DNA of 64,000 bases from a virus, in the IMG/VR virus record IMGVR_UViG_3300011114_000773, positions 32,001-96,000 of that record; one strand, written 5' to 3'. The translations under genes and the position numbers were made by a program. The notes below the pieces were generated by a model. It was not told where the DNA came from. It saw only the letters and a program-made list of their open reading frames with translations, and searched no databases. Each line of letters starts with the position of its first letter. The first letter of the stretch is position 1. Shown here piece by piece: positions 1-64,000 of this stretch.

Positions 1-485
1 GATACGTTCTCTACGAAAAGGGTAAAGAGAATTAGCGCGTAAATAAACTGCTTTTTCTCATCTCGATATACGCCCTTAGAATATTTCTTCAAGTACTTAA
101 CTCTATTGCCGATGCAGGGGAGTTTTAAGTTCTGCTCAAATACGTCATCTAGCCCGAGGACATGAAGAAGCCTTTCGTAAGCATTATTATGGATGACCTC
201 CACGTTGGCCATGACATATCCCATATCAGCGATATAAGGATGAGGAAGGTTGTCTCCGAGTTTACCCCAAAATGTCTTTACAGCAACTTCTATTTGAGAA
301 ATGGCAGAAAGCGTCCGAACGATGACCTCACGCTCCTCTTCGGTAAGCGTAACTAGAAAATCGTGCTTATCTGAATTAAAATTAAATTCTTTATCCGTCC
401 AGAAGCCATTGTGCATAGCTTCTACGAATTCCGTAGTCCACGGATATTTATTAGGCCTTCGAGATGTCTGTTCTTCAAAAATCAT
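1..485 (-). CDS. nrdB: Ribonucleotide reductase class I beta (R2) subunit, 5' part (runs off window edge)
   Basis: Not in the ORF track. Manual translation from ATG at 485 gives MIFEEQTSRRPNKYPWTTEFVEAMHNGFWTDKEFNFNSDKHDF...LSAISQIEVAVKTFW...MANVEVIHNNAYERLL...FTLFVENVS, with R2 helix motifs and the ExxH iron ligand. Confidence 0.92.
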   Translation of the reverse strand, partial: MIFEEQTSRRPNKYPWTTEFVEAMHNGFWTDKEFNFNSDKHDFLVTLTEEEREVIVRTLSAISQIEVAVKTFWGKLGDNLPHPYIADMGYVMANVEVIHNNAYERLLHVLGLDDVFEQNLKLPCIGNRVKYLKKYSKGVYRDEKKQFIYALILFTLFVENV

Positions 486-582
486 ACTGTTCAAGTATCA
501 TACAGCGGGTTGCACCCACGCGCAAGCGAAAACGCCCAAACAGAGAAAATACATTTTGCGCCATAAATTCCCGTGTAGGGAG

Positions 583-1089
583 CTATACGACGAGAAACGG
601 TTCGGGAGAAGAGGATAAATCAAAAAATTTAACAATAGAAACTCCTGCTATAGTTTTTATGGTTCCTATCAGGTCGTTGCCTCTTTCATGGTTCGTGAGA
701 AAGAAGTTCTTATAATATTCTTGAGCTTGGCTATTCCGGGCCGATTTACTGCAACTGCATCCGCTATTAACCAGTACCTCTAGGGCACAAAGACTATTAA
801 ACGCTTCTTGCTGCTCTTTGGAGAACTTATCTTTTAAAGGGAAGTACCACCCAACAAAGGACTGCAACCCCTCAAATGATATTTTTAGCTCAGAGTCTAT
901 CGCGTCGGCTACGGGTCCGCCGCCAAGGAGCACGACTAGACTCTCTGGAGAAGTAGGAACTGGTGCGCTGGAGGCTCCGACGTGCTCTGGAAGATTGACT
1001 TGAGGCGCAACGACTCGTCCCCCGATAACCGTATCGAGATTCCATGCCTCCGCGCCAGCGGCGAATCGTTTTTCTAATTCTGGACTCAT
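583..1089 (-). CDS. Hypothetical protein (168 aa, GCxC motif)
   Basis: Long ORF coupled to the upstream gene by an ATGA overlap; GTGTATAT motif at 1105-1112 just upstream. Confidence 0.7.
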   Translation of the reverse strand: MSPELEKRFAAGAEAWNLDTVIGGRVVAPQVNLPEHVGASSAPVPTSPESLVVLLGGGPVADAIDSELKISFEGLQSFVGWYFPLKDKFSKEQQEAFNSLCALEVLVNSGCSCSKSARNSQAQEYYKNFFLTNHERGNDLIGTIKTIAGVSIVKFFDLSSSPEPFLVV

Positions 1090-1457
1090 CCTTTTCTGTT
1101 AAGGATATACACGATTTTAACTAGCGAATAGTAAAAAACAACAGTCACCCAGACAGTAGCGAATACGATGACTAGTCTTCCGTCTCCGAATATTACACTT
1201 ATCGCAATTGAACAGAACACTGATAGGCACTCTCCACAGCTTGCTAGCGCTATCCAAAAGCTATTTGGCCACTTTATCCCCAGTCGCGTCCAGAAATTCA
1301 ACCTTGACTGTATTGGGTCATTAAAAAAGGCGCTCCCTTTCCTCGCCATCCGGCAAAACAGCTTGGAGTATGACTCGAATGCCTTCGTATCCGACACGAT
1401 ATATCCGATTGCCGACGACGCCAACGCTATAAAAATAACCAATTCTATAAAATTCAT
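1086..1457 (-). CDS. Small membrane protein with CxxC (DUF1360-like)
   Basis: Likely ATG start MNFIELVIF at 1457; three hydrophobic segments; SCGECLSVF motif. Confidence 0.6.
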   Translation of the reverse strand: MNFIELVIFIALASSAIGYIVSDTKAFESYSKLFCRMARKGSAFFNDPIQSRLNFWTRLGIKWPNSFWIALASCGECLSVFCSIAISVIFGDGRLVIVFATVWVTVVFYYSLVKIVYILNRKG

Positions 1458-1602
1458 AATTATTAAAATGGACTTGGTGAGTATAAAAATGCTCTCCGAG
1501 CTATACAAGAATACGTTATGGCCAGCAGCGCTAGTACGAATACAATCATACTATTCGACGGGCCATCTAAACACGTATTCTACGACTCTGCCAAAAAAAA
1601 CT

Positions 1603-1631
1603 TTGACAAATCGCTAAACCCATGCTAGCAT
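1603..1631 (+). promoter_or_regulatory. Sigma70-type promoter upstream of the structured RNA
   Basis: TTGACA (1603-1608), 17-nt spacer, TAGCAT (1626-1631); predicted TSS about 1638. Confidence 0.7.
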
Positions 1632-1646
1632 AATTTCAGTAATATA

Positions 1647-1984
1647 TCTGGACATGGAAATAAGTGCCTCCCGCTTTCAGACGGGCGTTAACTAGCAGCT
1701 ATCACCTGAAAATGGTCGTGGCCCTTGGGCAAGGTCGAAGATACTACTGCGTGGTTAAAGCGTGTGATATGGGGAAACAAGCAACAGGTCACATAAGGGC
1801 ACATCAACCGTTGGTTGGGAATCCCTAGTCGAAAGACTAGGGGGATGGTCCGAAACTATTTTTAGGACGAGGCGGGTAACGTCACGTTGACAAAGGTAGA
1901 GCTAGACGCCGGGGCACGATAGACCCCTATGGTCCTGAATGGCTGAAGCTGCCCTATGCGCGTCTAACTCCGTCTATGTCCAGA
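1647..1984 (+). ncRNA. Putative large structured non-coding RNA (~340 nt), family unknown
   Basis: No ORF in the track; GC-richer than its flanks. Closing stem TCTGGACAT/ATGTCCAGA, several nested helices, CCCTAGTC-GAAA-GACTAGGG hairpin, upstream promoter. Confidence 0.65.
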
Positions 1985-2144
1985 ATAGTAATATTCAACA
2001 ACATAACACGGAAATGAAGACACCTCAAAAAAGTTTGGTTTGCAGGATGTTAAGAAAGCATGTCCTTTAAAACAGGCTTGCTTTCTTAATTTCCTAAAAA
2101 AGTATAGTCTGCGCTTCTTTTGTCTTTACATTATTATTCATTTT

Positions 2145-2753
2145 ATGATTCATCACGGTACTAACACCGAGGGTACTCTTATTAAGGTACAGGGGCTAGT
2201 TGGGTTGTGCGGCCTAGCTAGGTCAGGCAAGGACTTATTATGCTCGAAACTAATGGAGCGCGGGGAAGTTGTCCGAGTGGCTTTAGCTGACGAGCTTAAG
2301 AAAGACATGCGAGACTTCCTAACGCTTAAGTACGGTATCGACATTCTACACTGCTCTGCTGTGGAAAAGGAGGTCGTCCGCCCTCTTCTGGTAGCACATG
2401 GATGCGCTATGAGAGGATTAACTAATGGAGACTGCTGGATAAATAAAATCCACCAACAAGTTGTAGCTAACGCATTGCAGTCATTGGTTGTCGTCACCGA
2501 CATTCGGTTTCCAAACGAACTTGCGTGGCTTAGGAGATTGGGCGGCGCTCTAGTCCATATCCGAAGATATAATGTAGTGGAGGGTGAGCGGTGGTATCTT
2601 TCTCCTCCTAACGCAGACGAGGCAGAATACGACCCCCACTTAAGGGAGTCGGCTGATTTTAAACTTGAATGGCAAACATCAAACGATATAGGAGTAAAGT
2701 TAAATGCAGAAGTGGACCAAGTAGTCTCATACTTGAATGGACGACTTTACTAA
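2145..2753 (+). CDS. Deoxynucleoside monophosphate kinase
   Basis: P-loop GLARSGKD, ALADELK, DIRFPNE motifs typical of phage dNMP kinases; ATG at 2145 preferred to TTG at 2040. Confidence 0.85.
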   Translation: MIHHGTNTEGTLIKVQGLVGLCGLARSGKDLLCSKLMERGEVVRVALADELKKDMRDFLTLKYGIDILHCSAVEKEVVRPLLVAHGCAMRGLTNGDCWINKIHQQVVANALQSLVVVTDIRFPNELAWLRRLGGALVHIRRYNVVEGERWYLSPPNADEAEYDPHLRESADFKLEWQTSNDIGVKLNAEVDQVVSYLNGRLY

Positions 2754-3336
2754 AAAAAACGACAGTGAACTTATTTCTTCCGTCGTGAATAGTTCATGCT
2801 CGGACAGCTACCTTGAGCTTTGCCGAAGATACGAAAAGGTCTTTTACAAAGTATGCCAGAGGTATAGCTCTGTCTTTACCTCCGTAGGAATCCCAATAGC
2901 TGATATACTTGACGATAAAGATTCAATCATTTATTTTTGCGTAAAAAAGTTTGACCCGACTAGAGGCGCTAAATTTTCTACGTTTGTCGGAAACTACGCC
3001 AGATTTTTATGCTTGAAAAGTATTTTAAGTAAAAAGCATTGTTCTGACTTCAGCGATGATTCGATAAACGAACTTATTGAGAGTCGCCAGATTGCTCAAG
3101 AATATGAATCTTCCAATACTATTTTTGGAGCGTCTTTAGTCAACGAGGCTGTCGAAAAACTAGAGAATCCGATACATCGCAAAATTATTCACTTAAAGTA
3201 CTACGCACAAGCTGGCCCTGTTACATGGAAGACCATCGCTAATGATATGAAAATTAGCGTCCCGACCGTAATTGGAATACATGGTCGAGCTATTAGGAAT
3301 CTCAAAAGGAAAATAAAAACGCTAGAATTACAATGA
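2737..3336 (+). CDS. Phage RNA polymerase sigma factor (sigma70 family, regions 2 and 4)
   Basis: KFDPTRGAKFSTFV region-2 motif; C-terminal HTH TWKTIANDMKISVPTV...RAIRNLK. Confidence 0.85.
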   Translation: MDDFTKKNDSELISSVVNSSCSDSYLELCRRYEKVFYKVCQRYSSVFTSVGIPIADILDDKDSIIYFCVKKFDPTRGAKFSTFVGNYARFLCLKSILSKKHCSDFSDDSINELIESRQIAQEYESSNTIFGASLVNEAVEKLENPIHRKIIHLKYYAQAGPVTWKTIANDMKISVPTVIGIHGRAIRNLKRKIKTLELQ

Positions 3337-4433
3337 AAAACTTCTCTCTTCATCTACCAATAAACTCTACCAGTCTAGGTCAGACATCGACCTTAATTCT
3401 GCGGACACTCATCGAGAACCCGGAGTTACTAGCGAAAGTAGATGGCTTATTTAATATCGGACATGACTTAGACTTGTCCAGTCAGGACCAGTCTTCTGTG
3501 AAGTCGTTTAGCCCAGCCGTACAGCAATTGATGAATGACAGTTTATCTAAGTATAGCAGGAGCACCCCATGCTTCAAGTTGTGGCACTTGTTAGGTTCTC
3601 TTGAATCGTATAGCGCAAATCCGACACTTCTATCATTTTACGAGTTAGACGAGCCGACAAGCGCAGAGCTTACTATTGCTGGAAGTCAGAACACGTTATT
3701 TACGTCTCGATACACCTGCGATGTATTCGCTAGTCGAGGAGTCCAGACTAAATATGTTCCGCTCGCTTTTGACGACTTCAATTTCAAAGTCAAAAATACA
3801 AGGAGAATTCCTGATAGGATTACTTTTAACGTCGTAGGCAAATATGAGAAAAGGAAATCTCACGAAAAAGTAATCAAATCTTGGATTAAGAAGTTCGGAA
3901 ATGACCGTCGTTATTTCTTGCAGGCCGCTGTCTATAATCCTTTCTTCCCGAACCCGGCAGAGACAAATAACAGAGTTACGAATGAACTATTGGGCGGACG
4001 GTCTGTATTTAATGTGAATTTCTTCGGGCACATGCTACAGAACTCTCTATATAATGACTTTCTTAACTCGTCGGATATCGTGCTTGGACTGAGTGGAGGA
4101 GAAGGCTGGGGACTTCCTGAGTTCCAGTCTGTAGCGATGGGAAAACACGCGGTTATTTTGGACGCTCATGGATATAAAGGCTGGGCCAATGCCGAAAACT
4201 CGGTTCTTGTAAAGCCAAACGGTAAAACCCCAGCATACGACGGATTATTCTTCCGTCAGGGAGCGCCGTTTAATCAGGGCAGTATTTTTACATTCGATGA
4301 AGACGCTTTTATCTACGGATGCGAACAAGCTATAGAAAGAGTCAAGAGCAGCCCAGTTAACGCTTCTGGAATTAAATTGCAGCAAGAGTTCTCAAGACAA
4401 AAAATGGTAAATCAAATTATAGAAGCACTATGA
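3333..4433 (+). CDS. Glycosyltransferase, GT4-like (GT-B)
   Basis: VGKYEKRK and SGGEGWGLPEFQSVAMGK donor-binding motifs. Confidence 0.85.
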   Translation: MKNFSLHLPINSTSLGQTSTLILRTLIENPELLAKVDGLFNIGHDLDLSSQDQSSVKSFSPAVQQLMNDSLSKYSRSTPCFKLWHLLGSLESYSANPTLLSFYELDEPTSAELTIAGSQNTLFTSRYTCDVFASRGVQTKYVPLAFDDFNFKVKNTRRIPDRITFNVVGKYEKRKSHEKVIKSWIKKFGNDRRYFLQAAVYNPFFPNPAETNNRVTNELLGGRSVFNVNFFGHMLQNSLYNDFLNSSDIVLGLSGGEGWGLPEFQSVAMGKHAVILDAHGYKGWANAENSVLVKPNGKTPAYDGLFFRQGAPFNQGSIFTFDEDAFIYGCEQAIERVKSSPVNASGIKLQQEFSRQKMVNQIIEAL

Positions 4434-4696
4434 ACGAAAATCCTATCGTATTTACCTTGAAGCGAGAAGATTTAAATAAGGCGTCTTTGCCGATGGACTT
4501 AATAGTCGGAGACGTATCAGACCGCCCGCCAGAGTTTTTCATTACTCAAATCGAGAATACATCTCCAGAAATCGTGACTGAAGAAGAGGTAGGAGAAGGT
4601 AGAATAAAAATTACGATTAAATCAGAGAGATGTCTTAAGAAAGCTTTTGATAAATTTAACGAAGCACGAGCAAACAGCAAGAAACACAATCTATGA
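4430..4696 (+). CDS. Hypothetical protein
   Basis: ATGA-coupled on both sides within the operon. Confidence 0.6.
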   Translation: MNENPIVFTLKREDLNKASLPMDLIVGDVSDRPPEFFITQIENTSPEIVTEEEVGEGRIKITIKSERCLKKAFDKFNEARANSKKHNL

Positions 4697-5370
4697 ACCC
4701 AACGCTACAAATTAGATTATTCACGAACGACCAGTTCGTCCTAGACAAAGTCTTTTACGCGAACGCTTACAAGTTGGCGACATTACCGAAGGATTCTATT
4801 GTGTTCGACATCGGGGCACACATCGGGTTCTTCGCTACGAACTGCGCTGTTCGCGGTGCTGCTAGAATTTACTGCTTCGAGCCTAACGCAGAAAATTTTG
4901 AGTGTCTTCTTCGTAATACTTTATTTATTAGAGATGGGGTTACGGCGGTCAATTCTTCTGTATTATTTGAGTCTGGATTTCTAGCTTTTGAAAAGCCGAA
5001 GCTCTCTGAGGATAAGTTTTTTGATTTCTCTTCGGTAAATATTGCGGACGAAAGCTCTGGAGATAAAGAATTGTCTATATGTATGAGTTTAGACACCGCT
5101 CTACTTAACTACGGTGGACAAGAAGTTCATCTGCTAAAAATAAATCTTGGTGGCTCCTATGAGCCAGACGTGCTAATTAATAGCAAGCTTATCAGCAAAT
5201 GCAACGCCGTATGCGGGATGACCAAGACCGACGACACGGCATCTCTGGACAAACTGTTCGCGCACATGAAAGAACATGGCTTCACTAATTCAAGTCTGAT
5301 AGACACTGGCGAGGACAAGGAGTTCCTTTTCGTATTTACCAAAGACATCGCTAAATCTTATTTTCAATAA
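4693..5370 (+). CDS. FkbM-family SAM methyltransferase
   Basis: VFDIGAHIGFF, YCFEPN, LLKI motifs. Confidence 0.85.
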   Translation: MNPTLQIRLFTNDQFVLDKVFYANAYKLATLPKDSIVFDIGAHIGFFATNCAVRGAARIYCFEPNAENFECLLRNTLFIRDGVTAVNSSVLFESGFLAFEKPKLSEDKFFDFSSVNIADESSGDKELSICMSLDTALLNYGGQEVHLLKINLGGSYEPDVLINSKLISKCNAVCGMTKTDDTASLDKLFAHMKEHGFTNSSLIDTGEDKEFLFVFTKDIAKSYFQ

Positions 5371-5371
5371 T

Positions 5372-5704
5372 ATGCCGTATTATACTTATAAAAACCCCAA
5401 GACCTCTGAAACCAAGGATATCTATCAAAGTATGAGAGAAGACCATGTCTATTCCGAAGGGGGCCAAGCTTGGGTTAGGGTTTTTGAATCACCGCAAATG
5501 TCTGTTGACACTAACATAAATCCAGACTCTAAGGCTGATTTTATGCGCGCTACCCAAAAGAGAATGACAATGGGCGATATGTGGGATGTCAGCGCCGATT
5601 TGAGTGCGAAGCGGGCGGAAAAATACGGGTCAGACCCGGTTAAGGACACCGCTGTTGAAAAGTACAAAAAGAAGTGCAAGAAAAACAAACACCCGCTAGC
5701 TTAA
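5372..5704 (+). CDS. FmdB-like small protein (Cys-less zinc-ribbon-like N-terminus)
   Basis: MPYYTYK...RVFESP pattern resembles the FmdB family. Confidence 0.55.
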   Translation: MPYYTYKNPKTSETKDIYQSMREDHVYSEGGQAWVRVFESPQMSVDTNINPDSKADFMRATQKRMTMGDMWDVSADLSAKRAEKYGSDPVKDTAVEKYKKKCKKNKHPLA

Positions 5705-6421
5705 ATGAAGATAGGAATTCTAGCTGTCTCATACAATTGTGCTGGCGATATAGATAATGTTCTATCTCCGTTCAAGGGAGACTCATTCGTAATCTCGGCG
5801 TGCAATATCCAGTTCGATAAGTTCGATATCCCGCCAGACGAGGACACTCTGATAAAACTTTACGAAACTCCAGAAGTCCAGCATATCTCTACGTCTGTAT
5901 GTCCGCTACCAGAAGCGGAAGCTCGGAATCTGGCGTTGAAGTATCTGCTCTATAGGGATGTCGATTACGTATGGCTCGTTGACGGAGACGAGTTCTACAC
6001 AGATAAAGAGGTAAACGCAATTACTAAAATTTTATCAGAAACGAGTCACGGGCCGTATTTTTCCATCAATTTCAAGAACTATGTTTTCGATGGTAGGACT
6101 TGGATAAGTGGATTTTGTCCTCCTAGGATATTCAGTAACAGGATTCACGGTGGAATCTCGTCGTTTTATTGGGATAACGACGTATCTTATAATGACGGCA
6201 CGGATTACAAAAGGCTTCCTAACGCGAAAATCCCAGAGTCCGTAGCTAACGTCCGCCACATGACTTGGCTTCATACTAATGGAAAAGAGAAAGTCCGTTA
6301 TCAGTTGAAACATTTTGGAGAGTGCTCTTACTCGTGGAATAGTTCTCTTGAGCGATTAGAATTCAATGAGGCATATTACCTAAAGAACAAAGTAAAGAAG
6401 CCTGAATTAATATATGATTAG
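5705..6421 (+). CDS. Glycosyltransferase, GT2-like (GT-A)
   Basis: EAEARNLAL...DYVWLVDGDE DxD motif. Confidence 0.8.
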   Translation: MKIGILAVSYNCAGDIDNVLSPFKGDSFVISACNIQFDKFDIPPDEDTLIKLYETPEVQHISTSVCPLPEAEARNLALKYLLYRDVDYVWLVDGDEFYTDKEVNAITKILSETSHGPYFSINFKNYVFDGRTWISGFCPPRIFSNRIHGGISSFYWDNDVSYNDGTDYKRLPNAKIPESVANVRHMTWLHTNGKEKVRYQLKHFGECSYSWNSSLERLEFNEAYYLKNKVKKPELIYD

Positions 6422-7217
6422 CGTTTATACGACAGCCTTTAATATAACTAAAGGAAAATTTAACATAGAGTCCGCTCTCAAGAACTTTTCCCTAGTCGGA
6501 GACGAAATCGTCGTTGGTACAATAAAAAATGAAGACGATACGCTAGACGTGCTAAATAGTTTTAAAGACTCATATCCTATAAAGATAGTCCAGACCGACT
6601 ACGATACTAAAACGTTTGCTGTAGATGGGAAGCTGAAAGAAGCTGCCTTGCAAAAATGCTCTGGAGAGTTCTGTATTCAGCTAGACGCTGACGAAAGAGT
6701 CGGGAATCCTGACGCATGGAATGACTTTATCAGTGACGAAGAGCTTCTTCGCAAAGTACTGTCCGATGATGTCGATGCTTTAATGTTGCCAGTAGTTAAT
6801 ATGTATAGGGACATAAATTCTTATAAAGACATAAATAGTAAATGGTATATCCATAAAAAAGATTCAAAATCACGAGGCAGACTGCACCGTGGAGTAGTAT
6901 ATTTCGCAAGGCTAGAGGGCGAAAAATTCGATAAGGAGAAGAGCGACGGATGCGAACTTCTGTATAGTGATAGCTCACTAGTCTCAAGCGTAGCCTTCAA
7001 AAATGCAGAATCTATTGAACAACTCAATTCTGCCGATATTCCATTCGTCGTACATCTTGGATACCTAGATTTATCGCGCAGAGATTCTCTGAACAAGGAG
7101 TTCTGGAATGCTACTTGGGCATCTTATGGAGGAACCGCAGTAGAGGACAAAGTAGAAGGACTTCCGCAGGTCAACAGTCTCAGATATGCGAGTTTAGATT
7201 TCTCGAATTTAATATGA
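6414..7217 (+). CDS. Glycosyltransferase, GT2-like (GT-A)
   Basis: ISVYTTAFN, DEIVV, EDDT, QLDADE, HLGY motifs. Confidence 0.85.
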   Translation: MISVYTTAFNITKGKFNIESALKNFSLVGDEIVVGTIKNEDDTLDVLNSFKDSYPIKIVQTDYDTKTFAVDGKLKEAALQKCSGEFCIQLDADERVGNPDAWNDFISDEELLRKVLSDDVDALMLPVVNMYRDINSYKDINSKWYIHKKDSKSRGRLHRGVVYFARLEGEKFDKEKSDGCELLYSDSSLVSSVAFKNAESIEQLNSADIPFVVHLGYLDLSRRDSLNKEFWNATWASYGGTAVEDKVEGLPQVNSLRYASLDFSNLI

Positions 7218-8047
7218 AGTTTTTTTCTGGTTTTAACGCCGGTCAGTATGGAGACTTAGTAATGAATACCGTCGCAGCCAGAAGGCTAAAATGGATGTAT
7301 CCAGAATGTCGATTATCTTTAGGAATCTCTCAAAAATATTCTGGCGCTGAACCTCTGTTCGAGAAACACCCCTTTATAGACGAAACCCATATATGGGAAG
7401 GCTATGACAACTTTCCTACCGAGAATGACAGAAAATTAATAAAATCAAAAGCATTTTCTGGCATTTTTAATCCCATGCCGAAGCACGATTATTCCAATGG
7501 CCCTTGGTTCTCAAAAAGGCATCAAACTAGTGAGGTCTGTTTCATGCACGGGCTGGGTGATGTTCCAGCCGAGCAGTGCCACTTGAACAGATGGTTTTCT
7601 CTTCTTTCTGGATATGAAGACTATATCGCACTGGCCCCGTTCGCTGGATGGTATAATCAGTCTAATCTTAAGAAACTAACGATTGAAAAAGCTGATGAAG
7701 TATGCGCTCGCATACGAGGCATGGGATATAAAGTTTTTCAGACGGGTGGCCCGGACGAGCCTAGGTTGAGATACGCAGAAAAGCCAAATCTTTCTATTCT
7801 GGAGTCCGTACAAGTAGTATTGTCGACCAAAGTCCTAGTCCACACAGATACTTTTATGGGGTGGGCAGCATCGGCCTATGGACATAAACAGGTCGGACTA
7901 TATAGCGATGCGGAATATCAAATAGGAGAGCAAAATTTCGTTCATAATATACAGCCAATCAACAGAAATTTTATTCCAATCAACGCTCGTAACGTAAACG
8001 AAATCGACTGCGAACAAATAGTATCCGCCCTCAAATATCTATTATGA
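7214..8047 (+). CDS. Glycosyltransferase, GT9 (heptosyltransferase-like)
   Basis: GQYGDLVM, HPFIDE, IALAPFAG, TDTFMGWAASA; ATG at 7214 overlaps the upstream stop. Confidence 0.8.
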   Translation: MKFFSGFNAGQYGDLVMNTVAARRLKWMYPECRLSLGISQKYSGAEPLFEKHPFIDETHIWEGYDNFPTENDRKLIKSKAFSGIFNPMPKHDYSNGPWFSKRHQTSEVCFMHGLGDVPAEQCHLNRWFSLLSGYEDYIALAPFAGWYNQSNLKKLTIEKADEVCARIRGMGYKVFQTGGPDEPRLRYAEKPNLSILESVQVVLSTKVLVHTDTFMGWAASAYGHKQVGLYSDAEYQIGEQNFVHNIQPINRNFIPINARNVNEIDCEQIVSALKYLL

Positions 8048-8934
8048 GAATAACTTGCCTAGGTGCCCGGACAGAACTGTCTCAGATTGAGAGAATCGAG
8101 TATGGATTACAGTCGCTCGGTCATATCACAGAACCGACAGATAGCCCTGATGTAATTTTTTGCAATGATACTGGACTATGGGATAAAGCTATAGAGATGA
8201 AGCAAAGGTCGGGCGCGTTTCTGATTTTAAACATTTTGGACCTTCCATATTTTCTTCCAAATTTCTTGGAGATTGTCGGAAAGCTCAAAGGTCAATGTGC
8301 GCACGCAGATGCTATAACCTGTATAAGCGAAACTACGAGGTTTTCTATTAAAAGATATCTTGGTATTGACGTATCGAAAGTCAGAGTCATTGGAAATCCC
8401 ATCAAAGATGTCTGCAATCTAGGATTTGTTAGACACATCCCGTTTCTCTATTGCGGAAGAGCTAATGATAGCATGAAGCGGGTCAGACTGGTTAAGGAGA
8501 CTATGGAGCTAATGAGTATCCATACTAGGGAACTAGTGGTATGCGGCCCGGAAAACCCCGGATTCGGAAACTACATAGGCCTTATTAGAGACGAACAGTT
8601 GCAGAGTATTATGAACTCTTGTCAGATTTTGATTTATCCATCGTGCTTCGATGGACTTGGTCTTCCTCCGATAGAGTTCTGTATTACTGGCGGTGTTCCT
8701 ATTCTTTGCAACGATTCGCCCACGTCTTTAGAGTTCTTTCCGAGTCAAGTCCTCTGCTCTCCTAATGCGGCCAGTATAGCCGAAAAAGTAGTCCATGTCT
8801 ATAATAATTATAGCGATTATCAGAAGCTACTACGTAAAACTAAAGACTCTTTCATTGACCGATTCAACCGAATGCAAGTAGCTAAAAATATTTTGGATAT
8901 CTGTAAGAATGCTCCTGTCACGAATAAAGTCTGA
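8044..8934 (+). CDS. Glycosyltransferase, GT4-like
   Basis: CISETT, YCGRANDSMKR, YPSCFDGLGLPPIE motifs. Confidence 0.85.
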   Translation: MRITCLGARTELSQIERIEYGLQSLGHITEPTDSPDVIFCNDTGLWDKAIEMKQRSGAFLILNILDLPYFLPNFLEIVGKLKGQCAHADAITCISETTRFSIKRYLGIDVSKVRVIGNPIKDVCNLGFVRHIPFLYCGRANDSMKRVRLVKETMELMSIHTRELVVCGPENPGFGNYIGLIRDEQLQSIMNSCQILIYPSCFDGLGLPPIEFCITGGVPILCNDSPTSLEFFPSQVLCSPNAASIAEKVVHVYNNYSDYQKLLRKTKDSFIDRFNRMQVAKNILDICKNAPVTNKV

Positions 8935-8939
8935 TACTG

Positions 8940-9770
8940 GTGAGCCGAATACTAATTACAGGAGCTAACGGATTCCTAGGGAGAAATCTCTGCAAGGATT
9001 TTTCTGATGCTGGTTTTGAAGTCTTTGCTTGGCTCAGGAGTAATGACATCAAAGATATCGGGACATTTCGCCCAGAGTATGTAGTTCACTGCGCTGGAGA
9101 AGTACATAATGAGCAGAAGATGATTGAGTCCAATATTATCTTGACGGAAAATGTGCTTAAGCAAGTATCTGGATACCACTATCGACCTTCGCTCAAAAGA
9201 TTTATTTATTTAGGGTCTTCGTCTGAATATGGTAGGATGACTGTGCCCAGCAGCGAAACCGATATACCTAATCCAACGTCGATGTATGAAGCCACCAAAA
9301 CCTCTGGCGCGATGATAGCTCAGGCCTACGGAAAGAAGTGCAACTTTAAAGTATCTATAGTTAGGCCGTATTCTATATTCGGCGAATTCGAGTCTCCCGA
9401 TAGATTTATTCCCACAATATATCGTTCAGCTAAAAATGGAGAGGTGGTAAAAATTTACGACGGAGCACACGACTTTCTATATGTAAAAGATTTCGTAGAA
9501 GCAGTCCGAGCGATAATTACCGCCAATGAACCTAGCGATATAGTGAATATAGGAAGCGGAATCTGTACGTCAAACGGACTGCTAGTTCAGACTTTTGAGG
9601 CTGCGTTCGGAAAATCTATCTCAAAACAGCTCGTTCAGAGCAGAATTAGAGACTATGACTCTGATTATTGGTGCGCTAATATCTCATACTTGAAAAGGAC
9701 GTATGGCTGGTCGCCCAGATTTAGCCTTGAGCAAGGATTAAAAGACTATATCAGAATTTGCGGAACATGA
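8940..9770 (+). CDS. NAD-dependent NDP-sugar epimerase/dehydratase/reductase (extended SDR)
   Basis: ITGANGFLG, GSSSEYG, YEATK, DFLYVKD motifs. Confidence 0.9.
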   Translation: MSRILITGANGFLGRNLCKDFSDAGFEVFAWLRSNDIKDIGTFRPEYVVHCAGEVHNEQKMIESNIILTENVLKQVSGYHYRPSLKRFIYLGSSSEYGRMTVPSSETDIPNPTSMYEATKTSGAMIAQAYGKKCNFKVSIVRPYSIFGEFESPDRFIPTIYRSAKNGEVVKIYDGAHDFLYVKDFVEAVRAIITANEPSDIVNIGSGICTSNGLLVQTFEAAFGKSISKQLVQSRIRDYDSDYWCANISYLKRTYGWSPRFSLEQGLKDYIRICGT

Positions 9771-10393
9771 AAGACTACTCACTCCATCAAAGGATAATTG
9801 ACATCAGCGTAAAGCATAAGCTCTCGCATTTATCATCATGCCTAACAGCGGTTGATATTATAAACGAGATATACGCTCAAAAAAAGATGGACGAAGTATT
9901 CGTTCTCTCTAGCGGTCATGCTGCGTTAGCTTTATATGTTGTTATCGAAAAGTATCAAGGACTAAACGCCGAGGCTCTCCTTGAAAAGCATGGAGTCCAC
10001 CCCGGATTTGATAAGGCGTCTGGAATCTACTGCTCTACTGGCAGTTTGGGATTAGGAATTACCGTATCCGTTGGATATGCGTTGTCTGATAGAAGCAAGA
10101 ATGTTTATTGCCTAATTAGCGATGGCGAGTCTTTTGAAGGAAGCGTATGGGAGAGCCTAAGCTTTATAGACAATAATAAGTTAGAGAATATGAAGATTTA
10201 CGCCAATATAAATGGATATTCTGCTTATGATGCAGTAGATTGCGACAAGTTAGTTAGAAAGCTGAGAGCATTTTTACCGACAGTGAACGTCCGTCTTACT
10301 GATGTCAGAGAATATCCGACGCTAGCTGGAATCGGCGGACATTATCTCGTCCTTAAAGAACATCCACTTACAGATGATATTGGAGTATTATGA
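9767..10393 (+). CDS. Transketolase-like ThDP enzyme, N-terminal (PP-binding) subunit
   Basis: SHLSSCL, LSSGHA, STGSLGLG, ThDP motif SDGESFEGSVWE...N. Confidence 0.9.
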   Translation: MKDYSLHQRIIDISVKHKLSHLSSCLTAVDIINEIYAQKKMDEVFVLSSGHAALALYVVIEKYQGLNAEALLEKHGVHPGFDKASGIYCSTGSLGLGITVSVGYALSDRSKNVYCLISDGESFEGSVWESLSFIDNNKLENMKIYANINGYSAYDAVDCDKLVRKLRAFLPTVNVRLTDVREYPTLAGIGGHYLVLKEHPLTDDIGVL

Positions 10394-10866
10394 GAAGAGT
10401 ATTCGCAGAACTTACAGAGAATTTAATGAGTCAAAGTCACAACGTCTTTTTGTTGACTGGGGACTTAGGATATGGTATTTGGGATAGCGCCAGACTGAAC
10501 CATCCAGATAGAGCTATTAATGTTGGCGCGGCTGAACAATTACTAGTCGGTGCTGGTGTCGGTATCGCTCTAACCGGGAAAATAGCTATTTGCTATTCGA
10601 TAACTCCATTTTTATTATATAGACCTTTTGAGATAATTAGAAACTATATAGACCACGAAAAAATCCCAGTTAAGCTAGTAGGCTCAGGGCGCGGAAAAGA
10701 TTATTCGCATGATGGCTTTTCTCACTGGGCAGAAGATGATGAGGCTATTATGAGCAACTTTAAAAATATCTCAGTATGGCACCCTAAAACTACCGACGAG
10801 CTACGGCAAAACTTTTTGTACTATATGTCCTCCGTGAACCCTTGCTATATTAATCTGAAACGCTGA
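10390..10866 (+). CDS. Transketolase-like ThDP enzyme, pyrimidine-binding subunit (no C-terminal domain)
   Basis: TGDLG, INVGAAEQ, GFSHW, PCYI motifs; only 158 aa. Confidence 0.9.
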   Translation: MRRVFAELTENLMSQSHNVFLLTGDLGYGIWDSARLNHPDRAINVGAAEQLLVGAGVGIALTGKIAICYSITPFLLYRPFEIIRNYIDHEKIPVKLVGSGRGKDYSHDGFSHWAEDDEAIMSNFKNISVWHPKTTDELRQNFLYYMSSVNPCYINLKR

Positions 10867-10867
10867 T

Positions 10868-11551
10868 ATGAAATTTCTTGTTTTTTCGTTCTACGACTCT
10901 GGCAGTCACGAAGGTTGCCCATTTAGTGAGTTAGCTAAATTGACCCAGCCTTCAAAGGAATTATATTCTCTAAGACACGGCTATGATTTTTATTGCAAAA
11001 CAGATAATTTCGCCGCAGATAGGGCTATCGGATGGGCTAAGATAGACATCATCAACGACAAGCTCCCGAATTATGACTGGATAATTTACATTGAGTGTGA
11101 TGCAATGATAATGAATCAAACTATCAGACTTGAGAATCTAATAGATAATAACTATGACGTAATTATTTCTGACAGCAAATACAAGCATCATTTTCAAGGA
11201 GTAAACTCTGGAGTCATGCTCATCAAGTCCTCTAGCTGGAGTAGAGAGTTCTTTAAAAGGCTGTGGCTTAAAGAGCACTACTTCAGAGGTAACTGGTGGG
11301 AACAGGGCGCTCTAATCGAGGAAATAAGAGATAGCCCAGAAGTACGAAACCACGTCAAGTTAGTCAATAACAGATTCTTTAATAGCTACTACCACTGGGG
11401 CACGCCGGATGAGAACTTTGTCGTCGGCGACTTTATTTGCCATTCGGCAGGTACAAGTAACGAATCGAGAGAAGCCCTTTTTACAGAGCTTCAGAGAAAG
11501 CAGATAGTAATTCCAGAAGATACCCGTATAACTACACCGTTCTTCCCATAA
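10868..11551 (+). CDS. Glycosyltransferase, GT34 (GMA12/MNN10-like)
   Basis: RHGYDF, WAKI, WIIYIECDA, NSGVML, WEQGAL, GDFICH motifs. Confidence 0.8.
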   Translation: MKFLVFSFYDSGSHEGCPFSELAKLTQPSKELYSLRHGYDFYCKTDNFAADRAIGWAKIDIINDKLPNYDWIIYIECDAMIMNQTIRLENLIDNNYDVIISDSKYKHHFQGVNSGVMLIKSSSWSREFFKRLWLKEHYFRGNWWEQGALIEEIRDSPEVRNHVKLVNNRFFNSYYHWGTPDENFVVGDFICHSAGTSNESREALFTELQRKQIVIPEDTRITTPFFP

Positions 11552-11552
11552 T

Positions 11553-12107
11553 ATGAACATATATGAAATAGGAGTTGGAAACCCGTCAATCAGCAGGACT
11601 CTAGGCAACTATACAGATAGTCTGTATCTTTTCGAGGCGAATCCATTAATTTATGCTGAGTTAGCTAAGGCTTTTTCTAATAAGAAGAATTGCCGCATCT
11701 TTAATTTATGTATATGCGGGTACGACGGTCAAATAGAGTTCTGCTCGAATGGCGACTCTTCCTACGTGCATGGAGTAGCATCTCCAGCAGAAATGACCGG
11801 TAGCGAAGAATATCTTAAATCATTTAAGAAGATAACCGTGGACTGTAAAACTATAAAAAGCTTTGAGGCTATGGCTCCGATAGATATCCTACTATTGGAC
11901 ATGGAAGGCTCGGAATATCAAGTTCTTCTTGATATGGTGAGCAGGCCGCGAGAAATAACAATAGAGATGCAGAATCACAATAAAACATATATAAACCCCC
12001 ATTTTGATGATATACTATCTTGGATGGAAAAGAACGAGTACATCTTGAAAAGCAAAAATAGTAACGAAGAGGATTGGACTTTTTCAAGTCATAACATACG
12101 TAAATGA
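11553..12107 (+). CDS. FkbM-family methyltransferase
   Basis: EIGVG, LFEANP, IDILLLDMEGSE motifs. Confidence 0.8.
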   Translation: MNIYEIGVGNPSISRTLGNYTDSLYLFEANPLIYAELAKAFSNKKNCRIFNLCICGYDGQIEFCSNGDSSYVHGVASPAEMTGSEEYLKSFKKITVDCKTIKSFEAMAPIDILLLDMEGSEYQVLLDMVSRPREITIEMQNHNKTYINPHFDDILSWMEKNEYILKSKNSNEEDWTFSSHNIRK

Positions 12108-12730
12108 AAACACAAACACATAAAGATGTCCCCGGATGGTTCGACTTCGAGAATATCTACAATTTCGCCGTAAACAGCTCGAAGAGCGGAGATACGCTCG
12201 TAGAGGTAGGTTCTTTTCTCGGAAAGAGCGCCTGCTATATGATGGAGAAGATAGGCGAGGGCGGCAAAGAGCTTAAGTTTTACTGCGTCGATTTATTTAC
12301 AATAACTCCAGACGAAGGGGACGGAGCGATGCCTTGGGGAGAGAATGCAAAAACATGGCAGGCCGCGAACGGAGGAGTTGACGCACTGTACCTGTCTTTC
12401 TTGAAGAATATATCGGGCAACACCCCATCAAATCTCACTGGTCACTTTCGAGAGGATTCCTCCAGTTCAGCGGCGCATTTTGAAGACAACTCTGTACATT
12501 TTTGTTTTATAGATGCAAGCCATTTATACGAAAATGTCAAGAGGGACTTGGTCGCTTGGTATCCCAAGATAAAACCCGGTGGCTTCTTGGCTGGACACGA
12601 TTTTGGTAATGGGACAAACGGAGTAGGAATAGCTGTGAAAGAATTTTGCTCCGAGAGAAGGCTTGAGTTTAGAAATGACTATTCATTTATCTTTCAGAAG
12701 CCATTCTCAGACGCTATAGCTGTCAATTGA
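12104..12730 (+). CDS. Class I SAM methyltransferase (Methyltransf_24-like)
   Basis: VEVGSFLGKS, FIDASHLYE, KPGGFLAGHD motifs. Confidence 0.88.
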   Translation: MKTQTHKDVPGWFDFENIYNFAVNSSKSGDTLVEVGSFLGKSACYMMEKIGEGGKELKFYCVDLFTITPDEGDGAMPWGENAKTWQAANGGVDALYLSFLKNISGNTPSNLTGHFREDSSSSAAHFEDNSVHFCFIDASHLYENVKRDLVAWYPKIKPGGFLAGHDFGNGTNGVGIAVKEFCSERRLEFRNDYSFIFQKPFSDAIAVN

Positions 12731-12733
12731 TAG

Positions 12734-13801
12734 ATGAAAACCGTCTTTATAACAGGTGTGACTGGTCAAGATGGATATTACCTAGCGGAGTATCTAACCA
12801 AATACTTCCCAGAGCATAAGGTCATAGGATTCACAAGAAGCCGCCTAACTAGTAGCCAGCAGGGGCTTCTACTGGACCAATTCGGCGAGAAATTCACAGT
12901 TCAACATCTCGATATAAGAGACGGTTTGGCTATGAAGTATTTTTTTAAGCACTATCGTCCAGACTATTTTGTTAATTTCGCAGCAAGTACTAACCCATCA
13001 GCTAGTTGGAGGAATGCCTCAGAAGTCTTTGAGTGTAACGTAGATTCTGTCGCTAGAATACTAGAGCGCATTCACTTGTCTCGCCCATCGTGCAGATTCT
13101 TCTCTGCGGGTTCGAGTTTAGAGTTGGGAGACGCTATATCTAATGAAATTAAAACGCCATACGCACTTTCAAAATCTACAGCGGGAAAACTTGTCTCTAT
13201 GTTCAGAGATGAGTATGGGATTTTTGCCACGCACGGAATTCTTTTTAATCATACGAGTCCTAGGTCAAAAGAGAACTTCTCTGTTTGTAAGATAACGAAG
13301 GGCGCGGCAAGAATATTCTTATCCATGAAGACCTTGTCTGAATTCGAGCCGATAGTATTGGACGGAGACATTTATAATTATATAGACTGGTCTGATAGCA
13401 GGGAAATCGTCCGTGGAGTGTGGGACGCTCTCCAACAAAAAAAGCCGCTAGATTCTCCTCATTTTTGCAGTGGAATTAGGAGACAGCTATCAACTATTAT
13501 TTTTAGCGCGTTCTATTCACTTGGAATCGTCGGTGAATGGCGAGCGGATGGATTGTATCTCCCCGATTCGCTGGTTAAGGGGATGTCGGTTAAGTCTAAC
13601 TGCCTAGTAAGGATAAATCCCAGCAACCAGCATACACTAGCCGATAACCCCTATGGGGATGTCAAAAAGATGTCTGACATCGGATGGAAAATCCAGATTC
13701 CATTTGACACAACCATAAGGAATATGGTAGAGTACTACCTCACTGAAAACAAGAAAGCCATCAATATACGTCCCGATAATAAAGAAGTTCCTATCGGATG
13801 A
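12734..13801 (+). CDS. gmd: GDP-mannose 4,6-dehydratase-like
   Basis: FITGVTGQDGYYLAE, PYALSK, GILFNHTSPR, KIT motifs. Confidence 0.82.
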   Translation: MKTVFITGVTGQDGYYLAEYLTKYFPEHKVIGFTRSRLTSSQQGLLLDQFGEKFTVQHLDIRDGLAMKYFFKHYRPDYFVNFAASTNPSASWRNASEVFECNVDSVARILERIHLSRPSCRFFSAGSSLELGDAISNEIKTPYALSKSTAGKLVSMFRDEYGIFATHGILFNHTSPRSKENFSVCKITKGAARIFLSMKTLSEFEPIVLDGDIYNYIDWSDSREIVRGVWDALQQKKPLDSPHFCSGIRRQLSTIIFSAFYSLGIVGEWRADGLYLPDSLVKGMSVKSNCLVRINPSNQHTLADNPYGDVKKMSDIGWKIQIPFDTTIRNMVEYYLTENKKAINIRPDNKEVPIG

Positions 13802-13811
13802 CAAGACGCGC

Positions 13812-14135
13812 TTGTTCTGCGGCGCTGATTGGGGTCGAGAAACCAAAGCGTGCAAAGACATGCTCGCGGAGAATTCTCTTACTCCAGAAGACGCCTTATT
13901 GATGGCCAAACCGACGTTCTCAATAAATTCTCTTAATTTTTTTAAGACAGCGAACGGTAAAAAATATGTCCTAGAGTGGCGAAGTAAGCAGTCGAAAAGC
14001 GAGCAACTATCGAATCAGTTAGCGTCCCGATGCGTCGAAGAGTATCCGCTTGATGAAGAGCCGGTAAAGACGAACGTCTCTCTTCGACCCAAGACGGTAA
14101 TGCAATTCGTTAATTATGGCAAAGAAAACCACTGA
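13812..14135 (+). CDS. Hypothetical protein (start uncertain)
   Basis: Fills the gap between gmd and recA; the frame stays open upstream to about 13731 without an ATG. Confidence 0.5.
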   Translation: MFCGADWGRETKACKDMLAENSLTPEDALLMAKPTFSINSLNFFKTANGKKYVLEWRSKQSKSEQLSNQLASRCVEEYPLDEEPVKTNVSLRPKTVMQFVNYGKENH

Positions 14136-15216
14136 ACCAGTAGAGCAAATCACCTCGCAAAGTCAAATTGACGCCTTTTTAAAGGACAACTCTGACTATC
14201 ACTTTAATTTTAAACCAGCAGCGAATTACAAGATTCCGGGCGGCTCTTTGAAGTTGAATATAGAAATGGGAGGCGGTCTTCGCCCCGGTGTGACGAGATT
14301 CTCTGGAATTACAGAAGGCGGAAAAACTAGCTGCGCTCTTAGTTTCGCTAAAAATTTCCAAGAGCTAGTTCCTAACGGACACGTAGTGTATTTTAAATCA
14401 GAAGGCAGACTCTCGGACGAGATGCTGACAAGAAGCGGGATGAATCTCTCTCCCGAGAAGTTCAGAGTTATTAAGACCAACATCTATGAGGTGGTAGGCC
14501 AATTAATAATTCAACTTATTAATAACAACCCCGGAGATGTCAAATACTTTTTCGTTATCGACTCGATGGATTCTTTGAATCCCCAAGACGACGTTAATAA
14601 GGTGTTCGGGACGGCTGGAAGAGTGGCTGGAACGTCAGCTTTAACGGCGGACTTCTTAAAGAAAATGTCTCTTCCGATTGCCGAACTAGGACATATTTGC
14701 GTAATGATTTCGCAGATACGAACTAAGCTTCAATTAGATAAATATGCCCCGAAAGAGCATCAAACCACTAATGCGTCTGGTGGACATGCCCCGCTTCACT
14801 ATAGCGACTGGATTCTCGAATTTCAACACCACGACAACAAGGACGATAAGATTTTAGCCTCAGATGCCTCCCAGAAAATAATTGGGCATTGGTGCGGTAT
14901 CGTGTTTCGCAAGTCGATGAACGAAAAAACCGGAACTGAGGTTCGTTATCCAATTAAATATGGTAGGACTAATGGTTCTTCAGTATGGGTTGAGCGCGAA
15001 ATAGTTGACCTAATGATAATGTTCGAGTTGATTAAGAAGAAATCTTCTTGGCTGTCTGTCGATGAGAGCATCCTGACAGAGCTTAAAACCGCCGGTTTAG
15101 AGTGTGTAGATAAACTCCAAGGTGTTGACAACTTTTATCAATATTTCGAGGACAATCCAGCTTTGACAGAGTATTTTAAACGCAAATTCCAAGAGACTCT
15201 CCAGAAGACTCTGTAG
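14116..15216 (+). CDS. recA: RecA/UvsX-like recombinase
   Basis: LNIEMGGGL, Walker A GITEGGKT, KSEGR, Walker B VIDSM, ISQIR, SGGHAPLHYSD. Confidence 0.9.
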   Translation: MAKKTTEPVEQITSQSQIDAFLKDNSDYHFNFKPAANYKIPGGSLKLNIEMGGGLRPGVTRFSGITEGGKTSCALSFAKNFQELVPNGHVVYFKSEGRLSDEMLTRSGMNLSPEKFRVIKTNIYEVVGQLIIQLINNNPGDVKYFFVIDSMDSLNPQDDVNKVFGTAGRVAGTSALTADFLKKMSLPIAELGHICVMISQIRTKLQLDKYAPKEHQTTNASGGHAPLHYSDWILEFQHHDNKDDKILASDASQKIIGHWCGIVFRKSMNEKTGTEVRYPIKYGRTNGSSVWVEREIVDLMIMFELIKKKSSWLSVDESILTELKTAGLECVDKLQGVDNFYQYFEDNPALTEYFKRKFQETLQKTL

Positions 15217-15222
15217 AATAAG

Positions 15223-16128
15223 CTATTGTATTTTCTTAAGTATCTCTAGTTTCCTAGGTAAAAACATATCGTAAATTTCGTTTTGGGCGTATAAATAATC
15301 TCTAATTCTTTTTACCTGTTTATTACCATCGCAGGAAATTTCCATATACTTCTTACCGGGCCTTCTGTACGTATAAAAATTAACACCGCACTTGTCTTCG
15401 ATTTCTCCTTTTATACCCAATAGGACTGCAACATTTCCTACAAATGAGACTCCTGCCTGATTGTTATGTCTCCTTATCTTAACGCACCCATCGCCCTCGA
15501 AGTATCCCCTGATAAAAAAGCGTACCAGATTGCTTCGTATATTAGGATACAGAGCCAAGAATGTTTTCTTTTCAATACATCCATGCTTTTTTAAGTCGTT
15601 TGCCATTTTTCTACTATTGACGCACACCGAGAATATATCTTTGTGTGAAGTCTGGTATCTTAGCACCTCTCCCTCAAAGTTAATTGCCTTTTTAAACTTC
15701 GCCAAGACTTCCTCGTCAATCAGAGCCAGTTTAACCCTTCTTCCGCTTATATTTCCGTCAGACATCATCCATCCAAACCAGTAAGCCTTTTCAGCAGTGT
15801 CAATTTCTTCAAAAAAATCGTGATTTACTTTAAACTTTTTTCTAGCTGTACTAAGGCCCATCTCTCGTAAAAAGGCTATCATTGTCGGCAAACTCACGCC
15901 GTATTCTAAGGCAAGCGTCGAAGAGTTCTTGCAATCAATGTATTTCTTTTTTATTTCGTCCTCAAGCCCTTTTAGGATTTTACCTTTACGGAACCCGACT
16001 TTCTCCGATATTAGTCTGCTACGAATCGGGCATGGAGATACATCGTGCTTTTCAGCTATCTGTCTTATCGTCAGCCCCGAAAGATAGTCGTTTTTAATTT
16101 GCTCTATATCAAGTTTAAGAGAATTCAT
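15223..16128 (-). mobile_element. Free-standing LAGLIDADG homing endonuclease with N-terminal HTH repeats
   Basis: Two LAGLIDADG-like helices (YWFGWMMSDG, FIRGYFEGDG) and FFEEIDTAEKAY; inserted antisense in the replication operon; ATG at 16128 preferred to GTG at 16149. Confidence 0.88.
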
Positions 16129-16189
16129 ATCGTCTAAAATATGATACACTTCGTCTTATCTTCTCGTAAAACTAAAAGTAATATACTAT

Positions 16190-16603
16190 ATGCGTCTGTA
16201 TAACGTCAATGGCAAGTTAGTCAGCAAAAATGTGTCAAAATACCTAATAAAGTGGGACGCGCCCAGCCGGTCAAAGATACAGTTTAGAGTGAAGCAGTTC
16301 TTCAAGCCATATTGGACTGGTCAGATAGTTTATGAGGAGTACCCAGTCTTCGGGAGTTTATTGAAAGTAGATATACTCAACGCTACCCGAAAAATCGCAA
16401 TAGAAGTCCACGGGGCACAGCACGAACACCATAACCCATTTTTTCATCCCACAAAGCAGGACTTTTTAAGTTCCGTGGTTAGGGACTTAAAAAAGCACGA
16501 ATGGCTTAGTATGAATAACTTTAAAATTATTGAAATCTACGAGCATGAGATAAAATTGGTGTCTAAAACCTTTATCAAAGAAAAATTCGGACTGGACCTC
16601 TAA
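16190..16603 (+). CDS. Vsr/DUF559-like PD-(D/E)xK endonuclease
   Basis: EEYPV, VDI...IAIEVHGAQH, RDLKK motifs. Confidence 0.75.
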   Translation: MRLYNVNGKLVSKNVSKYLIKWDAPSRSKIQFRVKQFFKPYWTGQIVYEEYPVFGSLLKVDILNATRKIAIEVHGAQHEHHNPFFHPTKQDFLSSVVRDLKKHEWLSMNNFKIIEIYEHEIKLVSKTFIKEKFGLDL

Positions 16604-16619
16604 TAGTGTATATACCAGC

Positions 16620-16871
16620 ATGGAACAACCTCGACAAATTCCCGAGAGCTTTATATCCACGCTCAATGAGCACACTACTGGAGGATATTTAATTTGCTAT
16701 TTCGATTTGAATGGTTGCCCGCGAATGCAGTGCGAATTTGATAATGTCGCGTATTCGCTCGCCGCACAGAAATATCTAAGTAATTGGCTTGAGGCTATTT
16801 CCGCTTCCCAGCAGAATGTAATGATGGACGCCTTAGATGGCACCATTCAGGAAGACGGGGAAGAAGAATAA
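16620..16871 (+). CDS. Hypothetical protein (acidic C-terminus)
   Basis: Clean ORF preceded by GTGTATAT (16606-16613). Confidence 0.65.
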   Translation: MEQPRQIPESFISTLNEHTTGGYLICYFDLNGCPRMQCEFDNVAYSLAAQKYLSNWLEAISASQQNVMMDALDGTIQEDGEEE

Positions 16872-16875
16872 TTTC

Positions 16876-16904
16876 TTGACATTTATCCCTTCGTCTGGTA
16901 AAAT
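16876..16904 (+). promoter_or_regulatory. Sigma70-type promoter of dnaB (near-leaderless)
   Basis: TTGACA-17-TAAAAT; ATG 9 nt after the -10 box. Confidence 0.75.
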
Positions 16905-16913
16905 TAGCTCGCA

Positions 16914-18419
16914 ATGAGCAAACTTTACTCTATAGAGTCCGAACGAGCACTGCTTGGCGGAATTCTAAATAAACCCATCACTTTCCCCGACATAGATGGT
17001 TCTCTGAAAGAGACAGACTTCTTCTCCCGCGAGCACGGCACAATCTATGCGTGCATGAGACAGATTCTTTCTGAAAAAAAAGAGCTGACAGTCACTTCCT
17101 TGACAACAAGGGTCAAGAGTCTCGGCCTCAAATTTAATGGTGTCCTCGATATCGAGGAGTATATCGAATCTGTCAGCCTCCACTCCTTAAATGATAAGGC
17201 TATTTTAGAAACTGCTGGAGAGATAGTCAAACTCCGAGCGTTCAGGGGTATGGAGTCATCGGCAAAAGAAATCTGCCGCTTTTTAGAGAAAAATACATCA
17301 GCGACTCTTAGCCACGCAGTCTCCTCGGTAGATAGCCTAATGGCAGAAACGGTCAATGGGTTTATCGTCGATGACATTCCTGTTAATATTTTTGACGAGT
17401 TAAGCAAGGAAGTAGTTATCCTCGGGAACTCTCCGACAGAAGGAACCGGCCTTAAGACTCCGTATCCTAGTTTCAACAAACTGTTCGGAGAACTGCGTGG
17501 AGGAAACGTATATGGAATAGCATCGCGACCCGGACAAGGAAAGACTACATTCTTATGCGATATGGCCCTCGGAGTCGCTAGGGAAAACAATGTTCCGACC
17601 CTTTTCCTTGATACAGAAATGACTACGAAGGAAATCCGACTACGAATGGCCGCATCAATCGTCGGGATACCCCTGTGGTACGTGGAGACTGGGAACTGGA
17701 ATAAGAACGCAGACCTCCGGGCAAAAATGAATGCTGGACTTGCTAAGATTGATTCGGAGATGAAGTCTCTCAAATTTTTTCATTTTCATGTAGGCAATAA
17801 GACAATCGTAGAGGTCTTGACCATTATCCGAAGATGGTATTGGAGCGTTGTTGGTCGTGGAAATAAATGCTTGGTAGTCTATGACTATTTGAAACTAACT
17901 GGCGAAAAGGTCGGGGCAAATTGGGCGGAATATCAAGCGATTGGCGAAAAAACCAATCAGCTTAAAGCGATTTCTGTTGAAATTGATAATCCCGTATTTA
18001 CTGCTATTCAAATTAATCGCTCTGGAGAAAGCTCTGGCCGTCAAGCAAAAGAAGTAACGGATGACTCCAGTGTCATCGCTCAGTCTGACCGCGTATTGTG
18101 GTTCGTTACATTTTTAGCTATTTTTAGAAGAAAAACTTCTGACGAGCTAGCCCTAGACGGAAAAGATTTTGGCTCTCATAAGCTTATTGATTTGAAGACG
18201 CGCTATCAGGGTAAGGAAGCGGCTGGACATCAGAACCTAGTTGAGAGGCAGCAGCAAGACGGAAGCTCGACGTTCGAGCCAAACTATATCAGTTTTAATA
18301 TCGAAAATTTTAGAGTCACCGAAACTGGAACACTCAAAGACATCATCGCCAAGGGAGGCCCAATGCAGGTGTCCTTTAAGAAAGAAGACGACGAGTCCGG
18401 CGAAGCCCCATTTAAATGA
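16914..18419 (+). CDS. dnaB: Replicative DNA helicase
   Basis: SERALLGGIL N-domain, ASRPGQGKT, DTEM, VYDYLK, IQINR, KTRY motifs. Confidence 0.93.
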   Translation: MSKLYSIESERALLGGILNKPITFPDIDGSLKETDFFSREHGTIYACMRQILSEKKELTVTSLTTRVKSLGLKFNGVLDIEEYIESVSLHSLNDKAILETAGEIVKLRAFRGMESSAKEICRFLEKNTSATLSHAVSSVDSLMAETVNGFIVDDIPVNIFDELSKEVVILGNSPTEGTGLKTPYPSFNKLFGELRGGNVYGIASRPGQGKTTFLCDMALGVARENNVPTLFLDTEMTTKEIRLRMAASIVGIPLWYVETGNWNKNADLRAKMNAGLAKIDSEMKSLKFFHFHVGNKTIVEVLTIIRRWYWSVVGRGNKCLVVYDYLKLTGEKVGANWAEYQAIGEKTNQLKAISVEIDNPVFTAIQINRSGESSGRQAKEVTDDSSVIAQSDRVLWFVTFLAIFRRKTSDELALDGKDFGSHKLIDLKTRYQGKEAAGHQNLVERQQQDGSSTFEPNYISFNIENFRVTETGTLKDIIAKGGPMQVSFKKEDDESGEAPFK

Positions 18420-19330
18420 GCGCAGAAACCTCTATAAAAGATATCCTAATTGAATTAGGGTTTACCGGAATAACTGATGCCGGAAAGAATTACAGATGCC
18501 GCCCAATTTATCGTGATTCAAGTTCTGCTACTGTCTGCTCTATACAGAAGCAGAACGGATTGTGGTATGATTTTCGAGAAAATCTTGGTGGAGACTTAAA
18601 GGATTTAGTCGCTTTATGCCTTAAAGTTAATAAAGAAGAAGCTCTTAAGTTCCTAGCTGATAAGAACTACGCCCCCACGGAGGTCGATGAGCGTGAGGAG
18701 CTACTATCCACAGTAAAAAAATATCCTATCGAATGGCTTAGTAACCTAGAGCAGTCAAACACATACTGGTTAGGAAGGGGTATATCAGGAGCTACTATAA
18801 ATAAATTTCGCGGAGGAGTCGCTACGACCGGGAGAATGTATCATAGATATGTATTTCCCATCTTTGACGAACGCGAAACTATCGTTGGATTCGCTGGAAG
18901 AGACTTGCTTAAGCTAGAGAATAGTCAGCGTCCAAAGTGGAAAATACTAGGTGAAAAACGCGAGTTCGCATATCCCTATTATCTGAATAAAGGAGCCATC
19001 TCTTCTTCTAAGTCGGTTATCCTAGTTGAAAGTATTGGCGACTGCCTTAGTCTTTATGAAAGCGGAATAGAAAATACTTTAGTGACCTTCGGTGTCTCTA
19101 TAAGTTCTGGAGTAATTAAAACCTTACTTAAGACTAGGCCCGAACAGATAGTAATTGCTCTAAATAACGATAGCTCAGGGAACTCAGCCGGAAATGAAGC
19201 AGCGCTAGAATTTAAAAAAGAACTCGGAAATTATTTTAACCCAGAAACGGTAAAGGTAAAACTTCCTGCGCAGAAAGATTTTGGTGATATGTCTCGTGAA
19301 GAAATCGCATTATGGAAAAATCAGATTTAA
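18416..19330 (+). CDS. dnaG: DNA primase (Toprim)
   Basis: RYVFPIFD, VGFAGR, PKWK, LVESIGD, ALNND...G, KDFGD motifs; follows dnaB. Confidence 0.88.
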   Translation: MSAETSIKDILIELGFTGITDAGKNYRCRPIYRDSSSATVCSIQKQNGLWYDFRENLGGDLKDLVALCLKVNKEEALKFLADKNYAPTEVDEREELLSTVKKYPIEWLSNLEQSNTYWLGRGISGATINKFRGGVATTGRMYHRYVFPIFDERETIVGFAGRDLLKLENSQRPKWKILGEKREFAYPYYLNKGAISSSKSVILVESIGDCLSLYESGIENTLVTFGVSISSGVIKTLLKTRPEQIVIALNNDSSGNSAGNEAALEFKKELGNYFNPETVKVKLPAQKDFGDMSREEIALWKNQI

Positions 19331-20313
19331 AAAAACTATCAGCTAGCAGGATAAAAACTCTTCAGAGTTGCTCATGGACGTACTGGGCGAACTACGTCCT
19401 CAAGCTTCCTCAGTTGTCTAATTCTGGAGCTATGAGGGGTAGTATATGCCACGATATTTTCGAGTTGCTGCTTATGGACAGCAGGAAGAAGTATCAAAGA
19501 AAAATAGTCAAAAGCAATTCTCTGGACGCCTGTCCTTCTGTGAAAAGGCTCGTCAAGCTGTATCTCAAGAAGCAGAAGCTTAATGACCAATCGGAATACA
19601 ATCTCGTAGAGAGGATGATTGTCGTCGGGCTTGCTAGCGATTTCTTTGGAAAGAAAGGGACAAAACTGTTCTCTCCAGAGCATCAATTCGATATAGTAAA
19701 CTCGGAACCTCTATATCATATCGGCGGATTCATTGATAAGTGGGGGATAGACGAAAAGACGAAAACCATCTATATCTATGATTATAAGTCTAGTAAAGCT
19801 AAATTCGCTGGAGAAGAGCAAACATCTAATATCCAAGCGATGATGTATAGCCTTGTCGCTAAGAAGTTGTATCCAGAATACAAGCCCGTAGTCATTTTCA
19901 TATTTCTACGATTTGGTGACTCTCCAGAACAAATAGTTGAGTTTGATGAAAAAACGCTGGCCGGTTTCGAGCACTACCTAGAAGATGTAAATAGTCAAAT
20001 TAATAACTTTTCCTACGCTGATGCTATGGCGAACTTCGCCGCCGACCAACAGCAAAAGGGAGATTCCTTTAGTGGAAGGTTGGTCTGTGGTTTTTCAAAA
20101 ACGAAGGGCGAACTTAAAAAAGATGGTATGCCAAAATGGAGTTGCCCATATAAATTTGGATTTGATTACTTTGTCGGACTGGACAAGAATCAACAGATAG
20201 TGTCAACGGCCTTCACTAAAAACGAACTCGTTGACTCAAAGATTGTCTCTATTGAACCTCGGCAATACAACGGCTGCCCAAAATTCAATAAAACAGGCTT
20301 GACTAGTTTTTGA
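19312..20313 (+). CDS. PD-(D/E)xK RecB/Cas4-like exonuclease
   Basis: LSASRI...C, GSICH, GFIDK, IYDYKS, QAMMY and C-terminal cysteines. Confidence 0.85.
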   Translation: MEKSDLKKLSASRIKTLQSCSWTYWANYVLKLPQLSNSGAMRGSICHDIFELLLMDSRKKYQRKIVKSNSLDACPSVKRLVKLYLKKQKLNDQSEYNLVERMIVVGLASDFFGKKGTKLFSPEHQFDIVNSEPLYHIGGFIDKWGIDEKTKTIYIYDYKSSKAKFAGEEQTSNIQAMMYSLVAKKLYPEYKPVVIFIFLRFGDSPEQIVEFDEKTLAGFEHYLEDVNSQINNFSYADAMANFAADQQQKGDSFSGRLVCGFSKTKGELKKDGMPKWSCPYKFGFDYFVGLDKNQQIVSTAFTKNELVDSKIVSIEPRQYNGCPKFNKTGLTSF

Positions 20314-20322
20314 CGATTGTCC

Positions 20323-20351
20323 TTGACTGAATAGAGTGTGCAGCTTATGAT
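20323..20351 (+). promoter_or_regulatory. Sigma70-type promoter, leaderless
   Basis: TTGACT-17-TATGAT; ATG at 20358 is 6 nt after the -10 box. Confidence 0.75.
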
Positions 20352-20357
20352 AAGAGT

Positions 20358-21152
20358 ATGACTCAGAAAGTTTTTCCGATGCTAAAATCTCACTTTTCCG
20401 TGGGAAAGTCTATTTTAACTTTAGACGAGCCGGGTACCGAGGTCGTCGGTGGACCGGATTCGATATTCTCCCTTGCTAAAGCTAGGCCGGATGACAGATT
20501 CTTCGTAGTTGAAGACTCTATCTCTGGAGTTATGCAGGCGCTAACGGTTGCGAGTAAGACTAAAACCAAAATGACATACGGACTTCGCTTTACATACCTA
20601 GATGATGCTTCCGACAAAAGCGAGGCATCCCTGAAAAAAGAAAGTAAGATAGTTCTCTTGATGAAGAACTCTAATGCCTATACCGACTTAATTAAACTCT
20701 CTACGCTAGCGTCAAAAGATGGCTTCTATTATCTTCCCCGCCTAGACGCTAAAATGCTAAAAAAAATAGGGACGAGCAACTTGGTTTTAGTAGTTCCGTT
20801 CTACGACTCTTACCTATTCCGTAATAATCTCGAAACAGCGTCTGTCGTCCCTTCATTTTTGGGGGAATTCCCTAATGTTTATTTTTCTATTGAGGACAAC
20901 GACCTTCCTTTCGATTATCTTACTGAATGTCTAGTGCGGGATGCTGTTTTTAACCTCTCCAATGCTCAAGTAATTTATACGCAAAGTATCTTCTACGCAA
21001 AAAAGAAAGACTTCCTATCGTATCTAACTTTTAGATGTATTCATAATAGGACAAGTCTGGAGAAACCAAATCTCGAACACATGAGTAGTGATTCATTTTG
21101 TTACGAGAACTACCTTTTAAAAACTAATGAGCATACCCAATACGCCGTCTAA
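20358..21152 (+). CDS. Stand-alone PHP domain of DNA polymerase III alpha
   Basis: KSHFSVGKS, YGLR, IVLLMKN...YTDLIKLST, GFYYLPRLD match the DnaE N-terminus. Confidence 0.82.
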   Translation: MTQKVFPMLKSHFSVGKSILTLDEPGTEVVGGPDSIFSLAKARPDDRFFVVEDSISGVMQALTVASKTKTKMTYGLRFTYLDDASDKSEASLKKESKIVLLMKNSNAYTDLIKLSTLASKDGFYYLPRLDAKMLKKIGTSNLVLVVPFYDSYLFRNNLETASVVPSFLGEFPNVYFSIEDNDLPFDYLTECLVRDAVFNLSNAQVIYTQSIFYAKKKDFLSYLTFRCIHNRTSLEKPNLEHMSSDSFCYENYLLKTNEHTQYAV

Positions 21153-21639
21153 ACAGAGTCCATCGTCTGAAAAAATATTCGACTTCTCCGAGCAGATGAA
21201 GTCTGGAGATGCTGGTGAGCGGCTTTTCGTAAAAGCCTATAGCAATCTAAGTCCAGTTAAGTCTCAAGACTTACGGTATGATTTCTCAACAAGTATTGGC
21301 ACGGTTGAGTTAAAAACAGACCTATACCCGATGAGTCAGACAAAAAACTTCTTTATGGAAAGGTTCGGCGACATGAACGCAAAGAAGTCTGGCGGCCCTT
21401 GGCGGTCACACGAAGATAAGGTTGATTATTTCGTCTATTTCTACACAAGCGATTTAACTTTCTTTTGGTTTAAAACTCCCGAACTCATTGCTATTATCGA
21501 CGGCTTGACTAATAAGCGAAGAGAAAGATGGGTCAGGAACAAAGCATGGACCACTCTTGGGTATGTAATTCCTAGGTCCGAATTGGCATCTGTGACCTAC
21601 CAGACCGACGTTTTTCCTGCTCCGACAGACCCTTTCTGA
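21127..21639 (+). CDS. Small PD-(D/E)xK nuclease-like protein
   Basis: GDAGE...YDF...VELKTD...NFFME pattern. Confidence 0.6.
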   Translation: MSIPNTPSKQSPSSEKIFDFSEQMKSGDAGERLFVKAYSNLSPVKSQDLRYDFSTSIGTVELKTDLYPMSQTKNFFMERFGDMNAKKSGGPWRSHEDKVDYFVYFYTSDLTFFWFKTPELIAIIDGLTNKRRERWVRNKAWTTLGYVIPRSELASVTYQTDVFPAPTDPF

Positions 21640-21648
21640 TATAAAAAT

Positions 21649-22296
21649 ATGGATGGACATTTAATTAGATTTGATAAACAGTCGAAGTTCTGTTTTGTGG
21701 ATATAGAGTCATTTAATCTATGCTTATCTCTGGTATATAATAGGCCTTGGCAAATAGGACTTATCTCAGTCGTCGGAGACTCGATAGTCAAAAGCAATGA
21801 CGTGATAATCAACTGGCCGCATGTAAACGGCTTGACTTGCTCGGAAGGCGCAGCTAGAATCAATCACTATAATCAGTTCTCAGTCGCTAGAGATGGAATA
21901 ACCCCACAGGAGGGATTCGTTATGCTCGACAGTTACCTTTCTGATGCGAAATACATAGTGGGTCATAATTTATTTGGGTTCGACCTATATCTTATTCGAG
22001 ATATGTATCGGATGTTTGGCAAACCTTGGCAGCATTTAATTCCAAAAGTAATCGACACTAAAGCAATCGCCTTTGGCGTTAAGACAAACGTCCCATTCGA
22101 TGCTAGCAAAGAGAGTATAACCATGTACCAATATAGAATGGGAAATACCAGAGCTAAAGGAGTAAAAACATCACTTTCTACGTTAGCAAAAGAATACGGT
22201 ATAAAATTAGACGAGACTCGCTTGCACGAAGCTTTATATGACTTGGAGATAAATATCCAAGTGTGGAACAAATTAAAATTTCAAATAGACCTATGA
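21649..22296 (+). CDS. DEDDh 3'-5' exonuclease (Pol III epsilon-like)
   Basis: VDIES, VGHNLFGFD, IDT, HEALYD motifs. Confidence 0.9.
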   Translation: MDGHLIRFDKQSKFCFVDIESFNLCLSLVYNRPWQIGLISVVGDSIVKSNDVIINWPHVNGLTCSEGAARINHYNQFSVARDGITPQEGFVMLDSYLSDAKYIVGHNLFGFDLYLIRDMYRMFGKPWQHLIPKVIDTKAIAFGVKTNVPFDASKESITMYQYRMGNTRAKGVKTSLSTLAKEYGIKLDETRLHEALYDLEINIQVWNKLKFQIDL

Positions 22297-24842
22297 TTGA
22301 TTTTGACAGTAACTTCTCGGAGATTCCATATAGCCCTACTGGCGTCAGATTGCCGGAAATCTCCATTTCAGAAAAGCACCTAACGCTCGTCGGCCTAAAG
22401 ATGGGGGATTCTAATTACGATTTCCTTCGTGCTATATGCTTGACTGGTTTCAAATCTCTTAACCTGAAAAAGACAGACGCAAAATATGCGATTTATACAG
22501 ACAGGGTAAAATACGAACTCAGTATTTTCAAAGACTTAGGCTTTGTTGACTATGTCCTCATGGTTTGGGACGTGATTAATTACTGCAAAGAGAACTCTAT
22601 TCCCGTGGGTCCGGGAAGAGGAAGCGCGTGCGGCTCTCTAGTTCTCTATTTAATCGGAGTAACGAAAATTGACCCTATTAGATATGACTTATTCTTTGAG
22701 AGATTCGTTTCAAAGACAAGGGCAAAAAAGACAGTCGTCGATGGCGTGACATATCTCGATGGTTCATTGATGTGCGACGTTGACATGGATATCTGTTATT
22801 ATCGGCGTCAAGAGGTATTAGCCTATATAGACCAGAGATACTCTGGAAAGACCGCTAAAATCTTGACCTTTAATACTCTAAGTAGCAAAATCTTAGTTAA
22901 GGAAGTCGGAAAAACTGTCGGTAGCAAGGCAGACTCGGACATGACCAAAGTGACCGCGATGATTCCAAAGACTTTCGGAATTGTGGCGGATTTGCCGCAG
23001 GCATATAAAGAGGTCGCGGAATTCAAGACGTGGTGCGACGAAAATCCATTGATATTTCAGATTAGTCAAAAACTTCACGGCCTGATTAAGAACAAAGGCG
23101 TTCATCCATCTGGTGTACTAGTCTCTTACGAAAAACTCGAAGACTCATGCCCCACGGAATTGACTTCAGACAAGGCGGAAGTCTCGTCTGTCGATATGTC
23201 ATGGGTTTCCGTCGCTAACGTCAAGCTGGACGTTCTGGGACTTAGGAGCGTATCTGTGGTGAATGACGTTTGTAAATCCGTCGGGATAGAGATGAAGGAC
23301 ATCGACCTAAATGACTCGTTGATATATCTTAGCCTTCAAGATTTGAAAACTCCTCACGGACTTTTCCAAATTGAAGCGGACTTGGCATTTGAAGTGCTTA
23401 AGAAAGTCATGCCTCGAAGTCTTGAACAACTAAGCGACGTGCTAGCACTTGCTAGACCCGGTGCTATGGCGCACATTGACCAATATGCCGCCTATTCCAA
23501 TAACGGAGTCTATGATGCGGAAAATCCATTCTTTGACGATATTCTAAAGCCTACAGGTGGAATTTGTCTTTATCAAGAGCAGTTGATGAGGATGGTAAAT
23601 AAAATTGGATTCAGCCTTGAGGATTCAGAGCAAGTCCGCCGATGCGTCGGCAAGAAAAAGGTAGAGGAGATGGCCCTTTGGGAAGAGAAGATTAGCAACA
23701 AGATTACTGAAAAAGGTCTGGACCCTAAGATTGGTAAAACGCTTTGGGATATTGCTAAGGCCTCTGCTAATTACCAGTTCTGCAAAAGCCATAGCGTAGC
23801 TTATGCGGCGCTTTCTGCGCTAACTATTTATCTTAAGTTCAAATATCCCCAGCAGTTCTTTCTGTCTCTTCTTAAAATGACGAAGAATGAACCCGACCCA
23901 GTTCAAGAAATTTACAAGATTCAAAAGGAGATGTCTTCGTTTGGAATGAGACTTCTTCGTCCCGACCTTCTTAAGTCGGAAATGCAGTTCAGTATAGTAG
24001 GAAAAGACATCAGATTCGGACTCATGTCTGTAAAAGGAATCTCTGAAGGCTCTTTAGACTCACTGCTTAAGTTCCGCACGGAATGCGGCGGGAAGCAGAT
24101 GGACAAATTTGAACTATATGAGTGCGCGAATAAGGCTAAGATTAATGTCGGCGTGCTGAGTTCTCTAATTCAAGCCGGTTGCTTTGAAACTAACGGAACT
24201 AGTCGCAGCTATGCCGTGTATCAGGCGCAGTTGTGGGGGCAGCTTACCGATAGAGAGAAAGTCATCGCAAAAACTATCGGCGAAAAGCACGAATTCAATT
24301 TAGCGAAGACTCTCGGAGCCATGAAGACAATGAAGACTGCCACCGGCAAAGAGGTTCTTAAAGAAACTCGCGTCGCTACGATTACGAAGGACTGTCGTAA
24401 ATACGCAGATATTTTTGAAATAAACAAGAAGAACGAACCGATAGCTAACTGGTGGTACGAGACTAAACTACTAGGCTATTCTTTTTCTAGTTCGCTAAAG
24501 AGTATTTATAGCGAGCAGCTAGAAAACTTTATGACCGTAAAAGAGGCGAAGTCCGCTCGTCAGCGGAGCACAGTTTATTTTGGTGGACTTATTTTTGAGA
24601 AAAGCATTAACGGCCAATCTAAAAAAGGCTCGAAATACATCAAAATGTTTCTCCGGGATGAGACGGAGCAAATCGTAGTAATGGTATTCAATGAGAGAGC
24701 AGAAGCTCTCGTCTCTGTTCCTGCTATTGACGATTTAGTACTGATAAAAGGAACAATACAGGATGGAGGGGTAGTTTTCGCCGACATCGTCGCTCCTCAG
24801 TCAGCTAAGATATACACAAAACTCTGTCAGCTAAAAGGCTAA
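22293..24842 (+). CDS. dnaE: DNA polymerase III alpha catalytic subunit (no PHP domain)
   Basis: GPGRGSACGS, DVDMD, HPSGV, KLDVLGL, FQIE, LYQEQ, FCKSHS, IRFGL and a C-terminal OB fold; ATG at 22293 overlaps the upstream stop. Confidence 0.95.
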   Translation: MIDFDSNFSEIPYSPTGVRLPEISISEKHLTLVGLKMGDSNYDFLRAICLTGFKSLNLKKTDAKYAIYTDRVKYELSIFKDLGFVDYVLMVWDVINYCKENSIPVGPGRGSACGSLVLYLIGVTKIDPIRYDLFFERFVSKTRAKKTVVDGVTYLDGSLMCDVDMDICYYRRQEVLAYIDQRYSGKTAKILTFNTLSSKILVKEVGKTVGSKADSDMTKVTAMIPKTFGIVADLPQAYKEVAEFKTWCDENPLIFQISQKLHGLIKNKGVHPSGVLVSYEKLEDSCPTELTSDKAEVSSVDMSWVSVANVKLDVLGLRSVSVVNDVCKSVGIEMKDIDLNDSLIYLSLQDLKTPHGLFQIEADLAFEVLKKVMPRSLEQLSDVLALARPGAMAHIDQYAAYSNNGVYDAENPFFDDILKPTGGICLYQEQLMRMVNKIGFSLEDSEQVRRCVGKKKVEEMALWEEKISNKITEKGLDPKIGKTLWDIAKASANYQFCKSHSVAYAALSALTIYLKFKYPQQFFLSLLKMTKNEPDPVQEIYKIQKEMSSFGMRLLRPDLLKSEMQFSIVGKDIRFGLMSVKGISEGSLDSLLKFRTECGGKQMDKFELYECANKAKINVGVLSSLIQAGCFETNGTSRSYAVYQAQLWGQLTDREKVIAKTIGEKHEFNLAKTLGAMKTMKTATGKEVLKETRVATITKDCRKYADIFEINKKNEPIANWWYETKLLGYSFSSSLKSIYSEQLENFMTVKEAKSARQRSTVYFGGLIFEKSINGQSKKGSKYIKMFLRDETEQIVVMVFNERAEALVSVPAIDDLVLIKGTIQDGGVVFADIVAPQSAKIYTKLCQLKG

Positions 24843-27800
24843 TATAGGCCTTTGTTATACTCTGTCCAGGTTATACCTTTGGGTATAAGCGTTCCCACGT
24901 TCGGTTGCGGGTATCTCCAGACAGGAATAACTGACTCTGAAAACCGTGAGTCTCCAGAAGCGGCTGTGAACTCGGCGTCATAATATTGTTTTTGGGCGCT
25001 AACTTCATATAATTTGCTGATAATCGGATTAACTGTGTTATCTGCTAGAGACTGCCCTTGACATGCGCTATAAAGCATGGTCGTCTCTGGCAGCATTTTG
25101 CCGTCTGGAAGCGTCACTCCGTCATACGATGGCATCACTTTTGCGTTAAGATATGCGTAATCGCTAATCGCGCCGACAATGTATTTATTATAGTTCTTTT
25201 CGTTAGTGTTTACCTCTGCGAAAGACTCGTCTGTCAAATATTTTACGTTTTCTCCAGTTACTTCTAGCTGCCTAGAAGGGGCGTATTGTAACTCGCAATT
25301 CGCAGGAATGGATACCTGATATCCGTGCTCAATCATAGTATTGGACAGGAATTGAGGATATAGAGAGTTCTCCTTGACGACATCCCCTACCGAGATATCT
25401 TTCAGGAACAGCCCCTCGGAGAGTACTGGGCGTTCCTTGATATTCTCATATTTTAGAACTCCAGTTATTAAGCAGTTTCCTGTCGGCATCACCAAATCTT
25501 CAACATCGTATGGAGGATTGCCGTATCCTGACCAATTTATGTTCGACACGATAACTTCTATTTTACACTGCTGTCTCCAGTAGTATATCTCTCCGGTATG
25601 AGTCGCTTGCCAGCCTGTTACAGAAACTCCCGTTCCCCAATCCGAACCGGACGGAATTTTGTATAAAATTCCAGTCTCCATTGTCCCTGTATATGAGAAT
25701 ATCTGGTTTTCATAGTTGAACGGTCCCGAAGTCTCTCGGGCAAATCCAGAACGAAAATATCCAGTTTCATCCAAAAATGAAGAAGCCGTTTTCTTTCCAG
25801 AGTATCCTCCGGGAAAATATTCCAAGGCGGCAAAGTGGAATCCGAATCCAGTAGGCTTCATGTCCGCTATAATTATCCGGTTGTCTTTGGCTGGTTCTCT
25901 TTTATGGCCAGCACTGAACATGCTGTCCCAATGGTAATGCCCATATCCATATCGGATAGAGTCAACAGTCTTGTCCCCACTGTAGAACCCCATCCAACTG
26001 TCCCCTACTAGGCCACTCGGTCCCGTAGGATGCCGAGAACCATTTAGCTGCTCATCGGCAGAGTAGTTATCGGTTATTCCGCTAAAATTTCCGACTCTCT
26101 TTAAGTACAATGGGTCAGAGCCAGCATATCCATATCCGCGTTCTGGATTAGACTGGTTTTCTTCGTATAGATTACGAGAGATTGAAAATGCAGAATACAC
26201 GCTCTCTGCGTCAAACGAAGAAGTCTCCAATCTGTATCCCGGCATCACGTAAGAACCCGTAATAGGAATTGTATATCCGGTATATCGAGAAAACAAGCCT
26301 ACTGGATTCTTAGTAGATGTCGCTGCATAATCTGGACCATACCACCCATATCCAACTATATGAGTATGGCCGACTATGAAAGCGCCGGTATCTCTTAGTC
26401 CGAAGTCAGAAGCGACAACCGCGTTCGTGCCCGAATATTTTCCTATTTCGTCAGACAGAAATCCCTGTATGTAGTTAGGAGGACTATCATATATAAAAGG
26501 ATTAGAACCCGAGTCGGCCATGACAAAGACATTAGAGTATATCTGATTAATGGGCTGCGAGAAGTTTTCATCTACGGCATGACTCGGCGTAGAAGAATTA
26601 GCTGTATCGAACAATATCGAATTAGGATTGACTGGATAGTTATAAGTATTTAATCCTCCACCAGCATCATAAGCCTGACGTTTATAGAATTCTCTTTTGG
26701 CATATTGTCTTATCGTCAGATTATATGTAACCTTATGAGGAAATCCTATTTCTTTAGGGAATCCCTTTCCGCTATATTCTTCGATAAGGTCTGCCTTTCC
26801 AAATTTTGTCAGGAATACATTATTACCCTTATTCTCGAAAGAATCAAGACCCTCCGTGTCTGATTTATAAATCTCCCCTCCAAACATCTGTTCTGCTGCT
26901 GGATACAAGAACCTCTTCTTAGCAGTGGCAAATGGTCCTCTAAAGTAGCGCGGAAATGAGTTTTCTCTCTTTTGTGTCTTTATCACGGGATACCAACCGG
27001 AGGACAGAAGACCAATGGAGTGCGGAGTTTTGGCAAATCCGTCTTCCGGTCCGATAAACGGAAATACTGTATTGCCAGCTATTGATGAAGACAGCCCACT
27101 GTCAAATCCGCTATATAGGTATTCTCCAGTGCCGTCATAGGCATACAGCAGGCTTATCGGAATCTCGCCATATAGCTCATGCGCCCATCCCACAAGCATT
27201 CTATCTTCTATTTGTGGCGACCCGATTATAGCTCCAGAAGACGATAGACTTCCATACCCGTCCAGAGCAGCATTACCCCAAACATAATCCGGTATTTCGG
27301 AGTAGCCTTTTGCTATTAGATAGTTTCCTAACTGCGAAGAATTTACGGTAGCGAACGGAATAGCTCCACCCGAAAATAAAAATCCAGAGTGGATATACCC
27401 ATTATTTGATATCCCGTATTCCGATAGAGAAGCCTTTTCCATTCCATTCCCCATGCCCAGACAAAGGCTCTCTATAATCCCAGAATAATCTTCTGAGCGG
27501 ATAATCCCGGTTGATGGGATATTATATCCGAACACTACCTCTGGTTGTATAGGTTCGTCTGGTTGATAGAAATTTTGATTTTCAAAAGATTCTGAAGCGC
27601 CGCTGGAAATTCCCATGAAGGTCGTTCTATTCCCTAAGTATCCGAATTCTGTTGCGGAAATTCCAAAGCGTAATCTTAATCCAGCATACCGGCTAGCAGT
27701 TTCGCTCTGGAAGTCCTCCTCCACGACTATATATGGATAATCACATTTTGTACTACGCTGCGGCGGACCAGCAATTCCGCTATTGCTATTGTCCAAATCA

Positions 27801-29116
27801 ATCATGGACAATTTGGAAAAGTTCATGGCCGTCTGGCACATTCTCTCAGAAGGGACTACCGGATTAGAGATTATTGATGATAGCCGTCCAGACCAGTTAT
27901 TTATATTTAGCTGGATTGGGACTATTTTAAATCCTGTATGGCCGGTAACTACATTGTATATCTCGTGTGCTACATTAGTAAATGGATATCTTCCGTATCC
28001 GCTTAGGGAATAACCTACTCTTCCGCTATTGTAATTTCCTACATGCTGCTCGACAATATTTCCCCCGATAGGTTGTTGAAGAATCTCCCGCTGAAATGGG
28101 GCGACGAACTCTCCCAACGCAGAATCTACGGTAACACCAGCCCCTTCTATTCCGTTCATTTCAATTCCATCAAAACTAGAGAGGACATTAGTATTACCAG
28201 AGTAGGAGCTTCCTGATAAATGCTGCTTATCCCTGTTATGAAATACATCACCGATAGTAGTCTCAGACCACTCTCCACTAGAGTATGGGCCATCGTTGAA
28301 TCTCCTGAAAAATTGCGTTCCTGTAATTGGGTTAATCGCCCTCTCTTTCTCAATACAAGGTAAAACGCGGGGAATTGTGTGAAAATATCTACCAACCACG
28401 GCTATATGATTCGTGGGATAGATAGGAACATCAATATACTCACAAAATGGGACTCCGTCCCAAGGTTTGGCCGAATAGACGAGTTCTCCGCTAACTGAAT
28501 ATTCCTGCGATGCCGAATCCTTTGCTTTTACTAGATTCGTCTTTGAACTAAAGCTGTCTGACAAGTCATAATATCTAAAGTATATAGCGGGAGATTCTAT
28601 TATTTTTTCAGACTGCTCGTATATAGTGTCAAGGACGGACTGATAGTTGAGTCCAGTGATAGCCTCCACGGCTGCGCGGGAAAAAGGTTCTCCATTCGGC
28701 CCACTGCCAAGAAAATAGTTCAGATGGTCGTATCCTTTGTATAAAAATCCAGTAAAAGACTGGTAGCTTAGGCCAGCGGATAGAGAGCCGAGAGCCATCG
28801 CCGCCGTCATGGTGGAATAGACGCTCTTGGTAGTAGATGAATATGAATATAAATAGTCAGTAGTTATCTGCTCTTCAATTGCGTGAAAATCTGAACCATT
28901 TTCAAGGCCGACTATGCTGTTCAATCCAGTATTTCCCGCAAGGTGTAGAGAGTATATTTCGTCTGCCGAGCCGATTTTCCCTAATCCGTTAAGACACGCC
29001 CTACAAACAGAGAGGTCTAAGCCATCTAGCGACAAACTCTTTTTGCGAAATCTAGCTATCGCTATATTAATAGCAAATGATGCTGCGATTTTTAATTGTG
29101 GGTCAAGTACTGACAT
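24839..29116 (-). CDS. Large putative virion protein (1425 aa), function unknown
   Basis: Very long ORF rich in G/S/T/Y with many SG/TG dipeptides, like the tail proteins in this window. Confidence 0.65.
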   Translation of the reverse strand: MSVLDPQLKIAASFAINIAIARFRKKSLSLDGLDLSVCRACLNGLGKIGSADEIYSLHLAGNTGLNSIVGLENGSDFHAIEEQITTDYLYSYSSTTKSVYSTMTAAMALGSLSAGLSYQSFTGFLYKGYDHLNYFLGSGPNGEPFSRAAVEAITGLNYQSVLDTIYEQSEKIIESPAIYFRYYDLSDSFSSKTNLVKAKDSASQEYSVSGELVYSAKPWDGVPFCEYIDVPIYPTNHIAVVGRYFHTIPRVLPCIEKERAINPITGTQFFRRFNDGPYSSGEWSETTIGDVFHNRDKQHLSGSSYSGNTNVLSSFDGIEMNGIEGAGVTVDSALGEFVAPFQREILQQPIGGNIVEQHVGNYNSGRVGYSLSGYGRYPFTNVAHEIYNVVTGHTGFKIVPIQLNINNWSGRLSSIISNPVVPSERMCQTAMNFSKLSMIDLDNSNSGIAGPPQRSTKCDYPYIVVEEDFQSETASRYAGLRLRFGISATEFGYLGNRTTFMGISSGASESFENQNFYQPDEPIQPEVVFGYNIPSTGIIRSEDYSGIIESLCLGMGNGMEKASLSEYGISNNGYIHSGFLFSGGAIPFATVNSSQLGNYLIAKGYSEIPDYVWGNAALDGYGSLSSSGAIIGSPQIEDRMLVGWAHELYGEIPISLLYAYDGTGEYLYSGFDSGLSSSIAGNTVFPFIGPEDGFAKTPHSIGLLSSGWYPVIKTQKRENSFPRYFRGPFATAKKRFLYPAAEQMFGGEIYKSDTEGLDSFENKGNNVFLTKFGKADLIEEYSGKGFPKEIGFPHKVTYNLTIRQYAKREFYKRQAYDAGGGLNTYNYPVNPNSILFDTANSSTPSHAVDENFSQPINQIYSNVFVMADSGSNPFIYDSPPNYIQGFLSDEIGKYSGTNAVVASDFGLRDTGAFIVGHTHIVGYGWYGPDYAATSTKNPVGLFSRYTGYTIPITGSYVMPGYRLETSSFDAESVYSAFSISRNLYEENQSNPERGYGYAGSDPLYLKRVGNFSGITDNYSADEQLNGSRHPTGPSGLVGDSWMGFYSGDKTVDSIRYGYGHYHWDSMFSAGHKREPAKDNRIIIADMKPTGFGFHFAALEYFPGGYSGKKTASSFLDETGYFRSGFARETSGPFNYENQIFSYTGTMETGILYKIPSGSDWGTGVSVTGWQATHTGEIYYWRQQCKIEVIVSNINWSGYGNPPYDVEDLVMPTGNCLITGVLKYENIKERPVLSEGLFLKDISVGDVVKENSLYPQFLSNTMIEHGYQVSIPANCELQYAPSRQLEVTGENVKYLTDESFAEVNTNEKNYNKYIVGAISDYAYLNAKVMPSYDGVTLPDGKMLPETTMLYSACQGQSLADNTVNPIISKLYEVSAQKQYYDAEFTAASGDSRFSESVIPVWRYPQPNVGTLIPKGITWTEYNKGLY

Positions 29117-29135
29117 TATCTATTATAGTGTTTGG

Positions 29136-32100
29136 CTAAAGAGACGCAAAGACATTGTAGTTAGCTGCGGTTAGCCCATTTATCAATACCGCTGGGGTAG
29201 TATTCCCCCCGACATGGAGCGTCGGTGTATTATAATTACAATGGTCAGCTCCTCCCTGTTCGCATGGACTTATAGAAAAATCAATCCTAGAGGTTCTTCT
29301 CAGAGTGGCTAGTGAATTAAAAGGAGTGGCAAGGTTATTCGCGGCAAATGTTGTATTCTTAAGGGCAGTCGCATAAGGCGTATTTGCTGGGCCACGCAGA
29401 ATTGTAACCAGCCCCCCAGCAGCCGTTGACGCTACAAAATCATCATGCTTTCCGTCCTGAGTAAGAATGACTTTGTACTTAGATAAGCCTCCAGCCGAAG
29501 ACATAGATGACATATTAGACATATTAGTCAGCTTTTTTCCTCCCGGTAAAAATCCATGACTATATCTCATACTTAGGCAGGGGTCAAAGCACTTGCCACC
29601 ACGAACGCCCTGTTTGGTGCAGTAATATTCTCCCCCATCAAATAAATTAGTAGAGCTGATATCGTAATAAGCGCATCTAGCTATGTATCCATTAGGGTCA
29701 ATTCCAGCAGTATTAACTACTCCACCGTTAAATATAGCCCCGACTTGATTGGACACGAATTCACAATTAGCTCTTACGTCTCCATATCCATAAGCTTCCC
29801 CCGGACCCTCTGAGCGGCCCAAATACATTCTTCTAACAGAGCGATGAGGAAAAGCCAAGCCCCTGATTATTTTTATATTATCAATAGTGGCCATGCGAGT
29901 TGCATTCGAGTCGTTCTTGAAATACAAACCGTAAATAGCAGCAGCGTCATACATTAGTGAATATTTTTGACCCCATCCCATTGAATAGAATCCCTGTGAG
30001 ATTCCGTTACCTAGCCTATCTCTATTATGGCGCATAACTTTCCATTGGTATGCGTATGGCCCATACATTGATTTCCTTGTCAAGTAAGTATCGCTCGGCT
30101 GACCAATCCATGCGTACTGAAATGGAGCGTCTCCTTGGCGGAGTCCGGGCGCAATAAATCCCTTATTCGGGACGTTATATTTAGCCTTTGCATCGCATAG
30201 AATATAGAATCTATCGAATGCTTCCACGAAGTACAGCATTTTTCTTCCAAGACTAGGCTCTACATAGCCACAGTTAGGGCCAGCTAGAGTGTCTGGGCGG
30301 ACTACAGTATTTTGTACATAATCAAATGCGTAGCGTGCCATCGCCTGATTTGCCGCGCTTATGTCGTTGACAAATACGAAATCACTTCCCCATACGGAAG
30401 AGTTCATAGCCTCATATCTTGTATAAGCCCCAAATCTTCTAACCGGACCTAGGTTTTGATGAAACTGCCAAGAGGTAGAAACACCCATCTTTATTTCGTG
30501 ATTGATATTGTATAGTTGACCCACATGGTCAATATTCGGTACGGGATAGGTATACCCCGGCGGCTGCTTCATCGGAGAAGGGGGATTGGTAAGACCTATT
30601 TCTGCCGGATTAGTTATGCTCTTATGCTTTACCGCTATTCCATTAATTTGGGCTTCTATCCTAACTCCTTTTCTTCCAATGGGCATTTGATAATTTGAGC
30701 ACACTGGTAAATGAGAATGACCATATACAGCTCCACCAATTTTATCAGAAAGGTCTAGCTTATATTGCAGCAATTCTCCATAGTCAACAGGTCTGTGGTT
30801 CATCGCCTTTAGCCCGCGAGTGTCTTCTATAGTTTCCGGCTCGTATGAGCGCAAAACCCCACGAAATCCATCAGAACCGTCAAATCCGAATCCTATATTT
30901 TGCCCTCCCCCATTTCTGATATATTTTTTTCTAACCATCACCTCTTCTGGAATTGTATAGGCGTCCTGAGCTAATCCATGATACGCGGCGAGTATTGGAG
31001 AACCCTGAATAGAAAATGACTGCGAGATAGCCGTCCCATCCTGCAAAAATCCATTTGATACAGTGCTGTCGATTTTCATTGAAAGAGTCGGATTAAGAAC
31101 CGTTCCTCCTCCATTAATGAACGCAATGTCTGTAAGTATGAATTTATCAGCCTCTACAGCGAGCAAGTCACTTCCTCGTATCCCATATCTGCCAGAAGCG
31201 ATACAAAAATAAAAATACGAACTAGCATCCGCCGACTTAATCCCTTGGATATAGGAATAGTTGTCTCTATTCGGACCATTGTAGCCGACAGTTGTTCCAT
31301 TTTCAGCGACGCATTCCGCTGGATGAATAAATGTACAATTCGGTCCGCTATTGTTTTCTAAACATCCCCATGCCGAACTAGCGCCGACTCCCGCATAACT
31401 TATTTGGCTATGGGAGTAGTCCCCTTTCAGATATTCTCCAGTGTATGAGACATGAACTCTTCCCCAAGTATATTTCATTGGATAGAGATATCGGTTCGTT
31501 TTAGAAAGTAGCTTGAGCTTATGCGCCCAATAGTATATTTCTGGATGACGAACGCCTATTTTATCTTCTGGAATTGTATGATAATCAACGGCGTGCGCTC
31601 GGAAAGTCGGAGACTGTCCTATCTTGCAAAATGTATTTTTAGGCTGCTGTAGAAGTATCGGAGTGAAGCAGGAGAAGTTTCCATCTAGTTTTCCAATTTC
31701 GTTATAACCCAACGCTCTCCAAGTATTAACGATTGGAGACGCCGCCAATGTCGTCCTGTCAACCATCATTCCGTCCAGCACAGAAATCATAAGGCCTTTT
31801 GGACCCATTTTTCCACAGCTCTCATTACAGAACATCGAACCTAGCGTGAAATTACTACCCGCCGTAGGATTATCGTCAAGAGAGTTAGGATGCGCGATTT
31901 TATAATTCGCGTATAGCTCCATAAGACCAGTAAGTCCGGCTCGTTTCCCGAATGTCCCCTCGAAATATCTTCTTGGCACCTCTGGTAACTGTAGGCTATT
32001 CGGGCCAAATGTAGATGCGCTAATAGAGCCTTCTGCCTTTCTTCCCCATAGGGGCGACGCCTCATAGCTCAATCGACTATCAAATGAATAAACGATGTGA

Positions 32101-34187
32101 TTTGTAGGAAACAAGTCAATAGGCTGGCCCAATGAGATATTATTCAAATATCTTGTTCGGATACGCTCTTCTTGGCCCGATACGCCGCTGGTATATGCGC
32201 CATAATTAATCGCAGTAGCGCTTGATTTTATAAGAAATCCGAAGTCAGAGAGCAGGCTGTTATAATTCACAAGGCCTAGCGACCCAGTTATTTCTCTTCT
32301 GCAAGTCGCTGAAAAGTCCAGAGATATTCTATCAAGATGCGAAAAGCTAGTTATATTAGAAAGCGAAGAGTTATATTCATTATAGTCTTCTCTAAAGCTT
32401 ATCGGGTCAACTTTCACGTCAATATCGCTACCCGAGATATGATGAGATAAAGATTTAAGAATTCCGCTATAGGACCGCTTAAGCGAATAGAAGATACTAC
32501 TAAATCTAGGGCACTCCAAAAGAAGTGCCGAATAGGCTGGACTATTTTCGACCAACTCCCAATTTGCCCATAGATAATATCCCCTATTAGATACTGCCCA
32601 TTCTGTATATTTCTGCTCTCGTTGCGCAATAGCTAGCAGATTATCAAAATAAAAATTGGTATTTGACCCTCCTGCGTCCATCGAACCGCGCTCGTAAACC
32701 AAAGGAGCAGCGAGCGGCGTATCTATTTCATAGACAGGAATGGGGATAACTTCATTATCTACATCATGTGATATATCCCGAATTAATTTGTTACAAGTCA
32801 CTAAAAATCTAGTCCCAAAATATCCGAATTTCCGAATTGCACTATAGTAAGGAACTTCAAAATAGTCTCTCGGACAGTCGTAAACCGTAGCGCCGAACGT
32901 CCAAGGGAGAAAATCTACCGTCTCTGGGCACTGGCGATTTTCCCACCAGTAATCCGAGTCGGCATAAGAAGGGTCGAATAACTCAGTCCCTTTGCTCGTC
33001 GGCCTAGGATTAATTCCCGGAACTACAGACGAGGTTTGGCTATTAAAAAATGGAAGATAGTCGTGATTTTCTTTGTATGTAAAATGCCAGTAATGCCAAG
33101 GATTATGCGAGAAAGTAGGCTCAAGACTACCAGCATTCATTGGGCTGGCCGGGTCATACGCTAGCGAGTCGAGAGTCCCTCCTATGTTTATTCCCGCCGT
33201 CATCGCTCCCTCCATAGCTGGAGCATCACATAGGGCATTATAGGTTAGTTTATTATTGAGTAGTAAGTCGTTATTTAGCCCTTCTTTTCCGATTACGTAT
33301 CCCGTTCCGTAGTTGGCCACATTCAGAAAGTCTGAAGTCTCGCCCATGCCAGTTATAACCGCTATTCCATCTGAGTTTCTGGCAATATTATACCTAGAGG
33401 TAAGCTGTAAATCGAGATAGTCTAAAGAAGTCGGAATTGGGTTGTGGTTATAGACATTTCCAGCCACACCACCGGCGAAAGAACCAGCGCCATAAGAAAA
33501 CAACAATTCTGAAAAATAGAAATTTTTTGTCAGTGATGGCGGGCATTCTTCATACGGGGCATGAATTGAGCCTATTTTAGTCGCAATTGGGGAAACTCCC
33601 ACATTAAATGGCTCAAGACTCTCGCTGCCGAAGATATTTACACTTACAATGCCCCGGAGTTCGTTATACTCCTTTGGAGTCAGGTTAGCGCAACCTCCAT
33701 TTGATAGAGCGTCAGATTTATCAATCGAATCGGAGATGGCTTCGGACAAGGTGGTGACTTCTCCATAAGGCGGCGAATAATAGCCCATCGGATGAAAACC
33801 CTGATAGTAATTATATATGCCGACTTGAAATGGCTTCGCCTGTCCCCGGCAAGTGTCAAAAAGCTTGACATCCTGAGACTGTCTTAGGCTCCCAGTCGTG
33901 TTAGCCGTAAGAAATGCGGTCGCATGTGCTGGATAAACGGCTAGCCCCAACGCCAACATAGGTGCGTTTGAATAGGAGTATGAACTATTTTGTCCTAGAA
34001 ATGCGCCCGGAATGACGGCCTGTGGGTCTTTATTCAAATTTGCAGACTGATTTGCCGAATAAATATTATATCCGCGAGTCCAAGTCGAAGATATGCCAGT
34101 AGGAATAGCGCCAGTGAATATAAATGAAGAACTTCCAGCAAAAACTGGGTCAAACCTTACTGATTGTCCTGATGCTAAAAGTCTCAT
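29136..34187 (-). CDS. Large putative virion protein (1683 aa) with an Ig-like segment
   Basis: Very long ORF; ILLQQP...GQSPTF...YTW...YFCIASG pattern; GTGTATAT upstream. Confidence 0.65.
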   Translation of the reverse strand: MRLLASGQSVRFDPVFAGSSSFIFTGAIPTGISSTWTRGYNIYSANQSANLNKDPQAVIPGAFLGQNSSYSYSNAPMLALGLAVYPAHATAFLTANTTGSLRQSQDVKLFDTCRGQAKPFQVGIYNYYQGFHPMGYYSPPYGEVTTLSEAISDSIDKSDALSNGGCANLTPKEYNELRGIVSVNIFGSESLEPFNVGVSPIATKIGSIHAPYEECPPSLTKNFYFSELLFSYGAGSFAGGVAGNVYNHNPIPTSLDYLDLQLTSRYNIARNSDGIAVITGMGETSDFLNVANYGTGYVIGKEGLNNDLLLNNKLTYNALCDAPAMEGAMTAGINIGGTLDSLAYDPASPMNAGSLEPTFSHNPWHYWHFTYKENHDYLPFFNSQTSSVVPGINPRPTSKGTELFDPSYADSDYWWENRQCPETVDFLPWTFGATVYDCPRDYFEVPYYSAIRKFGYFGTRFLVTCNKLIRDISHDVDNEVIPIPVYEIDTPLAAPLVYERGSMDAGGSNTNFYFDNLLAIAQREQKYTEWAVSNRGYYLWANWELVENSPAYSALLLECPRFSSIFYSLKRSYSGILKSLSHHISGSDIDVKVDPISFREDYNEYNSSLSNITSFSHLDRISLDFSATCRREITGSLGLVNYNSLLSDFGFLIKSSATAINYGAYTSGVSGQEERIRTRYLNNISLGQPIDLFPTNHIVYSFDSRLSYEASPLWGRKAEGSISASTFGPNSLQLPEVPRRYFEGTFGKRAGLTGLMELYANYKIAHPNSLDDNPTAGSNFTLGSMFCNESCGKMGPKGLMISVLDGMMVDRTTLAASPIVNTWRALGYNEIGKLDGNFSCFTPILLQQPKNTFCKIGQSPTFRAHAVDYHTIPEDKIGVRHPEIYYWAHKLKLLSKTNRYLYPMKYTWGRVHVSYTGEYLKGDYSHSQISYAGVGASSAWGCLENNSGPNCTFIHPAECVAENGTTVGYNGPNRDNYSYIQGIKSADASSYFYFCIASGRYGIRGSDLLAVEADKFILTDIAFINGGGTVLNPTLSMKIDSTVSNGFLQDGTAISQSFSIQGSPILAAYHGLAQDAYTIPEEVMVRKKYIRNGGGQNIGFGFDGSDGFRGVLRSYEPETIEDTRGLKAMNHRPVDYGELLQYKLDLSDKIGGAVYGHSHLPVCSNYQMPIGRKGVRIEAQINGIAVKHKSITNPAEIGLTNPPSPMKQPPGYTYPVPNIDHVGQLYNINHEIKMGVSTSWQFHQNLGPVRRFGAYTRYEAMNSSVWGSDFVFVNDISAANQAMARYAFDYVQNTVVRPDTLAGPNCGYVEPSLGRKMLYFVEAFDRFYILCDAKAKYNVPNKGFIAPGLRQGDAPFQYAWIGQPSDTYLTRKSMYGPYAYQWKVMRHNRDRLGNGISQGFYSMGWGQKYSLMYDAAAIYGLYFKNDSNATRMATIDNIKIIRGLAFPHRSVRRMYLGRSEGPGEAYGYGDVRANCEFVSNQVGAIFNGGVVNTAGIDPNGYIARCAYYDISSTNLFDGGEYYCTKQGVRGGKCFDPCLSMRYSHGFLPGGKKLTNMSNMSSMSSAGGLSKYKVILTQDGKHDDFVASTAAGGLVTILRGPANTPYATALKNTTFAANNLATPFNSLATLRRTSRIDFSISPCEQGGADHCNYNTPTLHVGGNTTPAVLINGLTAANYNVFASL

Positions 34188-34193
34188 ATCTTC

Positions 34194-34222
34194 TTGACTG
34201 TTTCCTAAAATCCCACTAGTAT
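34194..34222 (+). promoter_or_regulatory. Sigma70-type promoter (near-leaderless), overlapping a divergent GTGTA motif
   Basis: TTGACT-17-TAGTAT; ATG at 34232. Confidence 0.65.
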
Positions 34223-34231
34223 ATACACACT

Positions 34232-34816
34232 ATGTTACAATTCTATAAGCCCAACCCCAAAATTACCGGTTCAGCCTGTTCTATTTATTATTCTGTCAGC
34301 AAGGGCTGCTTCTTCTTGCAGCTTTTGAAACAGGATGGCTGGAATGGCAAAAACGGAACCTTCGGTAAGAGCCGAGAGGACGTTACCAAGTCGGTGCTCA
34401 CTAAGCTCTCAACGATTGAAGCGGCAGGAATCCTTCTTTGCTTGGAGAAGGATATGCCTTTTAAGGCCTACCACCAATTCCCCGGTGCCAGATATGCCAC
34501 TGCTATAAATCTTGCGCCGTATTCTGATGCGGCAGGTACCGCTATTGGATATTCTCTTTCTGTTTCTAAGAAAGACAAGCAGGACACCGCCGCACCGTCC
34601 GCCTCGTTCCGTATCGGTCTATATTTTCAAGAAGCGCGTCTATTGAGAGAATATTTGTCTATTGGTCTGAGAGAGATTCTCCTCTATCGACCCGACGAAG
34701 CCAAGGTGGCGGATACTAAAGCTGAAGCTGCCGCCGAGGCAGGCGCTTCCGAGCCTTCTGGAGAAGCTAGCCCTCAAGACGAGGCTGGCGTCACAAATGA
34801 ATCCGCTGTCTTTTAA
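34232..34816 (+). CDS. Putative ssDNA-binding protein (Whirly/PC4-like fold, acidic tail)
   Basis: Two beta-beta-beta-alpha-like repeats and an acidic flexible tail ending in Phe. Confidence 0.45.
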   Translation: MLQFYKPNPKITGSACSIYYSVSKGCFFLQLLKQDGWNGKNGTFGKSREDVTKSVLTKLSTIEAAGILLCLEKDMPFKAYHQFPGARYATAINLAPYSDAAGTAIGYSLSVSKKDKQDTAAPSASFRIGLYFQEARLLREYLSIGLREILLYRPDEAKVADTKAEAAAEAGASEPSGEASPQDEAGVTNESAVF

Positions 34817-34839
34817 TCAGTTATATTAAAGAATCTCTA

Positions 34840-36756
34840 ATGAGAAAAAAAAAGATTTTATTCCAGAGCGACTACTCCTGCGCCAAAACAGGATTTGGGC
34901 GCGTATCTAAAACTCTCTTAGAGTATCTTTATAAAACTGGTAAATACGATATAACGCACTACTGCTGTGGAATGCAGTATAGTCATCCCGACTTATCCAG
35001 AACGCCGTGGCGGTCCATCGGCTGTCTTCCTGATGACCCAAGGGAGATTGAGGCATTAAATCGTGACCCGATGCTTGCTAGAGACGCAAGTTATGGGTCA
35101 GTCCTTCTCAACAAGGTCGTTGAAGAAATTCAGCCAGATATCTATCTTGCTGCGCAGGATATTTGGGGAGTTGATTTCGCAATCAATAGGCCGTGGTTTA
35201 ATAAGACTAATTCTTTCATCTGGACTACGCTAGACTCACTTCCCATCCTTGACGCCGCAATAGAAGCGGCTAAAAAGACGAAGAACTACTGGATATGGAG
35301 CAGTTTCGCTACCGAGGCTCTGCATAAATTGGGGCAAAATCATGCCAAAACCGTTCATGGCCCAATTGACGCAAAAGATTTCTATAGGCTAGATTCTGCG
35401 AAGAAGGCCGCTCTCAGAGTCTCCGCAGGAATTTCGCCCAACACCTTTGTCGTCGGATTCGTCTTCCGCAACCAGCTAAGAAAGTCTGTACCCAATCTGC
35501 TAGAGGGGTTCAAACTGTTCAAGCAAAGGAAATCTGACGTAATCCCATCAAAACTGCTCCTACATACGCATTTTGGAGAAGGGTGGAAGATTCCAAAGCT
35601 CGCTGCTGAATATGAGATAGATATCGCTGATATCCTAACGACTTATATTTGCCGCGCTTGTTCTCAATATCATGTCTCTAGCTTTTCGGGTATGGATGTA
35701 GCTTGTCCGCACTGCAAAAATGATAAATCCTGTACCACTACCCAGCCGGGGCTGGGAGTCTCAGAAGAGGCTCTGAATGAGGTTTATAATCTAATGGATG
35801 TCTATTGCCATCCCTTTACCTCTGGCGGTCAGGAGATTCCTATTCAAGAGGCGAAACTGGCGGAACTTATCACGCTTGTCACTAATTACTCTTGCGGTTC
35901 CGAAATGTGCCAAGAGGCTGCGGCATCTTTTCCGCTAGACTTCGCTGAATATAGAGAGCCTCAGACAGAGTTTATTAAGGCCTCGACCTCCCCAGCCTCC
36001 ATAGCGAAGCAACTGCTAAAGGTCTATAAGATGAGCGATGATGGACGAAGGGATATGGGTAAGCGCGCCCGCAAGTGGGCACTGGAAAACTTTTCGGTTG
36101 ACGTAGTCGGCAAGTCTATAGAGAAAGTTTTTGACGAACTCCCATTTGTGGACTACTCAGGAGTATCCTTTGATGAGGAGCGTCGTGACCCAAATTGTGT
36201 CGTTCCAGATATCGCTGATAACTGCGAATGGATTACATTCTTATACCACAATATTCTTAAGCGGCCTACTACCGATAGGACCGATGCTGGGCACCAGTAT
36301 TGGGCTAAGGAATTAGAGAAAGGGACGCCGCGAGCTTCTGTAGAGGCCTATTTTAGACAAGTGGCTAGCCAAGAGAACGCTAAGACTAAACCTCTTGACT
36401 TGAAAGAGCTTCTCGGTGAAGAGCCTGCTAGCGAAAGAATGCTGTTCGTAATACCCGAGTCTATCGGCGATGTGTTTATATGCACGTCTCTATTCGAGAA
36501 TCTTCGCAAGGCTAACGATAATCGCTTGCTATATGTCGCCACCAAGCCTGAATATTTTTCTATTCTTGAGGGCAATCCTCATGTCCATAAGGTGATTCCT
36601 TATCTGCCGATTATGGATAACCTGCTCGTTTTAGAGGGTCAAGGGTCAAATCCGGGATATTTTGATATCGCATTTTTACCTTATGTGGGAACGCAAAGAA
36701 TGCTGGATTATGTTCACAACGGAAAAGATAAAATTACTCTCAACCTGACTTCTTAA
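34840..36756 (+). CDS. GT4 glycosyltransferase with Zn-ribbon insert, fused to a GT9 N-terminal domain
   Basis: TGFGR, RNQLRK, CRAC/CPHC, SGGQEIPIQEA; C-terminal ESIGDVF...NPHVHKVI. Confidence 0.82.
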   Translation: MRKKKILFQSDYSCAKTGFGRVSKTLLEYLYKTGKYDITHYCCGMQYSHPDLSRTPWRSIGCLPDDPREIEALNRDPMLARDASYGSVLLNKVVEEIQPDIYLAAQDIWGVDFAINRPWFNKTNSFIWTTLDSLPILDAAIEAAKKTKNYWIWSSFATEALHKLGQNHAKTVHGPIDAKDFYRLDSAKKAALRVSAGISPNTFVVGFVFRNQLRKSVPNLLEGFKLFKQRKSDVIPSKLLLHTHFGEGWKIPKLAAEYEIDIADILTTYICRACSQYHVSSFSGMDVACPHCKNDKSCTTTQPGLGVSEEALNEVYNLMDVYCHPFTSGGQEIPIQEAKLAELITLVTNYSCGSEMCQEAAASFPLDFAEYREPQTEFIKASTSPASIAKQLLKVYKMSDDGRRDMGKRARKWALENFSVDVVGKSIEKVFDELPFVDYSGVSFDEERRDPNCVVPDIADNCEWITFLYHNILKRPTTDRTDAGHQYWAKELEKGTPRASVEAYFRQVASQENAKTKPLDLKELLGEEPASERMLFVIPESIGDVFICTSLFENLRKANDNRLLYVATKPEYFSILEGNPHVHKVIPYLPIMDNLLVLEGQGSNPGYFDIAFLPYVGTQRMLDYVHNGKDKITLNLTS

Positions 36757-36761
36757 ACATT

Positions 36762-37952
36762 ATGAATTTGATTGAACGCTATTCGCTTTCTTGCGGAGTC
36801 CCTATTGGACAGCCGTATATTTACGAGAAGTTCTTCCCACTTCCAATCGAGAAATATATAACGATACACCCATTTACTAAGCCCGCTAAGACTTATGACT
36901 ATTGGCAGGACGTGGTAGATGAACTGCTGCCGTTCTTAGAGAAAGAAGGTATCAGAATTGTACAAATCGGGGCAAAGAACGAGCCTAAACTCATTGGATG
37001 CGTACACTTGCAGGGAACAACTAGTGTCTCTCAGGTAGCGTTTTTATTAAATTACTCCATGCTGCATCTCAGCGCGGATACCTTTTCTGCGCATATCGCT
37101 AGCAGCAAGAATATACCGATGGTTACTCTCTTCTCTTCTAGCTATGTGAGTAACTGTTGTGGATATTGGGGAGAGAGGTCTAAGCAGATTTTTCTAAGTC
37201 CTGCTTTTGTGGACGGTAAAAAACCATCGTTCGCCAATGAAGAAAGTCCCAAAACTATCAATACAATACCTTCCGAAAGAGTCTCTCAGTCAGTCCTAGA
37301 CCTTTTATCTATTAAAGAAGTAGTCCCCTATCGTACCGTATATGTAGGCTCAAAATATACAAATGGGATTTATTTTCACAATATCGTTCCTACTGATGGG
37401 GCTGCGGCTATCGAGCAAGATGGCGTAGAAATAAGAATGGATTTAGGATTTAATGAAGAATTCTTGGTTAGGCAGTTGGCTCAAAGAGTCTGTGCCGTAA
37501 TTACAGATAGGCCAATTAATATCAATATCATAAGAGACTATAAACCTAGAATCTCTGTAATGTTCGTCTTCGTTAAAGACGATACCTGCCTTCCTTTTGT
37601 CAAGCAACTAATCTCGATAGGAATTAACACAGAGGTCGTGACCTATGAGAGTAGAGAGGCCGAATTATCTAAATTGCGACTCTCATTTTACGAATATAAG
37701 AGACTAGGAGTTCTTACAGAGCCAGACTCTAAAAGGGTAGAGGAGCTAGGGCGCAGAGACAATCTATTTTTTAAAAGTAACAAGATTTATACATGCGCTA
37801 ACAAGAGATTCTTCAGTCTAGTCAGAGATGATTCGGATAAAAAAATCCGTGGACGGAGTACCGATAGCCCAAATAAGTTTTTGCCTATGCCCAAGGGACT
37901 TGTGGATTATCGTGACTTAGAATTTTTTAAGATTGTCGAAAAGACAGCTTGA
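36762..37952 (+). CDS. GT9 C-terminal-domain protein with extension
   Basis: YITIHP...KTYDYW, IVQIG, ADTFSAHIAS motifs; lacks the GT9 N-terminal domain. Confidence 0.75.
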   Translation: MNLIERYSLSCGVPIGQPYIYEKFFPLPIEKYITIHPFTKPAKTYDYWQDVVDELLPFLEKEGIRIVQIGAKNEPKLIGCVHLQGTTSVSQVAFLLNYSMLHLSADTFSAHIASSKNIPMVTLFSSSYVSNCCGYWGERSKQIFLSPAFVDGKKPSFANEESPKTINTIPSERVSQSVLDLLSIKEVVPYRTVYVGSKYTNGIYFHNIVPTDGAAAIEQDGVEIRMDLGFNEEFLVRQLAQRVCAVITDRPININIIRDYKPRISVMFVFVKDDTCLPFVKQLISIGINTEVVTYESREAELSKLRLSFYEYKRLGVLTEPDSKRVEELGRRDNLFFKSNKIYTCANKRFFSLVRDDSDKKIRGRSTDSPNKFLPMPKGLVDYRDLEFFKIVEKTA

Positions 37953-37977
37953 CCTATCCGACAAATAAGGCTATAGT
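37949..37977 (+). promoter_or_regulatory. Sigma70-type promoter, leaderless
   Basis: TTGACC-17-TATAGT; ATG at 37984 is 6 nt after the -10 box. Confidence 0.72.
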
Positions 37978-37983
37978 CTAGTT

Positions 37984-38736
37984 ATGAACGACACTCCTAT
38001 CTTAAACGCAACAGCGACGCCTCCAATTGTTCTCACCAGAAATTCATTTGGACTCATTGCTAATGTACCATCTATCTCCTACTCCTATACGGATGTAGGT
38101 CTTGTCGATTGGCGTAGGATGATTAACCAGAAATTTCTTGTTCCCAATAAGCAAAAAACAAAAGAAACAGACATCTCAAAACTAGAAGATAAAGACATTC
38201 TCATCCTTTTAGGCGGAGTGAAAGAGCTTGCTCAAATTCGAGGAATCACTTTTGTCAACTATACGGTTACGACATTCTCAACTGATTCTGTCACTGCTGT
38301 CTGTTCTATCGGATTCATTCCTAATTATGAGACAGAGATGCGCGAAGTCGTCTTTTCTGCCATCGGAGACGCTACAGCGTCAAACACCAGCGGCTTTGGA
38401 AGAAACTTTCTCGCCGCAATAGCGGAAAACCGCGCATTCGTGCGCTGTGTCAGAAACTTTTTAAGAATTAACATTGTCGGTAGCGACGAACTGAATTCTG
38501 AAGGAAATGCTGCACCGTCGGAGCAGACTATAGAAAAATCTGCTGCTGATGGCTCTCCAGTAAGCCTTCTATCTGCCGAGATGGAGAAGCGCGGACTTAA
38601 GTTATCTCATATTATAGCAAGACTCCGTGACGAAAATTACCCCGCTACCGACGCCATTAAAGACCTTTCCGACTTACCCGGAATTAAAGTCCTCGAACTA
38701 ATCGGTCGTATCAAAAAGATACCTGTTAAGTCGTAG
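37984..38736 (+). CDS. Putative Rad52/Sak-like single-strand annealing protein
   Basis: LLGGVKELA...AIAENRAFVRCVRNFLRI resembles the SSAP core helix. Confidence 0.45.
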   Translation: MNDTPILNATATPPIVLTRNSFGLIANVPSISYSYTDVGLVDWRRMINQKFLVPNKQKTKETDISKLEDKDILILLGGVKELAQIRGITFVNYTVTTFSTDSVTAVCSIGFIPNYETEMREVVFSAIGDATASNTSGFGRNFLAAIAENRAFVRCVRNFLRINIVGSDELNSEGNAAPSEQTIEKSAADGSPVSLLSAEMEKRGLKLSHIIARLRDENYPATDAIKDLSDLPGIKVLELIGRIKKIPVKS

Positions 38737-39796
38737 TTATGTGGCTATACGTCGGATTGTAAAGGATAGAACCTGCTTGTCTGACTTTAGGGGTAGGATA
38801 TGTCGCTGGGTTTGTCACAATCAGCGGCATACAGTCGTTTACTGGCTCCCTGTTCTTGTTGTCGAAATTCATGTCTTCAAGAAAGCAGCAGTTAAACATC
38901 GCTGATGAGTCTGGATATCCTTTCCAGAAGTAGTCTCTTAAGACATTCGCTCGATTTGTATAGGAGTCGAGAAGTATCGAGTCTATTTTTGCTAGTAAAG
39001 CCGGGTCAGACTGCCTCCAAAATACCTCAAAAGTTTCTTTATTGAGTCCAACAGCGAACTGCTTATTTGAGACGAAAGCGGGGACCGGGGCGACGGTTGG
39101 ATTGCCTGCGTTATTTTTAATTGCGTAGGTAGGTGCCCATTGAAGCGCAGAAGAGGACGATACTAAATTCCCATTTATTTTGAACGTCCTAGAGGCGTCA
39201 TGCGGATAGAGAGGAAGTATCGCGACGTTAGCATATTTGGACGGAGATGCAGATATTGAGGCAGCCCCGGCTGGGTCAGAACTTAAAAAGGAAGTGTTGT
39301 AGGTGTTAGTAGCTGGCACCGCTGTCGAAGACATTTGCGACGAGTCGAATTCAGAGCTAAAAAAGGAATCATAAAAAAAATGAGGAGAACTTAGCTTTTT
39401 TACTTTAATCCTCTCTCCAATAGTATATGGCCTATTAATCTGCGGTATATTATCCCAAGAATATGCTCCGGGAATTCCCTGATTCACATTGCCTAAAGTA
39501 TCGACGCGGCGCTGGTCAGCGATATTAATCTGAGGCCCAGAATCGACGCTAATCCACAAATGAGTAGGCCTTTGTACCAAATAGAACATTTGCGACCAAT
39601 GGCTTACCGTAGGCATTCTGCTGGAAGGCTCAATCATTACTATTAAAAATCGACTTAATATGTCGAAATAGAATGAGTTGGTAATGCCTACGTCCCCATA
39701 ATTGGCTACGACCCTTGCGGACCAAGTTTCTCCTTCCTTGGACAAATCTTGCGGCTTCTTAAGTCGCTGCGATATTGCTTTAATTGTATTAGCCAT
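38726..39796 (-). CDS. Hypothetical protein, end of tail operon
   Basis: Coupled ORF in the minus-strand structural operon. Confidence 0.65.
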   Translation of the reverse strand: MANTIKAISQRLKKPQDLSKEGETWSARVVANYGDVGITNSFYFDILSRFLIVMIEPSSRMPTVSHWSQMFYLVQRPTHLWISVDSGPQINIADQRRVDTLGNVNQGIPGAYSWDNIPQINRPYTIGERIKVKKLSSPHFFYDSFFSSEFDSSQMSSTAVPATNTYNTSFLSSDPAGAASISASPSKYANVAILPLYPHDASRTFKINGNLVSSSSALQWAPTYAIKNNAGNPTVAPVPAFVSNKQFAVGLNKETFEVFWRQSDPALLAKIDSILLDSYTNRANVLRDYFWKGYPDSSAMFNCCFLEDMNFDNKNREPVNDCMPLIVTNPATYPTPKVRQAGSILYNPTYSHITTT

Positions 39797-39797
39797 A

Positions 39798-41690
39798 TTA
39801 ATATTGGAAATGATAGCCGCTTACGCCGGTTATATTTAATGATATTACACCTGAGCTAATAAATATCCTATGGTATCCTGTTCCTGTGGAGTAAGTCGTT
39901 AATCCCGAGATGAATGACCCTCCAGAACCCCCAAACGTACCCACCGCAGTAATAGCAATAGACGGACTAATACTAAAAGAAGAAGGAGACAGATGCGCTG
40001 CTATTACAATTCCCCCAGCGCTCGCTGGAAGAGATACCGTCCCATAATAGCCAGTTGTTCCGCCATAATACGGAAGACTTATCGGAGTCAAATTGGCTCC
40101 CAAATGACCAGTCTGAATAGCCCAATTTCCAGTAAAAGAATATGTATTTGCTTGCTTATTAAAGGACGTAGTACCGGAGGCATTAAATCCAGAGTCCAAC
40201 GATATTCCAGCATATATATCAGATGGATTTCTCACAATTTTTAGAGAAGGTATGTAACCGATATTGCCACTATCGTATCCAGAACCAGCATTTCCAATCC
40301 ATAATCCTGTATAAGATATTCCAGTAGCGTTTGCCCCACTAATATGCTTCACGGAACTACTAGCCATAAGTTCTCCATGAAAATAACCAGCGTCTAGCTT
40401 CCTAAGCCCAGCGCCAGAGAAAGGGTTATATATGTACTGGCTTCCGCTCTCCAGCGGAACGTCAATACAACCCGCTGGCTTAAGAAGACTTATGCTTGGA
40501 TTGTAGTTATATCCAGTCCCCGGAGTGGCAACCGAAAATCCCGTAATGGTATAGAAATTTCTTGAACCATAAAGGGAGATTCTGACAGGCTTCAGTAGGG
40601 CAGAGCCAGAGCCGCTAACTCCAAGTCCATCCAAGGCTAAGAAATTAGCTGGAATCGTATTGCCGCATTGCACCGAAAATAAATTTCCAGCAGCAAAAGC
40701 CGTTCCTGTCACATGACCATAATCTAGGAACTCTGCGGTGGCAGGACGAGAGTAAAACCCCGAATTCTGCATAGAAAAACCCGTCAAGAATTTACCGGTA
40801 TAAATAACATTGTCAGATGCCCCATTGGGAGCCACCTGTAGAGAAAAGGTTTTTGACTGAGATTCGGCCTTGCTATCAATTGCTGAATATTGCAACACTT
40901 GTATAGACAAACCTGATGCCCCCGGATTATAAATAAACTGATTAGGAAGACCCGAGCCTACGAATGGATGAGATATCCCCTGAGAGTCTCCGTTAAATAT
41001 CATGTCGTAATGTTTTCCAGTCAACGATTCCTGACGATTGATTTGGACAGTCCTCTCAATTAATCCAAACGACGTATCTAGCCTAAACTTCACGTCGAGA
41101 ACTCCTCCTCTGGAACTCCCATCTATCTTTGGTAGCGAAAAATTCATTGGCGTAGATGCCAGCGTCTTTCCGGTTATGCTCTTATCAAAAGCGATAGGGC
41201 TATTATTTAAAAAAGAGTAGTCTGTAGAAAACACTCGAAGACCAGCGTCTGAGTTGTTCACTATCTGTCCAGTTATAGGTAGATTCGCCGGATAAGAACT
41301 AGCCAAAAGGACTTCTATAGACTCTCCTGTTATGCCGATGCTTAATTTTGAAGATAGTTCAACTCCGGTAGTCGATATATTAAATTGGCTAATTTGGGAT
41401 GGAATTTTATTTGACTGTCTAATCAGTTCATTATTGATAAAATATCTATATTTAAAATTATCTATGTCCCCAGAAATGGAAAATCCTTCGTTGGGGTTGT
41501 ATCCATATACTAGTTTCCCATTAGGGTCATATATTTCTCCAGACCGAAAAGTAAAGGCGAAATTTCCATCTACTCCAGAAAATCCAACAGTAGCCACGCC
41601 AGTAGTATTAGAAAGAGACAATTCGTCTAATAGGAATGACCAACCCGAAACCAGCGGCATCTGTCTAAAATTTGTACCAGAATATTTCAT
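39798..41690 (-). CDS. Putative tail/baseplate structural protein
   Basis: Beta-rich, many SG/TG dipeptides, tail-operon position. Confidence 0.6.
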   Translation of the reverse strand: MKYSGTNFRQMPLVSGWSFLLDELSLSNTTGVATVGFSGVDGNFAFTFRSGEIYDPNGKLVYGYNPNEGFSISGDIDNFKYRYFINNELIRQSNKIPSQISQFNISTTGVELSSKLSIGITGESIEVLLASSYPANLPITGQIVNNSDAGLRVFSTDYSFLNNSPIAFDKSITGKTLASTPMNFSLPKIDGSSRGGVLDVKFRLDTSFGLIERTVQINRQESLTGKHYDMIFNGDSQGISHPFVGSGLPNQFIYNPGASGLSIQVLQYSAIDSKAESQSKTFSLQVAPNGASDNVIYTGKFLTGFSMQNSGFYSRPATAEFLDYGHVTGTAFAAGNLFSVQCGNTIPANFLALDGLGVSGSGSALLKPVRISLYGSRNFYTITGFSVATPGTGYNYNPSISLLKPAGCIDVPLESGSQYIYNPFSGAGLRKLDAGYFHGELMASSSVKHISGANATGISYTGLWIGNAGSGYDSGNIGYIPSLKIVRNPSDIYAGISLDSGFNASGTTSFNKQANTYSFTGNWAIQTGHLGANLTPISLPYYGGTTGYYGTVSLPASAGGIVIAAHLSPSSFSISPSIAITAVGTFGGSGGSFISGLTTYSTGTGYHRIFISSGVISLNITGVSGYHFQY

Positions 41691-44600
41691 TTCTTGAGGC
41701 GAGATGTTATTTTATTGAGGATTGTCTCCTGCTTTGCTAGGGTTTTCGGCTTGCTTCTGAACTCTAATTGAGTTGACATTCCGGCCTCGCCCATCGCCAT
41801 AGAGAAGCTCGTTAGTCCCATTTTTGGGTCTATGATAGGAGAAATTCTAGCCGTAGGGCCAGTTATCGTCATATTTATAGACTGAGATGCGCCCGTGCTC
41901 TGATAGTTGTTAAGCCCAGAGATTACATCGTGATAAGCCTTGACAGTGATAACAGAGTTCATATTCGCTCCAGTAATCAAAGAAGTATAAACCAAAAATT
42001 GATTATCCAGACCGTTAAGGAATGGGTCAATGTCTGGATTTATTTCGTTATTTATGACTTTGACTCCAGCCGTAGGATTCCAGTCTAGGGTAGGCTCGCC
42101 ATGAATCTCTACAGTTTTTGGGTGTCTAGTCTCAGTAGAGACGGTAGTTTTCATTAATCCGTAGTAGAGCTGGCCGCTTTCGTCATAAGTTCCTCGCCCA
42201 CCGATTCCATACTGAGTGTTTATTGGATAGATGATACTAGTAGCCCTTGTCGCCATCGGATAGATAGACAAAGCTTCGATGTCTGTCAAGTCTTCTATAT
42301 AATAATCACCATTTGTATCTGTTGGCACCAATCCAGCGGAGTTTATAAATGGATTTCTGCTGATTGTTATGTCAAGCCTTCTTGAGTTATTTCCGCTGAT
42401 ATAGGATGGGTGGAACCCAACACGATAATGACCAGTAGGATTTACGTCGCAATAGTATTTGGCCAATATTCCGCTACCTTGCTGAACATCGCAAAGATTT
42501 TTGGGGTCGAACAATGCGCGGGCAGCAATTCCGCTAGAAGCTAATCCCTTTCTGCACAGTTCGTCACCGATACTAACATCACAAACACTCGGAATTTTTT
42601 CCTTACGTATTCTTTTTTGTTCTTCAATAACGTCCAGATTGTATTTTCTTAACATTTGAGGGTTATTCGTCAAATGACACGCATCGGAAAAGCCGAAGAA
42701 CCCATTTGGGTGTCCTGCATACGTATGCGTAGTAGGATAGCATGTGATAGGAACGATAAGAAACTGCATCTTCTTACACATTTGGTGCTTTTGTCCTTGG
42801 AAATCAAAATAACTTGTAGATATCTGGTCTGCCCCAAGTTGGTTATTGATAGACAGCGATTCTAGTATTGGGCGAAAATCATCAAAAAGTTCATTTACTG
42901 TGTCGCTGATACTTGGCGCAAAAAATGACATATCCCACGTTTGCTTTACGGTGGCATATAGATTCGTTAGGCTTTCATTTACGTTCGGAATATTATTATA
43001 TTGCTGGCAACGCGTATCATCGAATTCAATTTGAGAGTCGAATACCTCTTGAGTCGTCCCCCAAAGATTGTCAACTTCAGTAAAATATGAACCGGTATAT
43101 CTAACGCCTGTATATCTGTTCTCGAAAACCAAGAGGTTTTTGAATGGCGCATCTTGTATCAGCGGATATTGTTTGGCAGATGGCTCATATTCGTGCGAAT
43201 AGGTCGTCCTTTTAATTCCCTTTTCTCCATAAGATAGCCCAGCGCTCGGACTTAGGTTATAAAACAGGTCATCAACTGTGTAAGGAGTTTCGATAGTCGT
43301 CCCCTGAGTTAGAAGAGCATACTTATACATCGACTCAGAACAGCCCTTTTCCCAATCGGAAATCGCCTGTCTTTCCTCTGGATAATAGTAGCCGATAAAA
43401 ACCTCAAAGTGAGACTGGTCTAGGGTATTGCCTTGAACAGCATTTTTGCTTTTTTCAATTACTAATGATTTCAGCTCGCTATCTATGATTCTGGTAAGAG
43501 GATGGAACCCGAGCGTTTTAAAGTGAGCATCAAGATTATCTTTATATATCTGAAATGAAGGCGTCAGGTTAGAGTAAAGAGCGTCTCTATTAGCGTCTAT
43601 TGCTGCTAAAGATTGAATAATTCTTCTTCCAATAAAAATCTCTCTTAGAGTCTGGCTGTATTTAGATAGGGCTATTGATACATCTATATCATCGAAATTT
43701 CTAGCCGTCCAGTTTACAAATCTGAAATCTAACCTATCTGATACTGCGTCTGCATAAGAGAGCGGAGGTCCAGTAGGACAGTTTATAGTGGTCGTCGTAA
43801 TTGTAGCTGGCGAGCAAACCTCCCAGTTATAGACATGAGACGGCCCAAAGAAATCTACTCCATACGCATTCGTCCGAAGCGTGACTTGCCTATTGTCTAA
43901 ATTAAATTCAATTGGATGCAGCGGCCTATATCCGACGTGTCTTTGTATAGTCTTAGACTCTGATTTCGTCGTGGCTGGACGGACGTTGTACGTAATTACA
44001 GACTGCTTATAGCTATTATTTAAGGAGAACTCTTCCTTGTAGTCACTCACTGCTGAGTTTTCTGAGAAATCTAGGTATCCTCCAGTCGTAGTATTCGGGT
44101 CGAGAATTCCAGTAATCTTCAAAATATCCACTGGATTACTAATATCCATACCAATAAAACTCTTCCCAGAGGTATAAAAACTCAAAGCATAGTCGGCGCA
44201 CCAGTTCTGAAGAACTTCTCTAAGAGTGCCTATGTAATTTTGTTTGTAATATAGCGAGCGGTTAGAGTATCCAGAAGGAAAATCGCCTTTGTAGTCAATT
44301 CCTCTTATTTTAGTTGACCAAATCAGCTCTGGAAATGAGTACTTCACTTCCGGCAGTGCTCCGCAGTTCTCTTGACTAATGTCCTCTGTCCCAAGAATTA
44401 GATATCCACCGTTCAAATTGAAATTATCCGCTGGAGCAGAAAATGTAGATGGCGTGGAAAACGCTTTGCCCGACAGCCCATGCCATAAATCAAATATGTT
44501 AGCGCCCATTCCGCCGTAAGGCATTGTCGCGACGACTGGAGTAAAGTTATCCATAACTCTGCCATTCGCCCCAATATAAGACGCCGTGTCGATAAACCTA

Positions 44601-45130
44601 GATAATTCTCCAGAATGGATAAAGGAAGAACCCGTAAATTGACAATCTCCACATTTTATTGGAAGAACTCCCGTAGCACTAGCAGAATAGATTTTTTTAT
44701 TTCCTTGTCTATTAGTCAGACCGACATAGATTTTGTCCAAAATGATTGAATAATCTTTGAAAACGACAGACAGTACCTTATCTCTAGCCGGAAGAGTTTT
44801 ATCATAGGAGAATAGGACAAAACTTTCAAATTTTTTACCGTCAATCTCGATATCGAATAGGCTCTCAACGCCCGCCCGAGAAGTCAGATAGATGTCATTT
44901 TTATTAATATCAAACGTACCCGGAGTTGGAGAATAATCTGTTCCTCCATCTCCGAGATTAGCCAGCGAAACTTTTATCGTCAAGGTCGTAGGCTCATTAC
45001 TAAATCCTATAGAGCAGTCTATAGAATAAATCCAACCACCAAAGGCATATCCAGTAGGCCACGGTGTTCCAGCAGCAAATCGGTTGCCATGAGGCGTTAT
45101 CTTTATCCCATTAAGTATATGTATGGCCAT
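41687..45130 (-). CDS. Putative baseplate hub / tail tip protein
   Basis: 1147 aa; N-terminal EPTTLTIKV...GTLREVLQNWCADYALSF and C-terminal beta barrel reminiscent of hub proteins; downstream of the TMP. Confidence 0.55.
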   Translation of the reverse strand: MAIHILNGIKITPHGNRFAAGTPWPTGYAFGGWIYSIDCSIGFSNEPTTLTIKVSLANLGDGGTDYSPTPGTFDINKNDIYLTSRAGVESLFDIEIDGKKFESFVLFSYDKTLPARDKVLSVVFKDYSIILDKIYVGLTNRQGNKKIYSASATGVLPIKCGDCQFTGSSFIHSGELSRFIDTASYIGANGRVMDNFTPVVATMPYGGMGANIFDLWHGLSGKAFSTPSTFSAPADNFNLNGGYLILGTEDISQENCGALPEVKYSFPELIWSTKIRGIDYKGDFPSGYSNRSLYYKQNYIGTLREVLQNWCADYALSFYTSGKSFIGMDISNPVDILKITGILDPNTTTGGYLDFSENSAVSDYKEEFSLNNSYKQSVITYNVRPATTKSESKTIQRHVGYRPLHPIEFNLDNRQVTLRTNAYGVDFFGPSHVYNWEVCSPATITTTTINCPTGPPLSYADAVSDRLDFRFVNWTARNFDDIDVSIALSKYSQTLREIFIGRRIIQSLAAIDANRDALYSNLTPSFQIYKDNLDAHFKTLGFHPLTRIIDSELKSLVIEKSKNAVQGNTLDQSHFEVFIGYYYPEERQAISDWEKGCSESMYKYALLTQGTTIETPYTVDDLFYNLSPSAGLSYGEKGIKRTTYSHEYEPSAKQYPLIQDAPFKNLLVFENRYTGVRYTGSYFTEVDNLWGTTQEVFDSQIEFDDTRCQQYNNIPNVNESLTNLYATVKQTWDMSFFAPSISDTVNELFDDFRPILESLSINNQLGADQISTSYFDFQGQKHQMCKKMQFLIVPITCYPTTHTYAGHPNGFFGFSDACHLTNNPQMLRKYNLDVIEEQKRIRKEKIPSVCDVSIGDELCRKGLASSGIAARALFDPKNLCDVQQGSGILAKYYCDVNPTGHYRVGFHPSYISGNNSRRLDITISRNPFINSAGLVPTDTNGDYYIEDLTDIEALSIYPMATRATSIIYPINTQYGIGGRGTYDESGQLYYGLMKTTVSTETRHPKTVEIHGEPTLDWNPTAGVKVINNEINPDIDPFLNGLDNQFLVYTSLITGANMNSVITVKAYHDVISGLNNYQSTGASQSINMTITGPTARISPIIDPKMGLTSFSMAMGEAGMSTQLEFRSKPKTLAKQETILNKITSRLKK

Positions 45131-45131
45131 G

Positions 45132-47027
45132 CTAGATTATATTGTAGTAAGTCGTCTGGTTATTATAGACAATCAGCCCATTAACGGGATAACTATTTAG
45201 GCCGCTGGACGGACTACATGGATAAGTATTCTGATAACTATAGTTTTTTGCCTGTTTTACGCCGTTAATCCAGACCTCTTCAGAAAACCCTGTAATTAAA
45301 TATGACGATAACGGAGCATCATTTAAAAATATATGACGGTGGAACTCGGCAGATGAATCTCTCTCTGAAAATACTAGAAGCGGGACTATACTGTCAAATA
45401 CACCAGTAGGAGGAGAGCCATTCGGCCATCCCATAACATTTAAATTACCAGATAGAGATAAGGACGCGGTAAAATCTGGAAGAATATAGCCAGATAGTGC
45501 GACTACCGAAGAAAGTCCAGATATCACTATGGAATAATCATAGCCCTCTGCTAGCTTTTTTCCATTTAAATATAGGTCGTATCCAGACGGAATAAATCCC
45601 GAGACTCCTGTTATTAGTACTGCTTCTCCAGAAGACATGTACTGAGGTTCTGGTGGCCAATAACTTATCACGCCGCTTTCCTCCGTATCCCATGTACCGC
45701 TATTTAAAATTATCCTGCTCCGCTCCCATACTCCGCTATATTCCGTCGATATAACCCTGCCAGTAGTTAGATTATAGGCAAATACATCAGTCTGGTCATA
45801 TCCCTGAATAGCATCACCTACGATACGGACTCCGTCAATAGAGTAGTCTATGTTCTCTATATTAAGTATGCCATTTTGCCATAACAGCACTTCTGGATAA
45901 GAGGACTTATCAAGATTAAAATTATATACTGGAATATTTAACTGGCTTTGGGGACGAGTATAGGAGTAAATTTCAATCAAATATCCAGATGGTATAGGTT
46001 CTGGGAACAGGATAGTTCTTTCGGCAAAGTCTAGTCTGGCTGGATAATTGTATAAGACCTGAGAGATAGACGAGGAAGAATATCCAGTGGACACGACCGC
46101 AGACGCCGCTGAGATTTTATCTTGGCTAAATACTATACCGCTGATTCCACTTTCATAAGCGAGCGTCGTTACGCCGCCAGTAGGATGTTGAACAGTCGTC
46201 AATTGCGCCTGATATCCCGTAATTCCCGAGACGTTAGCGGTAGAAAAGACAAACGAGCTAACTCCGTAAATAGGATATGAGCCAGTAGTTTCTAGCCAGT
46301 TCAGGCCAGAGCAGGAAAGACATTCCGTAGGAGATTTATTATCCAGTAAGTCTTGAGAAAATAGCGCGAAATTATGAATAGAACCCTTAAAACCAGTAGT
46401 CAGGGAGAGCGCAGAAAATGACCCGCCGATATGCCAGATATCCGATTCTATATGCTCTTGAGTTTGAAACACGTCGTATTTATAAGATTCAAGCTCATAG
46501 TCGTAAAATCCAACCAGCATTCGCTTGTCGCTATGGGATAGAAATATTGTGTTTCTTTCTGACAGTTCATAACTTGAGGTATGTCTGCGATACGAGCCAT
46601 CCTGAGCGGGATACTGTAGAGATAAGCGATTCCCCTGATTAATAGAAAGGTCAAATCCGCTCACTCCTGTCGTATTTGTAGATAGCAGCGTCCGAGAGAG
46701 GGCAGATAGAGAACTATCGCAAAAATTATTTTCAAAGTCAACAATTGCAGTAAAAGAAGAGAAAGGGACGCCGTTAGATATTCTGACTAAGTCGTTTCCA
46801 AGAAATTTCCCGGTTGAGACTTGTGCTAGAGAAGAGCTTCCTGTCTTGACTATGATTCCGGGATATTTACTGACTAAAGGGAATCCACCAAGAACTTGTT
46901 CGCCGCTACTATAAACAGAATTGAACAGGCAATTCCCGGAACTAGCCAAGAAATCATAAAATACCCTTAAATTTCCAGTAACTAGCCCATTTCCAGATAG
47001 ACATCCTATATAATTTCCGATGTTCAC
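45132..47027 (-). CDS. Putative tail protein with LamG/concanavalin-like N-terminal domain
   Basis: VFYDF...WHIGG...FKGSIHNFALFS LamG pattern; repeated LYLNG/VWING segments. Confidence 0.6.
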   Translation of the reverse strand: MNIGNYIGCLSGNGLVTGNLRVFYDFLASSGNCLFNSVYSSGEQVLGGFPLVSKYPGIIVKTGSSSLAQVSTGKFLGNDLVRISNGVPFSSFTAIVDFENNFCDSSLSALSRTLLSTNTTGVSGFDLSINQGNRLSLQYPAQDGSYRRHTSSYELSERNTIFLSHSDKRMLVGFYDYELESYKYDVFQTQEHIESDIWHIGGSFSALSLTTGFKGSIHNFALFSQDLLDNKSPTECLSCSGLNWLETTGSYPIYGVSSFVFSTANVSGITGYQAQLTTVQHPTGGVTTLAYESGISGIVFSQDKISAASAVVSTGYSSSSISQVLYNYPARLDFAERTILFPEPIPSGYLIEIYSYTRPQSQLNIPVYNFNLDKSSYPEVLLWQNGILNIENIDYSIDGVRIVGDAIQGYDQTDVFAYNLTTGRVISTEYSGVWERSRIILNSGTWDTEESGVISYWPPEPQYMSSGEAVLITGVSGFIPSGYDLYLNGKKLAEGYDYSIVISGLSSVVALSGYILPDFTASLSLSGNLNVMGWPNGSPPTGVFDSIVPLLVFSERDSSAEFHRHIFLNDAPLSSYLITGFSEEVWINGVKQAKNYSYQNTYPCSPSSGLNSYPVNGLIVYNNQTTYYNII

Positions 47028-47029
47028 GA

Positions 47030-48742
47030 CTAAAATCCGAATTGATATCCTGCCGCACGCCGTACGTATCCATTATCCACAAATAATGCTGTTTTGCTCA
47101 ATGTAATTCCACTACAGAGGCTAGACTTTACGTAATAAGAACGGTTTACGTTAAAATTAAATACACCAGACCCTTCGGATGAGTCCGTCAAATAGAAAGA
47201 ATTGTTTGCATTGGTCCCAGATAATTCTGAGAGAACCCAGTCTTCCACCGACTTAATTCCAGTATAACTTTTAAACTGGCTGATATATATACCTTGGTCA
47301 TAAGAATTGCCTACATGCTCTACGGAAGACTCAAGCTGGAGCCTCTCTCTAGTCCTACATTGCAAATCTTGTACAATAAAATGCCCTTCTATATTGACGG
47401 CTGGAACTGCTTCAAAAAGCCATATCTCAGGCGTCACAGCAGCCTTCCACGACGCTTTACCTATCGAACTGGCATATCCAGACCCATTAGGCAATAAACG
47501 CGCTCCTAGAGACTTCCAGTGAGAATCGTCAAACTTAGAAGAGAGCTTCAAAACAAGTGGCCGACCGTTGTTTTCTATACCGAAATCTAAAGGTAACGGA
47601 TTTAGAGGATATGTAGATTTAAATGTCCTATACAGGTCCGTCCCTAAAAGAGAATTATAAGCAAACGCCACGAAATGCCCGTAGTCGGTTATTATTTGCT
47701 GTTTTACGCTATTCATTCGAGAAAGACGGTGTGACTCTGGTCCGACTATTTTAAACTCCGACTCCAATGAGTAAGTGCGGATGTCTCTAATTTCATCCCA
47801 GTCCATAGAAACTCGATGATAAAATAGTCCAGATATCATGGAGGATTCTCCAGAGATAAAGGACATTTTAGCGGAAATCGTTGACGCGGATGGATTTTCT
47901 TCGCTACTGAAGTTCGTTAAAATACAATTTCCAGTATTTATGCCATATTTTGAGAGCTTGTCATAGTAATCATAGTCTCTGGCATGAAATCGGACATGCT
48001 CGATACCACTTTGCTTGTGTGATAAGAAGTCAACGCCCAATTCGAGCGTGATATACTCAGCAGATATATCGTCGGTGATTCCGAGATTCGATACCGTAAC
48101 GTACGGCACAGAGGAGCCGGTTTCGTATTTCCATGTTTCGTTTACGCTATAGCTCGCGTCCAATCGGTTAACCGATTCAGAAACCGATACTAATACTGGA
48201 ACACCCTGACTAATAAAAATAGGCGAAACGGCCTGAACCGGATTAGAGCCGGTTAAATGAGAGACGAAGTTTATGGCATTGTCTATAGCGTCTGCGCTTG
48301 TCGTTTTTAGTCCCTTAGCACTAATTTTTCTATTTATCCCTACCGTTCCATCTTTATTATCAGAGTAAGAGTATTCGTTAGATATGTCAATCACGCCGCT
48401 GGGTACGTCGTAAGACTTAAGCGTTACGGTATAGGGAATCCCTTGATTAGTCCCCGTATAAAACGGATTAGAACTAATTGAAATAGTCTCTAAAATACAG
48501 TTATTTGCGACATAGAAACTGGCATCACCGTCACTCTCTATATTTAAAGTCCTAAACCCTGTCGCAAAAATAGCGCATATACCGCTTATTAAGGCCTGTC
48601 CAGATATTCCAGTTAAGAATCCATGCAGTTCGATATTATGCACGGCTCCCCATCTCCTACCCATATCAATAGGCTCTAAAGACCTACTGACATAAGGAGG
48701 GGGAGAAATCTCTCGGCCATCATATTTAACTACTGTTGACAT
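47030..48742 (-). CDS. Putative distal tail/baseplate protein
   Basis: Downstream of the TMP; repeated beta motifs shared with 48742-50481. Confidence 0.55.
   Translation of the reverse strand: MSTVVKYDGREISPPPYVSRSLEPIDMGRRWGAVHNIELHGFLTGISGQALISGICAIFATGFRTLNIESDGDASFYVANNCILETISISSNPFYTGTNQGIPYTVTLKSYDVPSGVIDISNEYSYSDNKDGTVGINRKISAKGLKTTSADAIDNAINFVSHLTGSNPVQAVSPIFISQGVPVLVSVSESVNRLDASYSVNETWKYETGSSVPYVTVSNLGITDDISAEYITLELGVDFLSHKQSGIEHVRFHARDYDYYDKLSKYGINTGNCILTNFSSEENPSASTISAKMSFISGESSMISGLFYHRVSMDWDEIRDIRTYSLESEFKIVGPESHRLSRMNSVKQQIITDYGHFVAFAYNSLLGTDLYRTFKSTYPLNPLPLDFGIENNGRPLVLKLSSKFDDSHWKSLGARLLPNGSGYASSIGKASWKAAVTPEIWLFEAVPAVNIEGHFIVQDLQCRTRERLQLESSVEHVGNSYDQGIYISQFKSYTGIKSVEDWVLSELSGTNANNSFYLTDSSEGSGVFNFNVNRSYYVKSSLCSGITLSKTALFVDNGYVRRAAGYQFGF

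Positions 48743-64000: not shown

Follow-up and report, generated by a model that had tools for sequence, protein, structure and literature searches.

The early region of phage T7 begins with one or more strong host-type promoters, several hundred non-coding bases and a long imperfect hairpin before the first early gene, and the early transcript is cleaved at an RNase III site ahead of gene 0.3. We know of no description of this leader as an intricately folded, selectively conserved RNA. The put RNA of HK022 and the EAR RNA of Bacillus lie at the head of long operons, act in cis in processive antitermination and are ∼70–120 nt in length; EAR is located in a polysaccharide-synthesis operon. Larger structured noncoding RNAs of phages and prophages include ROOL (659 nt) and GOLLD (>800 nt), the function of which is unknown; both assemble into homo-oligomeric cages made of RNA only and are often found near tRNA islands, and the expression of GOLLD increases during phage lysis (PMC12286853).

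Here, we describe a strongly conserved, promoter-driven non-coding element of ∼330 nt from an uncultured phage. It shares with ROOL and GOLLD that it appears to be a phage-encoded structured RNA and was found by comparative analysis of environmental sequence, but the covariance models of these families do not match it even at E values of up to 10, it is half their size or less and its contig carries no tRNA. ROOL and GOLLD are also widespread, whereas the element is confined to one phage clade. The layout of promoter, non-coding stretch and hairpin before a gene is that of the T7 early leader; there is, however, no sequence likeness, boxA is absent at the element and an RNase III cut at the hairpin here (2044–2095) is a guess. 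As with put and EAR, the folded RNA would be promoter-proximal, and the gene block behind it is rich in sugar-nucleotide and glycosyltransferase genes, but at ∼330 nt it is much longer, has no Rfam match and has no identifiable downstream terminators to override.

Phages are increasingly found to carry many large folded RNAs the job of which is unknown, and a well bounded new family whose promoter is defined and whose genomic setting is simple is a tractable case for learning what such RNAs do. The present element is compact, is under very strong selection and is found from river to sea, and its position at the head of a block with a sigma factor and a DNA-modification or sugar-modification cluster suggests that it may bear on the timing of the early programme. 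Its value is limited by its restriction to one uncultured clade and by a structure that is backed by two lineages only.

Genomic context and promoter

The source record is an IMG/VR virus of 108,297 bases (∼60% complete), of which bases 32001–96000, a stretch of 64,000 nt, form the window analysed here. The phage is tailed, uncultured and water-dwelling, with genes for a DnaE-type polymerase, DnaB, primase, UvsX and ribonucleotide reductase, and has no cultured relative closer than ∼32% polymerase identity. The element sits in a gap of 530–640 bases at the switch from leftward to rightward gene blocks (Table 1). Beyond the sigma factor the rightward block continues with glycosyltransferases, an FkbM methyltransferase and nucleotide-sugar enzymes, followed by replication genes. 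The stretch 3333–13801 holds a run of glycosyltransferases, the FkbM methyltransferase, two NAD-dependent epimerase/GDP-mannose dehydratase proteins and a transketolase-like protein; together these genes resemble a pathway for sugar nucleotides, which perhaps serves to glycosylate DNA or the surface.

An earlier note on this DNA had reported a TTGACA-17-TAGCAT promoter ahead of the element, and it is indeed present at 1603–1631. This site, P1603, scores 10/12 and has an extended −10 (TG preceding the hexamer) in the window. Both hexamers are the same in the related metagenome contig L003, in which the spacer, the flanks and the bases past the −10 have diverged; the 5′ segment of the predicted transcript (1638–1656) has diverged in both L003 and a further relative, X8. 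P1603 is the sole + strand site scoring at least 10/12 from the strand switch to window position 10940, and weaker promoter-like sites are present closer to the dNMP kinase gene. On the − strand of the left arm (contig positions 584–29840) there are at least seven TTGACA-17-TAnnnT sites directed leftward, an arrangement that resembles a series of early promoters of the host type. The consensus −35, the 17-base spacer, the A-tract and these similar sites in the leftward arm indicate that the host σ70 polymerase most probably makes the RNA early.

No canonical terminator (a stem with a U-run) follows the element in the window or in the L003 lineage. Compared with a bacterial-type small-RNA gene, the element has a promoter of its own and lacks an intrinsic terminator of its own directly 3′, although the latter is a weak test because canonical terminators occur at chance level throughout the region. 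Since no terminator is seen and P1603 is the sole strong host-type + strand promoter before the block that encodes the sigma factor, the rightward early transcript probably begins with this RNA.

The element is represented in an RNA library. The earlier note had proposed a search for a transcript, and a freshwater-sediment metatranscriptome yielded one contig of 220 nt that lies entirely inside 1724–1937; this contig is short, its depth is low and it may stem from carried-over DNA. The absence of metatranscriptome cover outside 1724–1937 was not counted as evidence.

Table 1. Positions of the promoter, the RNA element, its predicted parts and the neighbouring genes in the window.
Feature	Position	Strand	Remarks
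Leftward genes bordering the gap: RNR beta, 168-aa ORF, 140-aa ORF	140-aa ORF ends at 1508	−	
Promoter	1593–1631	+	A-tract 1593–1600; −35 TTGACA 1603–1608; 17-nt spacer; TG; −10 TAGCAT 1626–1631
Predicted transcription start (A1638) and variable 5′ segment	1638–1656	+	Start from the spacing to the −10
Conserved RNA core	1657–1980	+	324 nt; 91% identical to L003
Domain I, predicted multi-helix junction	1664–1802	+	Closed by GUGCCU/GGGCAC 1664–1669/1797–1802; RNAalifold consensus
Domain I, predicted hairpin	1719–1723/1733–1737	+	Four substitutions in L003, every pair kept, one fully compensatory
Domain I, predicted hairpin	1762–1794	+	Purine-rich loop, which is invariant
GAAA-tetraloop hairpin, predicted	1823–1842	+	8 bp; window fold and RNAalifold consensus
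Predicted hairpin GGAUGGU-CCGAA-ACUAUUU	1843–1861	+	Consensus; invariant, so that the comparison neither supports nor refutes it
Predicted hairpin with hypervariable loop	1866–1888	+	Loop 1870–1884; stem GACG/CGUU kept in L003, and in X8 via C1868U
Domain II, predicted long irregular stem with three-way tip	1889–1980	+	Includes UAGACGC/GCGUCUA 1903–1909/1960–1966
Non-conserved linker	1981–2008	+	Length-variable, 28 to ∼80 nt across lineages
Ultra-conserved block before dNMP kinase	2009–2144	+	∼137 bases, reaching to the kinase start codon; 129/141 aligned columns identical, above the RNA core
Imperfect hairpin	2044–2095	+	∼20 bp; z −4.4; no U-run after it
dNMP kinase	2145–2753	+	First gene of the rightward block; ATG at 2145
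Sigma-70-family factor	2737–3336	+	Second gene of the rightward block, after dNMP kinase

Conservation of the core

Alignment of four close homologues of the dNMP kinase and a scan of the metagenome collection led to a single close locus, L003, whose kinase is 79% identical to that of the window; the close kinases P0003–P0005 are 75–79% identical to it. The detailed comparison is one of two lineages, the window and L003. The third codon positions of the neighbouring genes are saturated (51% identical in the kinase, 41% in the sigma factor and 49% in the glycosyltransferase), so that the core, with the identity given in Table 1, is under strong purifying selection. Two blocks are invariant between the lineages: 57 nt at 1754–1810 and the stretch 1917–1960. 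Substitutions in the core show a ratio of transitions to transversions of 22:7, whereas codon positions 1 and 2 in the neighbouring genes have 125:101 (P = 0.045); this comparison is independent of any structure.

The borders of this conservation are sharp. Contigs from lake and marine samples are alike from 1657 onwards and their likeness ends at 1980. Upstream of the promoter the window and L003 are unalignable, with a different upstream gene in L003, and past 1980 the linker is variable in length and unrelated in sequence; the element is thus a bounded module. It is present in river, lake, sediment and marine-plankton metagenomes. It occurs in 20 sequencing runs; for 13 runs beyond those compared, the small shares were left out of the analysis. 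A one-base deletion at 1688 is common to L003, X8 and another relative, X12.

Searches for known families and further copies

At the gathering score, Rfam 15, against which the earlier note had proposed a search, had no match anywhere in the window. With the threshold relaxed to E values of up to 10 over the surroundings of the two copies (801 and 611 bases), the matches outside the core were noise (miRNA and snoRNA models and a Thr leader), and within it there was a 12-bit partial match on the tetraloop hairpin. The unmatched families include tmRNA, RNase P RNA, 6S, SRP RNA, group I and II introns, GOLLD and ROOL, as well as HEARO, OLE, raiA, riboswitches and EAR. ARAGORN detected neither a tRNA nor a tmRNA, whether in the window or over the entire contig. 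The earlier note, too, had found no consensus elements of tmRNA, RNase P or group I/II introns. A group I intron was considered and rejected: the element is placed between divergent genes behind its own promoter, and the intron models are unmatched. A retron-type or DRT-type ncRNA was likewise rejected, as no RVT_1 domain was found in the 108-kb contig (∼60% complete), while the control genomes were positive. The contig of this large phage carries zero tRNA and tmRNA genes over its 108 kb.

Scans of IMG/VR with the three flanking proteins, the kinase alignment, the inverted-repeat pattern, the two invariant RNA blocks and the downstream block returned no further copy, and the INPHARED phages gave no DNA match. 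In 185,579 prokaryote species genomes one invariant 20-mer was unmatched; the other had three exact matches (in Sphingorhabdus, Acidovorax and an Armatimonadetes MAG), which were judged to be chance because they fall on a stop codon followed by an M-A-E-A-A gene start or within a gene, and the rest of the element is absent. The covariance model R1, run over all loci, the whole contig and one related viral record, found only the two known copies. Loci with dNMP kinases of 35–43% identity have no sequence match to the element. Within the contig, no antisense target was found, nor any partner protein, other target or catalytic motif. As judged from these searches, the family is absent from Rfam 15 and from every collection searched, and so far it is known only from one uncultured clade of tailed phages that extends from fresh water to the sea.

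Folded structure

The transcript is predicted to form two multi-helix domains linked by three hairpins (Table 1). The evidence for RNA structure is moderate, and we consider it likely that the element works as a folded RNA of the + strand. Compared with shuffled sequences, the element in the window folds with a z-score of −3.8 on the + strand (0/100 as good) and −3.2 on the − strand, but the L003 copy folds no better than shuffles (z −1.1 on either strand); the folding z-score was dropped as general evidence because the window result was not replicated. The consensus of the two sequences has 105 pairs, of which three carry compensatory changes, 13 have changed on one side with pairing retained and none is broken, and a folding energy of −96 kcal/mol on the + strand versus −71 kcal/mol on the − strand; the − strand alignment likewise folds without broken pairs. 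The check by covariation that the earlier note had suggested thus turned up pair-keeping changes, but the covariation measure was matched by 57 of 500 shuffles and is statistically non-significant because only two lineages are compared.

When the structure is taken from the window only, the L003 substitutions break 12 pairs of the + strand fold, against 17.7 ± 2.4 for random placement (P ≃ 0.014); the same test on the − strand gives P = 0.26. For pairs with a probability of at least 0.9, three are kept and none broken on the + strand, and one is kept and three are broken on the − strand. The non-circular tests modestly favour the + strand. An excess of transitions in the stems (14:0) was rejected as circular, since it vanishes with a structure that was not fitted to L003.

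Three hairpins (1719–1737, 1823–1842 and 1903–1909/1960–1966) are individually convincing on comparative grounds: the changes in them preserve pairing on the + strand and not on the − strand. In the GAAA hairpin C1825U and A1827G give G–U pairs on the + strand and would be A–C mismatches on the − strand. Domain II has the compensatory pair G1908A and C1961U (G–C to A–U) together with the wobble-compatible changes A1894G and C1970U. The loop 1870–1884 is rewritten from lineage to lineage.

The complementary segments listed in the earlier note were all found in the window at their coordinates, and comparison with L003 separates them. The GAAA-tetraloop hairpin is retained through two wobble changes, UAGACGC/GCGUCUA through the compensatory change from G–C to A–U and AGACGG/CCGUCU through a change from G–C to G–U. 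GCCCUU/AAGGGC is complementary in the window and loses one pair in L003; the local hairpin 1719–1723/1733–1737, in which four changes leave all pairs intact, explains the L003 changes better. CAACC/GGUUG is also present in the window, with one pair lost in L003. The 9 bp closing stem did not hold, as four of its nine pairs are lost in register in L003, and the CCCGC/GCGGG pseudoknot was rejected with four of five pairs lost. UGUGAU/GUCACA is invariant and thus uninformative; the segments of the candidate pseudoknot GCAGCU/AGCUGC are invariant between the window and L003. In the window, the variable 5′ segment (1638–1656) pairs with 1973–1984 as a stem of 9–12 bp that is not retained in register in L003. 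The 3′ strand 1968–1984 has three rival pairing partners, and the overall architecture given here is provisional.

Linker and downstream block

In X8 and X12 the linker is replaced by 77–80 unrelated letters and likeness returns at 2009–2012, while L003 has 49 additional bases and diverged flanks. The extra bases between the core and the downstream block in L003 (1195–1262) form an AU-rich hairpin (z −2.5), which is not a canonical terminator. In the downstream block, 17-nt direct repeats at 2027–2043 and 2096–2112 (AAAAAAGTTTGGTTTGC and AAAAAAGTATAGTCTGC) bracket the imperfect hairpin and are found nowhere else in the contig; a reading of this 17-mer as a recurrent phage promoter was rejected since it has only these two sites. 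The substitution A2053G keeps a G–U pair on the + strand only, which argues that the hairpin 2044–2095 is read as + strand RNA. Our guess is that the hairpin serves as a site of processing or stabilisation, at which the RNA is separated from the mRNA.

Possible functions of the element

The earlier note had proposed a phage ncRNA that has a promoter of its own and is possibly of a new class. Support for this proposal comes from conservation well above the neutral level, the conserved hexamers, the lack of a surviving ORF, the lack of an Rfam match and the metatranscriptome contig. Our preferred reading, to which we would assign a probability of about 0.5, is that 1638 to ∼1985 is the gene for a structured phage RNA of a new family that is made early by the host polymerase and acts as a discrete RNA. 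The host σ70 RNA polymerase would start at the conserved promoter where the leftward and rightward genes diverge, and the transcript would fold into two multi-helix domains and three joining hairpins. We infer its ends, timing, stability, processing and action in trans: it would accumulate early in infection as a discrete and stable molecule and would act as RNA, most likely through the binding of a host or phage protein, and its release from the rightward transcript may occur by cleavage at the hairpin 2044–2095, as RNase III cuts the T7 early transcript. That the RNA is instead a free-standing new class, such as a ribozyme, an RNA-only assembly like those of ROOL and GOLLD or a decoy for a host factor that aids the handover to the phage sigma factor, seems rather unlikely.

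With no terminator in sight and P1603 the sole strong promoter, it would be equally natural for the RNA to be co-transcribed with the rightward operon and to serve as its cis-acting leader, on a transcript that runs through the dNMP kinase, sigma, glycosylation and replication genes. The 5′ fold could then target the transcript that carries it or the polymerase that makes it, by processive antitermination for instance, or as a sensor or stabiliser. We regard such a leader, the main rival of our preferred reading, as possible but not probable. It fits the absence of any other + strand site of at least 10/12 before window position 10940 and of any canonical terminator on the way from the RNA to the first gene, and, as the second gene of the block is a phage sigma factor, the host polymerase must transcribe the block first. 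The conserved hairpin 2044–2095, read as + strand RNA, and a long operon rich in polysaccharide-type genes, as in the EAR setting, point the same way. The unconserved linker of 28 to ∼80 nt, however, argues against a tight switch; at ∼330 nt the element is several times the size of put or EAR and matches no Rfam leader, riboswitch or EAR; no boxA-like sequence (TGCTCTTTAACAA, within three mismatches) is found in 1600–2150; and the weaker promoter-like sites lie closer to the gene. The metatranscriptome also recovered the core only and not the better conserved downstream block, which is a weak point. Overall, the promoter arrangement and the lack of a terminator speak for a leader, and the bounded conservation, the unconserved variable linker and the recovery of the core only from the RNA library favour a self-contained module, as in our preferred reading of a discrete RNA.

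Strongly conserved non-coding DNA at a strand switch, at a local minimum of the cumulative GC skew and with a thermodynamic fold signal that is unreplicated in L003, could be an origin of replication, a region for a primer transcript or a control region densely bound by proteins. However, the skew merely tracks gene orientation, and no iterons, AT-rich unwinding stretch or DnaA-box cluster are found nearby; G–U pairs are kept on one strand only, the conserved promoter fires into the element and the element is found in an RNA library. We consider a DNA-level element unlikely. A MITE-like insert, the alternative raised in the earlier note, would account for the terminal inverted repeats (TCTGGACAT/ATGTCCAGA) and an 8 bp target-site duplication, both of which exist in the window. 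The flanking copies of AGTAATAT are where the note had placed them, at 1638–1645 and 1987–1994, but as a direct repeat they are unconserved in L003 (AGTAAAGG and CAGAAATG), and the inverted repeat has decayed there too (four of nine pairs lost). The contig has only one copy of the element, searches of the viral and prokaryote collections with the inverted-repeat pattern and three invariant blocks gave no true match, and purifying selection extends along the full length of the element. The search for empty-site alleles that the note had suggested ended with all of the relatives examined carrying the element at the same site, and a MITE was rejected as very improbable. We give next to no credence to a small protein, for which a 54-aa ORF on the + strand (1664–1828) and a 39-aa ORF on the − strand (1688–1807) are open in the window, the latter also in L003. 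The + strand ORF is frameshifted by the deletion at 1688 in L003, X8 and X12, has five stops in L003 and has no Pfam or PHROGs match. The − strand ORF has a TTG start, spans just one third of the conserved stretch and shows seven non-synonymous versus two synonymous changes.

Other features of the window

Near-matches to the DnaA box TTATCCACA (at most one mismatch) number 24 in the whole window, against 13.8 ± 3.5 expected, a count that no shuffle reached; they are scattered, with no cluster at the element. On the − strand, two neighbouring giant ORFs of 1,425 and 1,683 residues at 24839–34187 are without any Pfam or PHROGs match, and a tape measure protein of 3,181 residues is encoded at 50486–60031, with the minor-tail/tape-measure domain PF10145 at its N-terminus.
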